From assembly GCA_965197385.1 (NCBI GenBank), contig CBDANA010000008.1, positions 146,155-210,154 on the forward strand: DNA of 64,000 nt. The letters are read 5' to 3'. The notes beneath the pieces were generated by a model. That model saw nothing but the letters and a program-made list of their open reading frames with translations, had not been told where the DNA came from and ran no database searches. This DNA is from Vicinamibacterales bacterium. Lineage in GTDB: Bacteria; Acidobacteriota; Vicinamibacteria; Vicinamibacterales; UBA823. Shown here piece after piece: positions 1 through 64,000 of this stretch (the stretch's first letter is position 1; each line of letters begins with the position of its first letter). Made by a program: the position numbers and the translations under genes.

Positions 1-131
1 CTGGCGATCGCGAGGTCAGCGAGGGCACGGTTGCGGTCCGGAGTCGCACCGGAGGGGATCAGGGGCCCGCGTTGCTCGACACGTTCTGTGCGACGATCGT
101 CGACGAAACACGGCGCCGCGCAGGCTCATAG
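1..131 (+). CDS. thrS: threonyl-tRNA synthetase, C-terminal end (partial, enters from window edge)
   Basis: Frame 3 reads GDREVSEGTVAVRSRTGGDQGPALLDTFCATIVDETRRRAGS with TAG at 129-131, a typical ThrRS C-terminus. It sits in thrS-infC-rpmI-rplT synteny. Confidence 0.7.
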   Translation, partial: GDREVSEGTVAVRSRTGGDQGPALLDTFCATIVDETRRRAGS

Positions 132-173
132 ACGCATCGCCACGGTATACCAAGGTATACAGGGGAGGGTCTT

Positions 174-752
174 ATCGCTTTCTATCGAGGAGCACCGCGT
201 CGCGAACCCCGCACGCGGACCAATGAACGCATCCGGGTCCGCGAGATTCGGGTCATCGACGACGAGGGCGCGCAGCTGGGCATCATGCCGCCGCAGCAGG
301 CGCTCGTGATAGCACGGCAGAAAGGCTTGGACCTCGTGGAGGTATCACCGACCGCGTTGCCGCCGGTCTGCCGAATCATGGATTTCGGGCGCTATCAGTA
401 CACGGAGCAGAAGCGCGCCCGGGAAGCCAAGCGGCACCAGAAGACGATCGAGGTCAAGGAGATCAAGTTTCGGCCCAAGGTCGACGAGCACGATTACCAG
501 TTCAAGAAGAAGCACATCGAGCGGTTTCTGGCCGACGGCGACAAGGTGAAAGCGACCATTTTCTTCCGAGGCCGGGAGATGGCGCACCCGGAGATCGGAC
601 GTCGCATTCTCGAGCGGCTGGTGCAGGAGTTGGGCGACAGCGTGACCCAGGAGACCTTCCCTCGTCGCGAAGGCAACACCATGCACATCATTCTGTCGCG
701 GCGCGGGCAGACCAAGGGGTCGTCCAGCAAGGGCGCCGCCAAGAAAGAATGA
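174..752 (+). CDS. infC: translation initiation factor IF-3, probable non-canonical ATC start
   Basis: IF-3-like sequence ([30 protein letters not shown]..) continues upstream of the first ATG at 285. Frame 0 has no ATG/GTG/TTG between the stop at 129 and 285. An in-frame ATC at 174 lies 5 nt after GGGGAGGG (162-169). Confidence 0.85.
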
Positions 753-771
753 GCGCCATGGGATTAAGACA

Positions 772-969
772 ATGCCGAAGTTGAAGACCCATCGTGGAGC
801 CGCGAAGAGGTTTAAGCGCACGGGCACCGGCAAGATCATGCGCAGCAAGGCGTTCACACAGCACATCCTCACCAGCAAGAGCACGAAGCGGAAGCGCAGG
901 CTTCGCGGCACGGTCGTCGTCTCGCCGGCCGACGCGGCCCGGCTGGGCCGGATGATTCCATACAAGTGA
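772..969 (+). CDS. rpmI: 50S ribosomal protein L35
   Basis: [24 protein letters not shown] signature; position between infC and rplT. Confidence 0.95.
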
Positions 970-1003
970 CGCGGACGTCATCCGACCAGTAAGGGAGCAC
1001 GTC

Positions 1004-1360
1004 ATGCCAAGAGTGAAACGGGGAACCGTAAGGCGGGCTAAGCGCCGCAAGGTGCTGGCACGCGCCAAGGGGTTCTATCAGACGAAGAGCAAGCTCTACC
1101 GTGCCGCCAAGGAGTCGGTCGACACCGCGCTCGCCTACGCCTACGTCGGGCGTCGGCTCAAGAAGCGCGACTTCCGGCGTCTGTGGATCATTCGAATCAA
1201 CGCGGCAGCGCGCGAGCACGGTTTGAGCTATGGGCAGTTCATGCACGGGCTGAAAACGGCCGGGGTGGCGCTCGACCGGAAGAACCTGGCCGAGTTGGCC
1301 GTTAGCGAGCCCGCAGCCTTCGCCCATCTGGTGACGCAGGCCAAGGGCGCCGCAGCCTAG
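1004..1360 (+). CDS. rplT: 50S ribosomal protein L20
   Basis: [36 protein letters not shown] signature. Confidence 0.95.
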
Positions 1361-1425
1361 GCTAGCCGCCCGGGCGCGCCCGGCGCGCCGTCTCCGTCCC
1401 CAGCACGGACCCGCCTCGAGTCCCC

Positions 1426-2487
1426 ATGCCTAACGCACGCGCCATCGACGAGCTGCGCACTCGCTTTCACGCCGACCTCGCCCAGGCCTCGACCAGCCAG
1501 GATCTCCAGGCCGTCCGGGATCGCTATCTCGGCCGAAAGGGTGGAGCCGTCACCGCGCTCATGAAACAGGTGGCCTCCGCGCCGCCCGAGGCGCGGCCCG
1601 CGCTCGGCCGCGACGCCAACGCGCTCAAGCGGGACATCGACGCGGCCATCCAGGCGCGGCGCGGCACGCTCGGCACGGGGCGGCCGGCCCTCGACGCCGT
1701 CGACGTGACACTCCCGGGCCGCGGGGAAGCGTCCGGATGCCGTCATCCGCTGACCGCGCTCCGAGAGCAGATCGAAACGATCTTCGCGCGGATGGGGTTC
1801 ACGGTGCTGGAAGGCCCGGAAGGCGAAGACGAGTACCACAACTTCGAGGCCTTGAACATGCCGGCCGACCATCCGGCGCGCGACATGCAGGACACACTGT
1901 ATCTCGCCGAGCCGCTGACCCCGGCGAATCCCGACCCGCGCGATCATCCGCGCACCCTGTTGCGGACCCACACCTCCGGCATGCAGATCCGCTACATGGA
2001 GACGCACGCGCCGCCCATCCGGATCATCGCGCCCGGACCGGTCTACCGCCGCGACAACCTCGACGTCACGCACACGCCGATGTTTCACCAGGTCGAGGGC
2101 CTGCTCGTCGGAGAGGGTGTGACGATGGCCGACCTGAAGGGGACGCTCGAAGTCTTCCTCCGGGAGCTCTTCGATCCGGGAACCAAGGTGCGGTTCCGGC
2201 CGAGCTTCTTCCCCTACACCGAGCCGTCTGCCGAAGTCTTCATCGGCTGCCTGTTCTGCGCGGGACGGGGATGCAGCGTCTGCAGGAAGACCGGCTGGCT
2301 CGAAATTCTCGGCAGCGGCATGGTGCACACCGCGGTCTTCGAGGCCGTGGGGTACGACACCGAGCGGTACACCGGCTGGGCGTTCGGCCTCGGCATTGAG
2401 CGGGTGGCGATGCTGAAGTACCGGGTCGACGACATCCGGTTGTTCTACGAAAACGACCTCCGCTTCCTGGAGCAGTTTCCGGCGTGA
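1426..2487 (+). CDS. pheS: phenylalanyl-tRNA synthetase alpha subunit
   Basis: Class II aaRS motifs (HPARDMQDT, FRPSFFPYTEPS, GWAFGLGIERVAML); ATG at 1426. Confidence 0.95.
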   Translation: MPNARAIDELRTRFHADLAQASTSQDLQAVRDRYLGRKGGAVTALMKQVASAPPEARPALGRDANALKRDIDAAIQARRGTLGTGRPALDAVDVTLPGRGEASGCRHPLTALREQIETIFARMGFTVLEGPEGEDEYHNFEALNMPADHPARDMQDTLYLAEPLTPANPDPRDHPRTLLRTHTSGMQIRYMETHAPPIRIIAPGPVYRRDNLDVTHTPMFHQVEGLLVGEGVTMADLKGTLEVFLRELFDPGTKVRFRPSFFPYTEPSAEVFIGCLFCAGRGCSVCRKTGWLEILGSGMVHTAVFEAVGYDTERYTGWAFGLGIERVAMLKYRVDDIRLFYENDLRFLEQFPA

Positions 2488-4550
2488 GAATCCAGCTGTC
2501 CTGGCTCGGCGATTTCGTCGCGGTTCCAGTCGACGTGACAGCGCTCGCGGACGGACTCGACATGCGGGGCTTCGAGGTGGTCGCGACCGAGCCGGCGCCG
2601 CCGGGCAGCTCGGCCGGCGACGCCGTCCTGGATCTCGAAATCACGACGAACCGGCCTGACTGCCTGAGCGTCATCGGCATCGCGCGCGAAGTCGCGACGA
2701 TGTATCGCGCCGCGCTCACGGTCACCCCACCCGAGGCGGTGCCCCCGGCCGCTGGGCTGCCCGAGCTCTCGGTCACCCTGGAGGATCCCGAGCTGTGCCC
2801 GCGCTACGCCGCGGCGGTCGCCGAGGTCACGATCGGCCCGTCGCCCGCGTGGCTGACGCGGCGCCTCGAGGCGGCCGGCGTCAGAGCCATCAACAACATC
2901 GTCGATGTGACCAACTACGTGCTGGTCGAGCTGGGGCACCCGATGCACGCCTTCGACTTCGACCGGCTGGGTGGCGGGGAGCTGCGTATCCGGCGCGCCC
3001 GCCCGGGCGAGCGCCTTCGCACCCTGGATGGCCAGAACCGGACGCTGACCGAGGACATGCTGGTCATTGCCGATGCCGAGCGACCGCAGGCGGTGGCCGG
3101 TGTTATGGGCGGTGCCGACTCGGAGGTCAACGGCGCCACCCGTATCATCGCGCTCGAGAGCGCCTACTTCCAGCCGGTGTCGGTCCGACGCACGAGCAAG
3201 CGCCTCGCCCTGAGCACGGATGCGTCGTATCGGTTCGAGCGCGGCGCCGACGTGTCGGCGCCGGTGCGAGCCCTGGAGCGGTGCCGCGAGCTCCTGCGGC
3301 AGATCGGCGCCGCCAAGGCGGTCGGACCGGTCATCGATTGCTATCCGCAGCCCCGTACGCCGTCGCGGGTGCGGCTGCGCCACGCGCGCATCGGCCATCT
3401 GCTCGGCCCGACGATTGACGCCGCGTTCGTGACCGACGTTCTCGAACGGCTCGGCTTCACGCCTCACGCCGCCGGGGACGGCGCGTGGGACGTGGAGGTG
3501 CCGCTGCGTCGGGTCGACGTATCGCGGGAAATCGACCTCATCGAGGAGATCGCCCGCCATTACGGCTACGACCGGCTGCCATCCACGTTTCCGGCGCTGG
3601 GCGAGCTGTCGCCCGCGCCGGATCCCCGGATCGGTCGAGATCGGCTGGTGCGCCGCCTAGCCGGCGCCGCCGGCTTTTCCGAGGCGGTGACCTTCGCCTT
3701 CATCGAGGCCGACACGGCCACCGCGTTCGCCGACGACGGGACCCCGCTGGCGGCGATCTCCAATCCGCTCTCCGCGCAGTTTTCCGTCCTGCGGCCGTCG
3801 CTGCTGCCCGGCGTTGTCACCTCGGTGGCCTACAATCGCCGGCGCGAGCGCCGGGACGTCAAGCTGTTCGAAGTGGCCACGCGGTTCACCCTTGAGGGCG
3901 AGACGCGCGCCGTCGCGCTTGCCTGGATCGGCGCCGGCGCGCCCGACCACTGGAGCGCCAAGCTGCGAGCAGTCGACTTCTCCGACATCAAGGGCGCCGT
4001 GGAGCAGCTCTTGTCCGGCCTGGAGGTGGGTGCCCCCGCGTATCGTCCAGCCGCATGCGGATATCTGGCCCCGGGACGCGGGGCGACGGTCCACGCATCC
4101 GATGCGCCAGCAGCGCCTCGCCTAGGCGTGCTCGGCCAGCTCGCGCCGTCGGTTGCCGCTGGGCTCGGGCTGGAAGAGGCGGACGCGGTCTTCGTGGCGG
4201 AGCTCGACCTCGACGCAATCGCCGAGGCAGCGCCCGATCGCGGCGACGTCCGGGTGACCCCGCTCCCACGCCATCCGTCCGTCGTACGAGATCTGTCGAT
4301 ACTCGTGGACACTGCCTTGCCTGCATCGACCGTTCGTGGCACGATCCGTGCGGCCGCCCCGGACACGCTGATCGCAGTCCGCGAATTCGACCGCTACACG
4401 GGGACAGGCATTCCTGACGGGTTGGTGAGCCTGTCCGTGCGGCTCACCTTTCGCGCGCCCGATCGCACGCTGACCGACGCGGAGGTGCAGCAGGCGGTCG
4501 ACGCCGCGGTTGCCGCACTGGCGACGAAGAACGACGCGCGATTACGCTAG
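2484..4550 (+). CDS. pheT: phenylalanyl-tRNA synthetase beta subunit (short form, no N-terminal tRNA-binding domain)
   Basis: GTG at 2484 overlaps the pheS TGA (GTGA). B3/4 and B5 style sequence, and a FDRYTG..SLS.RL.F C-terminal anticodon-binding end. The stop TAG 4548-4550 lies inside a CTAG. Confidence 0.93.
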   Translation: MRIQLSWLGDFVAVPVDVTALADGLDMRGFEVVATEPAPPGSSAGDAVLDLEITTNRPDCLSVIGIAREVATMYRAALTVTPPEAVPPAAGLPELSVTLEDPELCPRYAAAVAEVTIGPSPAWLTRRLEAAGVRAINNIVDVTNYVLVELGHPMHAFDFDRLGGGELRIRRARPGERLRTLDGQNRTLTEDMLVIADAERPQAVAGVMGGADSEVNGATRIIALESAYFQPVSVRRTSKRLALSTDASYRFERGADVSAPVRALERCRELLRQIGAAKAVGPVIDCYPQPRTPSRVRLRHARIGHLLGPTIDAAFVTDVLERLGFTPHAAGDGAWDVEVPLRRVDVSREIDLIEEIARHYGYDRLPSTFPALGELSPAPDPRIGRDRLVRRLAGAAGFSEAVTFAFIEADTATAFADDGTPLAAISNPLSAQFSVLRPSLLPGVVTSVAYNRRRERRDVKLFEVATRFTLEGETRAVALAWIGAGAPDHWSAKLRAVDFSDIKGAVEQLLSGLEVGAPAYRPAACGYLAPGRGATVHASDAPAAPRLGVLGQLAPSVAAGLGLEEADAVFVAELDLDAIAEAAPDRGDVRVTPLPRHPSVVRDLSILVDTALPASTVRGTIRAAAPDTLIAVREFDRYTGTGIPDGLVSLSVRLTFRAPDRTLTDAEVQQAVDAAVAALATKNDARLR

Positions 4551-4738
4551 CGGCCCGTGGTGAAAGTCCCGCGTCGCACCGAGGGCCCGCTAAGATTATG
4601 CTGAAGCCGCGGTCGGCCCGAGGTAGGCGCGAGGAGGGAGAATACCGGGAGTATTTGACCGATCGTGGACAACGCCCAGCGCCGCCCATGGCGGGATGCA
4701 TCGGCGGTCGAATGCAGCGGGACTTTCACCACGGACTG
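4551..4738 (+). repeat. MITE-like inverted-repeat element, copy A
   Basis: Arms CGGCCCGTGGTGAAAGTCCCGC / GCGGGACTTTCACCACGGACTG plus the conserved core. Starts directly after the pheT CTAG; the right flank is CCAG. Confidence 0.85.
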
Positions 4739-4761
4739 CCAGCCAGAAGGGAACCTACTTC

Positions 4762-5034
4762 ATGGGCAAGAAGTCGCGTGCCGAACTCGAACCGATCGAT
4801 CGACTCGAAGACAAGGTCAAGCAGCTCGTGGGCCTCGTCGAGCGGCTGCGAACCGAACAGGCACGCGCGGCCGACGAGAACGGACGGCTGACGAACGAGG
4901 TCGAGACGTTGCGGGCGCGTCTGGTGGACGCCGAACAGGCGGACACCGACGTCACGGCACTGCGGGCTGAACGCGAGCAGATCCGGACGCGCGTCACGGA
5001 CATGCTGGAACGACTGGACGCAGTCGATCTGTAG
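4762..5034 (+). CDS. ZapB-like coiled-coil cell-division protein
   Basis: 90-aa heptad-rich ORF (LEDKVKQLVGLVERLRTEQ..). ATG at 4762 follows AGAAGGGA. It lies immediately upstream of zapA. Confidence 0.6.
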   Translation: MGKKSRAELEPIDRLEDKVKQLVGLVERLRTEQARAADENGRLTNEVETLRARLVDAEQADTDVTALRAEREQIRTRVTDMLERLDAVDL

Positions 5035-5083
5035 TGGTCCGCTCGCCGGCGCGCTGGCGGCGAGCCTCTCCAGGAGCGGTGTC

Positions 5084-5386
5084 GTGACCCAGAATGCTTC
5101 GAACGTCATCACCGTCGAAATCCACGGCAATCAATACCCGGTCCGCAGCCAGCTCGCCCGGCCCTACGTGACCAAGCTGGCCATCTACGTTGACGAGAAG
5201 ATGACCGTCGCCGCCGAGGAGACCTCCACCAGCGACTCTCTCAAGGTGGCCGTACTCGCGGCGCTCAACATCGCCGACGAGTACTTCACGTGCCGTGACA
5301 GCGACGAATCCACGACCTCGGAAGTGCTGAAGCGGACGGCGGCGCTCGAGGCCTTGATCGACCGTACGCTGGCGCCGGACTCTTAG
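5084..5386 (+). CDS. zapA: cell division protein ZapA
   Basis: VITVEIHGNQYPVRS...KVAVLAALNIADEY pattern. GTG at 5084 follows CAGGAGCGG. Confidence 0.8.
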   Translation: MTQNASNVITVEIHGNQYPVRSQLARPYVTKLAIYVDEKMTVAAEETSTSDSLKVAVLAALNIADEYFTCRDSDESTTSEVLKRTAALEALIDRTLAPDS

Positions 5387-5559
5387 CAGCCCGTGGTGAA
5401 AGTCCCGCGTGGCACCGAGACCCCGCTGAACCAAAGCCGCGGCCGGCCCGAAGGAGGCGCGAGGAGGGAGAATACCGGGAGTACCCGACCGACAACGCCA
5501 GCGCCGCGGGGCGGGATGCCTCGGCGGTTCGAATGCAGCGTGACTTTCACCACGGGCTG
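5387..5559 (+). repeat. MITE-like element, copy B
   Basis: CAGCCCGTGGTGAAAGTCCCGCG ... GTGACTTTCACCACGGGCTG. Begins right after the zapA stop (TTAG flank). Confidence 0.85.
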
Positions 5560-5934
5560 TTCGCCCCGTCGCCGCGCTTGCCACTCCCGGACGTTCGTTC
5601 TAAGATCCAGGGTGAGACATAATCGATTCGCGATACGGTTGACGAGACGAGATAGGATGGAGCTTGAGTTCCCTGCTTTGTTCGTGATGGTTCGGAGGCT
5701 CGGTTGAGCCAACGTTACCTCAAAGTGAATCGCGACACTGCGTGGTGTGCATACCTCCGAGCGAGGCAGCCTAAAGTGCGGATGGACACAGCGATTCCAC
5801 CTGCTGCACGCAGGTTCATCCGACCTCCCCACACGGCAAAGCGGGGGCCTTTCCTTCGCTGCGTTCGCCTCGCCTGACGCGCCGTTCCGCACACGACAAC
5901 CACCCATCCAAGCATCCGCGCGGACCAGTTCCAG

Positions 5935-6104
5935 CAGCCCGTGGTGAAAGTCCAGCGTGGCACCGAGACCCCCCCCATCGAAGCCGCGGTCGGCCTGCAG
6001 CAAGGCGCGAGGAGGGAACATGCCGGGAGTATTTGACCGACGAGCAACGCCGCGCGGCGGGATGCATCGACGGTCGAATGCAGCGGGACTTTTACCACGG
6101 GCTG
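5935..6104 (+). repeat. MITE-like element, copy C
   Basis: CAGCCCGTGGTGAAAGTCCAGCG ... GCGGGACTTTTACCACGGGCTG. Flanks are CCAG / CTAA. It ends 6 nt before the thiL ATG. Confidence 0.85.
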
Positions 6105-6110
6105 CTAACC

Positions 6111-7157
6111 ATGCCTGACGCGAACCCCGCGGTCCCGGCGACTGCCGAGTCGGTCCGTGACCTCGGCGAACACCGGCTGCTCGATCGGATCCGAGCCAGG
6201 GTGCCGCCCGCGCCGCCGTGGGTCGCCGTGGGCATCGGGGACGACGCCGCCGTGGTCGAGCCAGTGCGCGGGGCGCTCGACGTCGTAACCACCGACGCGA
6301 TGGTCGAGGGCGTGCACTTCGACCGCCGCTTCAGCTCGATGACCGCGGTCGGCCACAAAGCGCTCGCCATCAACCTCAGCGACCTCGCAGCCATGGGCGC
6401 GACACCCCGTGTGGCGCTGCTGTCGCTGGCCCTGCCCGGCGACCTGGCGGTCCACGACGTGGATCGCTTGCTGGACGGTCTGCTCGACCTGGCGGCCCGC
6501 CACTGTGTGGCGCTCGTGGGCGGCAACCTCACGCGCTCCCCCGGCCCGCTGTTCGTGGAAGTCACTCTCCTCGGATCGATCGGACGCCGCAAGGTGATGA
6601 CGCGCAAAGGGGCGCGTCCCGGCGACGGGCTCTACGTGACAGGCGAGGTCGGCGGCGCGGCGGCGGGACTCGGCTGGCTGCAGCGCAATGCAAACGCCGG
6701 CAGCGGTGACGCCGCCCCCGACGGCCTCGCGGTGTGCGTCGATCGGCTGCTCCGACCGAGCCCCCGCGTGCGAGCCGGCACGCGCGTCGGCAGGAACCGG
6801 ATCGTCCACGCCGCCATAGACCTCAGCGACGGTCTGGCCGATGGCGTCACTCAAATAACGCAGCCGTCCGGGCTTGGTGCGATCGTGGAGGCCGATGCCG
6901 TGCCCGTGTGTGACGGGGCACGGCGGTGGTTCGCGGCCGAACAACGTGACCCGGTGGAGGCGGCGCTGTCCGGCGGTGAAGACTACGAGTTGCTGTTTGC
7001 CGTCCCCGACCGGCCGCCGAGCGCCGTGCGCCTGCTCGGGCGCGTGATCGCCCCGCTGCGGGTCACGCGGATCGGCGCCGTGACCGCCGAACCGGCGCTG
7101 CGCCTGCGTCGGTCCTCCGGCGATGCCCCGCTCCCTCGCGGGTTCACGCACTTCTGA
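6111..7157 (+). CDS. thiL: thiamine-monophosphate kinase
   Basis: AIR-synthase-like motifs (GIGDDAAVV, TTDAMVEGVHF, ALAINLSDLAAMGA, GGEDYELLF). ATG at 6111; the upstream part of the tracked ORF lies in repeat C. Confidence 0.85.
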   Translation: MPDANPAVPATAESVRDLGEHRLLDRIRARVPPAPPWVAVGIGDDAAVVEPVRGALDVVTTDAMVEGVHFDRRFSSMTAVGHKALAINLSDLAAMGATPRVALLSLALPGDLAVHDVDRLLDGLLDLAARHCVALVGGNLTRSPGPLFVEVTLLGSIGRRKVMTRKGARPGDGLYVTGEVGGAAAGLGWLQRNANAGSGDAAPDGLAVCVDRLLRPSPRVRAGTRVGRNRIVHAAIDLSDGLADGVTQITQPSGLGAIVEADAVPVCDGARRWFAAEQRDPVEAALSGGEDYELLFAVPDRPPSAVRLLGRVIAPLRVTRIGAVTAEPALRLRRSSGDAPLPRGFTHF

Positions 7158-7184
7158 TAGGCTGAGGTATGGGCCATCCTACGG

Positions 7185-7751
7185 ATGGCCGCATCTCTGA
7201 TTGACAGACCCATGCTCGCGAGATCCTTCCGATGGCGGGTCGTTGTGACGGGGCTGGCCGTCTGCGCGGTCGTGGTCCTGGCCGACACGACGCTCCTCGA
7301 TTCACGCTACGCCGCGCGACTGGCGCTGTTCCGGATCTCGACCGCGCCGCCGATACCTGGCGCGCGGCTCCGCTTCATCGCCACGGCGTACTGCAAGGGC
7401 ACGATCACCCGCTCGGGTCTCCCGGTCCGCTCCGGCATCGCCGCGAGCGACCCCGCCCTGCTGCCGCTCGGATCGATCATCAGGGTGGACGCCGCGGGCC
7501 CGTACAACGGCCTCTATACGATTCTCGACACCGGCCCGGCGATTCAGGGACGGATGATCGACGTCTACATGTGGAGCTGCTACGAAGCGCTGGCGTTCGG
7601 CCGGCGGCCGATCGACATCACGATCCTCAGGCTCGGCTGGAAGCCGGTTGACAGCGCTCCGGACCGGATCGACGAGGCGTTCCAGCAGCGGTCAGAACGC
7701 TCGCGCCCGAAGCAGCTGTTCTCACGCCCCCTCACGTTGAATGAGCGGTGA
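7185..7751 (+). CDS. 3D (MltA/RlpA-like) domain protein with N-terminal membrane anchor
   Basis: GIAASDPALLPLGSIIRV...YTILDTGPAIQGRMIDVYM matches the 3D-domain pattern. Confidence 0.7.
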   Translation: MAASLIDRPMLARSFRWRVVVTGLAVCAVVVLADTTLLDSRYAARLALFRISTAPPIPGARLRFIATAYCKGTITRSGLPVRSGIAASDPALLPLGSIIRVDAAGPYNGLYTILDTGPAIQGRMIDVYMWSCYEALAFGRRPIDITILRLGWKPVDSAPDRIDEAFQQRSERSRPKQLFSRPLTLNER

Positions 7752-7760
7752 AAAAGGCTG

Positions 7761-8873
7761 CTAGTGTGCTGTCTCTAACGCTTCTTTACAATGGCGCACC
7801 TTTCGGAGAATCGTGGCCGCGGGCGCCGTCCAAATGAAGGGCTCGGCCGAGCGGTTGTGGTGCGTCACATACTCTTCGATGGCACGAATCAGATCCGGCA
7901 GGCTCCGGAACGTGCCGCGGCGAATCCGTTTCCGAGTGATCTCCGCGAACCAGCGCTCGATCAAGTTGAGCCACGAGGCGCTTGTGGGGACGAAGTGACG
8001 GTAGTAGCGCGGGTGATCAGCGAACCACTGTTCGACTTTCGGATGCGTGTGCGTGCCGTAGTTGTCGAGAATGAGATGGATATCGCGCCGCTTGGGGACT
8101 GCGCGATGCAGCTGATTCAAGAAGGCCAGGAACTCCGTGTGCCGTTTCCGCGGCGCACACCGCGCGAGGACGGTGCCATCCAAGACGTTCAGCGCCGTAA
8201 ACAGGTTTGTCGTGCCGTGACGGATATAGTCGTGCGTCTGGCGCGCGGGAATGCCCCTTCGCAACGGGAGCACCGGCGCGGTTCGATCCAGGGCCTGCAC
8301 CTGCGGTTTCTCATCGACACAAAAGACCAAGGCGTTGTCGGGCGGATGGAGGTAGACGCCCACGACATCCCGCAACTTCTTCACGAAGTTGGGATCGCGG
8401 CTGAGTTTGAAGGTTTCGACGCGATGCGGCTGCAACCCATGCGCGCGCCAGATGCGATGGACCACCGCGTGGCTGAGCCCTTGCGCCTTCGCCATCGTCC
8501 GCACGCTCCAGTGCGTCGCATCGGGCGGCGTCGTCTGCAAGGTCGCGTCGACCACGGCCGCGATGGCCTGGGCCGTCAGCGCGGGGCGTCGACCTGGCCG
8601 TGGGGCATCCTTCATCAGGCCGAGCACGCCGACCTGCTGAAAGCGACGCCGCCACAGGTACACCGTCGGCCGGCTCACCCCGAACTCTTTCGCAATCGCA
8701 TTAATGGGTTTGCCCTCACTCGCCGCGAGCACAATCATCGCGCGTGCCGACACGCGCTGCGGCGTCTTGCCGCTGCGCACCAGCGCCTCGAGCCCCGTGC
8801 GTTGCACCCGTGTAAGGGCCAATGCCTTCGCAGGGTTCCACATGCTGCGCACCATACGCCTTCTGTGGTACAT
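7761..8873 (-). CDS. IS630-family transposase
   Basis: HTH N-terminus plus a DDE region (FCVDEKPQVQAL, LILDNYGTHTHPKV, SASWLNLIERWFAEI). Confidence 0.9.
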   Translation of the reverse strand: MYHRRRMVRSMWNPAKALALTRVQRTGLEALVRSGKTPQRVSARAMIVLAASEGKPINAIAKEFGVSRPTVYLWRRRFQQVGVLGLMKDAPRPGRRPALTAQAIAAVVDATLQTTPPDATHWSVRTMAKAQGLSHAVVHRIWRAHGLQPHRVETFKLSRDPNFVKKLRDVVGVYLHPPDNALVFCVDEKPQVQALDRTAPVLPLRRGIPARQTHDYIRHGTTNLFTALNVLDGTVLARCAPRKRHTEFLAFLNQLHRAVPKRRDIHLILDNYGTHTHPKVEQWFADHPRYYRHFVPTSASWLNLIERWFAEITRKRIRRGTFRSLPDLIRAIEEYVTHHNRSAEPFIWTAPAATILRKVRHCKEALETAH

Positions 8874-8897
8874 TGTAAAGCTATTTACGTGACGCTA
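7762..8897 (-). mobile_element. IS630-family insertion sequence (about 1.14 kb)
   Basis: Contains the IS630-type transposase. The ends are TAGTGT.. / ..GACGCTA with shared subterminal CTTTACAATG, and TA at both junctions. The boundaries are approximate. Confidence 0.7.
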
Positions 8898-9513
8898 CGC
8901 TGGGGTGTGGTCTACGAGATGGTCACTGGGAAGAAGGCGTTCGAGGGGACGAGCCGGGCGAGCTTGATTGCGGCGATTCTGGACCGTGACCCACCAGCAC
9001 CGTCCACGCTGCAGCCGATCACGCCGCCGGCTCTGGACCGAGTCGTGAGGAAATGCCTCGCGAAGGACCTGGAGGACCGCTGGCAAACGGCACGGGACCT
9101 GCACGACGAATTGACGTGGATCGCCGAAGGAGATCGCATACGCCTCGTCCGCCGTGCGAGATGGTCCATATGAGATCTTCGTGACTCCATATCCCGACTT
9201 GAATCGCGAACACAAGGTGTCGGTACTGGGTGGGACTGAACCCGCATGGTCAGCACGCGGAGATGAAATTTTTTGTCACGACGGCAATCGTTGGCAAGTG
9301 AGTGAAGTGTCTCGCGGAGAAGACTTCTCGGCAACGGTACCCCGCGAATTGTTTCAGACCGCCTTCGTCGACACCATGGCGCACTCGTGGAGTATCGCGC
9401 CAGATGGACGATTCCTGCTGATCAAGCCCAGCGCCGAAGAAGCTAATCCGTTAGAGATCCGGGTCGTCCTCAACTGGCACCAGGAGCTGCTCGAGCGGGT
9501 GCCGGTCCCGTAG
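8898..9513 (+). pseudogene. remnant of a Ser/Thr protein kinase fused to a TolB-like beta-propeller (5' end deleted at the IS630, plus an internal deletion)
   Basis: Kinase C-lobe (VVYEMVTGKKAFEG...RKCLAKDLEDRWQTARDL) followed by only the last propeller blade (YEIFVTPYPDLN..APDGRFLLIK..VVLNWHQELLERV). Confidence 0.65.
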
Positions 9514-9528
9514 GGCAACTGGTTCGAG

Positions 9529-9563
9529 GAACTCCAGGCGCGGGTGCCAACGGGACGGTAGGC
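9529..9563 (+). repeat. 35-bp direct repeat, left copy (3' end fragment of a kinase/TolB paralog, reads ..ELQARVPTGR*)
   Basis: GAACTCCAGGCGCGGGTGCCAACGGGACGGTAGGC, repeated at 10599-10633 with one mismatch. Confidence 0.8.
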
Positions 9564-9617
9564 CGTCGGGTCGTCGGTGGTTGAGTCGGAAACTTGGTGT
9601 GCGTAGAAGGAGGCCCC

Positions 9618-10547
9618 ATGTTCTCACGCTGTCTCGTCGTGGCCGTCGCAATCCTGCTGGCGGCGATTCCCGGTGCCGCGCAGTCAAGCCTCGGTGACGC
9701 CGCATCCTGGGCGTCGCATCTCTCCAATCAATACCGGGTCGTACCCAACATCACGTACCAGGTGAGCGACAATTGGGAGAGCAGAATCGATCTCTACGTC
9801 CCGCGCCAGGCCCCCGGTAGCACGCCAGTCCTCATGTACATCCATGGAGGAGGCTGGGTCGGTGGGAGTAAGGAAGGCAGCAGCCTGCGACTCGCTCCCT
9901 GGCTGGAAATGGGCTGGGCTGTGGTGAACGTCGAGTATCGTCTCGGACAAGTGGCACGAGCGCCGGCGGCTGTTGAGGATTGCCTCTGCGCCCTCCGCTG
10001 GGTGATCGCCAGCGCAGAGGAGTACGGCTTCGACACAGAGCGGATCGTCGTCACCGGCAACTCCGCCGGAGGTCACCTGGCACTGACGACGGGCATCGTG
10101 CCGGCGTCAGCCGGTTTGGATCGTCAATGCCCGGGGGACGAGGAACTGAGCGTCGCCGCCATCATCAACTGGTACGGCATCACGGACGTCGATGACTTGC
10201 TGGCGGGTCCGAATACGAGGAGTTACGCGGTGGAGTGGATGGGAAGCCAGCTCGATCGGCAAGACATTGCCGCACGGGTATCGCCGCTGACCTACGTCCG
10301 ACCGGGCCTTCCGCCCGTCCTGACGATCCATGGCGATGCAGATCCCACGGTGCCTTACGAACACGCCCTCCGGCTGCAGACGGCTCTCGACGAAGCCGGT
10401 GTGCCGAACCGTCTTCACACTGTGCCTGGTGGCAGACATGGGGGGTTCAGCCGAGACGAGACGCTGGAGATCTTCCAAACAGTCCGACAATTCCTTGGCG
10501 AGAACGGACTCCTGGCCGGGCGAGTCACGTCACAGGGTCAGCCGTAA
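9618..10547 (+). CDS. secreted alpha/beta hydrolase (esterase/lipase, HGGG type)
   Basis: Signal peptide, HGGGW oxyanion motif and GNSAGG nucleophile elbow. ATG at 9618 follows GAAGGAGG. Confidence 0.8.
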   Translation: MFSRCLVVAVAILLAAIPGAAQSSLGDAASWASHLSNQYRVVPNITYQVSDNWESRIDLYVPRQAPGSTPVLMYIHGGGWVGGSKEGSSLRLAPWLEMGWAVVNVEYRLGQVARAPAAVEDCLCALRWVIASAEEYGFDTERIVVTGNSAGGHLALTTGIVPASAGLDRQCPGDEELSVAAIINWYGITDVDDLLAGPNTRSYAVEWMGSQLDRQDIAARVSPLTYVRPGLPPVLTIHGDADPTVPYEHALRLQTALDEAGVPNRLHTVPGGRHGGFSRDETLEIFQTVRQFLGENGLLAGRVTSQGQP

Positions 10548-10598
10548 GCAGGGCCGACCCACGTGAACTGTGAGCAGATCCACGCCGTCCTCAACCAA

Positions 10599-10633
10599 GA
10601 ACTCCAGGCGCGGGTGCCGACGGGACGGTAGGC
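10599..10633 (+). repeat. 35-bp direct repeat, right copy
   Basis: GAACTCCAGGCGCGGGTGCCGACGGGACGGTAGGC, preceded by IHAVLNQ, which reads as a second paralog 3' fragment. Confidence 0.8.
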
Positions 10634-11025
10634 GGCGACCTCCTCGCTTGTCCACCTCATTTGTCCACGAACCAGGCAACACTAGGCAATACCAGACAAC
10701 ACGAAGACGCAGCAAACCTCTCTGATTCCCTCCAGAATCTGGACAGGGCAACACCAGGCAACACCAGCCGGACTGAGGGACGCAGATGCCCCTCTTCCGC
10801 ACCAACCTTCACTTTCACACTATTTTCTGCATCTTTTCGCACGATCGGTCTTCGATAGCTGACGGATAGCTAACGAACGTGACGCGCCTCCGACCCCGCG
10901 TTGTTACCACTCCCCCCAGCGTCTACAATTGGGCCTGATTTCGGCGCACAACGCAGCAGCCATGCCTCTAGCCCGCGGCACCACGACTGTGTCCGAGGCG
11001 GGGCGGCTCCTACAATAGGCCTCGG

Positions 11026-12228
11026 CAGGTTCAATCGGTCAATGCAACAGCGGTCGCAGTGTATCAGCTGGCGTGGCATATCCCAGCGTCTTGCGTGGAC
11101 GTGAGTTGAGACGTTGCGCGATGGTGTTGAGATCAGCCTGCGTGTAGGTCGAGAGGTTTGTTCCTTTGGGGAAGTATTGCCGCAACAAGCCGTTGGTGTT
11201 CTCGTTCGTACCTCGCTGCCATGGACTCTGCGGGTCGCAGAAGTACACCTTCACGTTCGTGGCGACCGTGAAGCGCTTGTGCGAGGCGAATTCGGTCCCA
11301 CGGTCCCACGTCAGAGACGCCATCAACCCCTTCGGGAGCGTGCGAACGGCGTTGGCCAGCGCCCGCACGACATTGGCGGTGTCTTTGCCAGCCAGACGAA
11401 TCAAGAGCAGGAAGCGCGAGTGGCGCTCGACGAGCGTGGCGATGTATGAGTTGCGAGCCCCGGTCAGTAAGTCGCCTTCCCAGTGGCCGGGCACGGCCCG
11501 ATCCGCTGCCTCCGCCGGACGCTCTCGAATCGAGACGGCGTCGATGATCTGACCACGGCACTGGCCCGCCGTGCTGGCGTGCTTGGACCGACGCATCCGT
11601 CGCCGACGGCGAAGGTGGGCGTTCAGGGCTTTCTTCAGCACCCCGCGACTCTGCACGAAGAGACTGAGATAGATCGTTTCGTGCGACACGTGCAAGCAAG
11701 GATCCTTCGGAAAGGTCCGTTTGAGCCACCCGGCGATCTGCTGTGGGGACCAGTCTGCCGCCAGCTTCTCAGCCACCAGGGCACGGAGCAACGGCGAGAG
11801 GGCGAGCCGACAGGGTTTCGGACGCCGAGTTCGGTCCCAGGCACGCGCGTCGGCAACGGACGCACGGTACTGCCGTCGGCCACCGTTCCGTCGCACCTCC
11901 CGGCTGATCGTCGATGGCGCTCGACTCAGGCGCACGGAGTAGCCCCGGGCCAAGCCCCTGGAGATTTCCTCCCGCTCCGTCAGGGTGAGCGAGCGTCGCG
12001 ACCGGGTCCGTGACGGCGGCGGGATACCCCCACGGGCTGACACGACGTGGTGAACTGCTCCCGGGATCCGACCGAGTGCCCGACCGATGTCGCTGAGCGA
12101 CTCACCTCGCTTCCACCGCTTCCACAGCTCCACCTTCTCTCTTGCTGACATCCGTGGACGACGAACGCGACCCATGATCCCTCCTTGCTGTGATCATTCA
12201 TCGCGTTGCATCGACCCTTTGAACTCAC
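11026..12228 (-). mobile_element. IS30-family insertion sequence (about 1.2 kb)
   Basis: Imperfect terminal inverted repeats GGTTCAATCGGTCAATGCAAC (11028-11048) and GTTGCATCGACCCTTTGAAC (12205-12224). The boundaries are approximate. Confidence 0.75.
11039..12175 (-). CDS. IS30-family transposase
   Basis: HTH domains plus the DDE core (GHWEGDLL, LTWDRGTEF, VYFCDPQSPWQRGTNENTNGLLRQY). Confidence 0.92.
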   Translation of the reverse strand: MGRVRRPRMSAREKVELWKRWKRGESLSDIGRALGRIPGAVHHVVSARGGIPPPSRTRSRRSLTLTEREEISRGLARGYSVRLSRAPSTISREVRRNGGRRQYRASVADARAWDRTRRPKPCRLALSPLLRALVAEKLAADWSPQQIAGWLKRTFPKDPCLHVSHETIYLSLFVQSRGVLKKALNAHLRRRRRMRRSKHASTAGQCRGQIIDAVSIRERPAEAADRAVPGHWEGDLLTGARNSYIATLVERHSRFLLLIRLAGKDTANVVRALANAVRTLPKGLMASLTWDRGTEFASHKRFTVATNVKVYFCDPQSPWQRGTNENTNGLLRQYFPKGTNLSTYTQADLNTIAQRLNSRPRKTLGYATPADTLRPLLH

Positions 12229-12272
12229 CGCTGACCAATGCGGCCTTCCTCTCCCTTCACGCCGCCGTGCCC

Positions 12273-14192
12273 ATGACTTCCGAGGAGCCGGACAGCGCCC
12301 GCCTGCGAGACCGTCTCTCGCAATGGCTCCGACCGACCGCGTCTCCGCCGACGCGGCTCTCCGCCGCTGTCCTCTGGTCGGCGGCCGCGGCCTTGACGTT
12401 GGCGGCTGCGTACGGCCTGCTGACCTGGCAACTAAGCCGCGGTACCGGCTTGATCCAGACGTTCTTCGACGGGGTGGGTGCCGACCGCAGCCCGCTCGTC
12501 GAGCGAGTCACGCAGACGGTTGATCTAACCATCCTTCACGAGGACGACCGCCTGCCACGTCGTTTCTTCAGCGTGCACTGGCGCGGTGTCTGGCGGATTC
12601 CGAGACGCGGCCTCTACGACATCTCCATTCGTGGCGACGACCGCGTCGTCCTGACAATCGACGGCCACGAGGTTCACACCGACTCGATGGCCGACCCCGC
12701 GGAGAACCCCCGCACCCTGCCCCTCGGTCCCGGCTATCACGCCATCGAGGTGGATTTCGAGCAATACCGCGGCACGTCGGGTCTCCGGGTTGCCTGGGCG
12801 CCCGCTGGAGGCTCTCCTCGGCCCCTGAACTCAGCGAGTCTGTTTCCGGTGGTCCCAACCTATCCGCGTCTCCGCGCCGTGCTCGAGAGCGTTCGGTGGA
12901 TGCTCGGATTCCTTAGCCTGGCTGCGCTGACACTCTCAATCTATCGCAGCGTGCTCGCACTGGCGCTACCGGCGCGGCGACTGATCGAGCAGCGTATCGA
13001 TCCCACCACGACCCGCACGATCAGGCGAATCGTCGCCGCTGGCATGCCGATTCTGATCGTGGCCTATGCGGCGGGCCTTCGGTTCGACGCCATCAGTCTC
13101 AAGTACCCGGTGGACCGCCCGGGCTGGCTGCACACCTTACAGGAGCGTTCCCGCGCCCCACTGGGTGCGCTCCGACCCGAGACGGTCACCTGGGCTCGGA
13201 TCCCGGACCGCCCTCATCGTGACGGGCCACCGAGCCTGTACATCAGCGACCCCTACACCTTCCTGGGGTTCGCAAGGGCGACGCCCCACTTCTATGCCGC
13301 ACACCACCGAGAGCCGGTGTTTCCCTTCGTCACGAAGGTGTTCCTGGGGCTCCTGGACGATCAAGACGTCGCGGTGAGCTTTGCCGCGGCGTTGTTCTCG
13401 ATTCTCGCCGTAGCGGCAACCTATCTCCTGGAGGCCTACGCGTTTTCTCACTGGGTCGATTTGGGCGCGGCGACGCTGCTGGCGATCGAATACAACGTGA
13501 TCTCGGTGGGTGTCGACGGCTGGCGAGACGGTGCGTTGGCGGTCACCATGTTCGCCGCCGCACTGCTCCACCATTCGCGCGTGGCGTCGAAGACGAGCGG
13601 CGTCCTGCTCGGAGTGGTCGCTGCATTCGCCTGTCTCGTCCGGATCACCTCGTTGACGTTCCTGCTGCCCGGCTTCGCTTGCCTGCTGCTCGTCTCGACA
13701 CGCCCATGAAGGGCGCGTCTGAACGGATTTGGTCTGGCCACGGTCACGATGACCGTGATCGTCGCGCCGTATCTAATCAACTGCTGGACCACGTTCGGTG
13801 ACCCCTTGTACGCGATTAACTATCACGCGGAGTACTACGTAGCACGAGATGACCACGTGGTCAATGCTGGTCCGACCGCGTCGTCTTACATGGTGATCAA
13901 GGCGCGCAGCCACGTAATAGAGACCGTGGACACCGTGACGTTGGGTTTGACCAGCCATCCGTTCCTCAACAAGTGGCGCGGGTTCGAGCGGTGGGTCCAG
14001 AATCTGGGCGTCTGGCTGTCGTGGGCCGCGCTGCTAGGCCTGCTCTCGTTCGCCGGCTCCCAGTCCGGCCGGCTGCTGCTGCTCGTGGCCGCCACTTCGC
14101 TCATACCCTACGCGGTCACGTGGCAGATCCTGTCCAGAGTAACGAGATGTGCCAGACGGCGATGCAGGCGAGCAACAGGAGGGTCAGCGTGA
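12273..14192 (+). pseudogene. membrane protein with a PA14-like domain and a GT39/ArnT-like glycosyltransferase region, interrupted by an in-frame TGA
   Basis: ORFs 12273-13709 and 13749-14192 are in the same frame, separated only by TGA at 13707-13709 (..LLVSTRP*RARLNGFGLATVTMTVIV..). PA14-like block FFSVHWRGVW..VVLTIDG..YHAIEVDFEQ. Confidence 0.55.
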
Positions 14193-14587
14193 CGCCCCAG
14201 GCGTATCTCACCCATGGGGTCGGGTGATGGTCGTGGCGAACTGGGGCGGTGGAAGAAGCGACCATGGTGCATGATACCGTGAGTCCTGCTCTGGGCTCGT
14301 ATTCGGCGGGTGCAGCCAGCACACCCAGGCGGCTCCCCAGGGAAGCAGAACTGAGGTCGCCTCCATCGCGACAAGGATGCCGACGATATGATTCGCTCTG
14401 ATTAAGCGGGACCCGAGCGCCACGAATCCTGCTCTGCGTCTCATCACGGGTCTGGTGGCACAGGAATCGCCGAGCCCTGAAGACTCTCGTGCTCGGGCGA
14501 CGATTGGAGGTGGTGCCTGGTCTCTCCCGGACTGTCTTTCAGGGCCAGTCGCGGTGCGTAGCCCCACGGCAGCGGTCGTCCGCGCAG

Positions 14588-15109
14588 CTAGGACGCGGCA
14601 AACACCTGGTCGTCAACGTCGAGGACATCGAAACAGGACCGGCGAGCGAGTAGGCGTTTGATCTTCTCGACGTCCTTCTGGTATGATGTCAGAAGCGTGT
14701 TGTCATCAGCATCGGCATCGGCGCCTTGGGACTCGCCGCGCTTCTCGAGCATCTTGCTCTGCGAGGCCATCACCTCGTGCAGGTTGCGGTGCATGAAGAT
14801 GACCTTGTAGTTGTGCGTCTCGGGCAAGCTGGCGAGCAGGAACGAGGTGATCTTGACCGCCTTACCCCGAGCCTCCACGAGCCACCGCTTGTCCGGATCC
14901 TCGTGAAGCCGCATGACCGGCTCGAACTCGAAATAGCCCTTCGGGTTGCTCTCGTCGGCGGTCCGCTTACCGTCGGTGACGATCGGGACGCCGCCCACTT
15001 CCAGCATCTTCATGGTCATCGACGTGCCGGAGCGCGGCAGGCCGGAGACGACGATGATGGGCTTTCCGAACCGCAGCCTGCGATACAGCCCCTCGACGAA
15101 CGACATCAT
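14588..15109 (-). CDS. sulfotransferase family protein
   Basis: PAPS-binding loop VSGLPRSGTSM. The gene is divergent from cysQ. Confidence 0.7.
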   Translation of the reverse strand: MMSFVEGLYRRLRFGKPIIVVSGLPRSGTSMTMKMLEVGGVPIVTDGKRTADESNPKGYFEFEPVMRLHEDPDKRWLVEARGKAVKITSFLLASLPETHNYKVIFMHRNLHEVMASQSKMLEKRGESQGADADADDNTLLTSYQKDVEKIKRLLARRSCFDVLDVDDQVFAAS

Positions 15110-15137
15110 GCGAAGATAATAGCGCGGGACTTCCCAG

Positions 15138-15914
15138 ATGCTGACCGAGATCCGCGCGATCGCGCGCGACGCCGGCGCCACGATCCTCCGCTACTACAAG
15201 GCCGGCGATCTGGTGGTCGATGCCAAGTCGGACGGCACGCCGGTCACCGACGCCGACCGCGAAGCCGACCGGCAGATCCGCGAAGCGCTGCGGGCCCTGG
15301 ACCCGTCGATCCCCTGCATCTCCGAGGAATTCGACATCCCGCCCTACGAGGTTCGCCGCGACTGGCGGCGTTTCTGGCTAGTCGACCCGCTGGACGGCAC
15401 GAAGGAGTTCGTGAGGGGCACAGACGAGTTCACGGTCAATATCGCGCTGATCGACGGCGGCATTCCGGTGCTCGGTGTCGTCTACCTGCCGCCGCTCGAC
15501 GTCATGTACTTCGCCGAAGCCGGCCGGGGAACTTGGAAGCAGCAGGGGCCCCAAGAACCGCAACAGATTTTCTCGACGTTCCCCGACCCGACCGCAGAGT
15601 TAATCGTCGCCGAGAGCCGTTCGCACCCGAGCCCGAAGATGGAGGCGTTCCTTCAGAATTACCGTGTGAAGGAGCGGATCGCGGCGGGCAGCTCGCTCAA
15701 GTTCTGTCTGCTGGCGGAAGGGACAGCCGACATCTATCCGCGGCTCGGACCGACGATGGAATGGGATGTGGCGGCAGGCGACTGCGTCTACCGGCACTCG
15801 AAGCGGGACGGCGCCCACCCGATGTCGCTACGGTATAATACTCCCCTGCTACGGCATGATGGGTTCGTGGTCGGCCTCGAGCCCGGCACATTCGAACTTC
15901 CCACGCCGAGCTGA
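15138..15914 (+). CDS. cysQ: 3'(2'),5'-bisphosphate nucleotidase
   Basis: Inositol-monophosphatase-fold motifs (ISEEF, WLVDPLDGTKEF, MEWDVAAG). Confidence 0.85.
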   Translation: MLTEIRAIARDAGATILRYYKAGDLVVDAKSDGTPVTDADREADRQIREALRALDPSIPCISEEFDIPPYEVRRDWRRFWLVDPLDGTKEFVRGTDEFTVNIALIDGGIPVLGVVYLPPLDVMYFAEAGRGTWKQQGPQEPQQIFSTFPDPTAELIVAESRSHPSPKMEAFLQNYRVKERIAAGSSLKFCLLAEGTADIYPRLGPTMEWDVAAGDCVYRHSKRDGAHPMSLRYNTPLLRHDGFVVGLEPGTFELPTPS

Positions 15915-16656
15915 TGCTCGTCCAGACGCCCTTGCAGTCGCGATTCCGGGCCATCTCCTGGCGGGTTGTCGCGACGACGAGCACGGCCCTGCTGGTCTAC
16001 CTGCTGACCGACGACGCGGGCCTTGCCCTGGCCGCCGGCCTCCTGGACGCCGGCATCAAGCTCTCGTGCTCTGGCCACTGCACGAGCGCGTCTGGACCAG
16101 GACCAGGGCGGCCCACGCGGGGTACGCCGGACAGCCGGGCGTCCTTTGGTTCACCGGGCTGTCCGGCTCGGGCAAGAGCACGATCGCCCAGCGCGTTCAC
16201 GGCGACCTGAAGCGTCACGGCCACCGGGTCGAGTACCTGGACGGCGACACGATCCGGGATCTCTTCCCGACGACCGGGTTCTCGAAGGATGACCGCGATC
16301 TGCACATCAAGCGGGTCGGTCACCTGGCCAGCACGCTCGAGCGGAACGGCGTCCTGGTCATCGCGGCATTCATCTCGCCGTACGGCGAAACTCGCGACTT
16401 CGTGCGCGGCCTGTGCAGTCGCTTCATCGAGGTCTTCGTGTCGACGCCGCTGGCGGTGTGCGAGGCACGCGACGTGAAGGGACTGTACGCCAAGGCGCGG
16501 CGGGGAGAGATCACGCAGTTCACCGGCGTCGACGACCCGTACGAAGCGCCGATCCACCCGGAGCTGACAATCGACACGTCGAGCGTCTCACTGGACGATG
16601 CGGTCGCTCGCGTGATGAATTACCTGCATCGGCAGGCTCTCGGCGCGCTGCCTTAA
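15914..16656 (+). CDS. cysC: DUF2061-like membrane segment joined to adenylyl-sulfate kinase, with an apparent frame change near 16055-16066
   Basis: ATG 15914 overlaps the cysQ stop (TGATG). SWRVVATTSTALLVYLL..DAGIKL is in one frame; VLWPLHERVW..LWFTGLSGSGKST..FISPY..ARRGEI is in the frame one nt earlier. A GTG at 16066 could instead start an independent cysC. Confidence 0.75.
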
Positions 16657-16671
16657 CGACTGGACACTGGC

Positions 16672-17100
16672 ATGGATCCTCTCGACAAGCTCGAAAGCCG
16701 GAGCATTCACATTTTCCGCGAGGCCTATAGCTGCATCGACAACCTGGCGATGCTGTGGTCGATCGGCAAGGACAGCACGGTCATGCTGTACTTGGCGCGG
16801 AAGGCGTTCTTTGGTCACGTCCCGATACCGCTCATCCATATCGACACGGCTTACAAGATTCCGGAGATGATCGCCTATCGCGATCGACTGGCACTCGAGT
16901 GGAACCTGACGATGATCTTCGGCCGCAACGACGCCGCGCTGGCCGAGAAGCGAACGTTTCCAGACGGCGCGGTCGATCGGCTGACCTGCTGCGGCTTGTT
17001 GAAAACTCAGGCTTTGACCGACACGCTCAGCGGCAAGGGCACTCGCTATCGGCTGAACCACACGACGAAGGAGTATGAGCCGGATCCGAACCGCGAGCCG
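16672..17100 (+). pseudogene. cysD: sulfate adenylyltransferase subunit 2, 3'-truncated (about 143 codons remain)
   Basis: PAPS-reductase-fold N-terminus (LWSIGKDSTVMLYLARKAF..LIHIDT). Recognisable sequence stops near 17100, and no cysN follows. Confidence 0.8.
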
Positions 17101-17595
17101 TCAACACGGAATGTTCCCCTGCGTCGACGACGAGCTCGAGGAAGCTATCGGTCGGCATGTCGAGGCGGGCGGCGGCGCCTGCCTCGTCGACCCTAGCAAC
17201 ATCGATCACCCGCGGCTGCTCCGGCCAAAAGGGCCGACCGAGCGCGGACCGAATCCGGACGTATCGAAATCCGGCGGCGCGCGGCCCAGCCGCCGCCCCG
17301 TAAGGATCGGCGGAGACGACGCGCCGGCTGAATCGAAGCACCACGCGGTTCCAGCCGAGTTCGATGACGGGTTCTGGAAGCTCAATCTCGTACGTGCTCC
17401 AGCCAGATGCCATCTCGACCCGCGCCACGGGCATGCCGTTCAGTTCGACCGACATCAGCTGTCCTGCATCGGACCCCTCGTCGGCCGGCTGCCCCTCGAG
17501 CTCGAACGTGGCGCTGCCGTCGACGCCGACATAGAACCTGAAGCTAGCCCAGTCGCTGACCACCCAGCGCACCGGCTCAGCAGCGTCAGCCGGCC

Positions 17596-19027
17596 GGGGA
17601 TGTCCCAGTAGCTGTTGAAATTTGAAGCGGCGGCTCTTCACTGGTCGTGCTATACGACCGGTGACGAAACCGAGGTGCAAGCCTCCCAGTAAGGAGCCGC
17701 CATGAAGAAGCAGTCTCGCACAGTCCCTCGCCGTCGCCAATCGGTATCCCCGACGCCACGGCACCTTCCGTTGGTCGATATCCTCATTGATACGCAGGCC
17801 GCGCTCCAGGAGCGGGTCGTCGCGTCTGGCCTGAAGGTACTCGAAGCCATGCTGGAAGAGGATCGGGCCGCCGTCTGTGGGCCACGGTATGCGCATCAAC
17901 CTGCGCGCCAGGCGTATCGAACGGGGCATACGCCGAGTCAGGTCGTGCTGGGCGGGCGGAAGGTGGCGATTCGTCGGCCCCGTGCGCGGCGCGCCGGCGA
18001 GGAGGTTCCGTTGCCAACGGCCCGGGCATTCGCGAATGCGGACCCGCTGAACCGGCGCGTGGTCGACCAGATGCTGATCGGTGTGGCGACCCGCCAGTAT
18101 GCGCGGAGTCTGGAACCGCTCGGCGCCGACGTCACCACGCGGGGCACGAGCAAGAGTGCGGTCAGTCGACGCTTTGTCGCGCAAACCCAGGCGCAGCTGG
18201 ATGCGTGGCGGGCGACGCCGCTCGACGCGCTGGACCTGGTGGGGCTGCTGATTGATGGCGTGCACGTGGGTGGACACTGTATCGTTGTCGCCCTAGGCAT
18301 CGATAAAATGGGCGCGAAACACCCGCTCGGCCTGTGGGAAGGGGCCACGGAGAACGCGACGGTCTGTCAGGGGCTCTTGACCAATCTCGGCAGCCGCGGG
18401 CTGCGCACCGACCGGAGCCTGCTGGTGATCGTCGATGGCGCGAAGGCCCTCGACACGGCCGTGACCCAGACATTTGGGCGCGCCGCGCTGGTGCAGCGGT
18501 GTCAGGTCCATAAGGGCCGGAACATCTTGGAGCATCTCCCTGAGGCACAGCGGCCGGGGGTGAAGGCGGTCCTCACGCGCGCCTACACGAACAGCCCCGT
18601 CAAGACGGCCAAGCGTCTGCTGCAGGACCTGGCGCGGCGCTTGGACACTGACTACCCGAGTGCGGCCACGAGCGTGCGGGAAGGGCTCGACGAGACGCTG
18701 ACCGTGCTCGGCTTGGGTCTGTCGGAGCGTCTCCAACGATCGCTCGCCACCACAAACGCCATCGAGAGTCTCCTCAGCCGAACGCGCCATGTGCAGCGCC
18801 ATGTGAAACGCTGGCGCGGCGGGACGATGGTGCTGCGCTGGGTGGCCGCCGGGGTGCTCGAAGCGGCGAAGGGGTTCCGTCGGGTGCAAGGATGTCAAGA
18901 TATGCCCGCGCTGGTCGCTGCCCTCCTGGCACGCGACGCGCGGTTAGGACTCGGGGAGTCGTCAGAGATGGTTGCGTAGTCGTGAACCAAGCTGCCGCTG
19001 AGTTTCAACAGCGCACGGGACATCCCC
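17596..19027 (+). mobile_element. IS256-family insertion sequence, copy 1 (1432 bp)
   Basis: IRs GGGGATGTCCCAGTAGCTGTTGAAA / rc GGGGATGTCCCGTGCGCTGTTGAAA. The flanks are CAGCCGGC(C) and CAGCCGGC(G). Confidence 0.9.
17702..18979 (+). CDS. IS256-family (mutator-type) transposase, intact
   Basis: 425-aa ORF with LLIDGVHVGG..VVALGID, IVDGAKAL and RCQVHK blocks. Confidence 0.92.
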   Translation: MKKQSRTVPRRRQSVSPTPRHLPLVDILIDTQAALQERVVASGLKVLEAMLEEDRAAVCGPRYAHQPARQAYRTGHTPSQVVLGGRKVAIRRPRARRAGEEVPLPTARAFANADPLNRRVVDQMLIGVATRQYARSLEPLGADVTTRGTSKSAVSRRFVAQTQAQLDAWRATPLDALDLVGLLIDGVHVGGHCIVVALGIDKMGAKHPLGLWEGATENATVCQGLLTNLGSRGLRTDRSLLVIVDGAKALDTAVTQTFGRAALVQRCQVHKGRNILEHLPEAQRPGVKAVLTRAYTNSPVKTAKRLLQDLARRLDTDYPSAATSVREGLDETLTVLGLGLSERLQRSLATTNAIESLLSRTRHVQRHVKRWRGGTMVLRWVAAGVLEAAKGFRRVQGCQDMPALVAALLARDARLGLGESSEMVA

Positions 19028-19326
19028 CAGCCGGCGGTCGCATCGCCCAACCGTGGCCCAGAAAGTCTGCGGACTCCGGACCGTGGACGGCACGAGATCG
19101 GTGCTGACAGCGCGGCCGAGCACCGGCACGTAGTCGGCGAACAGCGCCACGGGACGCTCGGGTGTCCCACACGCAGACAGGCTCAGGACCGTCCCCGCAA
19201 CGATCGTTGACACGAACGCCGCCCGCAACGTCCGGCACTCGGTCATCATCCGCATCATTCTAACGCAACGGCTTCGAGCCGGCGCCGAGTCACGGAACGA
19301 AGAACGGTACAATATCTTGAAGGCTC

Positions 19327-20084
19327 TTGTTCGTGCCGCCGACCCCAGATCGCGCTCGATCCTTTTCGCACGAGGTAGCGCTCCGCCCGCCGTTGAAGTG
19401 GGCGGGTGGAAAACGGTGGCTCACGCCCCACCTGCGTCCGCTGTGGGAGCCTCACAGCCGTCGGCGATTGGTCGAACCGTTCTGCGGAGGTCTGGCCGTG
19501 GCGCTCGGACTCGATCCGCGGCGCGCGCTGCTGGTCGACATGAATCCCCACCTGATCAACTTCTACGCCTGGCTGAGCAAGGGACTGCGCATCACGCTGC
19601 CGATGCAAAACGACGAGCGTCTCTTCTACCGGCACCGCCAGCGGTTCAACGACCTTCAGCAGATCGGGAAGAACCGCTCGGCTGAAGCCGCGACGCTATT
19701 CTATTTTCTGAATCGCACCTGCTACAACGGCCTGTGTCGATTCAATCGATCGGGCGAGTTCAACGTGCCGTTTGGACGCTACACACGCATCAACTACACG
19801 AGGGACTTCGCGGCGTATCGGCAGCGGCTGGCCAGATGGACGTTCCGGGTGAGCGACATCGACGATTTGCCGATCCGGCGAGGCGATTTCATCTATGCCG
19901 ACCCGCCGTACGATGTTCCATTCACGCAGTACTCGCAGGGTGGCTTCTCGTGGGAGGATCAGGTCCGCACCGCCGAGCGTCTCGCAAAGCACCCCGGACC
20001 GGTGATCCTGTCGAATCAGGCCACACCGCGCATCAAGAAGCTGTACCGCCGCCTGGGCTTCACGCTCGAACTTCTGAACCTGAA
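19327..20084 (+). pseudogene. dam: DNA adenine methyltransferase (Dam-like, D12 class), 5' body separated from its last 26 codons
   Basis: LKWAGGKRWL, EPFCGGLAV and FIYADPPY motifs. Native sequence ends at CTGAA 20080-20084, and the ORF then reads into foreign DNA up to 20160. Confidence 0.8.
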
Positions 20085-20245
20085 AGATCAGGATCGCCCC
20101 ACGGAGTACGTAGTGGGGACCCCTGAGTTGCCTCCCCGGCGATTTCTTGCGCGTGGCTGACGCTGAGCGCCATCGACAGGCAAGCGATCAAGGTCACGAG
20201 GCTTCGTGATGACTCGAATCTTTGATGACCCATCCGGTCGCACCA

Positions 20246-22594
20246 TCACTGGAGGATGTCGAAGAGCTGCGTGTATTTCAGCGTGAGGGTCCGCCCTGCG
20301 GCACTGGGCATGGCGCTGCCGATACCACGAGTGTCGTTATACACGAGGAACAGGCCGGTGTTGGCCTGCTGCAGCCAGGCGAGCCGCAGATTCGCCGACC
20401 ACAGATCCGCTCGGTCGTTGTACTGAATCAAAGTCTGAAGGGATATGCGGGGCGAGAACGAATAGGAGATTCTCGCTCGAGCAAGATTCGTGACGAAGCT
20501 GCCGCCAAGAATATCAATGTCGTTGCGGCTCAAGCCGAACTCGGTATTGAGCGTCTCACCCACGCGAAACCGGACCGTCGGGGTCATGGCCACCCGATCA
20601 CCCCCGAAGAAGCCACCGATCGTCGTGCGCACGCTGAAGCTCAACGGGGCGCCTTGATTGGTCATGACCACCAGCTGCGCTTCCATGTGGTCGTACGTGC
20701 CGGGCGGCACGACCACATCCGGAAAGATCTCGAACGAATCCACCACGCCTTCGCGCGTGATGTTCATGCCCGTGTGTACTTCAGTGCCGTCCGGCCACTC
20801 CCAGTGATTATCGATGTGGGTGCGGCCCGTCTCCTGAAACCCTTCGAAATCCCAAAAGCCGTTGAAGCCGACGTGCGGGCGTAGCTCGTGTAGGCCGAAA
20901 AAATCCTCAGGCCGATACGCGTACTGGACCCTTCCTCCGACGGAGCGGAACTCCGTTCGCGTCAAGAACCCAACTTCCGGATTGAAGTTCTCTGCCACCT
21001 CGGAGTAGCTGAGGCTCGCCTCCCACGCCTGGGAGGAGTAGGCCGAGTTCAGGCCGTAGGCGTACTCGTTCCCCCTCAAGTCTGGTGTCTGACTCCGAGC
21101 CATGAATCCGTTTATAGACCCGTCCTGACCGATTCCAATACGACCATCCACGGCGTAGGTTTGATTGTGATCGCTGTCGCCCGCCAAGCGACCCGTCGCA
21201 GAACGATTGACGAAGATTGCGCCGACGTTTGAGCGATTTCCAAGGTCCTTCCGAACGCGCGCCACGGTGAAGTTATTGGCGGCGACCGGGTCGTCCGGTT
21301 CGTCGACCGTGTCGGTTTGCATGTTGAGGAACCCGACATTGAAGCCGTTGCCCACCTGACCCGACAGCCGTCCGCCGCCCACGATGGGAATCACTTCGCC
21401 CTCGGGCCCGATACCGATACGCCGGCTGAAGAAGATCTCGGTCTGACCTGGGTTCCCAACCGTGAACAGCCCGGCGTTCTCGAGGAAGAACGGTCGCTTT
21501 TCAGGAAAGAACAAGTTGAAGCGGTTCAGGTTAACCTGCTGCTCGTCGACCTCGACCTGAGCGAAATCGGTGTTATAGGTTGCGTCCAACGTCAATGCGG
21601 GTGTGATGCTGTACTTCAGGTCCGTCCCGAAGTCGCCGGTCCAGTCGTCGAGGCGGGGCCTGGAGGTGGTGGCGTTTTGTCGCAGGCGTCCGCTGAGCAC
21701 GTACGGCGTGATTTTCAGGTTGCGCTGGGCCGGTACTTCGAGCCCCGACAGCCGTCCCGCCATCGAGAGGCGATACAGACCGTACTGTCGCGGCAGCGGG
21801 GCCCAGAACGCGGTCTCATTGTTTCGCCGAATATTGCGCTGGAAGTTCATACTCCAGGTTTGCGATTGTCCGGACGGATACCGAATCGTGCGAAACGGAA
21901 TAGCGAACTCCGCGCTCCACCCGATCTCCGAGACCTGCGTCGCGACCTGCCACGAGCCGTCCCAGTTGAGGTTGAAGCCGCCCCCAGCGCCGCCCTGAGT
22001 ACGCCCGCCGCCACTCCCAAACCGGCCGCCACCTTGCCCTTCGTTCACGAGCTGGCCGTCGAACTCCAGTCCGGCCGGGTTGGTGCCAAAGACGAAACCG
22101 TTTTGCTGGTCGAGATAGGTGTCGAGGACGATCTGAAAGCTGTCAGTGTCGTCCAGTGACGAATCCCGTCGACTGTCCGACATGATGATGCCATTGGGAT
22201 CCGTGTCGAAGCAGACGACGCCAAAATACAGGGTGTCCTCGGTGTAGACGATTCGAACCTCCGTCCGCTGCGTCGCAGGCTGCCCCTCGTCTGGCCGGGT
22301 CTGCCGAAAGCCAGTCGCAGGCTCCGCGCTCAACCAGGTTGGGTCATCTACGACGCGCCCGTCCAACACTGGCGGCCCCGCGACGCGGACCGCTAGCGCG
22401 ACCGGAACACTGAGAGACAAGCCTTGGGCCTCTTCAGAGTCAGCGTCCCCGGACTGCGCAACCGCCTCGCCTCCGACGAGCACCAGACCTCCGAACGCCA
22501 GAGCGGAAATCACGGCCGCGGACATCACGCTTCGCACGAACCTACCGAACAACGCTATGAGCAACACCGCTTTCCCCCTGAAATCATCAGTCAC
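20246..22594 (-). CDS. DUF5916-type outer-membrane protein with a CBM9-like N-terminal domain (passenger gene)
   Basis: Signal peptide, DTDSFQIVLDTY..NGFVFGTNP..NWDGSW..GWSAEFAIPF block, and a long beta-rich C-terminal region. Confidence 0.7.
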   Translation of the reverse strand: MTDDFRGKAVLLIALFGRFVRSVMSAAVISALAFGGLVLVGGEAVAQSGDADSEEAQGLSLSVPVALAVRVAGPPVLDGRVVDDPTWLSAEPATGFRQTRPDEGQPATQRTEVRIVYTEDTLYFGVVCFDTDPNGIIMSDSRRDSSLDDTDSFQIVLDTYLDQQNGFVFGTNPAGLEFDGQLVNEGQGGGRFGSGGGRTQGGAGGGFNLNWDGSWQVATQVSEIGWSAEFAIPFRTIRYPSGQSQTWSMNFQRNIRRNNETAFWAPLPRQYGLYRLSMAGRLSGLEVPAQRNLKITPYVLSGRLRQNATTSRPRLDDWTGDFGTDLKYSITPALTLDATYNTDFAQVEVDEQQVNLNRFNLFFPEKRPFFLENAGLFTVGNPGQTEIFFSRRIGIGPEGEVIPIVGGGRLSGQVGNGFNVGFLNMQTDTVDEPDDPVAANNFTVARVRKDLGNRSNVGAIFVNRSATGRLAGDSDHNQTYAVDGRIGIGQDGSINGFMARSQTPDLRGNEYAYGLNSAYSSQAWEASLSYSEVAENFNPEVGFLTRTEFRSVGGRVQYAYRPEDFFGLHELRPHVGFNGFWDFEGFQETGRTHIDNHWEWPDGTEVHTGMNITREGVVDSFEIFPDVVVPPGTYDHMEAQLVVMTNQGAPLSFSVRTTIGGFFGGDRVAMTPTVRFRVGETLNTEFGLSRNDIDILGGSFVTNLARARISYSFSPRISLQTLIQYNDRADLWSANLRLAWLQQANTGLFLVYNDTRGIGSAMPSAAGRTLTLKYTQLFDILQ

Positions 22595-22731
22595 GCCGTC
22601 TGAAACGCCCGGTGCCCCGTCGGCGCAAAGCGGGGCCTGGGCCTCCGAAGTGGCCGTTCCTATGAAGCCGCAAATGGCAGAGTAGGCCGATGACGAGGCA
22701 GCCGCCCAGCTATTGTGGATGCCAACTCTAA

Positions 22732-24392
22732 CCCGGGATTTTCATTTTGCCTGTCCCGGATGGCACCGTTATACACCCGACCGCCGCCGAGCGCACGAAA
22801 TTCTGTTCGTCGCACAATCGTCCAGCTCCAGAGACTGTCACTCAGCCCGCGCTGACGTGCGACCGACTGGAGCCGCTGTTTTCACGGCATTTCTCAGACA
22901 CTGGTCCACACGTGCGCCGTTTCTTCGCCGGAGTTCCTCGGGAAGCGGTCGCCCGCTATCCTCCCGGCACGGGCAGCGCCCAGATCCTCCGCAGCATGTC
23001 GCCGAACAGCCGACGGGTCAGATGCCCTTCTGCCAGCAGGAGCCAGTAGTCCCTGGCATGCTTCACCAGCCGGCCTCCGGTTTTCACCAGCCGCTGCTGG
23101 AGACTCGTGAGCGACCAGCGCGTGACCCGCGGCGGCAGGACCCATCTGCGCCAGAGGTTGCCCAGGTTGTAGGCCAGGACACTCAGTTGCAGGCGCACTT
23201 CGTTCGCCCGGAACCGAGGGCACGACAGCCGCGTCCAGTGGGTGGCCTGCTTGCCTTCCTTGATCCATTGCTCCGCCGTGCCGCGCTTGTTGTAGAACCG
23301 TACGACCGAGCGGCTCGGGAGGGCCATCTTGGTCACGATGAAGCCGACGCGCGGGAACAGCTCCCCTCGGTGGTGCTCCACCTTGGCGACAATCCGTCTG
23401 GGCGTGGTCCAGCTCTTCGCCTGATAGCGGAAACTCTTGTAGCGCACCAAGGGCTTGCGGCTCGGCCGTCCCGGCGGACGAAAGAGGAGGGCTTCGATTT
23501 CCAGCTCCACGCTCTTGTTCGCCGGCATGCGGATGACATAGTCCACGTCGCGCGTCTCGAGCGCGTCGTAGATCTCCGGCTTGGCAAACGCCGCGTCCGC
23601 GCGGAACGCCACGCGCGTACCCTCCGCCTGCTGCCGGTCAATTTCCGGCACGAGCAGGTCGTCCCAATCGTCGGCGCTATGCACGTTGCCGGGCCGCAGC
23701 GGGGCGGCCACGCAGTCGCCGTGCTCGTTGAACAGAAACAGCGGGTGGTAACAGACTGATTCAAAGTGCCCGTTGTACGCGCTCCCTTCCTGCGCCCCAT
23801 GCACCGGGCTCTCACTCGAATCCATGTCGAGCACAATCCGGCCGGCGCGCGTTGGCATCTCAGCCTGTGCGAGCACCTCCCGGTTCACGGCCATCAGCCC
23901 GACGAGCTTCTCCTCTCGGGTCAGCAGCTCAGTCTCGAACCAGTGCAGCGGCGAGGTCAGCGCGCCACCGCGGTCCCAGAGCGTTGGCGCCCCGATGAGA
24001 CGAAACGTCGGGTCCGCCGACACGCGCACCGCATCGTTCAGGTCTTCGTAGCCCGCGAGCCGGCTGTAGACCGACTGTCGCAGGAGATCCGCCAGGCTGA
24101 ACTGGGTGTGCAAGCCCTGTCGGGAGTCGCTCAGGTGCTCGGCGATGAGTGTCGCCAGCCCCAGGCGTTCATCCAACTCGCGCACCAAAAGGAGACCGGC
24201 GTCGGAGGTGATGCGCGACCCCTGGAATGCGACCTTCAGAAAGCCATTGAACGTGAACTGAAACGCCTCGTGCTGTCATTCACCCACAGGGTGTCACCCT
24301 CCGTGGCGGGGTTCCTTGCGTCGGAGCCCCGGAAATCAAGGCGCGGCGACTGGCCTGCCGATACGGTACCACAGCCAAATCGGAAATCCGGG
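22732..24392 (-). mobile_element. IS1380-family insertion sequence (1661 bp)
   Basis: Inverted ends CCCGGGATTTTCATTTTGCCTGT (22732..) and rc CCCGGATTTCCGATTTGGCTGT (..24392). Confidence 0.8.
22956..24257 (-). CDS. IS1380-family transposase (no canonical in-frame start found)
   Basis: RITSDAGLLLVRELDERLG, DMDSSESPVHGAQEGSAYNGHFESVCYHPLF and LRPGNVHSA blocks. The frame is open from 24257 back to a TGA, but the only nearby ATG (24279) is in another frame. Confidence 0.8.
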   Translation of the reverse strand, partial: FTFNGFLKVAFQGSRITSDAGLLLVRELDERLGLATLIAEHLSDSRQGLHTQFSLADLLRQSVYSRLAGYEDLNDAVRVSADPTFRLIGAPTLWDRGGALTSPLHWFETELLTREEKLVGLMAVNREVLAQAEMPTRAGRIVLDMDSSESPVHGAQEGSAYNGHFESVCYHPLFLFNEHGDCVAAPLRPGNVHSADDWDDLLVPEIDRQQAEGTRVAFRADAAFAKPEIYDALETRDVDYVIRMPANKSVELEIEALLFRPPGRPSRKPLVRYKSFRYQAKSWTTPRRIVAKVEHHRGELFPRVGFIVTKMALPSRSVVRFYNKRGTAEQWIKEGKQATHWTRLSCPRFRANEVRLQLSVLAYNLGNLWRRWVLPPRVTRWSLTSLQQRLVKTGGRLVKHARDYWLLLAEGHLTRRLFGDMLRRIWALPVPGG

Positions 24393-24470
24393 CTGAAGGC
24401 GCCGCGGCTCATCAGCTGCACCGGCCGCCGCGTGCCGGCCACCGAGGTCCTGGCAATCAAGAATCTCTAG
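24393..24470 (+). pseudogene. dam: detached 3' end of dam (LKAPRLISCTGRRVPATEVLAIKNL*)
   Basis: Reads in frame from the CTGAA duplicate. The sequence is a typical Dam C-terminal tail, and the stop TAG lies inside a CTAG. Confidence 0.7.
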
Positions 24471-24483
24471 CAGCCCGTGGTGA
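24471..24483. repeat. solo terminal fragment of the MITE-like element (copy D)
   Basis: CTAG|CAGCCCGTGGTGA, then unrelated sequence. Confidence 0.5.
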
Positions 24484-24511
24484 CGGCACGTCGGAACTTC
24501 CCGCCGCTATA

Positions 24512-25675
24512 ATGCGGCGGATGTCTGTCTCAGTCGGCCTTCAACACCTCGCGGCCTCCGGCCGCCTCGCCGGCCAGCGTGTCGGCCTGGTCTGCAATCC
24601 CGCGTCGATCGACAATCAGTTGACCCACGCGACGGACCGGATCGCAGTGCTTCCTAAGACTCGCCTGACTGCCCTGTTCGGTCCGCAGCACGGGTTTCAG
24701 TCCGATCGGCAGGACGACATGATCGAGACGCCGCACGCGCGAGATGCCGCGCGAGGCGTTCCGGTCTATTCGCTTTACAGCGAGACGCGCACGCCCACGG
24801 CCGGAATGCTGCGGGATCTGGACGTGTTGGTCGTCGACCTGCCAGATGTCGGAACGCGCGTGTACACCTATGCCTACACGATGGCGAATTGCCTGCGGGC
24901 CTGCCGCGAGCACGGTGTGCCGGTCGTCGTCACAGACCGGCCGAACCCAATCGGCGGAGTTGGGGTGGAAGGCCCCCTGCTCGATCCGTCATGCGCGTCG
25001 TTCGTCGGCCAGTTTCCGGTTCCCCTGCGCCACGGCCTAACGATCGGCGAGCTGGCCCGGCTCTTCAACGACGAGTTCGGCATCGGCGCAAGCCTCGAGG
25101 TCGAGCCGATGACGGGATGGCAACGGCCGATGCACTTCGACGAGACGGGCTTGCCCTGGGTCTTGCCGTCGCCGAACCTGCCCACGCTGGACAGCCTCCT
25201 CGTCTATCCGGGCATGGTGCTGCTGGAGGGAACGAATCTCTCCGAGGGGCGCGGAACGACGCGACCCTTCGAGCTGTTCGGCGCGCCCTGGCTGGACGGC
25301 GCCCGGCTGGCGGAGCGCCTGAACGACACCGGGCTGCCCGGCGTACGTTTTCGCCCGGTCGGGTTCGAGCCGACGTTCCAAAAGCACGCGAACACCGCCT
25401 GCGGCGGATGCCAAATCCATATACGCGATCGACGCGCGTTCCGCCCGGTCCGCACGGCGCTCGCCGTCCTGGACGCCTGCCGCGACGCAGACCCCGAGCG
25501 CTTCGCCTGGCGTCAGCCGCCGTACGAATACGAGCACGACCGGATGCCGATCGATGTGCTGTGGGGATCGGACGCGCTCAGGCGCTCTGTCGAAGCCGGA
25601 GCGCCGCTGCTGAACGTGCTCCGGGAGCCGTCCGAGGATTTTCTGGAACTGCGCGCGCGGTACCTGCTGTATTGA
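24512..25675 (+). CDS. DUF1343 family protein (NamZ-like exo-beta-N-acetylmuramidase)
   Basis: FGPQHGF, VVDLPDVGTRVYTY, DRPNP, LPSPNLPT and LSEGRGTTRPFE blocks. Confidence 0.8.
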   Translation: MRRMSVSVGLQHLAASGRLAGQRVGLVCNPASIDNQLTHATDRIAVLPKTRLTALFGPQHGFQSDRQDDMIETPHARDAARGVPVYSLYSETRTPTAGMLRDLDVLVVDLPDVGTRVYTYAYTMANCLRACREHGVPVVVTDRPNPIGGVGVEGPLLDPSCASFVGQFPVPLRHGLTIGELARLFNDEFGIGASLEVEPMTGWQRPMHFDETGLPWVLPSPNLPTLDSLLVYPGMVLLEGTNLSEGRGTTRPFELFGAPWLDGARLAERLNDTGLPGVRFRPVGFEPTFQKHANTACGGCQIHIRDRRAFRPVRTALAVLDACRDADPERFAWRQPPYEYEHDRMPIDVLWGSDALRRSVEAGAPLLNVLREPSEDFLELRARYLLY

Positions 25676-25682
25676 GGGGCTT

Positions 25683-26477
25683 CTACAGGCAGTGCCGGAT
25701 CAGGTGGTCGCGCAAGTGCTCGAACGCCGCACCCGGATCGTCGGTGCGATGAATCGCCTTCAGATCGCGCTTCGAGATGGCGCCCCAGTCGACGAGCGGC
25801 TGCAGGTTTAGGATCTGGTCCCAGTAGTCACGGCCGTACAGCACGACCTCGGTCTTCGTCGAGATCCTTCGGGTCTGCGCCAGCGTCAGGAACTCGAATA
25901 CCTCGTCCAGCGTCCCGAACCCGCCCGAGAAAATGACGAGCGCCTTGGCCAGGTACGCGAACCAGAACTTCCGCATGAAGAAGTAATGGAACTTGAAATG
26001 CAGGTCGTCGCTAATGTAGCGGTTCGGCCGCTCTTCGAAGGGCAGACTGATCGTCAACCCGATCGTCTTGCCGCCGGCCTCGTGCGCGCCGCGATTGGCC
26101 GCCTCCATGATGCCGGACCCGCCACCGGAGCAGACGACGAATCGATGGCGCGGCTTGTCCAAGCCCTGGCTCCAGTCGGTCAGCCGCCGGGCGAGCTCAC
26201 GCGCCTCCTCGTAGTAGCGTGACCAGGCCACCGCCTGGCGGCAGCGGCGCAACCGTTCGGCGCGCTTCGGGGATCGGGCCTGCTCGCGCTTGAGCGCCTG
26301 CGTCGCCCGACGCTGGCTGTCGACCCGCGCCGAGCCGAAGAACACGACCGTGTCCTCGATCTGCTTTTCCTCGAATCGCTTCAGCGGCTCGAGATACTCC
26401 GACAGGATGCGGAGCGGGCGCCCTTCGTCACTCGCCAGAAACTCCGGCATGAGATAGGCGGGGCGTGGCTCGGCCAT
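25683..26477 (-). CDS. LOG-family (TIGR00730) nucleotide phosphoribohydrolase
   Basis: GGGSGIMEAANRGA and PGGFGTLDEVFE-like motifs (FSGGFGTLDEVFE). ATG at 26477; codons further upstream lie in the IS5 end. Confidence 0.8.
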   Translation of the reverse strand: MAEPRPAYLMPEFLASDEGRPLRILSEYLEPLKRFEEKQIEDTVVFFGSARVDSQRRATQALKREQARSPKRAERLRRCRQAVAWSRYYEEARELARRLTDWSQGLDKPRHRFVVCSGGGSGIMEAANRGAHEAGGKTIGLTISLPFEERPNRYISDDLHFKFHYFFMRKFWFAYLAKALVIFSGGFGTLDEVFEFLTLAQTRRISTKTEVVLYGRDYWDQILNLQPLVDWGAISKRDLKAIHRTDDPGAAFEHLRDHLIRHCL

Positions 26478-26507
26478 ATGCCAGCACTCTATCATTCGCA
26501 GCCCTAG

Positions 26508-27802
26508 CAGGCTGCTAAAAAAGTCCATGGAATGGGATCGACAGATCGATCCCGGCGTACTCCCATGCTCCCAATATTGCTGAAGGGAGCCACCTCATGC
26601 GCGGACACGATGAGCAGACCCATCACATGTTCAGTTACCGGTCGCCGGAACAGCGCGTGCCGGCCGATCCTCCGCTCCGCGCGGTCCGCGCGCTGACGGA
26701 TCACGCGCTGAAGACGATGTCGCGCAGGTTCGCCGGCCTGTACGCCAAGACGGGACGTCCGTCGATCCCGCCTGAGCCATTGTTGCGGGCCCTGTTGCTG
26801 CAGGTGCTGTACACGATCCGGAGCGAACGGCTGCTGCTGGAAGAGCTCAACGACAACCTGCTGTTCCGCTGGTTCGTCGGCTTGCATATGGACGACCCGG
26901 TCTGGCATCCCACGACGTTTACCAAGAATCGTGACCGGCTGCTGGCGGGGGATGGCGCGGCCGCCTTCGTTGATGCGGTCCAGGCCCACGCCCGGGCGGC
27001 CGGTCTGCTCTCGGACGAGCATTTCACGGTGGACGGGACGCAGTTGGAAGCCTGGGCCAGCCTGAAGAGCTTCCGATGCCGGGACGCCGCGCCGCGCGCG
27101 CCCCCCGATGACCCCGGGAATCCCACGGTCGACTTCCACGGCGAGCGGCGGCGCAACGACACGCACCAGTCGACGACTGATCCGGCGGCGATGCTGCATC
27201 GGAAGGGCCAAGGGAAGGAGGCGAAGCTGGCGTCTCTGGGCCACGTGCTGTTGGATAATCGGCAGGGGCTCGTCGCCAACGTCTGTGCGACCCACGCGAC
27301 GGGGACCGCCGAACGCGAGGCGGCGGCACTGTTGCTGGAGGCCAGCGCGCCGCCGGGCAGCACGGTCGGAGCAGACAAGGGCTACGATGTGGCGAGCTTC
27401 GTCGCCGATGTCCGCGTCCGGGACGTCACGCCCCACGTGGCGCAGAAGGTCCGCTGGCGGGCGATTGATGGTCGGCCCACCCGGCATGCGGGTTCTCACG
27501 TGAGTCAGCGGAAACGAAAACTCGTGGAACAGGTCTTTGGGTGGAGGCAGACCGTCGGTGGTTTGCGCAAGCTCCGGCCTCGCGGCGTCCCACTCGTCGA
27601 GTGGCAGCTCACTTTCGCCGCCACGGCCTATAACTTGGTCCGCCTGCGGAATCTGGAGGCGACGTGTCCCTGCTCGCCGGCCGCGCGTGTCGCCGGCCCC
27701 CTCATCGGGGTCAGCGCACACCCGTGCGCACGGTCGTCGGGCGGTCGTTACCCGCATGATGCTTAAGAAAACAGCCCGATACCCGGGTTCTTCAGCAGCC
27801 TG
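26508..27802 (+). mobile_element. IS5-family insertion sequence (1295 bp) with a CTAG target duplication
   Basis: Ends CAGGCTGCTAAAAAAGTCC / rc CAGGCTGCTGAAGAACCC. CTAG at 26504-26507 and 27803-27806. Confidence 0.88.
26597..27766 (+). CDS. IS5-family DDE transposase
   Basis: InsH-type N-terminus (GRPSIPPEPLLRALLLQVLY..FRWFVGL) and a DDE region (VGADKGYD.., AYNLVRL). Confidence 0.9.
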   Translation: MRGHDEQTHHMFSYRSPEQRVPADPPLRAVRALTDHALKTMSRRFAGLYAKTGRPSIPPEPLLRALLLQVLYTIRSERLLLEELNDNLLFRWFVGLHMDDPVWHPTTFTKNRDRLLAGDGAAAFVDAVQAHARAAGLLSDEHFTVDGTQLEAWASLKSFRCRDAAPRAPPDDPGNPTVDFHGERRRNDTHQSTTDPAAMLHRKGQGKEAKLASLGHVLLDNRQGLVANVCATHATGTAEREAAALLLEASAPPGSTVGADKGYDVASFVADVRVRDVTPHVAQKVRWRAIDGRPTRHAGSHVSQRKRKLVEQVFGWRQTVGGLRKLRPRGVPLVEWQLTFAATAYNLVRLRNLEATCPCSPAARVAGPLIGVSAHPCARSSGGRYPHDA

Positions 27803-27956
27803 CTAGAGCCTGGGGTGAGACAACCTGGCATGCAGGGGCGTGCAACGCTGTGAGCAGCCTTTGACTCCGCGCATCCGAGCCGGTACCATCGGGCGCTTGC
27901 GCCGGTCCACGGACGCCCCGTCCAAACTGAACCGGCCGCGCTCGACCGGACGATGA

Positions 27957-28185
27957 AGCCACTCGATCTCACTCGCGCTCGCCATCTCCGCCGCGTGGCG
28001 ACAATTCCTGAATCCGTACGGCACTAGCGTTGCCGTGGACGGTCGGGGCGTCCACGGCGGTGGTATCGAGTGGACGATCAAGGACGGCGTGCCGTATCAC
28101 GTGCCAACCTTGATGGCAGAGGTCCGCGACATGGTCAATGAGGCGCGCGCCGCCGAACGCGGCCGGGTCACAGCCGGACAGCCCT
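27957..28185 (+). pseudogene. possible C-terminal remnant of an amidohydrolase-type gene
   Basis: Frame 0 reads ..GGGIEWTIKDGVPYHVPTLMAEVRDMVNEAR..*. There is no start codon, and the frame is bounded upstream by a stop at 27954. Confidence 0.3.
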
Positions 28186-28200
28186 AGCAGTGACGGATCG

Positions 28201-29961
28201 ATGGCGACAATCGAAGATTATTCAGCGGCGCACGAGGAACTGATCACGGCGACACCCAGTCGCGTGCTGGCGGCGTTTTTCGAGCCGACGGCGCTGGCGG
28301 CCTGGTGGCTCACCAGCCGTTCTGTCACGGTGCCGCAGCCGTTGGGAGTCTACGCGGTGGAATGGGAACCGACGCGGTTCCGCGACGACATTCTCGGTCC
28401 GCTCGGCGGCGCGTTTCACGGCACCGTCATGGAACATCGCAAGGACCGGGAATTCTTCGTGGCCGATGCCTATTGGCTACCCCCCGAAGGGCCGCCGCTG
28501 GGCCCGATGGCGCTGGAGGTGACCTGCCAGATCGAGGGGCCGGCCACGAGGGTCCGGGTACGCCAAAGCGGCTGCGGCACCGGCGCGCGCTGGGAGCGGT
28601 ACTTCAGCGTCATCGATCCGGGCTGGATGACGTCACTGCGCTCGCTCAAGACCTACATCGAAGCAGGACCGGCGCGTGCGCTGGAAAACGCGCGCGGACA
28701 AGAAAGTCATGGCCCGTATCCGCCGGCTGGAGCGACCCACCGCCGCCCGCCGGGCACGGCGGAAATCGTAGTCGGAGGGTCGATGCCCGCAGACGTCATC
28801 GTCATCGGTGGCGGCGTCATCGGATCCAGCATCGCCTACCATCTGCTCGACGACGGATTCGCGGGACGCGTGATCGTCGTCGAGCGCGACCCGACATACG
28901 CCCGCGCGTCGTCGAACCTGGCGATGGGCGGCATCCGCCAGCAGTTCTCCTCCGCGCTCAACATCCAGCTGGCCCAGTTCAGCATCGCATTCTACGCAAC
29001 GTTCGACCGCCGCTTCGGATTAAGGGGCGCCGCCGTGGCAGCGTTCCGGCAACGCGGCTATCTCTTTCTGGTCGACGCCAGCAACCGCGATCGGTTCGAC
29101 GCCAGGTTCGAGCGTCAGCGGTCGTTGGGCGCCCGACTCTCGCGACTCTCGACCGCCGACATGGCGCGGCGAATCCCGGGCCTGGTCCTCGACGACATCG
29201 AATTCGGAATCCTGGGACCGGACGACGGGTATGCCAATCCCACAGCGGTCCTGCACGGGTTCAGACACGCGGCCCAATCGGCGGGAGCCGAGTTCGTGGC
29301 GGCAGAGGTCACGGCCTTGCGCCGCAACGGGCACCGAGTTCACGGTGTGGTCTTGAACGGCGACGAGGCGATCGACGGCGCGATCGTCGTCAACGCGGCC
29401 GGCCCGTACGCCGCGCGCATCGCGACGATGGCCGACCTGGACCTCCCCGTGCGGCCAGTTCGTCAGCATCTGTTCCGCGCGTATCTGCAGGCGAACGCCC
29501 CGGAACGGCACCCGATGATCGTCGACCCGTCCGGCGTGCACTGGCGCCAGGAGGATCCGGTCGCCCCGGGTGATCCCGACCGGATCATCGTGGCCTGCAC
29601 GAAACTGGACGAGCCCACGGGCGAGAACTTCGCGTGCGATCACAGTCGATGGGAACAGGAGTTCCTTCCGCCCCTGCGACGGCGTCTACCCGCGCATGGC
29701 GAGTACTCACGCGTGGAAGGATGGAGTGGCCTGTACGAGATGACGCCGGATCACAATCCGGTGATCGGCCAGCATCCCGACCGCCCCGGCCTCCTCTTCG
29801 CCAACGGCTTCAGCGGCCACGGCCTGATGATGGCCCCGGCCACTGGAAAAGCGGTGTCGGAGCTGGTGCGTCTTGGCCGCTGCGAGACGTTCGACCTCAC
29901 GCCGTTGCGCCTCACCCGCTTCGACGACGACCAACTCTTCTGGGATGAAGCGATGATCTGA
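28201..29961 (+). CDS. SRPBCC/AHSA1-like domain fused to an FAD-dependent (DAO-family) oxidoreductase
   Basis: N-terminal roughly 160 aa are AHSA1-like. These are followed by VIVIGGGVIGSSIAYHL (GxGxxG) and a DAO-like body, all in a single ORF with no internal stop. Confidence 0.7.
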   Translation: MATIEDYSAAHEELITATPSRVLAAFFEPTALAAWWLTSRSVTVPQPLGVYAVEWEPTRFRDDILGPLGGAFHGTVMEHRKDREFFVADAYWLPPEGPPLGPMALEVTCQIEGPATRVRVRQSGCGTGARWERYFSVIDPGWMTSLRSLKTYIEAGPARALENARGQESHGPYPPAGATHRRPPGTAEIVVGGSMPADVIVIGGGVIGSSIAYHLLDDGFAGRVIVVERDPTYARASSNLAMGGIRQQFSSALNIQLAQFSIAFYATFDRRFGLRGAAVAAFRQRGYLFLVDASNRDRFDARFERQRSLGARLSRLSTADMARRIPGLVLDDIEFGILGPDDGYANPTAVLHGFRHAAQSAGAEFVAAEVTALRRNGHRVHGVVLNGDEAIDGAIVVNAAGPYAARIATMADLDLPVRPVRQHLFRAYLQANAPERHPMIVDPSGVHWRQEDPVAPGDPDRIIVACTKLDEPTGENFACDHSRWEQEFLPPLRRRLPAHGEYSRVEGWSGLYEMTPDHNPVIGQHPDRPGLLFANGFSGHGLMMAPATGKAVSELVRLGRCETFDLTPLRLTRFDDDQLFWDEAMI

Positions 29962-29972
29962 CCGGACCGTCG

Positions 29973-31391
29973 TCAGCCGTCGCCACCGACCCGACGCAGC
30001 GTCAGAAAATTGGCGTCGTCCCGCGTCAGCTCACCATGGACCCGGACGAAGACGACCACCGCACCAGCCGCGAGGTGCCCGTCGGCGACGAGCCGCCGCT
30101 CGACGGTGCCGCGGTCGTCGTTGATGTCTCCCACGAGCGCGGCTACAATCGGCCTGACCCCCCATCGCAACGTCAAGCGCCGCGCCACGGCTTCACGATT
30201 GGCCGCCGCGTAGATGATGGAATGAGGCCGCAGCGTGGAGAGCAGCTCGGCCGTATGACCCGCCCGCGTGATGGCCACAATCGCCTCGGCGCCGCTGCGT
30301 GTCGCCAGCGTCACGGCAGCTTCGCACAGCGCATTGTCATGGCGGCGCCCCTCGCTGACCGGCGGTGGCGGCCCCGGCGAGAGACGTTCCGCCTCGCGAA
30401 TGATCGCGTCGAGCGTCTTCACACAGGTCGCCGGGTGGCGGCCGATGGCTGTTTCGCCAGCCAGCATGATGGCGTCGACCCCTTCGTCGACGGCTGTCGC
30501 GGCGTCACCGACCTCGGCGCGCGTCGGCCGCAGCTCGTGACGCATCGACTCGAGCACTTGAGTCGCGACGACCACGGGGACGCCACGTGATCGAGCGGCA
30601 CGGACAATTGTCTTCTGCACGCCTGGCACCCGTTCCAACGGCATTTCGAGCCCTAGATCTCCCCTGGCCACCATGACCCCGTCCGACACCTCAAGAATCG
30701 ACTCGAGGTTCTCGACTGCCTGCGGGCGTTCGATCTTCGCGATCAACGGAATGTCTGGCCGACCTGCCTCGACTGCGAGACGGCGGGCTCCTCTCAGGTC
30801 ATCGGCCGACTGCACGAAGCTGATCGCCACGATGTCGACACCCAGATCGAGGCCGAACGCCAGGTCCGCAGTATCCTTTGCCGTCAGTGCGGAATCGGGC
30901 AGCGTGACGCCTGGCGCGGTGATTCCTTTGTGCTCGCCGAGGGTGCCACCGGCAATCACGTGGGCCATGAGCTCGACACCGTCCGATTCGTCGACTTCGA
31001 GCTCGATTCGCCCGTCATCGAGCAGCAATCGGTCGCCGGCGCGGACCGACGCCGCCAAGCCGCCGTACTGCACCGACAGCCGGTCATGAGTTCCGGCAAA
31101 ATCTCCGGTGGCGATCCGAATCGCCTGACCCTCTCGGAGCGTCAGTGCCACCCCGTCGACGAGCGTGCCCGTCCGAATCTTCGGCCCGCTCAGGTCTTGC
31201 ATGATCGCGACCACGCGGCCAGCCCGCGTCGCCGCGGCCCGCACGACGGCGCACATCTGGGCATGGTCGTCCTGAGATCCGTGTGAAAAGTTCAGGCGAA
31301 TGATGTCGGTACCTGCGTCGATCAACCCCTGGACAACATCAGCCTGGCGGCTCGCCGGCCCGAGCGTGGCGATAATCTTGGTGTGGCGCAC
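29973..31391 (-). CDS. pyk: pyruvate kinase
   Basis: TKIIATLGPAS, NFSHG, GPKIRTG and MVARGDLG motifs; GTG start at 31391. Confidence 0.93.
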   Translation of the reverse strand: MRHTKIIATLGPASRQADVVQGLIDAGTDIIRLNFSHGSQDDHAQMCAVVRAAATRAGRVVAIMQDLSGPKIRTGTLVDGVALTLREGQAIRIATGDFAGTHDRLSVQYGGLAASVRAGDRLLLDDGRIELEVDESDGVELMAHVIAGGTLGEHKGITAPGVTLPDSALTAKDTADLAFGLDLGVDIVAISFVQSADDLRGARRLAVEAGRPDIPLIAKIERPQAVENLESILEVSDGVMVARGDLGLEMPLERVPGVQKTIVRAARSRGVPVVVATQVLESMRHELRPTRAEVGDAATAVDEGVDAIMLAGETAIGRHPATCVKTLDAIIREAERLSPGPPPPVSEGRRHDNALCEAAVTLATRSGAEAIVAITRAGHTAELLSTLRPHSIIYAAANREAVARRLTLRWGVRPIVAALVGDINDDRGTVERRLVADGHLAAGAVVVFVRVHGELTRDDANFLTLRRVGGDG

Positions 31392-31581
31392 GGTATCGTC
31401 AGGTTACCGTACACCGCGGCTCGCGATGCCTGACGAGCTTGCGCGAACGTCAACCAGGCATCGGTAGAGTCGAGGACGGGCGCGGGCGCGGTAGGCCTGG
31501 GGAGTCGCAGTAGCCGGCGGCTTTCGCAGAACGCCGGTGCCTCAATCCAGGCCATGGCGCCGTTTCCCGTCCCCGCTCATC

Positions 31582-31614
<33 letters not shown>

Positions 31615-31630
31615 TCCGACTGGTTTCACA

Positions 31631-33016
31631 TCAAGACACACGCACCACGCCACGAGGCAGCGCACGCAGCCGCAGGACTCCGAGTGACCCGAAGACCTGC
31701 TCAGCGGCGAAGCGCCGGGTGCCGCGCGTCGGCACCTTGTGGCGTCGGCTGAGGAAGTGCCGCACGGCTTGGTAGACGTAGTGGTCAACCGCGCGATAGA
31801 CCGGCGCCCGCGTGCCGTAGCTGAAATACATCCCCCAGCCACGGAGCAGGCGGTTGAGCCCATCGCCCACCTCGGCCCACGGGCCCTGATTCCCAGGGCG
31901 CAGCCGCGCACGCACGGCGGCTTTGACCCGCTGGACGCTCTTGGTCGACGGCGCTGCGACCAGATACCAGCGGCCATTCGACCGGTACCGTCGCCACCCA
32001 AAGGTATAGCCCAGAAAGTCGAATGCCTCGCGATGCGCGTGTCGGACACACGTTTTGGTGTCGTTCAGGGTCAGCTTCAGGTGGCCCATCGCCCACCGGG
32101 TCCACGCCAGCGCTTCCGTGGCGTGCCCACGGCTGAGGATGACAAAGTCATCCGCGTAGTTGATGAGCCGCGCCTGAAACTGGTCGCCCTTCCCGCGAGT
32201 TCGCCAGACCCGAAGAAAGCGATGCCTGTAAATATTGGCGAGGAGCGGACTGGTGACCCCGCCTTGCGGCGTGCCTCGTGTGGTCCGTTTCCCGCCACTC
32301 ATGCGTCGCCGACCTCGCGCATCCCGCTCCTCGACCGGCACCTTCAGCCAGTTTTTGAGGAGCCGCAACATCGCCCCGTCGGCCACACGGCGCGCGACGT
32401 TCTGCAGCAGCTCCTGATGCGGGATCGTGTCGAAATACTTCGACAGGTCCGCGTCCACCACCTCGGTGTAGCCCGCGCACAGCGCGCGATGCACCTCCTG
32501 GACCGCTGCCTGGGCGCTTCGGTTCGGCCGATAGCCATACGCACTGGCTTCGAACCCCGCCTCAAAGACCGGTTCCAGCACCAGCTTGGTGGTGGTTTGC
32601 ACCACCAGGTCCCGAATCGTCGGAACCCCCAGTGGTCGCTCCCCCCCCGCCCGGCTTGGGAAGTAGAACCCGGCGCACCGGGTTCGGTCGATACGTCTTC
32701 GCCTGCAGCGTCCTCCTCAGGTCCGCCAGCCACGCTTCCACGCCTGCTGCCTCGATGTCAGCGAAGGCAACCCCATCGACCCCCGGTGCCCCCGCCGCCG
32801 CGCGGGAGAGGCGATAGGCGTGCGCCAGGATGTCTTCGCGATGCACCTTGTCATACAGGGCATAGAAGCGAAACCGCGGGGCTTGCTTCGCCTTGATGTA
32901 GAGTTTCCGCTGGAGCCGCCGAACACGATCAAGAGTCCGTCAGGCTCACGCCAATCCCCCAGTCCTTGGCTCGGTAGGAAGCACCCAGAAGTGAGGCCCC
33001 TTCCCTCCCCCGGCAT
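31631..33016 (-). pseudogene. group II intron reverse transcriptase/maturase in three frame segments
   Basis: Segments: LQRKLYIKAKQAPRFRFYALYDKVHREDIL..GAPGVDG | ERPLGVPTIRDLVVQ..YADDFVIL..maturase. The breaks are at the C8 run 32641-32648 and near 32930. Confidence 0.8.
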
Positions 33017-33465
33017 TACCCGGGTTCCGCAGTACTATGGGCCTCTCCGACGCCCACGCCGGCCGGCCCCCGAGGGGCCGTTGCGCATCGCGACCGCGCA
33101 CCGCACATGGGCCTCCCACGTTGCCCGGAGCACCGTGCGCACGTGCCGTTCCCACTACCCCGGTGGACTCCACACCTTGCGTCGGTTGCTGCGGGCGTGG
33201 ATGACAGCCTTCCCCGGTATACCGGCGGGTCGGCGTCCACATTGGTACTTTCGAGGCCTGCTCAGGATTCACTCGCGTTACGGCCCGTGAACTTGCTAAC
33301 CTCCCCGAAGGAGGCATTGTCCCTGCCGCTTCGGCGGTCGCCCGCCGGGCAGGCAGCTACTGCGTCGAATCGACAATTACGCAGGTGGATCTTTCATCCA
33401 CTGGTCCTCCGCGCCTTTCGTGGCGCACGGTATACTCCCCCCCGACTGGCTCTCCAGAGAACGCG

Positions 33466-33654
33466 ATGCGACAAGACGAGTGGGCGGCGGCAATCAAAGC
33501 GGATGCGGTGCGCCGGGGTCTGCCAGAACTCGCTCCCTTGCTCGACGGCTTGATCAAAGCCGCCCAGGTACTCAGGGATGCCGACTGGAACGCGTCCGCC
33601 GATCGGACTGCCCAGGCGGAACCCGACTCACTGCGGGGCGGGCGTGACCGCTGA
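33466..33654 (+). CDS. small GatC/AtzG-like (DUF4089-like) protein, tentative
   Basis: 62-aa ORF from ATG 33466. Its TGA overlaps the GTG start region of the downstream amidase (GTGACCGCTGA). Confidence 0.45.
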   Translation: MRQDEWAAAIKADAVRRGLPELAPLLDGLIKAAQVLRDADWNASADRTAQAEPDSLRGGRDR

Positions 33655-34993
33655 CGTCAGCGAGCTGACGATCGACGAATTAGCGCCGATGATCGAAGGC
33701 CAATCGCTCTCGGCGCGCGAGCTGACCGACGCCTGCCTCCAACGAATCGACGAACGTGACGGAGAGATCAACGCGTTCATCACCGTCGACGCGGCAGGCG
33801 CCCGCGCCGCCGCCGCCCATGCGGATGACGATACGGCGGCTGGGCGGTATCGCGGGCCGCTCCATGGGATCCCGATCTCCGTAAAGGATCTGATCGACGT
33901 TGTCGGCATGCCGACCACGGCGGCCTCGAAGGTCCGTCCGCGCGACGCCGCCACCCGCGACGCCAGGGTCGTCAGGGCCCTGAAGACCGCCGGCGCGGTC
34001 ATCCTCGGAAAGTGCAACCTCCACGAATTCGCGTTTGGTACAACGGGCGAGGATTCCGCGTTCGGACCGACCCGGAACCCGCACGACACGGATCGCTCTC
34101 CGGGCGGCTCGAGCGGTGGCTCGGCCGCAGCCGTCGCAACCGGGATGGGCGTCGGCTCGATCGGGACCGACACCGGCGGATCGATCCGAATCCCGTCGGC
34201 CGCGTGCGGAACCGTCGGGCTGAAACCGGGCTACGGAGAACTGTCGGTCGACGGCATCGTGCCACTGAGCGGCTCGCTCGATCATGTCGGCCCGCTGTGC
34301 CGGAGTGTGCGCGACGTCTGGGTGGTATACCGATCCATGGCCGGCGAGGCCTGTCCGGCGCGGTTGGACCCGGTCTCGACCGCTCGGCTGCGCCTCGCCA
34401 TACCGCGCGGGTACTTCCTCGATCACGTCGACCCGAGCGTGCGAGCCACGTTCGATGCCGCGCTCGAGCGACTGCGGGCATCCGGCACGAGCGTCAACGA
34501 CGTCAGCATCGCACATGCGGACCAGATTACGGCGATCTACCTCCACATCGTGCTCTCCGAAGGCATGGCCTACCACGCGCGCACGCTGCACTCGCGGCCC
34601 GCCGACTACACGCCCGGCGTCCGCCTGCGGCTGGAGATGGGCCGGTACGTACTGGCCGAGGACTACCTCCGGGCGCAGCGTGGTCGGGAGATCTTGCGGC
34701 ACGAAGTCGATGCGGCGTTGGATGGCTGCGACGCCCTCGTGCTGCCGACGCTGGCCATTCCGGCGCCACGGCTCGGCAGCGACGAAATCGAAGTCGATGG
34801 TCTGATCGATTCCGTCCGCGGCGTGACGCTGCGTCTGACGCAGGCGTTCAACCTGACGGGGCACCCGGCCGTGTCGCTGCCGTGCGGCACGACGCCTGAC
34901 GGGCTGCCGTGCGGCCTGCAACTGATTGGGCACGCCGGGCGGACGGGGGAGCTGCTTCGCGTCGCACTCGCCGTCGAGGCGCACATTCGGTAG
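33644..34993 (+). CDS. amidase-signature family amidase (GatA/AtzE-like)
   Basis: GGSSGGSAAAV..GTDTGGSIRIPSA signature. GTG at 33644 is chosen from the coupling with the upstream ORF. Confidence 0.85.
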   Translation: MTADVSELTIDELAPMIEGQSLSARELTDACLQRIDERDGEINAFITVDAAGARAAAAHADDDTAAGRYRGPLHGIPISVKDLIDVVGMPTTAASKVRPRDAATRDARVVRALKTAGAVILGKCNLHEFAFGTTGEDSAFGPTRNPHDTDRSPGGSSGGSAAAVATGMGVGSIGTDTGGSIRIPSAACGTVGLKPGYGELSVDGIVPLSGSLDHVGPLCRSVRDVWVVYRSMAGEACPARLDPVSTARLRLAIPRGYFLDHVDPSVRATFDAALERLRASGTSVNDVSIAHADQITAIYLHIVLSEGMAYHARTLHSRPADYTPGVRLRLEMGRYVLAEDYLRAQRGREILRHEVDAALDGCDALVLPTLAIPAPRLGSDEIEVDGLIDSVRGVTLRLTQAFNLTGHPAVSLPCGTTPDGLPCGLQLIGHAGRTGELLRVALAVEAHIR

Positions 34994-35029
34994 CCGACGA
35001 AACATTCGGCGTCGACTCTTCCCCAGACC

Positions 35030-36055
35030 GTGATCGGAACACTTTTCCACGCGTGGGAACGCCGGCTGGCGGCCGTGACGACCGACCGCGTGGTGCGGCC
35101 GTTCGAATGGGGAGCGGACTGGATTCCGCCGACGGACCGCCCTGCCGGTGAACCGGCCGACGTCGCGCTGCAGCGCTGGGTCGATCGCGCCATGGGCGAC
35201 ACGGATCGATATTTCGCCGTGACGCCGGCGGACGACTACCAGCTTGACGGCGATCGGCTCACCTTTGCCAGCGCGCTGACCACCCCTCATACCGCCAACA
35301 ACACGGTGCACGCCAGACTGATACGACGTGAGCGCGCCGGCACCGCGCTTGGCGATCGTCCTGTCGTGATCGTCCTGCCGCAGTGGAACGCCGACCCGGA
35401 CGGCCACATGGGCCTCTGCCGCCTGCTGACGCGGGCGGGTATGGACGCGCTGCGGCTCAGCCTGCCGTATCACGATCGACGGATGCCAGCGGAACTGCAC
35501 CGCGCCGACTACATCGTCAGCGCCAACGTCGGTCGCACGCTGGAAGTGTGCCGTCAGGCGGTGCTCGACGTCCGGCGCGCGGTCCGGTGGCTCGAGCAGG
35601 TGGGGTACCGCCGGATTGCCATCCTCGGCACCAGCCTCGGGTCGTGCCTGGCGATACTCACGGCGGCACACGAGCCGGCGATTCAGACCCTGGCACTGAA
35701 CCACATCTCGCCATTCTTTGCCGACGTCGTCTGGGAGGGCCTGTCCACGTCGCACATCCGAGCGGGACTGGACGGACAGATCACACTCGACCAACTGCGG
35801 CGCCTGTGGATGCCGATCAGCCCGTTTCCGTGTCTCGAGCGGGTCCGGGGGCGCGCGATCCTCCTGGTCTATGCGCGCTGGGATCTCACCTTTCCCGTCG
35901 CCCTGTCCCGGCGGCTCGTCGCGGAGTTCCGACGGCTGGACGTGGACCACCGGGAAACCGTGCTCCCATGCGGACATTACTCCACCGCCATCGCGCCGTT
36001 CAGCTGGCTCGATGGATTCGTGCTGACGAAGTTCTTGCGTCGTAGCCTCTGTTGA
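35030..36055 (+). CDS. alpha/beta hydrolase family protein
   Basis: GTSLGS nucleophile elbow and a late His (PCGHY). Confidence 0.65.
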   Translation: MIGTLFHAWERRLAAVTTDRVVRPFEWGADWIPPTDRPAGEPADVALQRWVDRAMGDTDRYFAVTPADDYQLDGDRLTFASALTTPHTANNTVHARLIRRERAGTALGDRPVVIVLPQWNADPDGHMGLCRLLTRAGMDALRLSLPYHDRRMPAELHRADYIVSANVGRTLEVCRQAVLDVRRAVRWLEQVGYRRIAILGTSLGSCLAILTAAHEPAIQTLALNHISPFFADVVWEGLSTSHIRAGLDGQITLDQLRRLWMPISPFPCLERVRGRAILLVYARWDLTFPVALSRRLVAEFRRLDVDHRETVLPCGHYSTAIAPFSWLDGFVLTKFLRRSLC

Positions 36056-36108
36056 TGTCCATCGCGCGAGTGTCCCTCTGGCCGGGCGCGGGTCACATGA
36101 CAGCTGAC

Positions 36109-36312
36109 TTACAGGTAGCGCAGCAGATCCCGCAGCGCCCGGTAGAGGACATCGGCCAGCTCGCGGATCAGCGGTGAGATCTCCCCCTCGCTAACAGCAT
36201 CGGCCACGGTCACAGGGTCGGTCAGCACGAGCCAGACCGTCGCCCCGGCCAGCGTCGCTGCGATCAGACCGGCAAACCCGAAGACGCCGAGACCGAACCT
36301 CGCGAAATTCAT
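36109..36312 (-). CDS. small membrane protein
   Basis: 67 aa with one clear hydrophobic helix (FGLGVFGFAGLIAATLAGATVWLVL). Confidence 0.4.
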   Translation of the reverse strand: MNFARFGLGVFGFAGLIAATLAGATVWLVLTDPVTVADAVSEGEISPLIRELADVLYRALRDLLRYL

Positions 36313-36376
36313 GCGGACGGACCGCCACCCTCGATCGTCTTTGACGAACGAGGCGGCAACCCGGTTCTCCGAACGG

Positions 36377-37744
36377 TCACAGCAGGTCGAACGCCGTGGG
36401 CGGCCCCAGGCCGACCTCGGCCACGGCAGCCGACACGGCTGCGCGATCGCCGACGATCACGGCCGACAGGCGGCCTGGGTCCAGATGATCGCGAGCCACC
36501 TGCGCGACGTCTGCGACGCTCACTGCCGCCACGCAACGCCCAAACTGGCTGAAATGGTCGTCCGGTAACCCGTGGAGCGCCACCTGTGCCAGACCGCGCG
36601 CGACCTGCTCGGCGGTCTCGAACCCCCGAGAATACCCTCGCGTGAGTCCCGCCACGGCTCGCTCGAGCTCGAGTCGCGTCACCGGACGCCCGTCGCGCAC
36701 GGCGCGAATCTCGTCGAGCACCTCGCGGATCGACGCCGAGGTCGCCGCCGTCTCCACGGCGGTCTGGACCAGGAACGGCCCGGGTCGCCGTCGAAAGTCG
36801 AAGGCCGAGCGCACGCCATACGTGTACCCCTTGTCCTCACGCAGATTCAAGTTGATCCGGCTGGTGAATTGGCCGCCCAGTGCCATGTTCAAGACCAGCA
36901 GCGGAAAATAATCTGGCGTGTCGCGTGAGACGGCCACGTGGCCGATCCGGAGCTCGGACTGTGCCGCGCCCGGCCGATCGACCACGACCAGCCGCGGCGG
37001 GTCCGCGGCCACTTCCGAATGGCCACCCACCGGCTCAGACGCCTCGGAGGCGCCGGCCCAGCTCGCGAACGCCTCCGCCGCCATCCCCGCCAGGTTCTCG
37101 TGCGACCCGTCCCCGACGACGATCAGCGTCGCCAGTGTCGGCCGATAGCACTGGGCGTGGAACCTCACGACGTCGTCCCGTGCGAGCGTGCGCACCCCGC
37201 CCTCCGTGCCAAACGACAGATGACCGTAGGGCTGGCGCCCGTACAGCAGCCGCGCGAACGTGCGGTCCGCAATGACGGGGGCCACCTCACGCAGCTGGGT
37301 GAGCCGGTCGAGCCTCAGCGCCCGCACGCGGTCGAACGCCCCGGTGTCGAACCGAGGCTCCCTGACGAGCTCGGCCAGTAGTGACAGGCCGTCACCGGCG
37401 ACACGCGCGAGGGTCGTCAGACGAACCATCGTCGCGTCCATGCCGGCGTCGACGTCGAACTGCGCCCCGAGCCGGCCGAAACACTCGGACACCTCGAGCC
37501 CGGTGCGGACCCTGGTCCCCTCATCCAGCAGCGCCGCAGTCAGCGACGCCAGGCCCGCCTGACCGGCCGGATCGCTCGCAGCGCCGCACCGGAGCAAGAG
37601 CAGCGCGCTCACGACCGGCATCTTCCGATGCTGGATGGTCCTGACGTCTAGCCCGTTCGGCAAGGTCGTCCGGCGGGCGGTGGGGAATACGAACGTGGGA
37701 TCCGGTCCGACCGACGGCACGCGGCTCCGATCGACCGTCATCAC
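36377..37744 (-). CDS. M16-family peptidase, non-catalytic-type subunit
   Basis: M16 fold pattern without HxxEH. Its start overlaps the stop of the upstream M16 gene. Confidence 0.8.
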   Translation of the reverse strand: MMTVDRSRVPSVGPDPTFVFPTARRTTLPNGLDVRTIQHRKMPVVSALLLLRCGAASDPAGQAGLASLTAALLDEGTRVRTGLEVSECFGRLGAQFDVDAGMDATMVRLTTLARVAGDGLSLLAELVREPRFDTGAFDRVRALRLDRLTQLREVAPVIADRTFARLLYGRQPYGHLSFGTEGGVRTLARDDVVRFHAQCYRPTLATLIVVGDGSHENLAGMAAEAFASWAGASEASEPVGGHSEVAADPPRLVVVDRPGAAQSELRIGHVAVSRDTPDYFPLLVLNMALGGQFTSRINLNLREDKGYTYGVRSAFDFRRRPGPFLVQTAVETAATSASIREVLDEIRAVRDGRPVTRLELERAVAGLTRGYSRGFETAEQVARGLAQVALHGLPDDHFSQFGRCVAAVSVADVAQVARDHLDPGRLSAVIVGDRAAVSAAVAEVGLGPPTAFDLL

Positions 37745-39114
37745 GACACCATCGCGCCGACCGAGCCGGGCAGCGCCACGTGCGCTGACCCGCGCGGCAC
37801 GGCGCTCACCGCAACCCGGCGAGCCCGAGTCAGATGACGACCGACAACGCCGAGGACCCCGTCGGCGGTCACGTCACGATACCGGGCCAGGTCGGTGTCG
37901 AAGTAGCCCGGGTCCGCGACCATCATGTTGTACCCGTTGAGCTGATCGGACTTGCCGCCGAACCCGCCCACTGTCTGCAACCGGTAGACGAAGTGCGCCT
38001 CGACCTGGGCCAAGCTCCGCTCGAGCTCGACGAGCGTCGGCCCCTCGGCTTGCAGCCGGCCGAGCTCGGCGGTGATCACCTCGTCGAGCTCGGCCAGGAC
38101 GCAGCCGGGCGCCGCCGTCGCGACGATCTGAAACACCCCGGACAACTCCCGCGACCACTGCGTCGCCCTGACATCGCTGGCGATCCGGAGCTCCTGCACC
38201 AGGGTCTTGTAGAGCCGCGACGCCTTGCCATTCGACAGAACGTCGGCCAGCACGTCCAGCTCGGCGTCACCCGGCGCGAACAGACGCGGCGCATGCCAGG
38301 CCAGATACAACCGTGGACGCTCGACGCGGTCCTCGAGCACCAGGCGCGTGTCGGCCGGCAGCGTCGGCTCCTCGACCGTCACCCGCGAGACCGGCGCACT
38401 GGCAGGAATGTCCTCGAAATACCGCTTCGCCAGGGCGATCCCTTCGCTGGCCTCGATGTCGCCCGCCAGCGCCAGCGACGCGTTTCCGGGATGGTAGAAC
38501 ATCCGAAAGAACGACCGGATGTCGTCGTACTCGGCCGCACGCAGGTCCGCGGCGCTTCCGATCGTCGTCCAGTGATACGGATGGTCCGGCGGATAGAGCG
38601 CCGCCATCGTAGCCATCCCGACCATGCCGTAGGGTCGATTCTCGTAGCTCTGCCGCCGCTCGTTCAGCACGACGTCCCGCTGATGCTCGAACTTCTCCGG
38701 CGTCAGCGCTGGGAGCAGATAGCCCATCCGGTCCGATTCCATCCACAGCGCCAACTCGAGCGCGTTCGTCGGCACAACCTCCCAGTAGTTCGTGCGATCG
38801 GCGTTCGTCGAACCGTTGACCGCCGCGCCGGCTTGCTGCAGCGGGTAAAAGTACCCGCGATCGTGATGCTCCGAGCCCTCGAACATCAGGTGTTCGAACA
38901 AATGGGCGAACCCGGTGCGGCCCGGGCGCTCATTCTTCGATCCGACGTGGTACCAGATGTTGACCGCGACGATCGGACAACCGTGATCTTCGTGCACAAT
39001 CACATCCAGCCCATTGTCGAGCGTCTGTTTGACGAACGGCACATCCATGATGGTGAGCGCCCGGCCGGGCTTCCGTGTGGCGCCTCTGCCGCCTCTGTGC
39101 GGCGCGACGTTCAC
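37741..39114 (-). CDS. M16-family zinc peptidase (catalytic type)
   Basis: HLFEHLMFEG (HxxEH) motif. The start may instead be the ATG at 39048. Confidence 0.85.
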   Translation of the reverse strand: MNVAPHRGGRGATRKPGRALTIMDVPFVKQTLDNGLDVIVHEDHGCPIVAVNIWYHVGSKNERPGRTGFAHLFEHLMFEGSEHHDRGYFYPLQQAGAAVNGSTNADRTNYWEVVPTNALELALWMESDRMGYLLPALTPEKFEHQRDVVLNERRQSYENRPYGMVGMATMAALYPPDHPYHWTTIGSAADLRAAEYDDIRSFFRMFYHPGNASLALAGDIEASEGIALAKRYFEDIPASAPVSRVTVEEPTLPADTRLVLEDRVERPRLYLAWHAPRLFAPGDAELDVLADVLSNGKASRLYKTLVQELRIASDVRATQWSRELSGVFQIVATAAPGCVLAELDEVITAELGRLQAEGPTLVELERSLAQVEAHFVYRLQTVGGFGGKSDQLNGYNMMVADPGYFDTDLARYRDVTADGVLGVVGRHLTRARRVAVSAVPRGSAHVALPGSVGAMVS

Positions 39115-39304
39115 GACGGACTGCTAAACAGCCGGTGTGGTCCCTAGGGGGGCGTCGACGGATCGTATCGAGTGGCGCGGGCACCCGCCGCGCCCGCGCC
39201 GGCCGCCGCACATCCAGCGGCCGACCCCTTGCATCCTACCGACAAAATCGGGAATCGTAAACGCCTAACCAAGCAGCCCGGGGTTCGTCGAGCGTCGAGG
39301 GACG

Positions 39305-39871
39305 GTGCTGGGGACACTCATCGGCGGGTTGACGCTCGGGTCGGCCTTCCCGCACCTGCTGGCCTGGCTGCCGACCGGCCTAGCCTGGGAGCGGGTCCTG
39401 CAGCTTTCGTCCGTCCTGGCCCTGGCGGGAGGTCTGCTGGTCGCGGCCGCCGTACGCGATGGCCCTCACCTCCAGCGCGCCTCGGCGTTTGATCGCAAGG
39501 CAGCCCTCGAGGTCTTCACTAAGTGGAACCTGCGCCCTCTTGGCTGGCACCGTGTTCGGTGCTCCGCCCGTGGTGCTTTTCCTGTTCGCGGTCGTCTGGG
39601 GCGTCACAGTGTCGCCGATTCGGCGCAGTACTCGGCGCTCGTAACCTTCTACAGTCCGCCGGCCCACCTGGGCACCGCCCTGACGATGCAGACCTGCCTG
39701 GGTTTCCTGCTCACCATGCTCACGATTCGTGTCGTGCCGGCGGCTGCCGACTTGATAGGTTGGCAGTGGAGCTTCCTCTTGCTCGCGCCCGGATCGGCGC
39801 TCGGCGCGCTGGCCATGCGCGCGCTAGCGACGGACGCCAACCACGCGTCGCGAGACCCACTTTCCTCTTGA
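39305..39871 (+). pseudogene. MFS transporter remnant (C-terminal half only, frame-disrupted)
   Basis: TM-rich segments appear in two frames (..LGSAFPHLLAWL.. and ..GTVFGAPPVVLFLFAVVWGVT..). No N-terminal half is present. Confidence 0.5.
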
Positions 39872-39903
39872 CCGACCAATTTAATCGGATTGATATGTGA
39901 AAT

Positions 39904-39954
39904 AGATATTGAGACTCAGTCTCATTTATAATACTGTTTTGAGACTGAGTCCTA
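39904..39954 (+). promoter_or_regulatory. candidate promoter with two related palindromic operator sites
   Basis: The perfect palindrome TGAGACTCAGTCTCA (39910-39924) and the related TGAGACTGAGTCCTA (39940-39954) flank a perfect TATAAT (39927-39932). The region is an AT-rich island upstream of the porin-like gene. Confidence 0.45.
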
Positions 39955-40524
39955 TTTAGGATTGGCAGCTTCGAACGACCCCGCTCCCCTCCGTCGGACT
40001 CAGATCACGAAGCCAGCACGAAAAAGGCTCGGTCACTCAGTGTCGATGAATGCACGCCGGATCGACAGGTTCCGGGTGTGGCCGGGAAGGCTCGCCTTCA
40101 CGGTCGCCTTGGCCGTGGCCGGTCTAGTCACCACGAACGCCGCGGCGGAGACACTCCAGAAGGAGGACCAACGCGGAAGACAGGTTCGGGAGCAGGCAGC
40201 CGACCGGACCGAGTCGCCCGTCAGCGCCGACGACGTCCAGCAGGAACTAGACGAACTCAGGCGCCGACTCGATCTGCTCGCCGATGAGGTGGAACGGCTG
40301 CGCAGCGGCGAGGCGCCGGCACCCGAACGGACCTTCCCGAAGAACGGCGGCGCGCGCTCGGTGTCGCGCCGGCGGCGGCGGCGGCCTATCGGTCCCCGGG
40401 CGGCGTCACGTTTGCCGGATACAGCGAGATGCTGTTCGAGAACTTCGACGCCGACGACCAGCGCGGAGCCGGCAGCCCGCGCGCCTCGCAGCTCGATTTT
40501 CTTAGGCACATCTTCTACATGGGC

Positions 40525-41957
40525 GGGGATGTCCCGTGCGCTGTTGAAACTCAGCAGCAGCTTGGTTCACGACTACGCAACCATCTCTGACGACTCCCCG
40601 AGTCCTAACCGCGCGTCGCGTGCCAGGAGGGCAGCGACCAGCGCGGGCATATCTTGACATCCTTGCACCCGACGGAACCCCTTCGCCGCTTCGAGCACCC
40701 CGGCGGCCACCCAGCGCAGCACCATCGTCCCGCCGCGCCAGCGTTTCACATGGCGCTGCACATGGCGCGTTCGGCTGAGGAGACTCTCGATGGCGTTTGT
40801 GGTGGCGAGCGATCGTTGGAGACGCTCCGACAGACCCAAGCCGAGCACGGTCAGCGTCTCGTCGAGCCCTTCCCGCACGCTCGTGGCCGCACTCGGGTAA
40901 GTCAGTGTCCAAGCGCTGCGCCAGGTCCTGCAGCAGACGCTTGGCCGTCTTGACGGGGCTGTTCGTGTAGGCGCGCGTGAGGACCGCCTTCACCCCCGGC
41001 CGCTGTGCCTCAGGGAGATGCTCCAAGATGTTCCGGCCCTTATGGACCTGACACCGCTGCACCAGCGCGGCGCGCCCAAATGTCTGGGTCACGGCCGTGT
41101 CGAGGGCCTTCGCGCCATCGACGATCACCAGCAGGCTCCGGTCGGTGCGCAGCCCGCGGCTGCCGAGATTGGTCAAGAGCCCCTGACAGACCGTCGCGTT
41201 CTCCGTGGCCCCTTCCCACAGGCCGAGCGGGTGTTTCGCGCCCATTTTATCGATGCCTAGGGCGACAACGATACAGTGTCCACCCACGTGCACGCCATCA
41301 ATCAGCAGCCCCACCAGGTCCAGCGCGTCGAGCGGCGTCGCCCGCCACGCATCCAGCTGCGCCTGGGTTTGCGCGACAAAGCGTCGACTGACCGCACTCT
41401 TGCTCGTGCCCCGCGTGGTGACGTCGGCGCCGAGCGGTTCCAGACTCCGCGCATACTGGCGGGTCGCCACACCGATCAGCATCTGGTCGACCACGCGCCG
41501 GTTCAGCGGGTCCGCATTCGCGAATGCCCGGGCCGTTGGCAACGGAACCTCCTCGCCGGCGCGCCGCGCACGGGGCCGACGAATCGCCACCTTCCGCCCG
41601 CCCAGCACGACCTGACTCGGCGTATGCCCCGTTCGATACGCCTGGCGCGCAGGTTGATGCGCATACCGTGGCCCACAGACGGCGGCCCGATCCTCTTCCA
41701 GCATGGCTTCGAGTACCTTCAGGCCAGACGCGACGACCCGCTCCTGGAGCGCGGCCTGCGTATCAATGAGGATATCGACCAACGGAAGGTGCCGTGGCGT
41801 CGGGGATACCGATTGGCGACGGCGAGGGACTGTGCGAGACTGCTTCTTCATGGCGGCTCCTTACTGGGAGGCTTGCACCTCGGTTTCGTCACCGGTCGTA
41901 TAGCACGACCAGTGAAGAGCCGCCGCTTCAAATTTCAACAGCTACTGGGACATCCCC
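40525..41957 (-). mobile_element. IS256-family insertion sequence, copy 2 (1433 bp), inverted relative to copy 1
   Basis: Same IRs as copy 1, with a perfect 8-bp duplication ACATGGGC at 40517-40524 and 41958-41965. Confidence 0.92.
40573..41851 (-). pseudogene. IS256 transposase with a 1-nt insertion frameshift
   Basis: Relative to copy 1 there is one extra base near 40899 (GACACTGACTTACCC versus GACACTGACTACCC), which splits the ORF into 40502-41851 and 40573-40878. Confidence 0.85.
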
Positions 41958-42867
41958 ACATGGGCTACCGGTTCGACGACCGCTTCCTCTTCAATGCGGA
42001 GATCGAGATCGAGCACGCCAACGAAATCTCGGTCGAGTTCGCCTACGTGGACTACCTCCTCAACGACGCGCTGACGATCCGCGGAGGCATGGTGCTGGTC
42101 CCACTCGGCCTGGTCAACGAATTCCACGAGCCGACGGTCTTCCTCGGCGCTCGTCGGCCCCAGACCGAACGCCGGATCATCCCGACGACATGGCGTAAAA
42201 ACGGCGTGGGAGTGCTGGGCAGCGCCGGTCCGATCGCCTACCGAGCCTACCTACTGAACGGTCTGGACGCGACCGGTTTCAGCGCCCAGGGGCTGCGCGG
42301 AGGCCGACAGTAAGGGCACCCGAGCCCTGGCAGGTGATTTCGGGTTCGCCTGGCGATTCGACGTAACGCCGACGCCCGGCGTGTTCGTCGGCGCGGGACT
42401 GTTCACCGGCGGCGCGGACCACGGACAGCTGTCGCTCGACGGCAGGACGCTCGGCGTGGGCACGACCATCGTCGAGCTGCACGGACAGGCGCAAGTCCGA
42501 GGCGTCGATCTGCGGGCGCTCTACGCCCGAGCCAGCGTCAGCGACGTGGCGGCGCTGGACACCGCGCTCGGGTTCGACGGCGTGGGAATCAGCGACACGA
42601 TGCAGGGTGGCTACGTGCAGATCGGCTACGACGTCCTGTCCCAGTTCAGCCGACGAATCAGTATGACGCCGTACTACCTATGGGAATGGCTCAACACCCA
42701 GAGTGACGTCCAGACCGGGTTCCTGGCTGATCTGTCGCAGGACGGCACGTTCCACACGTTCGGCGTCGAAGTGCGTCCGCGCCCGGGAATCGTCGTCAAG
42801 TCCGACTACGAGTGGCTTCGCAATGCCGCCCGCACCGGTCGCAACCAGTTCAACCTGAGCCTCGGGT

Positions 42868-43428
42868 GTGCCTTCTGAGCAGGTCACGTCCCGTTCAGCA
42901 GCCCTCACGAGCTGCGGGCTGGTGCTGGCCTCGGTCGCGCTCTTCGGTCAGATCTCGCGAGAGGAAGCGCTGGACGCGGCCTATCCCGGCGTCAGCGCCG
43001 AAGCGGAAACCCTGTTTCTGACCGAGCCGCAGGTCGCGGAAACGGCGGCGCTCGCCGACGTCGATTTGCCGTCGCCCATGGTGGGAAGCTTCGTGATCAG
43101 GCGTAACGGACAGGTCGTCGGCCGGGCGTATGTCGATACCCACGTGGTCAGAACCAAGCGGGAGAGCTTGCTGATCGCGCTCGATGCGAGCGGTCGCGTG
43201 CAACGGATTGATGTGACGGCCTTTCTCGAGCCGGCCAAATACCAGGCGCCCGCCCCCTGGCTGGATCAGTTCCGCGACGGGGCGCTGAGCGACGACCTCG
43301 AGTTGCAGCGCCGCATTCGCCCGATCGCCGGCGCCTCGCTGACCGCTCGCGCGGTCACCGATGCCGTCAGGCGGGTGCTGGCCATCGACCGCGTGCTCTC
43401 ATCGGCCGCGCAGGAGGAACTGCGGTGA
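42868..43428 (+). CDS. FMN-binding domain protein (periplasmic, candidate ApbE substrate)
   Basis: Signal peptide and an FMN_bind-like C-terminal part with IAGASLTARAV (a GA[ST]-type flavinylation motif). Confidence 0.6.
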   Translation: MPSEQVTSRSAALTSCGLVLASVALFGQISREEALDAAYPGVSAEAETLFLTEPQVAETAALADVDLPSPMVGSFVIRRNGQVVGRAYVDTHVVRTKRESLLIALDASGRVQRIDVTAFLEPAKYQAPAPWLDQFRDGALSDDLELQRRIRPIAGASLTARAVTDAVRRVLAIDRVLSSAAQEELR

Positions 43429-43896
43429 CCCGGTGGCAGCGGTGGTCGTTCCATTTACTGATGACGGCGTCGGCCGTCAGCGGCGCGGTCTATACTGTGG
43501 ATGCGGTATCTGCTTGAAGCCGACGACCCGTTCAGCGTCATCAATCACCCGTGGCAGCCGGCGATGCTGGGCGTCCATCTGCTGACGGCGCCGGCAGTCA
43601 TTCTCCTGTTTGGCATCGTGTTCCAGTCGCATATCGCTCGCAAGCTCGACAGCCCTGACCGCACGAACCGTCGGAGCGGCTGGACGTCGCTCCTGACCTT
43701 CGGTGTGATGGCGTCCTCCGGGTACCTGCTGCAGGTCGTGACCTCCCCGCTCACCGTGCAGCTCGTCTGGGGGCTCCATCTGGCCAGCAGCGGGGCGTTC
43801 GTGGTCGGCTACACCGTGCATCTCGTGCTCGGGTTCAACCTGCTTCGCACCTTCCTGCTGCGCCGCCGGGCCGCCGTCGCCGTCTCGGAGTCATGA
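43425..43896 (+). pseudogene. small polytopic membrane protein, possible frameshift near 43490-43500
   Basis: GTG 43425 overlaps the upstream TGA (GTGA) and encodes a TM start (WSFHLLMTASAVSGAVY). The body (43501-43896) is in the next frame. The ATG at 43501 could instead be the true start. Confidence 0.4.
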
Positions 43897-45032
43897 GCCT
43901 CTGCGTACGCGCATGCGCCGCCACCATGTGGCTGCTAGCCGCCACGGGTCCACAGGCGCTCGACGCGCCCAGCAGCCACCCTTCCCGCCCCGGTCACGCG
44001 ACGAGTGGCGCTCATGGGCACCTGGGCGGCGCTGACGACCTACGCCGGGAGCCGCACAGAGGCGGTCAGCGCGCTCGACGCCAAGGTTCGAATCCTCGAG
44101 CAAACCGAATCGGAGCTCAGTACCTGGCGGCCGACCAGTGCCCTGAGGCAGATCAACCGTTTGCCGATCGGCGCTGCCGGCGCCCTGGATCCGCCGCTCT
44201 GCCGGTTGCTCGAGCGCGTGCAGCGCTGGCAGCGACGAACGGCTGGGGCATTCGACCCGGCCATCGGCGCCCTGATCGCAGCCTGGGATCTGCGGGGTGC
44301 GGGTCGCATCCCGACCGAGGCCGAGCTGGCATTGGCCCGGGCGCGCGCCGGCTGGACGTACGTTGCGCTGGACGGGCAGGCCTACCTCTCAGGCGACGCC
44401 GTGACGTCACGCTGGATGCCGGCGCCTTCGGCAAAGGTGAGGCCCTCAACCGGATCCTGGCCACCGGGGAGGATGTCGGTCCGTGGCTGGTCGATCTCGG
44501 CGGACAGGTCGCGGTCTCGGGACCGCGCCCGGACGGGTCGGGATGGCCGGTGGCGCTGGCGCACGCCGGGCGGCGGCACCTCGGCCTGATCGACCTCGAG
44601 TTGCACGGGGGCTCACTCGCCACCAGTGCCGGCTCGGAGCGCGACCGCGTTGTAGCAGCCCGGAGGGTGGGGCACGTGATCGATCCCCGGAGCGGACATC
44701 CAGCGCCATTCAACGGCTCGGTCACCGTCTGGCACGAGCGCGCACTCGCGGCCGACATTCTCTCGACCGCGCTCTTCGTGATGGGACCACCGGCCGGACT
44801 TCGATGGGCCGAGCGGCACGACGTGGCAGCGCTGTTTCAGGTGCCGGATGGCGCCAGCGCGACAGGCCCGCTGGCGCTCTGGCCGAGCCGCGCCTTCGCG
44901 AGGCAATTTCCGGGCTGGCCGCCCGTGGTGAACGTCCCGCGTCGCACCGAGACCCCGCTGAGTCGAAGCCGCGGTCGGCCGGGGCAAGGCACGAGGAGGA
45001 AAAATACTAACGCCAAACCGCGCGTCAGGTGA
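43893..45032 (+). pseudogene. apbE: FAD:protein FMN transferase (ApbE) in three frame segments
   Basis: ATG 43893 overlaps the upstream stop (ATGA) and gives a signal peptide. The ApbE core (LMGTWAALTTY..STWRPTSALRQIN..GAFDPAIG) is in frame +1. The distal part (LDAGAFGKGEALN..HVIDPRSG) returns to the first frame. The 3' end reads into repeat E. Confidence 0.7.
44919..45016 (+). repeat. MITE-like element, truncated copy E (5' half)
   Basis: CCGCCCGTGGTGAACGTCCCGCGTCGCACCGAGACCCCGCTGAG..GAGGAGGAAAAATAC, then lost. Confidence 0.7.
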
Positions 45033-46113
45033 CCGGCGCGGCGACCGGCAGCGCGTAGCTGGCGACCGACACCTGCGCGGCCAGCCTCGCCGCGGCATCG
45101 ATCAGCGCCCGGCCGGCCGGCGACTCCGGCTCGCCTATCACGATCGGCGTTCCCTCGTCCCCACCGATACGGATCGGCTCGTAGAGCGGGATCTGCCCGA
45201 GATAGGGCACACTCATCTCAGCGGCCAACGGCTCGCCACCGCCCTTCCCGAAGATGTCACTCTCGTGCTGGCAACTGGGGCAGATGAAGTGGCTCATGTT
45301 CTCCAGGAGGCCCAGGACGGGGATGTTCAGCTTCTGATACATCCGCACGGCACGACGCGTGTCGGCCAGCGACACCGTCTGCGGTGTCGTCACGACGACG
45401 GAGCCCGCGACGGGCACAGTCTGGCTCAACGACAGCGCGACATCGCCCGTTCCTGGCGGCATGTCGATCACGAGATAGTCGAGATTATCCCAGCGAACCT
45501 CGCGAAAGAACTGCTGGATCACGCCGTGGAGCATCGGTCCACGCCAGACGACGGGCGCGTCGTCCTGGGTCAGAAACCCCATCGACACCACCCGGATCCC
45601 GTACCGCTCGGCTGGGACGATCTTCTGACCGTCCGTCTCGAGCTGCTTCCGGACGCCCAACATGATCGGGACGTTGGGTCCGTAGATGTCGCCGTCGAGC
45701 AGTCCGACCCGGCTGCCGTGGCCCGCCAAGGCGCAGGCCAGATTGACCGATACGGTCGTCTTACCTACACCACCTTTGCCCGCGCCCACGGCAATGACGT
45801 TCTTCACCCCCGGTACGGCGGCGCGCCCTTTGTCGGGCGACGATGCCGACCGGACATTGGCCGTCATCTCGACGTGCACGGTCTTGACACCCGGCAGCTG
45901 GCGGAGCGCGGCTTCGGCCTGATCTCGCATCTGATCCTTGACCGGACACGCGGGCGTCGTCAGCTCGATCACGACGGAGACGATCTCCCCGTCGATGGTG
46001 ACCTGTTTCACGAACCCAAGACTCACGATGTCCCGGTGCAAGTCGGGATCCTGGACGACCTTCAGCGCCTCCAGGACCGCCGACTCCACGATTCCAGGTT
46101 CAGACATATCCAT
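45025..46113 (-). CDS. apbC: Mrp/ApbC (NBP35) Fe-S cluster carrier ATPase
   Basis: N-terminal DUF59-like part, deviant Walker A GKGGVGKTT, and CPxC (FICPSC). Confidence 0.9.
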   Translation of the reverse strand: MDMSEPGIVESAVLEALKVVQDPDLHRDIVSLGFVKQVTIDGEIVSVVIELTTPACPVKDQMRDQAEAALRQLPGVKTVHVEMTANVRSASSPDKGRAAVPGVKNVIAVGAGKGGVGKTTVSVNLACALAGHGSRVGLLDGDIYGPNVPIMLGVRKQLETDGQKIVPAERYGIRVVSMGFLTQDDAPVVWRGPMLHGVIQQFFREVRWDNLDYLVIDMPPGTGDVALSLSQTVPVAGSVVVTTPQTVSLADTRRAVRMYQKLNIPVLGLLENMSHFICPSCQHESDIFGKGGGEPLAAEMSVPYLGQIPLYEPIRIGGDEGTPIVIGEPESPAGRALIDAAARLAAQVSVASYALPVAAPVT

Positions 46114-46268
46114 CCTTCACCGACAACCGAACACGTGGCGATCGCGACGACGACCGGTCCTGATGCGAGTGGAATGCGAGCAGCCCCACTCGACCGTAGC
46201 GTATCGAGTATATCGGGAATATCTCAACGAGACGCAACGCAGCCAGCGGGGATGCATCGCCGGCCGGG

Positions 46269-46859
46269 TCAGGCGATCGTGATACGGACTTCCACGGACG
46301 TTTCAGGCGCGTACGGCGGATTCACCGTGAACTGGAAGCGCGCGCCGGGACGAACACCCGGGGGAATCGACAAGCGCACGAGGTGCCGGTGGGGCGCCGA
46401 GCCGGTCCCACGGCACATCGAGCACCATTCCGCCCACACTTCCCCGCGTCCGCCACACACGAGGCAGGTGCAGCACACCGGCACTTCCAGGGCCACCTGC
46501 GCCCCCTCCCGCGCCTGATGCCACGAGAGGCGCACGTGCGCCACACGCGGGTCATCCTCCGCTTCCATCAGCCCACGGCCGAGGCGTTCGACGATTCTCG
46601 ACACCGACGGAAAGTCGATGGCCACATCCTGGTAGACGGGCTCTGCTCGACGCGGTACGACCCAACGCGCGTCAGGTTGATCCGCCCCACCCGCGGCCAT
46701 CATCTCGTAGGCACGTCGCACCTCGCAGACGCGCTCGAGGGCAGGACCGTCGTGCGCGACCGCCGCCTGTCCGCGGCGTTGGACTTCACGATGCACGCGG
46801 CGAAGCTCGTTGGCTCGAGCCGCACGTGGCACGCCGACCACCCAGGAATATTCACGCAT
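46269..46859 (-). CDS. DnaJ-like protein with a CxxCxGxG zinc finger and a degenerate J region
   Basis: CLVCGGRGEV..CSMCRGTG followed by a DnaJ C-terminal-like beta region. I saw no HPD motif. Confidence 0.55.
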   Translation of the reverse strand: MREYSWVVGVPRAARANELRRVHREVQRRGQAAVAHDGPALERVCEVRRAYEMMAAGGADQPDARWVVPRRAEPVYQDVAIDFPSVSRIVERLGRGLMEAEDDPRVAHVRLSWHQAREGAQVALEVPVCCTCLVCGGRGEVWAEWCSMCRGTGSAPHRHLVRLSIPPGVRPGARFQFTVNPPYAPETSVEVRITIA

Positions 46860-46919
46860 GAAGCCGCCAGGTACGATAGGAGCGTGTCGCGGGCCTTGTC
46901 AAGGACGAGCCGATGCTAA

Positions 46920-47102
46920 CAGCCCGTGGTGAAAGCCCCGCGTCGCACCGAGACCCCGCTGAACTAAGGCCGCGGTCGCCCCGGGGCAAGGCGTGAGGAG
47001 GGAAAATACAGGTAGTATTTGACCCATCGTGGACAACGCCCAGCGCCGCCGAAGCCGGGATGCATCGGCGGTCGAATGCAGCTGGACTTTCACGACGGGC
47101 TG
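46920..47102 (+). repeat. MITE-like element, copy F
   Basis: CTAA|CAGCCCGTGGTGAAAGCCCCGCG ... CTGGACTTTCACGACGGGCTG|CTGG. Confidence 0.85.
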
Positions 47103-47106
47103 CTGG

Positions 47107-47381
47107 GCGCCCGTCCGAGTATTCGCGTGGGCCGCGCGCGTGGGTCTTGCGAGCCGCAGACAAGAAGCGCGGAGGAGGCGATGCCGCGGCGCATCGGCGA
47201 CGACGTGTGACGCGGTCTGCGGCCGCAACCCCCACGCGCCCTGTGGGTTGCGGCGGCGTCGGGCCATCTGCCGCGTTGCGCCTCCCCGACGATGCGCTGG
47301 GGCATCGCCTCGTCGGCGCGCCTGGCAGCTGGCCCCACGGCGCTCGCAACGCGGCCTACGCGAATACTCGGACGGGCGCCT
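47107..47381. repeat. 275-bp imperfect palindrome (rod-like hairpin element)
   Basis: Outer arms GGCGCCCGTCCGAGTATTCGCGTGGGCCGCG / CGCGGCCTACGCGAATACTCGGACGGGCGCC. Inner arms GAGGCGATGCC..CGCATCG / CGATGCG..GGCATCGCCTC. Centre GCCGCAACCC..GGGTTGCGGC. Confidence 0.8.
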
Positions 47382-47442
47382 AGGGTCTCGAATCGAGGCG
47401 CTCGAAGCTCTCGCACGCTCGGTGTGTTCGCGAGACCGAACC

Positions 47443-47608
47443 ATGATCAAGGTGTGTCCGATGTGCGGCCAGACCATGCGATTCGTCGTGCGCGAACAGA
47501 TCGACCACATTCCCGGAACCGGACAAACGTTCCGCCAGCAGGTTCGTGAATGGGACCTGGCCCGAGTGCGACTATTTCGAGGAGGTAGACGACCAGTCGG
47601 AAGGGTGA
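47443..47608 (+). CDS. small zinc-ribbon-like ORF, reading frame uncertain
   Basis: MIKVCPMCGQTMRF.. from ATG 47443. A +1 shift near 47550 would give ..WPECDYFEEVDDQSEG*, whereas the unshifted frame runs on to 47658. Confidence 0.3.
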
Positions 47609-47638
47609 AGCACGCAAAACCCGGCCGCAGCGAGGCAA

Positions 47639-47860
47639 TTACCGGGACGCCACGGTGAGGAGCATCTCGCGGCGAAGCGGCTCCTCGACATCCGCCAGAT
47701 TCAGCTCGACCTCACACTCGTCACAGAGCACCTCCAGGATCGCTGGTCGGCTCTCCTCGGACACTTCGACCCGCGCATCTTCGACGTGCACGACGTGTAT
47801 CTGTAACGTCTTGACGAGGAAATCCTTTTCATTCCCACAACTGGAACAGCTCAGCGTCAT
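47639..47860 (-). CDS. small zinc-ribbon protein (CxxC...CxxC)
   Basis: 73 aa: MTLSCSSCGNEK..VLCDECEVEL... ATG 47860 follows GGGGAG and lies 20 nt from repeat G. Confidence 0.5.
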   Translation of the reverse strand: MTLSCSSCGNEKDFLVKTLQIHVVHVEDARVEVSEESRPAILEVLCDECEVELNLADVEEPLRREMLLTVASR

Positions 47861-47880
47861 CACATCTCCCCGAACGTTAG

Positions 47881-48049
47881 CAGCCCGTGGTGAAAGTCCG
47901 GCGGCATTCGGCCGGCGATGCATCCCCGCTGGGTGCGTTGCGTCTCGTTCAAATATTCCCGATATTCTCGCTCGTCGTGCCTTGTTCAGGCGGACCGCGG
48001 CTTCAATTCAGGGGCCCTCGGTGCGACGCCGGACTTTCACTACGGGCTG
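47881..48049 (-). repeat. MITE-like element, copy G
   Basis: TTAG|CAGCCCGTGGTGAAAGTCCGGCG ... GCCGGACTTTCACTACGGGCTG|CTAG, with the core in reverse orientation. Confidence 0.85.
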
Positions 48050-48186
48050 CTAGGCACGGCGGCCGCCTGCCCCTTCCTGGATTGTACGGCCTGCCTCCGC
48101 GCGACGCAACGACGTTTTTCTCGGGCAGCACCCGCGACCGACAGGCGATCGGCTACAATCGATCGTCAGTCAACGCACGATTCTAG

Positions 48187-48344
48187 CAGTCCGTGGTGAA
48201 AGTCCAGCGTCGCACCGAGGGTGGTGATGCGCCCGGCTGGCAAGGCGCGACGAGTGAGAATATCGGGAATATTTAAGCGAAGAGCAACGCCGCCAGCCGG
48301 GATGCAGCGCCAGCCGAATGCAGCTCGACTTTCACCACGGGCTG
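48187..48344 (+). repeat. MITE-like element, copy H
   Basis: CTAG|CAGTCCGTGGTGAAAGTCCAGCG ... CTCGACTTTCACCACGGGCTG|CTCA. It ends 10 nt before ATG 48355. Confidence 0.85.
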
Positions 48345-48354
48345 CTCAGGAGCG

Positions 48355-48561
48355 ATGTCCATGTCAGGTACGTTCGAAGTTCGCAGCGAAGCGAAAGGGG
48401 CACACTGGATCGCCTGGGTCTGCCGTGGTGGACAGGGCACCCCGGACGGCGCCGTCGTGCTGGTCGGCCAGACTCAGGAGGAAGCCGAGGATCGGGCGCG
48501 CGCCTGGGGTGAGCGAACACCCGCGGCGTCGGCGGCGCCGCCTAAGTGGCCCGTGTCATAA
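48355..48561 (+). CDS. hypothetical small protein
   Basis: 68-aa ORF following CAGGAGCG; no motif recognised. Confidence 0.35.
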   Translation: MSMSGTFEVRSEAKGAHWIAWVCRGGQGTPDGAVVLVGQTQEEAEDRARAWGERTPAASAAPPKWPVS

Positions 48562-48703
48562 ATACGGCCGCATTCGGCCGCCAATGCATCCCTCCCACGG
48601 CGTTCCTCGTCGGTCGAATACTGCCGGTATGCTCCCTCCTCGCGCCTTGCGGGGCGGGCGCCTCGACGCCCTCGGTGCCTGGCCGTATTTATGATACGGA
48701 CCA
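48547..48703 (-). repeat. MITE-like element, copy I (variant termini)
   Basis: CTAAG|TGGCCCGTGTCATAAATACGGCC ... GGCCGTATTTATGATACGGACCA|CTAAG. The 5-bp flanking repeat is perfect, and the core is shared with the other copies. Confidence 0.85.
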
Positions 48704-48716
48704 CTAAGATTGGCCG

Positions 48717-51440
48717 CTAGCAGAGTCGAAATCGATGGGCCGCGGACTGCTCGTCACCCCGCCAGTCCGCGACGCCCGCTCCGCTGGGCACCGACTCGAG
48801 CCACCGCACGAAGCCAACGGGCAGAACGCCCGCCAGACTCCCGCGGCCAGCCACGACGCGATCGCCCGAGCGCAGCATGCTCAGATAGAGCGCATCGCGT
48901 GCCCTGGTCACGGCGACATACAGTAACCGTTTCGTTTCTTCGAGCGCCCGCGCCCGCTCCTCGTCATCGATCTCCCCAGCGATCTCCTCAGCGGAGCCTC
49001 CTACCGTGACCGAGGGTAGGCCATCCCCGCGATCAGCCAACACGTGAATCGGCGCGCGCGCGCCGCCGACCCCGCGCGAGAGGCCGACCACGAACACGAT
49101 CGGAAACTCCAGTCCCTTGGCTGCATGAATGGTCATCATGTGCACCGTGCCGGCGGCATCGATCGTTGCGTTGGATTCGTCGCCGGTGGACAGGTGGTCG
49201 ACGTGGTCCGCGATTCGCGCCAGGGTGGCGTATCCATGGTTCTGGATGCGCCGCACCAAGCTTCGCATCTTCTTCAAGTTCTCCCGAGCCTGCCGGACGC
49301 GCGGCCCCCGAAGCTCGTACAGATAGGCCGATTCGCGGATCGCGCGATCGACCAGTTCGGCTGGCGGAAGCCGATCGACGAGGCCGAGCCACCGCCGGGC
49401 CCCCACACGTACCAACTCGAGACGACGGCGATCGAGGGCCGGCAGCGACTCCAGGGCGGCTGGCGCCCCGGCCCCCGCGATCGCCTGCGCGAGGCCAGGC
49501 GCCAGGTGCCGCAGCGCCTCATCGGACAGTCGGACGAATCCCGACCGGAGAAAGGCCGCAGCCCAGAAATCGGAGGCCGGGTGGGCCAAGAATCGCATCA
49601 GCGCCAGGAAGTCCTGGATCTCGTCGGCTCCGAAGAACCCGAGGCCTCTGTAGACGTAGACCGGAACGCCTCGCGCGGACAGGACGCGCTCGTACTCCCG
49701 GTGGCTGGCACGGGCGCGGAACAAGACGGCGATGTCATCGGGGCGGACGCTCCGGTGCACACCAGTGCGTGGATCCCGCACCGTGACGCCGGCCAGCAGT
49801 CGCTCGATTTCCGATGCCACCGCTTCCGCACAGCCTGTCTCTTCCTCGGCCATGGCCAGGCCGAGCAGCGCATGTTCCGTTGGCGCCGGCGGTGTCGAGG
49901 CGCCGTCGTCTTCCGTCAGGGGGAAGCGGTCGTGTCCGTCGTATCGGAAGGCATCCGACCGGCCGGGGACCTTCTCGATCGCGCTGGAGAGATCGTTCAC
50001 GAACCGTAGGAGTCCAGGGACGGCGCGAAAGCTCCGAGTGATCGCTGTTCGCACCGGCGATCCGGGGCGCAGTCGCCCAATGTAGTCACCCGCTTCGGCA
50101 AACAGCGACACGTCGGCGTCGCGGAAGCGATAAATCGACTGCTTGCGATCGCCGACAACGAAAATGGACGGCGGCACGGGCGCATCCTGCACGAGACCGA
50201 CGCCCTCCCCCCACGACTGCACGAGCAGCGACACCAGCTCCCATTGCGCCCGGCTCGTGTCTTGAAACTCGTCAACGAGCACGTGGTGGTATCGCGACTC
50301 GAGGCGATATCGGCTCTGCGCGAACTCGTCCATCTGGCGCAGAAGCCCCAGGGCCAGGCGCTGGACGTCGATGAAGTCCAGGACAGCATGTTGCCGCAAC
50401 GTTTGACGGTACTCTCGCTCGGCGATCCGGTAGACGCGCCAGACCGTACGTGCCAGTACCACGCCGACGCCACGACGGTAGTCGGTCGTGATCGCCGCGA
50501 AGGCTGGTGCCAGCCGCCGGACGGCCTCGACGTGCCGCGTCCGCGATGCGCTAGACGGAAATTCGACGCGCGCGTACGCCGTACGCTGCCGCGGCTTCCC
50601 GGCCCGGGTCAGTACGTGCTCGGAGAGACGATCGAGCAGGCTGCGCACGTCCGCAGGGTTGCAACCGAAGGTGTCCAGGCACCGCAGGTCGGCGGCCAGC
50701 GTGCGAAATCGCGGATGCCCGGTCGGGCCGTCGGCGAGAAACGCCTGGAGGCCGCCCGGGGCGCTCTCGAGCAAACGCCGCAGGCGCGTCATGGTGTCGC
50801 GCGCAGTCTGCTCCAGGGTCAGGCGGGTGGGCCCGTTGGCGAGAAACTGTCTCAGCGCACGTGGCGCAACGAGGCGATGGCGCAGCAGCCACACGAGCCC
50901 CGTCCGAAGGTTCGTCGCCCCGAGGCGGGCCAGGAGCAGCGCCACGCCTTCATCTCGGGGCACCAGCGCGCCGAAGATTCGCTGCGCCCGATCGAGCGCC
51001 TGCTCCATCAGGCGAGGCGCCTCCGTCTCGTCGGCAATGCCGAATCCGGGGTCGAGATCCGCCTCGAGCGGAAATTCACGCAGGAGCGACAGACAGAAGG
51101 CGTCGATCGTGGTGATGTGCACGTCGCTCAATCGGTCGCGCAGTGCCATCCACTGGCGGCGTGCCGTCTCGGACGTCGCGGCGGCCTGACGGAGCGTACC
51201 CAGAATCCGCTCGCGCATCTCCGCGGCCGCTTTGCGCGTGAACGTCATGGCAAGAATGTTCGCCGGATCGACGCCGGCACCGAGCAGATTCACGTAGCGC
51301 GCGACCAACACCGAGGTCTTCCCGGTGCCCGCTGACGCCTCCAGCACGACGTGGCGGCTCGGATCGACGGCCAGCCGGCGCGCCGCCGGGTGCTCACGCC
51401 AGGAGCGACGTTCTGCGTTGTCGCGGGATCCCGATCTCAC
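48717..51440 (-). CDS. UvrD/AddA-type SF1 helicase without a recognisable C-terminal nuclease domain
   Basis: ASAGTGKTS (Walker A), VDEFQDTS and VAVTRAR motifs. Only about 60 aa follow motif VI. GTG 51440 overlaps the upstream TGA. Confidence 0.8.
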   Translation of the reverse strand: MRSGSRDNAERRSWREHPAARRLAVDPSRHVVLEASAGTGKTSVLVARYVNLLGAGVDPANILAMTFTRKAAAEMRERILGTLRQAAATSETARRQWMALRDRLSDVHITTIDAFCLSLLREFPLEADLDPGFGIADETEAPRLMEQALDRAQRIFGALVPRDEGVALLLARLGATNLRTGLVWLLRHRLVAPRALRQFLANGPTRLTLEQTARDTMTRLRRLLESAPGGLQAFLADGPTGHPRFRTLAADLRCLDTFGCNPADVRSLLDRLSEHVLTRAGKPRQRTAYARVEFPSSASRTRHVEAVRRLAPAFAAITTDYRRGVGVVLARTVWRVYRIAEREYRQTLRQHAVLDFIDVQRLALGLLRQMDEFAQSRYRLESRYHHVLVDEFQDTSRAQWELVSLLVQSWGEGVGLVQDAPVPPSIFVVGDRKQSIYRFRDADVSLFAEAGDYIGRLRPGSPVRTAITRSFRAVPGLLRFVNDLSSAIEKVPGRSDAFRYDGHDRFPLTEDDGASTPPAPTEHALLGLAMAEEETGCAEAVASEIERLLAGVTVRDPRTGVHRSVRPDDIAVLFRARASHREYERVLSARGVPVYVYRGLGFFGADEIQDFLALMRFLAHPASDFWAAAFLRSGFVRLSDEALRHLAPGLAQAIAGAGAPAALESLPALDRRRLELVRVGARRWLGLVDRLPPAELVDRAIRESAYLYELRGPRVRQARENLKKMRSLVRRIQNHGYATLARIADHVDHLSTGDESNATIDAAGTVHMMTIHAAKGLEFPIVFVVGLSRGVGGARAPIHVLADRGDGLPSVTVGGSAEEIAGEIDDEERARALEETKRLLYVAVTRARDALYLSMLRSGDRVVAGRGSLAGVLPVGFVRWLESVPSGAGVADWRGDEQSAAHRFRLC

Positions 51441-54352
51441 GACGCACGCCCCTTTCGACAGACCGCCGTAAAGCCACACGACGCACACAGGCGGTCTTCC
51501 GCCGGTGCCGGGGGGAACGCTCCCCGCTCGATACCGTCAATCGCCTCCAGAAAGCGCGTCTGGCCGGCACCGAGACTCGAAGGCGTTCCGTCACCCCGGG
51601 AGATGACGGGCACCTCGAGGCGGGACCCGCCGAACGCCACGTAGGACGCCTCCGCCACACTCCAGGTCCGGCGGCGATACCCGGCCAAGGCCTGCTCTGC
51701 GCAGGCCGCATAGACGGGTAGCTGCACTGCCCGGCCGGCGTTCGGTGCGCGACCCAGCTTGTAGTCCAGCAGACGCAGGGTGCCGTCCGCGAGCAGATCG
51801 ACGCGATCGGCCACTCCGCGAAGCCTGACCTGCCGCGAGGCACCGGACGCCCCTGTTATCGAGAACGTCCCGTCGAACGTCCGCTCGAGCAATGATTCGA
51901 CGGCGTCTCCCGATCGCTCGCTTTCGAGCCGGACGAATCGCTCGACCAGGCCGGCACTCGACGCCGACCCCAGCAGGCGCGCCCGCTCGAGCTGGCGGTC
52001 AACGGCCGGTAGATCGTCCATCGCCTCCTCGACGACGTTACGCGCACACGCCAGCGCCGCGTCAATCTGGTCTTCACCGAAGCCATGGTGACCGGCGGCG
52101 TGCCACCGCTCTACCAGCGTACGGAGCACCAGGTGCAGTACTTCGCCGCGTCCACGCCGATCGAGCGTGGGCTCGTCCACCGCCTCCTCGTCGAGGCGTA
52201 GCACCGCCGCGCTGAAGTACTTGAAGGGGCAGTCCAGGTAGCGTTCGACCCGGCTCACGGCGTACCGACGCGGCTCGACCGCACCGACCGTCCCAGGCAG
52301 CTCGTCTCCAGCGGAGCCCTCGACGCGCACCGCCAGCCAGCTCGCCGTCTCGCCCGACACCTCTGAAGGCACGCCAGCGCCGCTCAAGAGCCTCTCGTCG
52401 ATGCTGATTCGAGACGTCTGATCGGACGTCTCTTCACGCGCCGGCAGCCCGGCGTCCCCAACGTCCTCCAGCAGCCCGGTCGGCGTCACGACCGTGTCGT
52501 CCTCGAGCTGAAAGGTCGACAAGACGACCTGCGCGGTCGGCAACCGCAGGAGGTCGGCGAACTCGGCACGAGCCGTCCGCGGGCGGTCGCCGTCAACCGG
52601 CCACCCCAGCTGCCGCAGCAGGGATGCCGGATAAAAGATGTTCCGGCGCGCACCGGGCGGCCAGTCCCCGTCGATCAGTCCGACGACATGCACGTGGGCG
52701 AAGCGGCCGTACCGAGCCGCTGAGGTTTCCACGAGCTGCACCCCGCCATTCCCCGGGCGACGCGCGAACAGCTCCGGTTCCAGTCGTCGCCTCAGTCGAG
52801 CTCTCAGCTCGGATACCGGGACGGCGGCGGCCGAAAACTTGGCCGCCGCCGATCGCAGCTCTCGAACGGCACCCAGGACGGCCTCGCGAGCGCGCAATTG
52901 CCGTTCACGATCGAGACCATCCCCGGTCACCGGAGCTTCCCATCGCTCCAGAAACTCGAGCAGCCGATCCCACTGAGTGGCGGCGGTACCCGCCTCTTCG
53001 ATCGGCGAGAGCGCGGCCACGATCGCCAGCACCACGGCCGGCATCCGATCGTCGTCGTGCTCGGCGCCCTCCCACCCGCCGGCAAGCACCCGCGCCAAGT
53101 GATCCAGGCCACCGGCATATCGCGCCGCCTGGAGCCGGCGGGCGAGGTGCTCGACACCTCGCCCGGACAGCGGCTCGTCGATGCCGGTGCGCAGATGAGG
53201 TGAGCGCAGCACTGCCAGCAGCGCGCCACGGGCGAAGCCCGACGCCACCGCTTCGAGGAGGAGGTGGACCAAGGCGGCATACGGTTCGGCGGCCAGGGGT
53301 ACCCCATGAAACGTCTCGAACGCGACGCGGGACGCGTCGAATACATGCTCTGCAAGGTAGACGTAGGGCAGCGGCCGTTGAAACACGACCGCGACGCTGG
53401 CGGTGCCCGAGCCACCCGCCTGCGCCAATTCCTCGCGCGACGCCTGGACCCGTCGCGCCACCGCCCACAATTCCTCCTCGCGGTCGCGGCTCGTGAAATG
53501 AAGCGCGCCATCCTGATCCGCCGGTACGAGGAGGCTCGGGGTCGTCCCCGCCGCCTCGATCCGCACCTCATCGATGCCCGGCAAGAGATCGTGCAGACGC
53601 TCGTGGTACCCACTCGCCAGCAAGGCCTCCGTCTCGACGATGTCTATCTCGGCCACCGCGGGCATTCGCGCGAGCAGATCGAAATCTACCAACCACAGCC
53701 CGTCGTCCGACACCGCCTGATCGGCCACGGTCACGATGAGGTGCGTGAACGCTGGTCGCCCTGCCTCGGCGAGCAAACGCTGGCGAAGTCCATGCTCATC
53801 CAGGCGGCCGGTTGCCTCGACGCGCCGTTCGAACCGGACGAACGCCTCGATCAGAAACCGCGTCTGCTCCAGCATCCGCGCTGCACCATGGTCGATGCCG
53901 GCGATCGGCTCCAGCTCGCCGACCGCCAATCGCTGGAAGTCGTCCAGGCTTCGCTGTTGACGACGCAGGACGTCGTAAAACGCGAGCATCTCGGCAATCA
54001 GGCCAGGTCTCGTCGCGAACGGCGCTCGGATGTCGTCGGCTTCCGCGGTTCGAGCCGCCTCGGTCAGGAGCAGCTCACGATCTGCCGCCGACAGCATCGG
54101 CGGTACGGCCGGCAACCGCTCGTGCATGCGGCGGTACCAGTCTTGGCGGGTCAGTAGGAGAGGGACGATCGCGGCGCGGCACGGCAGGCGGCGTAGCGTA
54201 CGGTGCAGTTGCTTCGCCGCCGCGCGTGACGGCACCAGGACCGCACACCCGGCGGAGGTCGCCGAGCTGGCGCCGATCGCCTCGGCGATGCCGTGCTGGA
54301 ATGACTGAAGATCCCGAGCTCTGAGAAGACGCGTCTGCCGCGGGGTGATCAC
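51437..54352 (-). CDS. AddB-like PD-(D/E)XK nuclease subunit with an Fe-S cysteine cluster
   Basis: YLDCPFKYF ... LLDYKLG ... CASCGFTAVC at the C-terminus, with a degenerate helicase-like N-terminal region. Confidence 0.8.
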   Translation of the reverse strand: MITPRQTRLLRARDLQSFQHGIAEAIGASSATSAGCAVLVPSRAAAKQLHRTLRRLPCRAAIVPLLLTRQDWYRRMHERLPAVPPMLSAADRELLLTEAARTAEADDIRAPFATRPGLIAEMLAFYDVLRRQQRSLDDFQRLAVGELEPIAGIDHGAARMLEQTRFLIEAFVRFERRVEATGRLDEHGLRQRLLAEAGRPAFTHLIVTVADQAVSDDGLWLVDFDLLARMPAVAEIDIVETEALLASGYHERLHDLLPGIDEVRIEAAGTTPSLLVPADQDGALHFTSRDREEELWAVARRVQASREELAQAGGSGTASVAVVFQRPLPYVYLAEHVFDASRVAFETFHGVPLAAEPYAALVHLLLEAVASGFARGALLAVLRSPHLRTGIDEPLSGRGVEHLARRLQAARYAGGLDHLARVLAGGWEGAEHDDDRMPAVVLAIVAALSPIEEAGTAATQWDRLLEFLERWEAPVTGDGLDRERQLRAREAVLGAVRELRSAAAKFSAAAVPVSELRARLRRRLEPELFARRPGNGGVQLVETSAARYGRFAHVHVVGLIDGDWPPGARRNIFYPASLLRQLGWPVDGDRPRTARAEFADLLRLPTAQVVLSTFQLEDDTVVTPTGLLEDVGDAGLPAREETSDQTSRISIDERLLSGAGVPSEVSGETASWLAVRVEGSAGDELPGTVGAVEPRRYAVSRVERYLDCPFKYFSAAVLRLDEEAVDEPTLDRRGRGEVLHLVLRTLVERWHAAGHHGFGEDQIDAALACARNVVEEAMDDLPAVDRQLERARLLGSASSAGLVERFVRLESERSGDAVESLLERTFDGTFSITGASGASRQVRLRGVADRVDLLADGTLRLLDYKLGRAPNAGRAVQLPVYAACAEQALAGYRRRTWSVAEASYVAFGGSRLEVPVISRGDGTPSSLGAGQTRFLEAIDGIERGAFPPAPAEDRLCASCGFTAVCRKGRAS

Positions 54353-54552
54353 CGCAGTGCCGGAGCGCGGAGTTGCCGCCCCAGATCGCCCTGGGCCTTG
54401 GCGAACAGCATCAGCGCGCCGGATGCTGCGGCTGAGGCGTCCCAGGCGGTTCCCATGTCATTGGAGCGGATGGCGCCGTGACGAAATTGCACCGATGTGT
54501 GGGCCAGTTGCACGGCTCGAACCATCAGATCGTGTATCGACTGGAACTCCAC
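54349..54552 (-). CDS. hypothetical small ORF whose stop overlaps the addB-like start
   Basis: Its TGA overlaps the addB-like GTG (GTGA). There is no clear SD and no motif. Confidence 0.3.
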   Translation of the reverse strand: MEFQSIHDLMVRAVQLAHTSVQFRHGAIRSNDMGTAWDASAAASGALMLFAKAQGDLGRQLRAPALR

Positions 54553-54567
54553 CGGCGGCGTCGACGC

Positions 54568-55758
54568 CTAGAGTAATCGCTCGGCTGTCTGGAGGTCGCG
54601 ACCGAGCCGCTCCAGGACGTCGGCGTCAAGACCGGCGATCGCCCGGATCTCCACCAGGCCGGCCTTCGAGCGGACGAACCAATTGACCGGGGCGGTCAGC
54701 GCGCGCTGATAGACGCGGAACGTCTGAATGCGTAGATTCCAGCGGTCGCGCTCAAGCCGAAGCCGCCTGGCCGCCGCGAGCCGATCATTCAGCACCAAGA
54801 CCAGGGCTCTGAACTGATTGGGTCGCTTGCGGCCCAGCGCTGCATCGCGAGCCTGGATGTCACGCCGCAGACGCTCCAGCCCGCGCACGTCAGCCTTCGC
54901 GGCGCGGCGCTCAGAGTCGTAGAGCAGCCTCCGCGTCAGATCCGCATAGGCTCGCTCGATCGATAGCTCCGCATCGATCTCCGCCGTGACGAGAACGCGC
55001 GTAGTGTTCACCCAAGGCCACGGCAGCGCCGCCGCACTGTCGTTGAGCGACCCCATAGCGGCCCGCAGGAGCGACACCCGCTCGGCCGGCGCGCGCGTCA
55101 GCCTGGCCGCGCCGAGCGCCTGCGCAATTGTCTCCTGCAGGCTGGGTGGCGGCAGCAACGGCATCGGGGGCGGACTCGACGAGATCGTCACGAAATCGAG
55201 ATCGAAGCGCTGCTCCCCCGTGGCAACGCGAATCTCAGAAATCACCTCGTCGAGTAACTCGACGATTTGCTGCACGTCACTCGACCGGTGGCCGTAGTGG
55301 TCGCGAGGCCACGCGTGCAGCGTGGTGCGGGCCCGCCTGGCAATCTCGAGCCGGAGGAACGGATCGGCCGTCAGGGCGACGTCGTTGAGCGCGTAGGCGA
55401 CTTCCGAACTCATGAGCGCAAAGTCGGATTCCCCTCGCGTTGCCACATAATGCGTCGATCGGGCTGATTCCGCGTACCGCTCGGTGGTGTGCCAGTCGAT
55501 GGTCGCCGCAGGAATGCTGACGAGATGGAGGCGCGGGTTCCTGAGATCGGCTCGGATTGGAAGTGAAAAGACGACGTCGTCACCAACCCGCGAGTATTCA
55601 CCGTAGCTGACGAGACTGGAGCCGTCCGTCAGGAAGATTCGGTACAGGACCGCGTCGAGCGCCTCGGCGCGCCCGTCCCGCGCACACGCCAACAGGAGCG
55701 CCAGCACCACGCACGCCACGCGGGCTCGAGACGTCACGCACCGACCTTTCACGCACAT
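54568..55758 (-). CDS. hypothetical secreted protein
   Basis: ATG 55758, a signal-like VVLALLLACARDGRAEA, and a helix-rich body; family not recognised. Confidence 0.5.
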   Translation of the reverse strand: MCVKGRCVTSRARVACVVLALLLACARDGRAEALDAVLYRIFLTDGSSLVSYGEYSRVGDDVVFSLPIRADLRNPRLHLVSIPAATIDWHTTERYAESARSTHYVATRGESDFALMSSEVAYALNDVALTADPFLRLEIARRARTTLHAWPRDHYGHRSSDVQQIVELLDEVISEIRVATGEQRFDLDFVTISSSPPPMPLLPPPSLQETIAQALGAARLTRAPAERVSLLRAAMGSLNDSAAALPWPWVNTTRVLVTAEIDAELSIERAYADLTRRLLYDSERRAAKADVRGLERLRRDIQARDAALGRKRPNQFRALVLVLNDRLAAARRLRLERDRWNLRIQTFRVYQRALTAPVNWFVRSKAGLVEIRAIAGLDADVLERLGRDLQTAERLL

Positions 55759-55842
55759 GAAAACTGCACCCAGCCTAGTGCGGCCTCTGCACGCGGTCAA
55801 GCAGCGCACCCATGCGGACAGACGCCGACCGCGGCATCCCAG

Positions 55843-55910
55843 CAGGCCGTGGTAAAAGTCGCGCTGTGGAAACCTTGTGGACCGTCAGTGCATGCCTTGT
55901 GGACGGTCTG
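55843..55910. repeat. MITE-like element, internally deleted copy L
   Basis: CCAG|CAGGCCGTGGTAAAAGTCGCGC ... GGACGGTCTG|CTAA. Only the terminal parts are retained. Confidence 0.55.
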
Positions 55911-55993
55911 CTAACGTCATTTTTTTTGATCGTGCTTCCCCAACAAAGCGATCGAATCTGCCGTCAACCCGCGTCCTTCGTCGTTTCTTCCGC

Positions 55994-56021
55994 TTGACGA
56001 CGATCGATGAATCAATAGAAT
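55994..56021 (+). promoter_or_regulatory. candidate sigma70-type promoter
   Basis: TTGACG (55994-55999), a 16-nt spacer, then TAGAAT (56016-56021), upstream of ORF 56065. Confidence 0.35.
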
Positions 56022-56064
56022 CGCATCTTCGCTGGCCCGTCACACATCGACCTCTGACAACGCC

Positions 56065-56280
56065 GTGAACGTCCATCGCTTCGAAGAAATCATCAACGGC
56101 CGGCAGTACGAGATCGAAGTGTCGTCGGTCGATGCGACCATCTGGCGCGCGCGGCTGGCCCGCGTGCCCGGCGGCGCGTCGGCTTTGATGCCGTTCTACG
56201 GTGCCACGCCGGACGATGCAGCACGACAGTTGACGGACTGGCTCGCGCTTGCGCACCGCGGCTCGACGAAGTCAGTATAG
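56065..56280 (+). CDS. hypothetical small protein
   Basis: 71-aa ORF downstream of the candidate promoter; no motif. Confidence 0.35.
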   Translation: MNVHRFEEIINGRQYEIEVSSVDATIWRARLARVPGGASALMPFYGATPDDAARQLTDWLALAHRGSTKSV

Positions 56281-56342
56281 AGCAATCCTCTGCAGGAGCC
56301 GGAGCTGCCTCGGCCTCGGCCCGTGCTCGAAGAAGGAGAGCC

Positions 56343-57410
56343 ATGACTCGTTTCGCCATACTGGCTGCGCTCATCCTCCTGCCACCGACCGTTCAGGTGT
56401 CGGCCCAGACCGCCGAACCACCGCGCGTGCGCCTGATCGCCACCGGTGGAACGATCTCCAATCGATCCAGCGGGCGCCTGACGGCCGAGGAACTGGTCAC
56501 TCTCATCCCGAACCTCACGCAATATGCGCGCGTCGAGTCCGAGCAGTTCGCCAACGTCGCCAGTTCGCAGCTGACACTGAAACAGTGGCTCAGGCTATCG
56601 CACCGCGTGAACGACGTGCTCGCTCAGGATCCAGGCCTGGCGGGCGTGGTCATCACGAGCGGCACCGACACCCTCGAAGAAATGGCCTATTTTCTGCACT
56701 TGACCGTGCGCAGCGACCGGCCCGTCGTGGTCGTCGGCGCCATGCGGAATCCCAGCACGCTCGGATACGAAGGTGCGGTAAACCTGCAGCAGGCGTTCCG
56801 TGTCGCGGCGGCGCCACAGTCGCGAGGGAAAGGCACGCTCGTCGTGCTGAACGACGAAATCAACTCGGCCCGGGAAGCGACCAAGACCGACTCCCTACGA
56901 CTCCACACGTTCCGGACACGAGGCTACGGCGTCCTGGGTGTCGTCGACCGTGATGGGCCGGTGTACTACCGAAGCCTGCTTCGCCGGCATACCTACCGGA
57001 GCGAGTTCGATCTGGCCGGCGTGACCAAGCTGCCGCGCGTCGACGTGATCATGGTCTACCAGGGGGCCCCGGGCGACCTGATCGAATCGGCCGTCGACGC
57101 CGGCGCGCGCGGCATCATCATTGCCTCGGCTGGCGCCGGTGCAACGAGCGGCAGCCAGCGGGAAGCGATGACCTACGCGCACGAACGTGGCGTCTTCACC
57201 GTCGTGAGCACACGGACCGGCGGTGGCCGGGTCATGCCCAGGCGTCCTCCGTCGATCGACCAGGAAATGACCGAGGCGCAGCGGTTGAGCGCGCGCTATC
57301 GAATCGCCGGGCAGGACGTGACGCCGATCAAGGCGCGCATCCTCCTCATGCTGGCCCTGACCCGCACCGACGAGGCAGAGGAGATCAGGCGGGTGTTCGC
57401 GGAGTACTGA
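56343..57410 (+). CDS. ansB: L-asparaginase, type II (periplasmic)
   Basis: Signal peptide, IATGGTIS and ITSGTDTLEE motifs. Confidence 0.88.
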   Translation: MTRFAILAALILLPPTVQVSAQTAEPPRVRLIATGGTISNRSSGRLTAEELVTLIPNLTQYARVESEQFANVASSQLTLKQWLRLSHRVNDVLAQDPGLAGVVITSGTDTLEEMAYFLHLTVRSDRPVVVVGAMRNPSTLGYEGAVNLQQAFRVAAAPQSRGKGTLVVLNDEINSAREATKTDSLRLHTFRTRGYGVLGVVDRDGPVYYRSLLRRHTYRSEFDLAGVTKLPRVDVIMVYQGAPGDLIESAVDAGARGIIIASAGAGATSGSQREAMTYAHERGVFTVVSTRTGGGRVMPRRPPSIDQEMTEAQRLSARYRIAGQDVTPIKARILLMLALTRTDEAEEIRRVFAEY

Positions 57411-57459
57411 GCACCCACCGGGTGGATCGCTCGGCACCGGACGACGGAGAGAAGGGAAT

Positions 57460-57535
57460 TGGTGGACCAGACGGGGTTCGAACCCGTGACCTCGTGAATG
57501 CCATTCACGCGCGCTCCCAGCTGCGCCACTGGCCC
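57460..57535 (-). tRNA. tRNA-Ala (anticodon GGC), CCA encoded
   Basis: rc folds as a cloverleaf: GGGCCAG/CTGGTCC acceptor with G3:U70, D stem GCGC, anticodon loop AUGGCAU, T arm ACGGG-TTCGAAC-CCCGT, and ACCA. Confidence 0.92.
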
Positions 57536-57546
57536 ACGGTGACTAG

Positions 57547-57704
57547 AACCCATCTCATAAACCACGCCGGCATTCGGCCGCCGATGCATCCCGTCCCGCG
57601 GCGTTGCTCATCGGTCAAATACGGCCGGTATTCTCCCTCCCCGCGCCTGGCGGGACGGGCGCCTCGACGCCCTCGGTGCCTCGCCGTGGTTTATGGGATG
57701 GGTA
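57547..57704 (-). repeat. MITE-like element, copy J (variant termini)
   Basis: CTAG|AACCCATCTCATAAACCACG ... CGTGGTTTATGGGATGGGTA|CTAA. It lies between the mocA-like stop and tRNA-Ala. Confidence 0.85.
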
Positions 57705-57708
57705 CTAA

Positions 57709-58341
57709 TCATAACCGAGGGGTTGGGACCCGATCAACGAACGGCCACGGGCCCACGATGCTCTCGTAGTCCTCCCGTGTATCCACGTCGGTGAACGCAC
57801 CCTGGTCGTCGACCGGTACGTTGACGATGTCGGCGGCGTGGGCCCGGACGACCGTCTTCGCGCCCGCGGCGTCGCTCGCCTGTCGCAGTTCGTCGAACAG
57901 CGGCCGCCCGAACAGCACGGGATGGCCGTGTGTATCGCCCGACGTCGGACGTACGATGGACCCGCCGGTTCTCAGGAACGTCTCCAAGACGATCCGGACT
58001 GTCGATGGGCTCACGAACGGGACATCCACGAGCGCGAGCAACATGCCGGACACACCGGGCTTGTCGATTGCCTCGAGGGCCACCCGCACCGACGACAACT
58101 GGCCCCGTTCGGGGTGGGGATTGTCCACGACCCTCGGGGCGCGGGAGACGCCAGCCAGCACGCGCTCGATGTCACCGGACTGCCTGGAGGCTACGACGAC
58201 GACGTCTTCGACGCCGGCGGCCCATAACGTCTCGACCAGGCGGGAGAGAAACGTCTCCCCCTCGATTCCCGTAGGCAAGAGCGCCTTCGGCCGACCGATG
58301 CGCGAAGAGGCGCCGGCGGCCAGAATGACCCCGGGGATCAC
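57709..58341 (-). CDS. MobA/MocA-family nucleotidyltransferase (molybdenum cofactor cytidylyltransferase-like)
   Basis: VILAAGASSRIGRPKALL N-terminal motif and an NTP_transf_3-like body. Confidence 0.75.
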   Translation of the reverse strand: MIPGVILAAGASSRIGRPKALLPTGIEGETFLSRLVETLWAAGVEDVVVVASRQSGDIERVLAGVSRAPRVVDNPHPERGQLSSVRVALEAIDKPGVSGMLLALVDVPFVSPSTVRIVLETFLRTGGSIVRPTSGDTHGHPVLFGRPLFDELRQASDAAGAKTVVRAHAADIVNVPVDDQGAFTDVDTREDYESIVGPWPFVDRVPTPRL

Positions 58342-58386
58342 CCTTCCTCCGCGCTGTCAGCACCGTACGGCATCAGCCCATTCTAG

Positions 58387-58517
58387 CAGTCCGAGGTGAA
58401 AGGCCCGCTGCATTCGACTGCCGATGCGTCCCGGCTTCAGCGGCGCTTGGCGTTGCCCACGATGGGTCGAATACGCCCGCATTCTCTCTTTTTGCACTTG
58501 CTCGGGCCAACCGCGTG
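58387..58517 (-). repeat. MITE-like element, copy K (partly deleted)
   Basis: CTAG|CAGTCCGAGGTGAAAGGCCCGC..GCATTCGACTGCCGATGCGTCC.. ...|CTAG, with CTAG on both flanks. Confidence 0.75.
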
Positions 58518-58530
58518 CTAGAATCCACCC

Positions 58531-58719
58531 ATGTCCGACGTCGCCGTCCAGATCAGATGTCAGCGGTGCGGCACCCAGATGGATATGACTGACCCGGCTC
58601 CTGGCGGCGAGTGGAAGCCGCAGCAGTTTTGGGTGTGCGCAAGGTGCGGGCGACATTTCTGGACCACCTATCCGGCGCCGAAGCCTGCGGCGCCAAAACC
58701 TGCATCAACTCCAAGTTAG
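58531..58719 (+). CDS. small zinc-ribbon protein (CxxC...CxxC)
   Basis: MSDVAVQIRCQRCGTQM..WVCARCGRHF... The ATG lies 13 nt after repeat K. Confidence 0.5.
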   Translation: MSDVAVQIRCQRCGTQMDMTDPAPGGEWKPQQFWVCARCGRHFWTTYPAPKPAAPKPASTPS

Positions 58720-58825
58720 AGAATAAGTTAAGGGTCCTGCCTCAGGGGAAAGCCCCTACGGCCAGCAGTCGAACCATCCCAGCGGCCGTGGGCATCTGTT
58801 GCTATCGCTAACGTGTGCAGTTGGC

Positions 58826-58855
58826 TTGACTTCCTATGAAGGATCCACCTACACT
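58826..58855 (+). promoter_or_regulatory. candidate promoter for cspA with a roughly 300-nt leader
   Basis: TTGACT (58826-58831), an 18-nt spacer, then TACACT (58850-58855). Long 5' UTRs are usual for csp genes. Confidence 0.4.
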
Positions 58856-59161
58856 TGGGGCGTTTTGCGCTGCCTCTTGTGTCAGGTGAAGTTTATCTGA
58901 CTCGGCGTCGATTTCGTGGCGGAGGTGTCTGAGGGTGCCGGCCTTGGCGTCGCTGTTCGTCGGCAGCGTGAATCCGGCCTGCCAGTCGGGGGCGGGTCGG
59001 AGAGCGAGACTCGGCTGCGGGAAGACCCCGGAAGGTTGTCGGTGTCGCGTTTCAGCCTGAAAGACGGTCCGCGGACATCTCGCCGCGGGCTTCCCACGAC
59101 AAGTGGTCTCGCTCGACCCCAGGGTGGTCCTGGGGCTTCGCCGATCGGAGGACTAAGGGTT

Positions 59162-59368
59162 ATGCCAAGCGGTACGATTGCACGACTCCTCATCGACAAG
59201 GGGTTCGGTTTCATTCGCGATGAGGGCGGAATCGAGCACTTCTTCCACCGCAGCTCAGTGCGAGGTGCCGTCTTCGAGTTGCTCCGAGAAGGGCAGCGCG
59301 TCGAGTTCACACAGGAAGAGTCTGCCAAGGGCCCTCGCGCTGGCGAGGTGACCCTCATCGAAAACTAA
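59162..59368 (+). CDS. cspA: cold-shock protein (CspA family)
   Basis: KGFGFI (RNP1) and an FFH-type RNP2. ATG 59162 follows GGAGGACTAAGGGTT. Confidence 0.9.
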   Translation: MPSGTIARLLIDKGFGFIRDEGGIEHFFHRSSVRGAVFELLREGQRVEFTQEESAKGPRAGEVTLIEN

Positions 59369-59595
59369 TCCGCCCTACGCGGGTCGGTTCGTGTCGTCGG
59401 GGGGCCGCTGGCGCGGCTCGCGTAGGCTCCGAAGAACGCCGGCTTCGTCGCCGGCCTCACCCGGTGTACACTCCGTCCTGCGCGTCGGTCCCGCGATTGC
59501 GCACTTCCCGCTCTTCGGATTTCCGAGTGCGGTTCCCGGCGTCGTTCGATCACCCGCGATTCGCGCTGACGGACACGTCCCGTCAGGACGTCGAT

Positions 59596-59691
59596 GGAAG
59601 CGAACGGGGCCCGGTGGCCCTCCCGGTCTTCAAAATCGGTCGCTCCCCGCTCTGCGGGGGGGCTGGGTTCAACTCCCAGGCGCTTCCGCCA
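59596..59691 (+). tRNA. selC: tRNA-Sec (selenocysteine, anticodon UCA), CCA encoded
   Basis: GGAAGCGA../..GCGCTTCC 8-position acceptor. 6-bp D stem GGGGCC/GGCCCT with a 4-nt loop. Anticodon loop CTTCAAA. Long variable arm CCCCGC/GCGGGG. T arm CTGGG-TTCAACT-CCCAG. Ends G-CCA. The 5' and 3' ends resemble E. coli selC (GGAAGATC...GATCTTCCGCCA). Confidence 0.9.
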
Positions 59692-62206
59692 TAACTTGTT
59701 CCCGTCATTGCACTTCCCGATCAGCGATCGGCCGTCTCCTGACTGTCTCCAAACTTGAGATTCGGATGACGGCGGCGGTCACGAAGGTAGGCGTCATTAT
59801 GGGGACGCCAGCCAACAGCCTTGGGCGGACAGAGGGCACGCACCGGCGGCACAGAGACAACCATGAATTTCTGCGAACACAGTGAAAGTCAACGATTGGA
59901 TCTGGCCTCGATCTTGCGGCCGCTGTGCCGGGTGCGGGCAGACCGGTCGGTGCTCCTTTGTTGTGTTTGTCTGTTGCTCGGCGGCGCGCCAATGCCACCA
60001 GTCAGCAATTTACCGGTGGCGTTCGTGGCCTCGTCCGTGACGCTGAGGGCGTCAGCGCCGGTGCCACCGTGAGGCTGACCAACGAGAACACCAACGGCGA
60101 GCGTCGGACGGTTACCAACGACGCAGGGCAGTACGCGTTCGTGGCGGTCCCACCGGGCACCTACACGGTCCGGACCTCACTGCCGGACCACCGGACGGTG
60201 GTTCGTCCGGGGATCGAGATTGGAACGCAGGAGTTCATAACACTCGACCTCCTGCTGAAAGTCGGTGCACCGGAGGACCCGCTCACGGTGATCGCCGACG
60301 TGCCCTCGATCGAGACCGCCAACGCGTCCGTCGCGAGCGTGCTCGATCGGGTGATGCTAGGTACCTGGCCGTCGCCCAATCGCAATCCGTTCGCCCTGGC
60401 CGTCACGGCCCCAACGGTCGTCTCCGCCGGCGAGCGACGCCTCACGCTGCAGGGAGACCAGACCGACTCCTCCCGCATCTCGATCGGGGGCGGAGGTATC
60501 CAAGCCAACAACTAGGTCCTCGACGGCGTGCCGATCAGCGACCTGCGTGGCCGCTCACTGCTGAGTCCGACGATCGAGGCGATACAGGACGTCAGGATTC
60601 AAGTGCATACGTACGACGCCGAGGTGGGCCGCACGGGCGGCGGCGTGTTCAACACGACTGCGCGTGCGGGCACCAACGCCTTCCATGGCTCCGGGTTCTT
60701 TCAGACCCGACCGGTGTGGGGACAGTCGCTTGACTTCTTCGACGTGCAGCGAGAAGTGACAAAGGAGGACGTCGGGCTGACCGGGGCAGTGCACCAAGTC
60801 TACGGCGGAGGCGGTGGTGGGCCGATCTGGCGGAACCACACCTTTTTCTGGGCGGCTTCGGAGAGCTATCGCGCGAGGCGGCTTGGGAACACCCAGGAGC
60901 TCTGGCCGACCGCCCGTCAGCGAGCAGGTGATTTCTCCACGACGACGGTCAACGGTGCAGCGGTCCGTATATTTAGTCCGTACTGTCGCGGCGGAGGCGC
61001 CAGCGCACAGTGCCCGGCAACGGGGCCCAGCGGGACGCTGGAAAATCCGGAGTTCGCCAACGCGATCATCCCGGCGTTCGTCCTGAATCCCGTGGCCCTC
61101 AACATGGCTGCTGTCTGGCCGCTGCCGAACCAAGACAACGACGACACCGAGCCGAATGCCATCGGTACGACCGAGTCAATCGACGAAGCCGACATGGTGA
61201 GCTTCAAGATCGAGCACAGGTTCACCGACGGCTGGACGCTGGGCGGGCTCATCGTCTACACCGAAACCAGAGAACAGTCACCGTTCCTGATGGAACAGCC
61301 GATTGCCGCCACGCTGGACCGGAACAGCGGCGTGGTGCAGCGACGGCCGCGCGTGTTGGTATTCAATAGTACAAACGTCCTCAGCGACCAGACTGTGCTG
61401 ACGGTGCGCGTCGGCGGCGCCAGCTTCTCGCGCCGCGTCGCGCCGGGGACGTTCGCGGGCGGCCCGCAGGGTCTCGGATTCAGCTCGACTTTCGTTAGCG
61501 CGATAGACCCGGCCGGCCGAAGCCTGTTTCCCGGTCTGGCCTTCCAGAACTTCACCAGTGTGGGCCGGACCACCGGTGAGGACGAGCGGTGGGAGCAACC
61601 GTACGCAATCAACGCGTCGCTCTCGAAGTTGGCCGGCCGCCACACGTTCAAGATCGGTGGTGATGTGCGGCAATTGAGCGGTGCGGTCACGACGGAGCAG
61701 TCCAACGCCGGCAACTTCCTCTTCAACAGAAACTTCACGCAGGATCCTGACGGGCTGGGCGGCTACGACTTTGCGAGCTTTCTCGTGGGCGCGCCGAGGG
61801 CGGCGAGCTACGCACCGTTCAACCGCGGCGACATCGAAGTGTTCACGCGGCACTTCGGCGGCTACTTTCAGGATGACTGGCGCGTGCGCCAGAATCTGAC
61901 AATCAACTATGGTGTGCGACTCGAACGAGAGGACGGTCTGCGGGAACTCGAGGATCGCTTCACGGTTGGTTTCGATCAGGACGTCATCAGCCCGCTCGAC
62001 GCCCTCGTCCCCGCATCGGCGCGCGTCGGCACGCCGCTGGAGGGGCGGACGATCCGCGGTGGCCTCATCTTCGCGGGCGTCGGTGGCGCCAACCTCCATC
62101 AGGGCGACCCGCCCACCGTGAAAGTGTCGCCGCGGTTCGGTCTGACCTACGCACTCAATGATCGCACTGAATCGTACCGGGTTTCTCGGAGACCGAATTC
62201 GTTGAA

Positions 62207-63100
62207 TCAGGCCACCTCAGCCTGCTCATAGTACTGCGCCTCGAACTCTGCTGGTGGAATGTCCCCGAGCGGCCCCAACAGTCGTCGTGTGTTGAACCAG
62301 TCCACCCACGTCAAGGTGGCGAACTCCACGGCCTCGAGGGTGCGCCACGGGCCCTTCCGTCGAATCACCTCCGTCTTGTACAAGCCGATCACCGATTCGG
62401 CGAGGGCATTGTCATAGGCATCGCCTTGGCTGCCGACCGACGGCGCGATGCCGGCGTCCACGAGGCGATCCGTGTACCGCATCGAGAGATATTGCGACCC
62501 GGCATCACTGTGATGTACGAGGCCGGTGAGGGCGTCGCCCCGGCGGGCGTAGATCGCCTGCTCCAACGCATCCAGCACAAAGTCCGTGCGCATGGAGGCC
62601 GACACCCGCCAGCCCACAATGCGGCGCGCAAACACGTCGATGACGACCGCGACGTAGACAAAGCCGCCCCAGGTTGCGACGTACGTGAAATCGGAGACCC
62701 AGAGCTGATTCGGACGGGTGGCCACGAATCGGCGGTCAACGAGGTCCACCGGGCGACCGCCCTCACCTGCGGGGGTCGTGGTGACCCAGGCCCGGCCCCG
62801 GACGGCCCCGGCAAGGCCCATCGCGCGCATCAGGCGCGCCACAGTGCAGCGCGCCACGCGGACGCCGTCCCGCCGCAGCTGCTTCCAGACTTTCCGGGGG
62901 CCGTAGACCTGCTGGTGCGCGTCATAGACCCGCTGAATCTCGACGCGGAGCTGATCGTCGCGCTGCGCCCGTGCGGACCGGCGCGTCGGATGTGTCCGCT
63001 GGTGCCGATGGCGATGATACGTCGACGGGGCGATCGGCAGCACGGCGCAGATCGGCTCGACCCCGAACACGGCGCGATGGTCGGCGATGAACTGGACCAT
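62207..63100 (-). CDS. IS3 transposase OrfB (integrase core, DDE)
   Basis: WVSDFTYV, HSDAGSQY and DNALAESVIGLYKTE motifs. It is probably expressed as an OrfAB fusion by -1 frameshifting. Confidence 0.9.
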   Translation of the reverse strand: MVQFIADHRAVFGVEPICAVLPIAPSTYHRHRHQRTHPTRRSARAQRDDQLRVEIQRVYDAHQQVYGPRKVWKQLRRDGVRVARCTVARLMRAMGLAGAVRGRAWVTTTPAGEGGRPVDLVDRRFVATRPNQLWVSDFTYVATWGGFVYVAVVIDVFARRIVGWRVSASMRTDFVLDALEQAIYARRGDALTGLVHHSDAGSQYLSMRYTDRLVDAGIAPSVGSQGDAYDNALAESVIGLYKTEVIRRKGPWRTLEAVEFATLTWVDWFNTRRLLGPLGDIPPAEFEAQYYEQAEVA

Positions 63101-63105
63101 CGTGG

Positions 63106-63447
63106 CTACGTCCTCCGGCGGTCGAGCTCCGCCTGGGCGAAATACGCGAACGCTTTCCGCAGGATCTCATTCGCCCGCTTCAGCTCACGGACCTCGCGCT
63201 CCAGCTCCTTCAACCGCTCCCGCTCGCTCGTCGTCAGGCCCGGCCGATGCCCAGCATCACGCTGCGCCTGCCGCACCCACTTCCGCAGCGTCTCCGCCGT
63301 GCAGCCGAGCTTCGGCGCCACCGACTGCAGCACCGCCCACTCTGAGGCGTGGGCCTCTCGGTGCTCCTCGACCATCCGGACGGCACGTTCGCGCACTTCC
63401 GGAGAAAACCGACTTGGACGTCCCATAGACCCCATCCTCCCAAGCAA
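63106..63447 (-). CDS. IS3 transposase OrfA (HTH)
   Basis: [14 protein letters not shown].. and a leucine-zipper-like end. OrfB follows in the -1 frame. Confidence 0.88.
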
Positions 63448-64000
63448 TGAGGTCTCCGAGAAACCCGGTACGATTCACACCGTCATTCGCACAGGCTACG
63501 GATTGTTCTGGCACCCTGGAACTACTCCCCGACCGAGCATGGTCAGATCGGCTTCACGCGCACGACGTCGCTGACCCAAGGATCCGACACGACAGACGTG
63601 CCGCTAACGACGCTGGAGGATCCGTTCCCCGGCGGCTTGGAGGTTCCGGTCGGAAGCTCGCTGGGACTGCTGACGGGAGCCGGCACCGCCATCGACTTCG
63701 TGGACCAGACCAAGGGTGCACCGCGGATCCATCAGTACTCCGGCGAGATCCAGCATGAGTTGCCCGGCGGGGTATCGCTCACGGTCGGCTACGTCGGCGC
63801 CACCGGGCGGGACATCGGGTTCGGCGGAACCGACAACTCCCGGGTCAACATCAACCAGATTCCGTCAGCCGTCGCGCTGGCCGCGTTCCCCGCGGGAGAC
63901 GGTCGTTGGGATCCGAGGCCGCTGCTCCAGTCGATTCCGAACCCGTTTCTTGGCATCGCCGAGGCGGGCGAGTTCGCGGACAGCCAGACGATTCAGCGCG

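Follow-up and report, generated by a model that had tools for sequence, protein, structure and literature searches.

RESULTS

Organization of the locus

The window analyzed here, a 64,000-nt stretch of DNA from an uncultured soil acidobacterium (Vicinamibacterales-like), carries a dam-family methyltransferase gene that is broken in two. An IS1380-family insertion sequence and a DUF5916 gene, both on the opposite strand, lie between the parts, so that an IS and its adjacent DNA sit in a chromosomal orphan dam (Table 1). The structure was read from one assembled metagenome contig. The initial annotation of the locus had described a Dam-like ORF whose tail reappears in frame on the far side of an IS1380 element that abuts it, with the DUF5916 gene separating the other IS end from the first part of dam. 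Profile matches and alignments bear out this layout, and the IS does end, with its terminal repeat IRL, directly against the dam tail.

Table 1. Features of the dam locus, in window coordinates
Feature	Position	Strand	Description and basis
dam-family methyltransferase gene, 5′ part	19327..20078	+	PF02086, TIGR00571; colinear with L001 dam to 20078; protein alignment
Left target-site duplication copy, CTGAA	20074..20078	.	Single CTGAA in L001, both flanks align over it
Surrogate right end (IRalt)	20079..20092	-	IS strand ..CCTGATCTTTCAGG; homology to L005/L007/L008 ends exactly here
Passenger DNA, 2654 bp	20079..22732	-	98.5% identical to L005 9827-12480, L007 5836-8489 and L008
DUF5916 gene	20246..22525	-	759 aa from ATG 22525; frame open up to GTG 22594; PF19313
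Pentamer GTTAG (IS strand), adjoining IRR	22728..22732	-	Native in L005 (..GATTACT/GTTAGAGTTGG..); fits YTWAR
IS1380-family insertion sequence, 1660 bp	22733..24392	-	About 60 related copies align over 22733 to 24392
IRR	22733..22756	+	CCGGGATTTTCATTTTGCCTGTCC read inward; 17/24 positions match IRL; ends of related copies agree
Transposase gene	22956..24287	-	NF033539 transpos_IS1380; PF13701
IRL	24369..24392	-	CCCGGATTTCCGATTTGGCTGTGG; directly abuts right CTGAA copy
Right target-site duplication copy, CTGAA	24393..24397	.	Alignment to L001
dam 3′ end, displaced	24393..24470	+	Last 24 codons KAPRLISCTGRRVPATEVLAIKNL + stop, in frame; alignments with homologues, L001 and E. coli Dam

The dam 5′ part comprises 250 native codons plus 2 nt. 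Past 20078 the ORF runs on through 27 alien codons to a stop at 20158-20160; the insertion point is a CTGAA pentamer in dam codons 250-251. The protein matches TIGR00571 with 177.4 bits (cut-off, 114.85), it matches PF02086 too, and the catalytic DPPY motif is present as ADPPYD. The conserved Dam C-terminal segment APRxISCTGxRxPAxEVL has been moved 4.3 kb away and is absent from the present ORF; namZ starts at 24512, after the displaced dam 3′ end.

Deletion of 20079-24397 in silico gave ..LELLKAPR.. at the junction, colinear with all 11 aligned homologues (..LEFLKAPR..). The restored Dam was also colinear with E. coli Dam through to its C-terminus, and its alignments with TIGR00571 and NF008152 run across the junction. 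A deletion of 20085-24397 had been proposed to restore the gene; the expected alignment with homologues is obtained, but with the longer deletion only, since the shorter one leaves two extra residues (..LELLNLKAPR..) that occur in no homologue. The 11 homologues and E. coli Dam confirm that the native C-terminus has been lost. Judged from its sequence, a Dam protein lacking 24 conserved C-terminal residues and carrying 27 alien ones is probably inactive.

Empty target site and boundaries of the insert

In L001, a syntenic relative, dam is intact and namZ comes immediately after it; a single CTGAA stands exactly where the two window flanks meet. L001 positions 9554-10608 align with window positions 19028-20078, and L001 10604-12718 with 24393-26499; the two matches overlap by 5 nt, CTGAA. 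Three further relatives (L002-L004) have an intact dam as well, and in all four the dam site is without the IS and without the DUF5916 gene. Relatives carrying the DUF5916 gene here without any IS, which the initial annotation had named as evidence that would speak against it, were therefore not what we found.

Three CTGAA pentamers lie near the dam junctions, at 20074, 20080, and 24393. Alignment to the empty site of L001 places the dam breakpoint after 20078, and alignment to an IS-free DUF5916 locus, L005, shows donor-type DNA beginning at 20079 with CCTGAAAG... The real duplication is therefore 20074-20078/24393-24397, and the block inserted relative to L001 is 20079-24392, 4314 bp. The CTGAA at 20080-20084 is donor DNA within the insert and part of the surrogate right end. 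A 5-bp CTGAA duplication around one unit had thus been recognized correctly from the start, but this internal pentamer, 6 nt off, had been taken for its left copy, giving a block of 20085-24392 (4308 bp) that the L001 and L005 alignments correct. Since both junctions are set independently by homology breakpoints, a 5-nt duplication would be expected by chance at a frequency of about 1/1024.

The IS1380-family element

At about 1.65 kb, with one transposase gene and imperfect terminal inverted repeats, the element has the makeup of the IS1380 family. Related copies with 78 to 90% nucleotide identity occur in Vicinamibacterales and "Ca. Acidiferrales" MAGs, and they place the IS end distal to dam at 22733, one position from the 22732 given before. 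We located the terminal repeats by hand and then confirmed them with the related copies; an automated repeat search had missed them because they are too imperfect. IRL and IRR each begin with CC.

Members of the IS1380 family generate target-site duplications of 4 to 5 bp. Perfect 5-bp duplications flank 35 of 59 distinct complete related copies, with the consensus YTWAR, and the other 24 have no perfect duplication. CTGAA/TTCAG and GTTAG both conform to this consensus. The window IS taken alone has no duplication: its flanks are TTCAG and GTTAG.

The transposase matches NF033539 transpos_IS1380 with 349.7 bits (cut-off, 180) and PF13701 DDE_Tnp_1_4 with an E value of 2e-113. Its gene starts at GTG 24287-24285, and codon 4 is TGA (24278-24276); the aligned copies of relatives (L004, L013, L015, and L022) have TTA at this position. 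The 439 codons after the stop are open, and in-frame starts next occur at TTG 24188 and GTG 24185. With TGA at codon 4, the element lacks the intact transposase frame of an autonomous element, and the window copy cannot obviously move itself. By its sequence, it would now need either translation from an internal start or transposase provided by another copy. An IS copy at a different locus, L117, is 99.3% identical and has the same TGA at codon 4. Further copies of the variant are P0371, on the window's own 1.05-Mb contig, and P0372, on another contig possibly from the same genome. The region is rich in IS elements.

Passenger DNA and the DUF5916 gene

The DNA between the IS and the dam 5′ part is one complete gene with about 165 nt on either side. 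It matches IS-free loci on three other metagenome contigs (L005, L007, and L008), where homology to the window stops exactly at IRR and at the surrogate end; beyond the outer passenger end, the three contigs share a further 1357 bp of native sequence. The passenger is thus a sub-segment of an IS-free locus found elsewhere, which supports the earlier proposal that a surface-protein gene was moved as cargo. GTTAG, next to IRR, is native at the IS-free locus and is presumably one duplication copy from a first IS insertion upstream of the DUF5916 gene in the donor.

The DUF5916 protein matches PF19313 with 88.7 bits (gathering threshold, 22.6) and has a signal-peptide-like N-terminus. The ATG start of a 770-aa homologue (P0121) corresponds to ATA in the window gene. 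CBM9_1 scored 15.9 bits, under its threshold of 23.4. An AF2 model (pLDDT 64) is all-beta, with long antiparallel strands; Foldseek matched it to the CBM9 structure 1i82 (TMt 0.68, E 8e-6); the LptD, PapC, and MtrB barrels were matched too, with low scores (TM, 0.25 to 0.34). The model would fit a putative outer-membrane protein with a CBM9-like domain and a predicted large beta-barrel. The gene shares its direction of transcription with the transposase gene. At 97 to 98% nucleotide identity, its coding sequence recurs in no fewer than three unrelated genomic contexts, which suggests that it moves by some route. GC content does not decide whether the passenger is foreign: it is about 60 to 61% in the passenger and 65 to 68% in the flanks, and dam itself is also at about 61%.

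Of 14 positions in the surrogate end, 7 agree with the true IRR, and the sequence terminates in GG. This falls within the range of ISEcp1 surrogate ends, which have 3 to 12 matches of 14 and a 3′ G (PMC12116815). However, 36 other positions in the passenger match IRR equally well or better and likewise end in GG; the similarity is not above background, and we dropped it as independent evidence. A consensus scan, whose coverage does not extend to acidobacterial promoters, found no sigma-70-like outward promoter in the 3′ end of the IS, and a promoter and terminator scan of the whole unit returned nothing usable.

Search for the donor locus

A donor locus, with the IS1380 element directly beside the DUF5916 gene and without dam flanks, had been suggested as a check; none was found in the GTDB genomes, the metagenome contig collection, or the ENA contigs examined. 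The donor may lie in other parts of the window's own genome, outside the range of these searches. Scanning genome contigs with an 18-mer of IRL returned more than 100 loci, none of them more than 90% identical to the window IS and none with the passenger. No IS1380 element adjoins the gene in the contexts of near-identical DUF5916 genes (L005-L008, L118, and L119). Nor is there a DUF5916/IS1380 pairing at L117, whose transposase is 99% identical. The sole match to the 18-nt IRR/passenger junction in the metagenome contigs, L120, proved to be unrelated and was discarded as a chance hit.

Proposed mechanism and alternatives

What is observed directly is the structure, together with the empty site and the passenger locus without an IS. 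From these we conclude with high confidence that an ISEcp1/ISPme1-type transposition unit, using IRL and a weak surrogate right end, mobilized the IS with its passenger into dam. First, an IS1380-family element would have entered GTTAG about 165 nt upstream of the DUF5916 gene in a donor replicon. The transposase would then have taken the true IRL and bypassed the true IRR in favor of a weakly similar substitute, ..CTTTCAGG, that lies 2654 bp beyond it and about 165 nt after the DUF5916 stop codon. Finally, the 4314-bp unit made up of IRL, tnp, IRR, the DUF5916 gene, and the surrogate end would have inserted into CTGAA in dam, with duplication of 5 bp. As expected of a transposition unit, the duplication encloses the block from IRL to the outer passenger end but not the IS by itself, and the passenger, on the 3′ side of tnp, reproduces an unbroken stretch of another locus beginning at IRR. 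The initial annotation had already proposed an ISEcp1-style one-ended move with the passenger beyond the end downstream of the transposase stop, and the absence of a duplication around the IS alone supports it. One-ended capture of this kind is documented for ISEcp1 (PMC12589106) and for ISPme1/IS1247a (PMC9330008). The genome would thereby have gained a copy of a gene for a putative outer-membrane CBM9/beta-barrel protein.

We considered whether the IS alone could have entered dam, with recombination between IS copies, another rearrangement, or an IS-adjacent deletion later placing the DUF5916 segment between IRR and the dam 5′ part. Other copies of the variant in the genome, P0371 on the same 1.05-Mb contig among them, and the wealth of IS elements in the region speak for it, and the 24 of 59 complete copies in relatives without a perfect duplication make IS-mediated rearrangements plausible in these genomes. 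However, recombination between IS copies swaps the IRR-side flank and cannot join the far passenger end to dam exactly at CTGAA. A second breakpoint precisely at the duplication would be needed, and we regard this two-step course as very unlikely.

The occurrence of the DUF5916 coding sequence in several unrelated contexts could also mean that some other mechanism brought the segment into dam and that the IS inserted later at its border. But a later IS would have its own 5-bp duplication, and the flanks here differ; the CTGAA duplication couples IRL with the far passenger end; and the passenger starts exactly at IRR, which is what an IS already sitting next to it in the donor would give. We give scarcely any credence to this order of events. 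Equally hard to credit is a chimeric contig joining dam to an IS-containing repeat: the contig is a metagenome assembly and IS elements are classic misassembly sites, but a chimera would not give a precise 5-bp target duplication at both outer junctions, nor would it keep the two dam halves in a common orientation and frame across 4.3 kb, with synteny perfect on the outer sides.

DISCUSSION

The practical value of our preferred reading, transposition of an IS1380-family unit into dam, lies mainly in annotation, where dam becomes a split pseudogene and the DUF5916 gene counts as mobile cargo. Comparative evidence alone shows the capture: a relative with the empty site, a passenger locus free of the IS, and the duplicated target.

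Of the IS variant with the stop at codon 4, two 99.3%-identical copies lie at unrelated loci in different samples, with more copies in the window's genome. A simple 5-bp duplication around the IS is absent from both of the readable copies (0/2, against 35/59 for copies with an intact start). A speculative reading, which we think improbable, is that the variant is still spreading and is unusually prone to skip its own IRR, which would make it a naturally hyper-capturing form of IS1380 that relocates chromosomal genes in soil Acidobacteriota. A shortened transposase made from the internal GTG or TTG, or mobilization in trans, might account for such behavior. We searched downstream of the L117 copy for a CTACG that would mark a second transposition unit and obtained six candidates, with no empty site to choose among them.

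The best-known counterpart is ISEcp1 (ISEc9), which forms units with blaCTX-M and other genes in Enterobacterales. It likewise has an IS1380-family transposase and a length of about 1.66 kb, and it pairs IRL with a weakly related downstream surrogate IRR ending in G (PMC12589106, PMC12116815). In both systems the passenger is found past the IS end that follows the tnp stop and has the orientation of tnp, and the 5-bp duplication surrounds the whole unit, not the IS. In contrast, the window host is an uncultured Vicinamibacterales-like acidobacterium, and the cargo is a gene for a DUF5916/CBM9-like putative outer-membrane protein rather than for resistance. Targets follow the consensus YTWAR, in a genome of 65% GC, the transposase has a stop at codon 4, and the transposition is known solely from sequence comparison.

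IS91 and ISCR transposases are HUH rolling-circle enzymes, whereas the window enzyme is a DDE IS1380 transposase, and its insertion comes with a 5-bp duplication. What the window unit shares with IS91/ISCR, and with the Tn3 family (Tn2), is that neighboring DNA is captured when one end is read through or replaced (PMC12589106).

A further counterpart is formed by the ISPme1/IS1247a transposable modules (TMos) of environmental Paracoccus (PMC9330008), described in 2008-2009. There too a single IS1380-family copy mobilizes 3′-adjacent non-resistance DNA of variable length through misrecognition of a terminal structure (PMC9330008). TMos come from another phylum and were trapped experimentally on plasmids, whereas the evidence for the window event, a chromosomal insertion that disrupts dam, comes from comparative genomics. 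Because environmental IS1380 TMos are known from Paracoccus, the window case is not conceptually new, and the novelty first claimed for its non-resistance, environmental context was overstated. The unit is a clean but ordinary case of a known gene-capture mechanism. In the chromosome of a soil acidobacterium, a process familiar mostly from ISEcp1 and blaCTX-M has moved an ordinary gene for an envelope protein, which supports the view that IS1380-type capture relocates genes quite generally and not in the resistance setting alone.

The insertion in dam

Syntenic contigs were reached through the closest Dam homologues, and one of them, L001 (ENA ERZ25766727, 544 kb), serves as the empty site. 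It has the same gene order as the window (sulfatase, dam, namZ, LOG-like gene), its dam is intact, and namZ lies directly 3′ of dam. By BLASTN, window 19028-20078 matches L001 9554-10608, and window 24393-26499 matches L001 10604-12718. The 5-nt overlap of these matches is the sole CTGAA of L001 (..GAATTCCTGAAGGCGCCG..), which places the junctions at 20078/20079 (left) and 24392/24393 (right). The insert is thus 20079-24392, 4314 bp, with a target duplication at 20074-20078 and 24393-24397. The initial annotation had set the block at 20085-24392 and taken CTGAA at 20080-20084 as the left copy of the duplication. The right copy is where it was placed, but the left boundary and left copy are off by 6 nt, and the observation is confirmed in part. 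CTGAA occurs three times here, at 20074, 20080, and 24393; the one at 20080-20084 is part of the insert, and the resulting three copies at the junctions misled the first reading.

That annotation proposed restoring the open reading frame (ORF) and aligning it to Dam homologues. Deleting 20085-24397 leaves two residues too many (..LELLNLKAPR.. versus ..LEFLKAPR..), absent from all 11 homologues aligned (65-89% identical). The corrected deletion gives the protein ..LELLKAPRLISCTG.., which aligns with E. coli Dam (4rtj) residues 14-271, spanning the junction. As had been claimed, the displaced tail of dam, KAPRLISCTGRRVPATEVLAIKNL*, lies at 24393-24470, in frame. The present Dam ORF consists of 250 native residues and 27 alien ones. 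The 24 residues that it lacks form a conserved stretch (APRxISCTGxRxPAxEVL, two prolines being invariant), which in E. coli Dam aligns to the C-terminal segment. Judged by sequence, Dam is likely inactivated.

Features of the region around the dam insertion
Feature	Coordinates	Strand	Evidence or position
D12/Dam-family methyltransferase ORF	from 19327	+	PF02086; TIGR00571 177 bits, cut-off 115
DUF5916 gene	20246-22525/22594	minus	ORF listing and family scans
IS1380-family transposase gene	22956-24287	minus	NF033539 350 bits; PF13701 E 2e-113
namZ	from 24512		downstream of displaced dam tail
IS256-like transposase	17702-18979		near dam region
IS5-like transposase	26597-27766		near dam region

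The first bases of the insert, 20079-20084 (C-CTGAA), repeat the target pentamer, and the donor-type locus L005 has this motif natively. Chance may account for the repeat (odds of ~1 in 1000 at this offset); alternatively, the surrogate end, where the far end of the passenger acts as the right terminal repeat (IRR), may contain a sequence resembling the target.

The dam neighborhood is a target of insertion sequences in relatives as well. L004 carries an IS1380-type copy akin to that of the window at 5910-7574, inside a sulfatase gene located 2.4 kb upstream of dam, and L002 has an IS630-like element directly 3′ of dam (10750-11689). The window differs from L001 at other sites too. An IS256-like element (Transposase_mut; ~17595-19027) with inverted repeats GGGGATGTCCC and an 8-bp duplication CAGCCGGC lies in the sulfatase gene that is intact in L001. 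Absent from L001 are an IS5/IS1182-like element (DUF772 plus DDE_Tnp_1; ~26506-27808) with an apparent CTAG duplication, adjoining the LOG-like gene, and a group II intron at 31465-33428 (minus), with an RT and maturase ORF at 31634-32605 (PF00078, PF08388) and Rfam matches RF02003 (33273-33403) and RF00029 (31504-31616). Conversely, ~1.3 kb of L001 (12927-14253) inside an amidohydrolase gene (12926-14434) has no counterpart at window 28005/28006, which suggests either a deletion in the window or an insertion in L001.

The IS1380-family element

Scanning GTDB genomes with the 18-mer of the left terminal repeat (IRL) returned more than 100 loci, with ~60 complete related copies, 78-90% identical, in Vicinamibacterales and "Ca. 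Acidiferrales" metagenome-assembled genomes (MAGs). These align to 22733-24392, giving an element of 1660 bp. To judge from the best matches of both Dam and the IS, the window probably comes from a Vicinamibacterales-type acidobacterium. IRL and IRR are identical at 17/24 positions, and both start with CC. Perfect 5-bp duplications flank 35 of 59 distinct complete copies (consensus Y-T-W-A-R); the L004 copy, 88% identical to that of the window, has GTAAA on both flanks. The window copy has TTCAG on its IRL side and GTTAG on its IRR side, so the element alone has no duplication. Cluster tables list further copies of the variant: P0371, from the 1.05-Mb contig of the window itself, and P0372, from a 1.19-Mb contig possibly of the same genome.

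In relatives, the transposase gene begins GTG GGT GAA TTA CAG.. and encodes 443 aa. Codon 4 in the window is TGA (24278-24276, minus) in place of TTA, and the other 439 codons are open. The same TGA occurs in L117 (9794-11453), an unrelated locus from another metagenome whose copy is 99.3% identical (11 differences in 1660 nt) and likewise lacks a simple duplication, its flanks being CTACG and CGAAT. A sequencing error is thus excluded as the source of the stop, and the variant has moved after gaining it. Such movement would have been in trans or from an internal start. The stop appears to be a property of a spreading variant.

In one "Ca. Acidiferrales" MAG (CBDFHE01 contigs), the same IS1380-family element has undergone a marked expansion, to more than 40 copies of 1670 bp that are nearly identical. 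Matching duplications are missing from many of them, which suggests that IS-mediated rearrangement has been extensive or that there are other transposition units.

The passenger and its gene

P0121, a homologue of the DUF5916 protein, is 98% identical to it; the locus of P0121, L005, agrees with window 22732-20079 at 98.5% identity over exactly 2654 bp. L007 and L008 show the same match. L005 reads ..GATTACT|GTTAGAGTTGG.. at the IRR side, without an IS, and ..GATCTTTCAGG|AATCTGGACG.. at the other side. The three metagenome loci share 4042 bp at 99.6% identity, reaching 1357 bp past the passenger end; since the native sequence runs on, the passenger is an internal piece of an IS-free locus. It starts exactly at the right end of the IS and stops at an otherwise unremarkable site ~165 nt beyond the stop codon.

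The cargo protein has a signal-peptide-like N terminus and a CBM9-like domain (sub-threshold in Pfam; Foldseek match 1i82, E 8e-6, TMt 0.68). Its model (mean pLDDT 64) contains a long antiparallel strand run resembling the large outer-membrane barrels LptD, PapC, and MtrB, with low TM scores. An outer-membrane protein is a reasonable prediction from this model. The ATG start of the 770-aa P0121 is ATA in the window (22556-22558, minus), so translation of the cargo must begin either from the next ATG (22525, 759 aa) or from an upstream GTG (22594).

The DUF5916 coding sequence (window 20236-22570) is 97-98% identical at the nucleotide level in at least three unrelated contexts (L005, L006, L007, L008, L118, and L119). 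When context types are compared, homology breaks off 10 nt 3′ of the stop codon; 5′ of the gene, a short motif (TCGATTACTG..TAGAG) containing the IS donor site GTTAG is common to all. An additional ~150 nt precede the ATG in type A loci. An N-terminal fragment of a Ser/Thr kinase adjoins the gene, or is fused with it, in L118 and L119. By some route, the DUF5916 gene seems to have been relocated repeatedly.

Origin of the unit

The unit reads IRL, transposase gene, IRR, 2654 bp, and CTTTCAGG, and is enclosed as a unit by one 5-bp duplication; the passenger lies 3′ of the transposase gene and has the same direction. Such an arrangement is the hallmark of one-ended ("IRR-skipping") transposition. 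Four things are observed directly: how the unit is built, the empty target in L001, the passenger locus lacking an IS, and the tendency of the family to make 5-bp duplications. The first three bear out the proposal that IS and DUF5916 gene entered dam together. The IS would have inserted earlier at GTTAG in the donor, and a transposition event would then have moved the unit into dam. We found no locus with this IS adjoining the DUF5916 gene in GTDB genomes; scanning the metagenome contig collection for the junction gave one chance match and no such locus, and the neighborhoods of near-identical DUF5916 genes and transposases do not show the two side by side either.

Three other explanations are, even taken together, improbable. 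A two-step history by recombination between IS copies does not account for the far passenger end meeting dam precisely at the duplicated pentamer. If the IS had arrived after the passenger, it would be flanked by a duplication of its own. Misjoining of contigs into a chimera would not yield an exact duplication together with both halves of dam in frame and perfect synteny outside.

ISEcp1 is a documented case of one-ended transposition: it makes 5-bp duplications, and its surrogate IRRs match IRR at 3-12 of 14 bases and carry a 3′ G (PMC12589106, PMC12116815). In the window, 7 of 14 bases agree between the surrogate end and IRR, and GG stands last; the passenger holds 36 other sites matching equally well, so the sequence of this end carries no independent statistical support. 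In Paracoccus, ISPme1 and IS1247a form "transposable modules" by such transposition (PMC9330008). The dam::IS1380 unit is a well-documented further case of this known type of event.

Follow-up and report, generated by a model that had tools for sequence, protein, structure and literature searches.

A mobile repeat of 160–195 nt, present as 8 full and 3 truncated copies in the 64-kb stretch of DNA that we analysed (the window), is a non-autonomous transposon of the type II MITE kind, resembling insertion sequences (IS) at its ends only, and it carries a selected RNA or single-stranded DNA (ssDNA) structure whose role is unknown and for which no discrete transcript has been shown. We infer the selection because a strand-specific fold is kept while the ends of the element vary. 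The initial annotation of this DNA had proposed a functional fold of RNA or ssDNA instead of the drift of an ordinary MITE, and covariation outside the terminal arms together with a strand-specific constraint supports that proposal. In addition to the 11 copies, the window contains a mini derivative of 72 nt as well as a "double-module" element related to the repeat, and the arm motif occurs 15 times where 0.59 occurrences are expected. The features discussed below are as follows, where the module is the conserved apical part of the element.

4550..4739, forward strand: copy A, long form
5386..5560, forward strand: copy B, long form, upstream of the 6S RNA gene
5667-5851: 6S RNA gene, between copies B and C
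5934..6105, forward strand: copy C, 3' of the 6S RNA gene; module at 5999-6052
26504..27806, forward strand: IS5-family insertion sequence, transposase at 26597-27766 with DUF772 and DDE_Tnp_1 domains
44914..45007, forward strand: copy D, the 5' half alone, ending inside the apical hairpin after AATAC
46205..46290, forward strand: copy E, a fragment of the apex and 3' part with a decayed 3' arm
46919..47103, forward strand: copy F, long form; module at 46985-47041
47107..47385, no strand assigned: related "double-module" palindromic element, arms GGCGCCCGTCCGAGTATTCGCG
47880..48050, reverse strand: copy G, long form with canonical arms GCAGCCCGT(G/A)GTGAAAGTCC; module at 47933-47986
48186..48345, forward strand: copy H, short rod form with canonical arms; module at 48239-48292 (72.5 bits)
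48546..48704, reverse strand: copy I, short rod form with variant arms GTGGTCCGTATCATAAATACGG; module at 48598-48651
55842..55913, forward strand: mini derivative of 72 nt with canonical-like arms (GCAGGCCGTGGTAAAAG / ...GGACGGTCTGC) and without the core
57546..57705, reverse strand: copy J, short rod form with variant arms GAACCCATCTCATAAACCACG and TA on both sides; module at 57599-57652
58383..58515, reverse strand: copy K, 5'-truncated

The letters that the initial annotation quoted for copies G, H, I and J are all found in the sequence, those of G, H and I inside the interval that it described. These include the differing arms of copy I (GTGGCCCGTGTCATAAATACGGCC) and copy J (GAACCCATCTCATAAACCACG) and the internal helix of copy H, CCCGGCTGGC/GCCAGCCGGG. 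Its apical hairpin needs one correction: the stem sequences are as claimed, with AATAC/GTATT for copies A and J and AATAT/ATATT for copies G and H, but the loop of copy J reads CGGCC and not CGGGA. In the long forms A, B, C, F and G, added segments flank the middle helix on both sides; these forms do not adopt a simple rod, and their structure remains unresolved.

More than 200 hits were obtained in related loci. Relatives occur in Acidobacteriota (mostly Vicinamibacterales), Gemmatimonadota and Gammaproteobacteria, with closed MAG chromosomes among the carriers; OZ252227.1 and NZ_OZ253579.1 are examples of closed chromosomes with the element. We compiled a comparative set of 69 copies from many genomes; none of the fetched loci came from the window's own genome. 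Plasmid collections, phage collections and viral contigs contained no match to the element. The elements were not matched when the whole window was searched against Rfam 15 at the gathering score, and nothing meaningful fell on them when the threshold was relaxed to E = 10 for positions 4400-6300 of the window or to E = 1 for 11 related loci. The only matches were at chance level, namely mir-4928 overlapping copy B (E = 2.5) and sR10 on the opposite strand of the element at related locus L192 (E = 0.66). A literature search retrieved reviews of MITEs and no description of the present element. A protein-coding core was considered and rejected, as the element has neither a consistent open frame nor a 3-base (codon) periodicity.

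Across the 69 copies, mean column identity was 0.65–0.66 in the arms and 0.85 in the core, where the latter value counts only the columns that had not been used for finding copies. The core is thus better conserved than the termini, as had been claimed from the window alone. Metagenome copies found via a different core motif still kept GCACCGAG and GGGATGCA..CGAATGC at 90% or higher.

The conserved core belongs to a long rod with 53 predicted Watson-Crick or wobble pairs, or about 75 stacked pairs when non-canonical ones are counted, and the top strand folds with z-scores between -3.4 and -12. The basal helix is formed by both terminal arms and is followed by an internal loop (4x3) that contains a tandem G·A; above this loop lie two helices with an invariant G·U, and a G·A ladder of 54 nt forms the apex. 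The cells of the rod are paired in 94.5% of cases across the 69 copies, compared with 76.1% in shuffles, and the basal helix (helix 1) is 93.4% paired. Double compensatory changes were found at 40 of the 53 pairs. The covariation score of 0.513, against 0.18 for shuffled alignments, was not reached in any of 500 shuffles, and partners slid along the alignment scored no higher than 0.10. The compensatory stem changes noticed in the window are confirmed in the aligned copies. The initial annotation had cautioned that arms of a transposon covary without any RNA structure and that copies G and H might represent a single event. The first caveat can be removed because at least 111 independent switches from one Watson-Crick pair to another, counted on a rough tree, occur in helices that are not terminal repeats. 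The second can be set aside because covariation outside the arms is massive and the switches are independent. The apical change between G and H is one instance of pair 88-97, which is CG in 34 copies and UA in 30; on a neighbour-joining tree this pair switched independently at least 7 times.

The fold constraint is specific to one strand. A G·U pair at columns 55-133 is conserved in 64 of the 69 copies, and G·U outnumbers A·C by 3:1 both in the arms (64:21) and in the core (72:25). The top strand gives the more stable fold in 67 of the 69 copies. Whether this strand acts as RNA or as ssDNA is not distinguished by the present data.

The initial annotation had seen a purine-rich loop below the apical hairpin. 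This region is in fact a helix, in which a ladder of tandem G·A pairs is set between covarying Watson-Crick pairs. The ladder reads CAAGGCGCGA-N-GA-NN-GAG, then a hairpin, then GA-NN-GA-N-GAGCAACGC, and has three fixed tandem G·A/A·G pairs while the intervening Watson-Crick pairs covary freely. Four tandem G·A sites are conserved in 57–68 of the 69 copies. The same 54-nt module was also found in otherwise unrelated mobile rods, some of them from AT-rich hosts and some with one ladder per strand, and its covariation is 0.53 compared with 0.16 for shuffled alignments. In the double-module element of the window, too, both strands carry one G·A-ladder hairpin each, in degenerate form (47159-47215, forward; 47271-47327, reverse). 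Tandem sheared G·A pairs in kink-turns and loop E are 5'-GA/5'-GA steps closed by Watson-Crick pairs and are classic sites for proteins and metals in RNA. The ladder resembles them in its conserved 5'-GA/5'-GA steps and Watson-Crick closure. A kink-turn reading of these steps was nevertheless rejected because the ladder has three G·A steps in a continuous helix without a 3-nt bulge, a geometry off the consensus. The basal CCGA/GAA loop does not qualify either, being a 4x3 loop in which the 5' side has just 2 bases to spare.

It could be argued that none of this reflects function, and that young palindromic MITEs would covary through shared descent, through arms that track their transposases and through quasi-palindrome correction at the DNA level. 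Covariation of the arms alone is indeed expected of terminal repeats, copies in the same genome are related, and hairpin-templated repair can match arms. However, templated correction would erase G·A and G·U, yet those columns are conserved best, and the independent switches counted above lie in non-arm helices. Neither the 3:1 excess of G·U over A·C nor the greater stability of the top strand would be expected of duplex DNA, and the ladder is conserved between families that have unrelated stems and different base composition. We consider this explanation very improbable, and it is largely refuted by the present results.

The evidence for transposition comes from the flanks and ends of the element. 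It is small, non-coding, dispersed and multicopy, its arms of 20–25 nt pair in every full copy, and direct target duplications are present, so that each of these criteria for a MITE is met. The target is CTAG or CTNAG, and direct TA or TNA duplications flank the element, as in CTAAG...CTAAG and CTTAG...CTTAG. Copies of the TA class sit in CTAG. In the TNA class, tallied by hand, 15 of 27 copies have identical flanking trinucleotides, about 21 of 27 share the middle base on both sides, and only 2 are palindromic. In the window, copy G lies between TA at 47878-79 and TA at 48051-52; copy H has a left C-TA in CTAG (48183-86) and a right flank decayed to TC; and copy I is enclosed by a direct TAA duplication (48543-45 and 48705-07), of which the left TAA terminates a 68-codon ORF. 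Stop codons of genes are a frequent target. Tandem and nested copies also exist.

IS5 elements have a TNA/YTAR target habit with a 2–4 bp duplication in ISfinder descriptions, and the flanks of the element meet the YTAR/CTAG-type target criterion for IS5-family mobilisation. The IS5-family IS of the window is itself inserted in CTAG, which holds in three contexts, and 13 of 20 positions at its left end, GCAGGCTGCTAAAAAAGTCC, agree with the canonical arm. In the window and on two other contigs, an IS5-family IS has in common with the element the CTAG target, the terminus GCAG and the subterminal motif TGAAA(A)GTCC. On this sequence resemblance, the IS5-family transposase of the window is a candidate for the mobilising enzyme, and its action in trans is only inferred. 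About 1.5 Mb of related loci yielded no autonomous element whose arms are identical, and searches for solo arms, for long-range inverted repeats and by tblastn with the IS5 transposase found only the window's IS as a candidate partner.

Several known systems share parts of this picture. A type II MITE is defined by similarity to an IS confined to the ends (PMC10969869). Type II MITEs mobilised by IS5-family (PIF/Harbinger-related) transposases, and Tourist-like elements, match the present element in the TNA/TA duplication, the YTAR-like target and the G...C termini. The interiors of ordinary type II MITEs, however, drift and differ by family, whereas here different arm classes enclose one conserved interior. 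ERIC and Correia (CREE/NEMIS) elements are MITEs of about 100–160 bp that form long RNA hairpins targeted by RNase E or RNase III (PMC3184786; PMC10969869). They are similar to the present element in having terminal repeats and TA flanks and in being often located at gene 3' ends and co-transcribed. They are defined by conserved ends, whereas in the present element the ends vary most and the non-Watson-Crick apical motif least, and there are no RNase data for it. For bcr1, a repeat of about 155 bp in the Bacillus cereus group, compensatory changes keeping an RNA-level stem were reported (PMC3184786). It is likewise a dispersed mobile repeat with short target duplications, but it is restricted to a single species group, has a 5-bp duplication and has no reported G·A ladder, whereas the apical module described here is common to several phyla and to families with different arms.

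REP/REPIN elements, which are mobilised by RAYT, and IS200/IS605-derived palindromes are also short dispersed hairpin repeats, and the enzymes of both recognise a single-strand fold. To our knowledge, they have no target duplication and no such terminal inverted repeats. Membership of the REP/REPIN group is not met, as the present flanks are direct repeats and not inverted tetranucleotides. IS200/IS605 elements show a replication-strand bias, and membership of that type is not met either, given a 50 to 49 strand split, terminal repeats and duplications. Integron attC sites and the attP of CTX phage are imperfect hairpins of which only one strand is read. What is conserved in them is the structure, together with a few unpaired or mismatched positions, and not the sequence of the stems. 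They are substrates of tyrosine recombinases with defined core sites (GTTRRRY in attC); such cores and recombinase genes were not seen with the present element.

We also revisited how the copies relate to genes. The pheT stop codon TAG (4548-4550) consists of the duplicated TA and the first base of copy A, and the zapA stop codon TAG (5384-5386) overlaps the start of copy B. The order in the window is pheT-A-zapB-zapA-B-6S-C, and many copies adjoin stop codons inside transcription units. A tRNA gene (57463-57535, reverse strand) begins about 10 nt downstream of the end of copy J. The co-orientation of copies with their neighbours noted in the window does not hold as a general bias, since outside it 31 copies are sense and 22 antisense, which is not significant (9:5 in tight gaps), and sense and antisense copies are equally conserved. 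Orientation relative to the leading strand, inferred from GC3 skew, which is independent of gene orientation, is unbiased at 50 versus 49. A replication-strand bias suggested by raw local GC skew (68:41) was dropped because the window contradicts it and GC3 skew does not reproduce it. A consensus scan of copies F to I detected no sigma-70 promoter or terminator in the element. Among the criteria for a structured RNA, covariation and strand asymmetry are therefore met, and a consistent orientation or an own promoter and terminator are not.

The fold might act as RNA within host transcripts, as a cis element for processing, stability, insulation or protein binding that the host tolerates or exploits. 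The many copies abutting stop codons in transcription units and the position of copy J near a tRNA gene would suit such a role, the conserved G·U and sheared G·A are typical of RNA, there is a mild sense excess, and Correia (RNase III), ERIC (RNase E) and bcr1 are precedents. On the other hand, this excess is not significant, antisense copies are conserved just as well, and the copies lack a terminator-like tail. A role in host transcripts would also leave unexplained why mobile families that are unrelated retain the ladder in different phyla and why some elements have one ladder per strand. We regard it as rather unlikely.

Alternatively, the dispersed copies could be genes for a small RNA of about 165 nt that acts in trans, for instance as a protein sponge or decoy, and that is made from whichever copies are transcribed by chance. 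Its rod shape, length and conserved non-canonical motifs resemble those of protein-titrating RNAs, and dispersed multiple copies would provide a high dose. Yet the copies scanned show neither a promoter nor a terminator and Rfam has no match for the element, and the hypervariable basal helix and target duplications indicate a transposon and not a gene family. Such copies should moreover decay, because a shared product gives the producing copy no advantage. This makes a trans-acting RNA improbable.

The reading that we favour, at a little under even confidence, is that these elements form a superfamily of type II MITEs in which the fold of a single strand is under selection for promoting the spread of the element itself, with RNA versus ssDNA unresolved. 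IS5-family DDE transposases would mobilise the element in trans, and the top-strand fold would be a cis-acting signal for its own propagation, which is proposed as the reason why selection keeps the fold of the single top strand. The G·A ladder might be a platform for protein recognition, the basal helix might draw both element ends together, and the fold could come into play when the donor copy is in single-stranded form, be it a transcript or unwound DNA. Inserted copies would be near neutral for the host. Selection on spread and not on resident copies is inferred, and it fits the absence of an orientation bias relative to genes or replication and the equal conservation of sense and antisense copies. 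We also count in its favour the lack of a promoter or terminator, the intact ladder on each strand of double-module elements and the closed chromosomes carrying the element across phyla.

There are points against the cis-signal interpretation. IS5-type DDE transposons act on double-stranded ends, and we know of no single-strand step in their transposition. The IS of the window matches the arms only partially, as given above, and lacks the ladder, and no protein partner has been identified. Many arm classes would also need many cognate transposases, or one that recognises only a small part of the arm. A role as RNA in host transcripts would be just as compatible with the conserved G·U and with the location directly behind stop codons.

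More speculatively, and with rather low confidence, the 54-nt ladder hairpin may be an undescribed structured mobile module that occurs across phyla, with the variable arms as a vehicle only. It may be the recognition element of a DDE-type MITE transposition that needs single-strand folding, or a new class of protein-binding ncRNA that rides on transposons.

Bacterial MITEs are usually viewed as decaying shells in which the ends matter and the interiors do not. The present element reverses this view: its ends are interchangeable, and its interior folds in a strand-specific way and includes a near-invariant motif of non-Watson-Crick pairs, which persists across element families, host base compositions and at least three phyla. 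Acidobacteriota and Gemmatimonadota are mostly uncultured groups, and the 54-nt conserved module provides a simple probe for the whole superfamily. If the fold is needed for mobilisation, a single-strand step would belong to the life cycle of a DDE-type element. If the fold acts as RNA, a large and unannotated class of structured RNA would be inserted after many genes.

Two of the truncated copies deserve a comment. The apex as a general breakage hotspot was rejected; the evidence for it was biased because the half-copies had been picked by a pattern that forces the break there. It was also ruled out that the mrp/apbC gene had interrupted a single element and left copies D and E as its halves. 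The two are distinct truncated copies, because E breaks elsewhere and is close kin of copy G, to part of which it is 94% complementary.

Repeat finding, BLAST and profile searches identified eight full copies (A, B, C, F, G, H, I and J) and three truncated copies (D, E and K) of the dispersed element in the window, and the arm motif CCCGTGGTGAAAGTCC occurs there 15 times with at most three mismatches, where 0.59 would be expected by chance. The interval 47881-48703, from which the initial annotation had inferred a functional folded molecule, holds copies G, H and I. These copies and two further features are as follows.

47880-48050, minus strand: copy G
48186-48345, plus strand: copy H
48546-48704, minus strand: copy I
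47107-47385: palindromic element of 279 nt with its own arms and two apical modules, one hit per strand with the covariance model R1
26504-27806: IS5-family insertion sequence with transposase domains DUF772 and DDE_Tnp_1

All sequence details quoted in that annotation were found in the window, except that the apical loop of J is CGGCC and not CGGGA. The short forms H, I and J each fold into a single long rod, with shuffle z-scores between -5.4 and -12 for the top strand and between -4.1 and -8.6 for the bottom strand. We also observed a 72-nt derivative (55842-55913), which has canonical-like arms without the core.

The conservation of the element is inverted compared with the usual MITE, which is a new pattern. 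For the comparison, 69 short-form copies drawn from many genomes were aligned with MAFFT without structural input; the window's own genome was not among the related loci compared. The mean column identity was 0.65–0.66 for the arms versus 0.85 for the core columns unused for ascertainment, and the proposal that the core is better conserved than the termini thus holds well beyond the window. The arms fall into at least ten classes with only a loose common pattern, a 5' G followed by CCGT/CCAT and then a GAAA/TAAA run. The core blocks GCACCGAG and GGGATGCA..CGAATGC are kept at 90% or more in metagenome copies found via a different motif.

The element has a strand-specific fold supported by covariation. 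RNAalifold predicted a rod of 53 pairs from the 69-copy alignment, 40 of which have pair-keeping changes on both sides, bearing out the compensatory stem changes noticed earlier in a few copies. Paired cells amounted to 94.5%, compared with 76.1% after shuffling, and the covariation score of 0.513 (0.18 in shuffles) was reached by none of 500 shuffles; it fell to at most 0.10 when the partners were slid by 1–3 columns. Fitch parsimony on a neighbour-joining tree requires at least 111 strict Watson-Crick-type switches in the helices outside the arms, with minima of 13, 12 and 11 for the pairs at alignment columns 62-125, 80-105 and 76-109, respectively. These counts rest on a rough tree and may be raised by recombination between copies, but the signal is far from marginal. 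The concern that sister copies might represent a single event is thereby removed. The other caveat, that covariation of transposon arms alone proves no structure, no longer limits the conclusion because the covarying helices outside the arms are not transposase-binding ends. As a minor observation, the middle helix of some main-family copies has an additional hairpin (GGCACGGCTTTAGCCGTGCC) inserted in its 3' strand (L169:850-1064 and L208:835-1051, loci from other genomes), and different insertions occur at this level in the window's long forms A, B, C, F and G.

The most conserved part of the element is a non-Watson-Crick ladder. The stretch GAGGAGGGAG opposite GACCGACGAG, previously described as a purine-rich loop, is instead a series of three tandem G·A/A·G steps, each present in 57–65 of the 69 copies, between isolated pairs (76-109, 79-106 and 80-105) that covary; pair 76-109, for instance, is GC in 39, CG in 17 and AU in 8 copies. 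The dinucleotides that separate these pairs remain GA on either strand. In 68/69 copies, a fourth tandem G·A occupies the basal CCGA/GAA internal loop, and 64/69 copies retain a G·U at 55-133, which is replaced by A-U only twice and by G-C never. At the third ladder step, A·G changes to C·A on both sides together in nine of the 69 copies (columns 82/103; e.g. L005, L009 and L038), a coordinated change at a non-Watson-Crick position.

On the complementary strand, the ladder and the conserved G·U would read as C·T and C·A mismatches, and the positions that hairpin-templated correction of a DNA palindrome would erase are precisely the best-conserved ones. Predicted stability favours the top over the bottom strand in 67/69 copies, with RNA and DNA energy parameters alike. 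G·U outnumbers A·C by 72:25 in the inner helices, even with the two conserved G·U pairs excluded, and by 64:21 over all pairs in the arms. The same 3:1 bias in the arms shows that they, too, are constrained as a one-strand helix and not only as duplex binding sites.

The ladder also extends beyond the main family. A metagenome scan with its 5' strand only (CAAGGCGCGANGANNGAG) yielded 120 loci, 85 with the main family, and about 14 remaining loci were different mobile rods with unrelated arms and stems and CTAG-type flanks, one of them from an AT-rich locus. Their sole common part is the apical module, CAAGGCGCGA-N-GA-NN-GAG / hairpin / GA-NN-GA-N-GAGCAACGC. An alignment of 63 modules, nine from the different-rod families, was 93% paired, had a covariation score of 0.53 (0.16 in shuffles) and contained G·A/A·G in 59–61 of the 63 at each step. 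R1, a covariance model of this module, recovered all eight full window copies and gave weaker hits at 47159-47215 (+) and 47271-47327 (-), both within the palindromic element. At least seven metagenome loci contain further double-module elements of this kind, in which each strand bears an intact ladder. By the definition used (PMC10969869), our data establish a type II MITE superfamily.

The repeat is a genuine transposon. When oriented, its copies start with G, end with C and are located within CTAG or CTNAG. The flanks are TA in the classes whose termini are GCAG-, GGAG- or GTGT-, and TNA in those whose termini are GTGGTCC- or GTGCTGCC-. The latter flanks repeat directly and not in inverted form (TTA/TTA, TAA/TAA, TCA/TCA): by hand count, the trinucleotides are identical on both sides in 15 of 27 copies, share the middle base in about 21 and are palindromic in only 2. 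In this genome of 66% G+C, TA-containing targets are frequently stop codons. The start of copy A overlaps the TAG of pheT (4548-4550), that of copy B overlaps the TAG of zapA (5384-5386), copy I adjoins the TAA of a 68-codon ORF, and 13 of 31 sense copies among related loci overlap the upstream gene's stop codon. The excess of elements between convergent over those between divergent genes (20 vs 8 for intergenic copies, 24 vs 8 for all copies) fits such targets. Head-to-tail dimers are present in L056, L005 and L009.

The IS5-family insertion sequence is inserted at CTAG, as are two further copies on other contigs, and its left end GCAGGCTGCTAAAAAAGTCC agrees with the canonical arm GCAGCCCGTGGTGAAAGTCC at 13/20 positions. 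It lacks the core of the element, its transposase falls in very abundant clusters, and none of the insertion sequences found had the same arms as one of the MITE classes. This transposase is a candidate for the mobilising enzyme; the evidence is suggestive and not proof. In L191:170-1560, an IS4-like IS (DUF4372 and DDE_Tnp_1) lies exactly inside the apical loop of an element with an 8-bp duplication, CCGGGAGT, and the 5' and 3' halves of the element around it belong to different families, which suggests that the loop is a target of this IS and that two elements were rearranged with each other as a result.

What the fold is for can only be inferred. Correia, ERIC and bcr1 repeats (PMC3184786, PMC10969869) offer precedents for a cis-acting RNA role in host transcripts, the main rival and, in our judgement, an unlikely though serious one. 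The co-orientation with neighbouring genes reported for the window does not extend outside it: between co-directional genes, 31 related copies are sense and 22 antisense, counted on codon-usage gene calls spot-checked with Pfam, and profile scores are equal for both. A trans-acting small RNA fits the data less well and appears improbable; no sigma-70-like promoter or intrinsic terminator was found in copies F to I. The absence of any function, also a poorer fit, seems more improbable still. The element contains no conserved reading frame or codon periodicity. Since there is neither orientation preference nor orientation-dependent conservation, yet the ladder is constant across families and phyla and in some elements on both strands, the simplest reading is selection on spread. 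What is selected would be how well the lineage can spread and not the individual resident copies, and the folded top strand, as a transcript or unwound DNA, would serve as a cis-acting platform used during mobilisation. We hold this reading tentatively, at somewhat less than even chances, and the role in mobilisation is likewise inferred. RNA and single-stranded DNA cannot be separated by the available data. A replication-strand bias was rejected: the raw GC skew (68:41) was contradicted by the window, and the GC3 skew gave 50:49.

A scan with a 23-nt core motif, one genome per species, found more than 105 loci (a lower bound), most of them, among the matches listed, in MAGs of Vicinamibacterales or other Acidobacteriota. 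Full-length copies also occur in further Acidobacteriota orders, in Gemmatimonadota (one case being a closed Longimicrobiales chromosome) and in the closed gammaproteobacterial chromosomes of Candidatus Rariloculus and Candidatus Azophilus. Judging by the copies that come closest to those of the window, its source is inferred to be probably a Vicinamibacterales relative. Nothing similar was found in plasmid, phage and viral collections. No Rfam family matched at the gathering score or at permissive E-values, the sole overlapping hits being chance-level (mir-4928, E = 2.5; sR10, E = 0.66), and no description of the element was found in Rfam or the searchable literature. MITEs folding as RNA and compensatory change in such repeats (bcr1) are already known; the modular, cross-phylum G·A-ladder hairpin and the double-module architecture are new, and the chance that the module points to a new mechanism is substantial.

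The surroundings of the copies are also of note. One conserved operon (pheT-zapB-zapA-ssrS) carries three insertions: A follows pheT, and B and C bracket, in the same orientation, the 6S RNA gene (5667-5851, Rfam 69.4 bits) within 5384-6105. A 2.6-kb region without a Pfam-recognisable gene (46114-48716) is a nest of E, F, the double-module element, G, H and I, with only two small ORFs, 47639-47923 (-) and 48355-48561 (+), neither matching Pfam. An ApbE-family ORF (43893-45032) continues across truncated copy D before it reaches its stop codon, and element sequence may thus encode the protein's present C-terminus. A tRNA gene (57463-57535, -) shares the strand of J and begins about 10 nt downstream of it; if the promoter lies upstream, J would belong to the tRNA leader. 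A selenocysteine tRNA lies 2 kb away (59596-59687, +).

Other mobile elements are present as well. Group II intron RNA domains (31504-33403, -; RF02003 88 bits, RF00029 43.6 bits) adjoin a pyruvate kinase gene; the RF02003 consensus opens with bases (cAGcgGGUGaAAGUCCcgcc) similar to the canonical arm CAGCCCGTGGTGAAAGTCCCGC, probably by coincidence. Two 100% identical 1.43-kb IS256-family copies (Transposase_mut; 17596-19027 and 40525-41957) in inverted orientation bracket about 21.5 kb with the intron and housekeeping genes, an arrangement that looks like a composite transposon. An IS3-family IS (62168-63477, -) is bounded by terminal repeats of 32 nt and contains HTH_Tnp_1 and rve ORFs together with an ALIL frameshift pseudoknot (87 bits).
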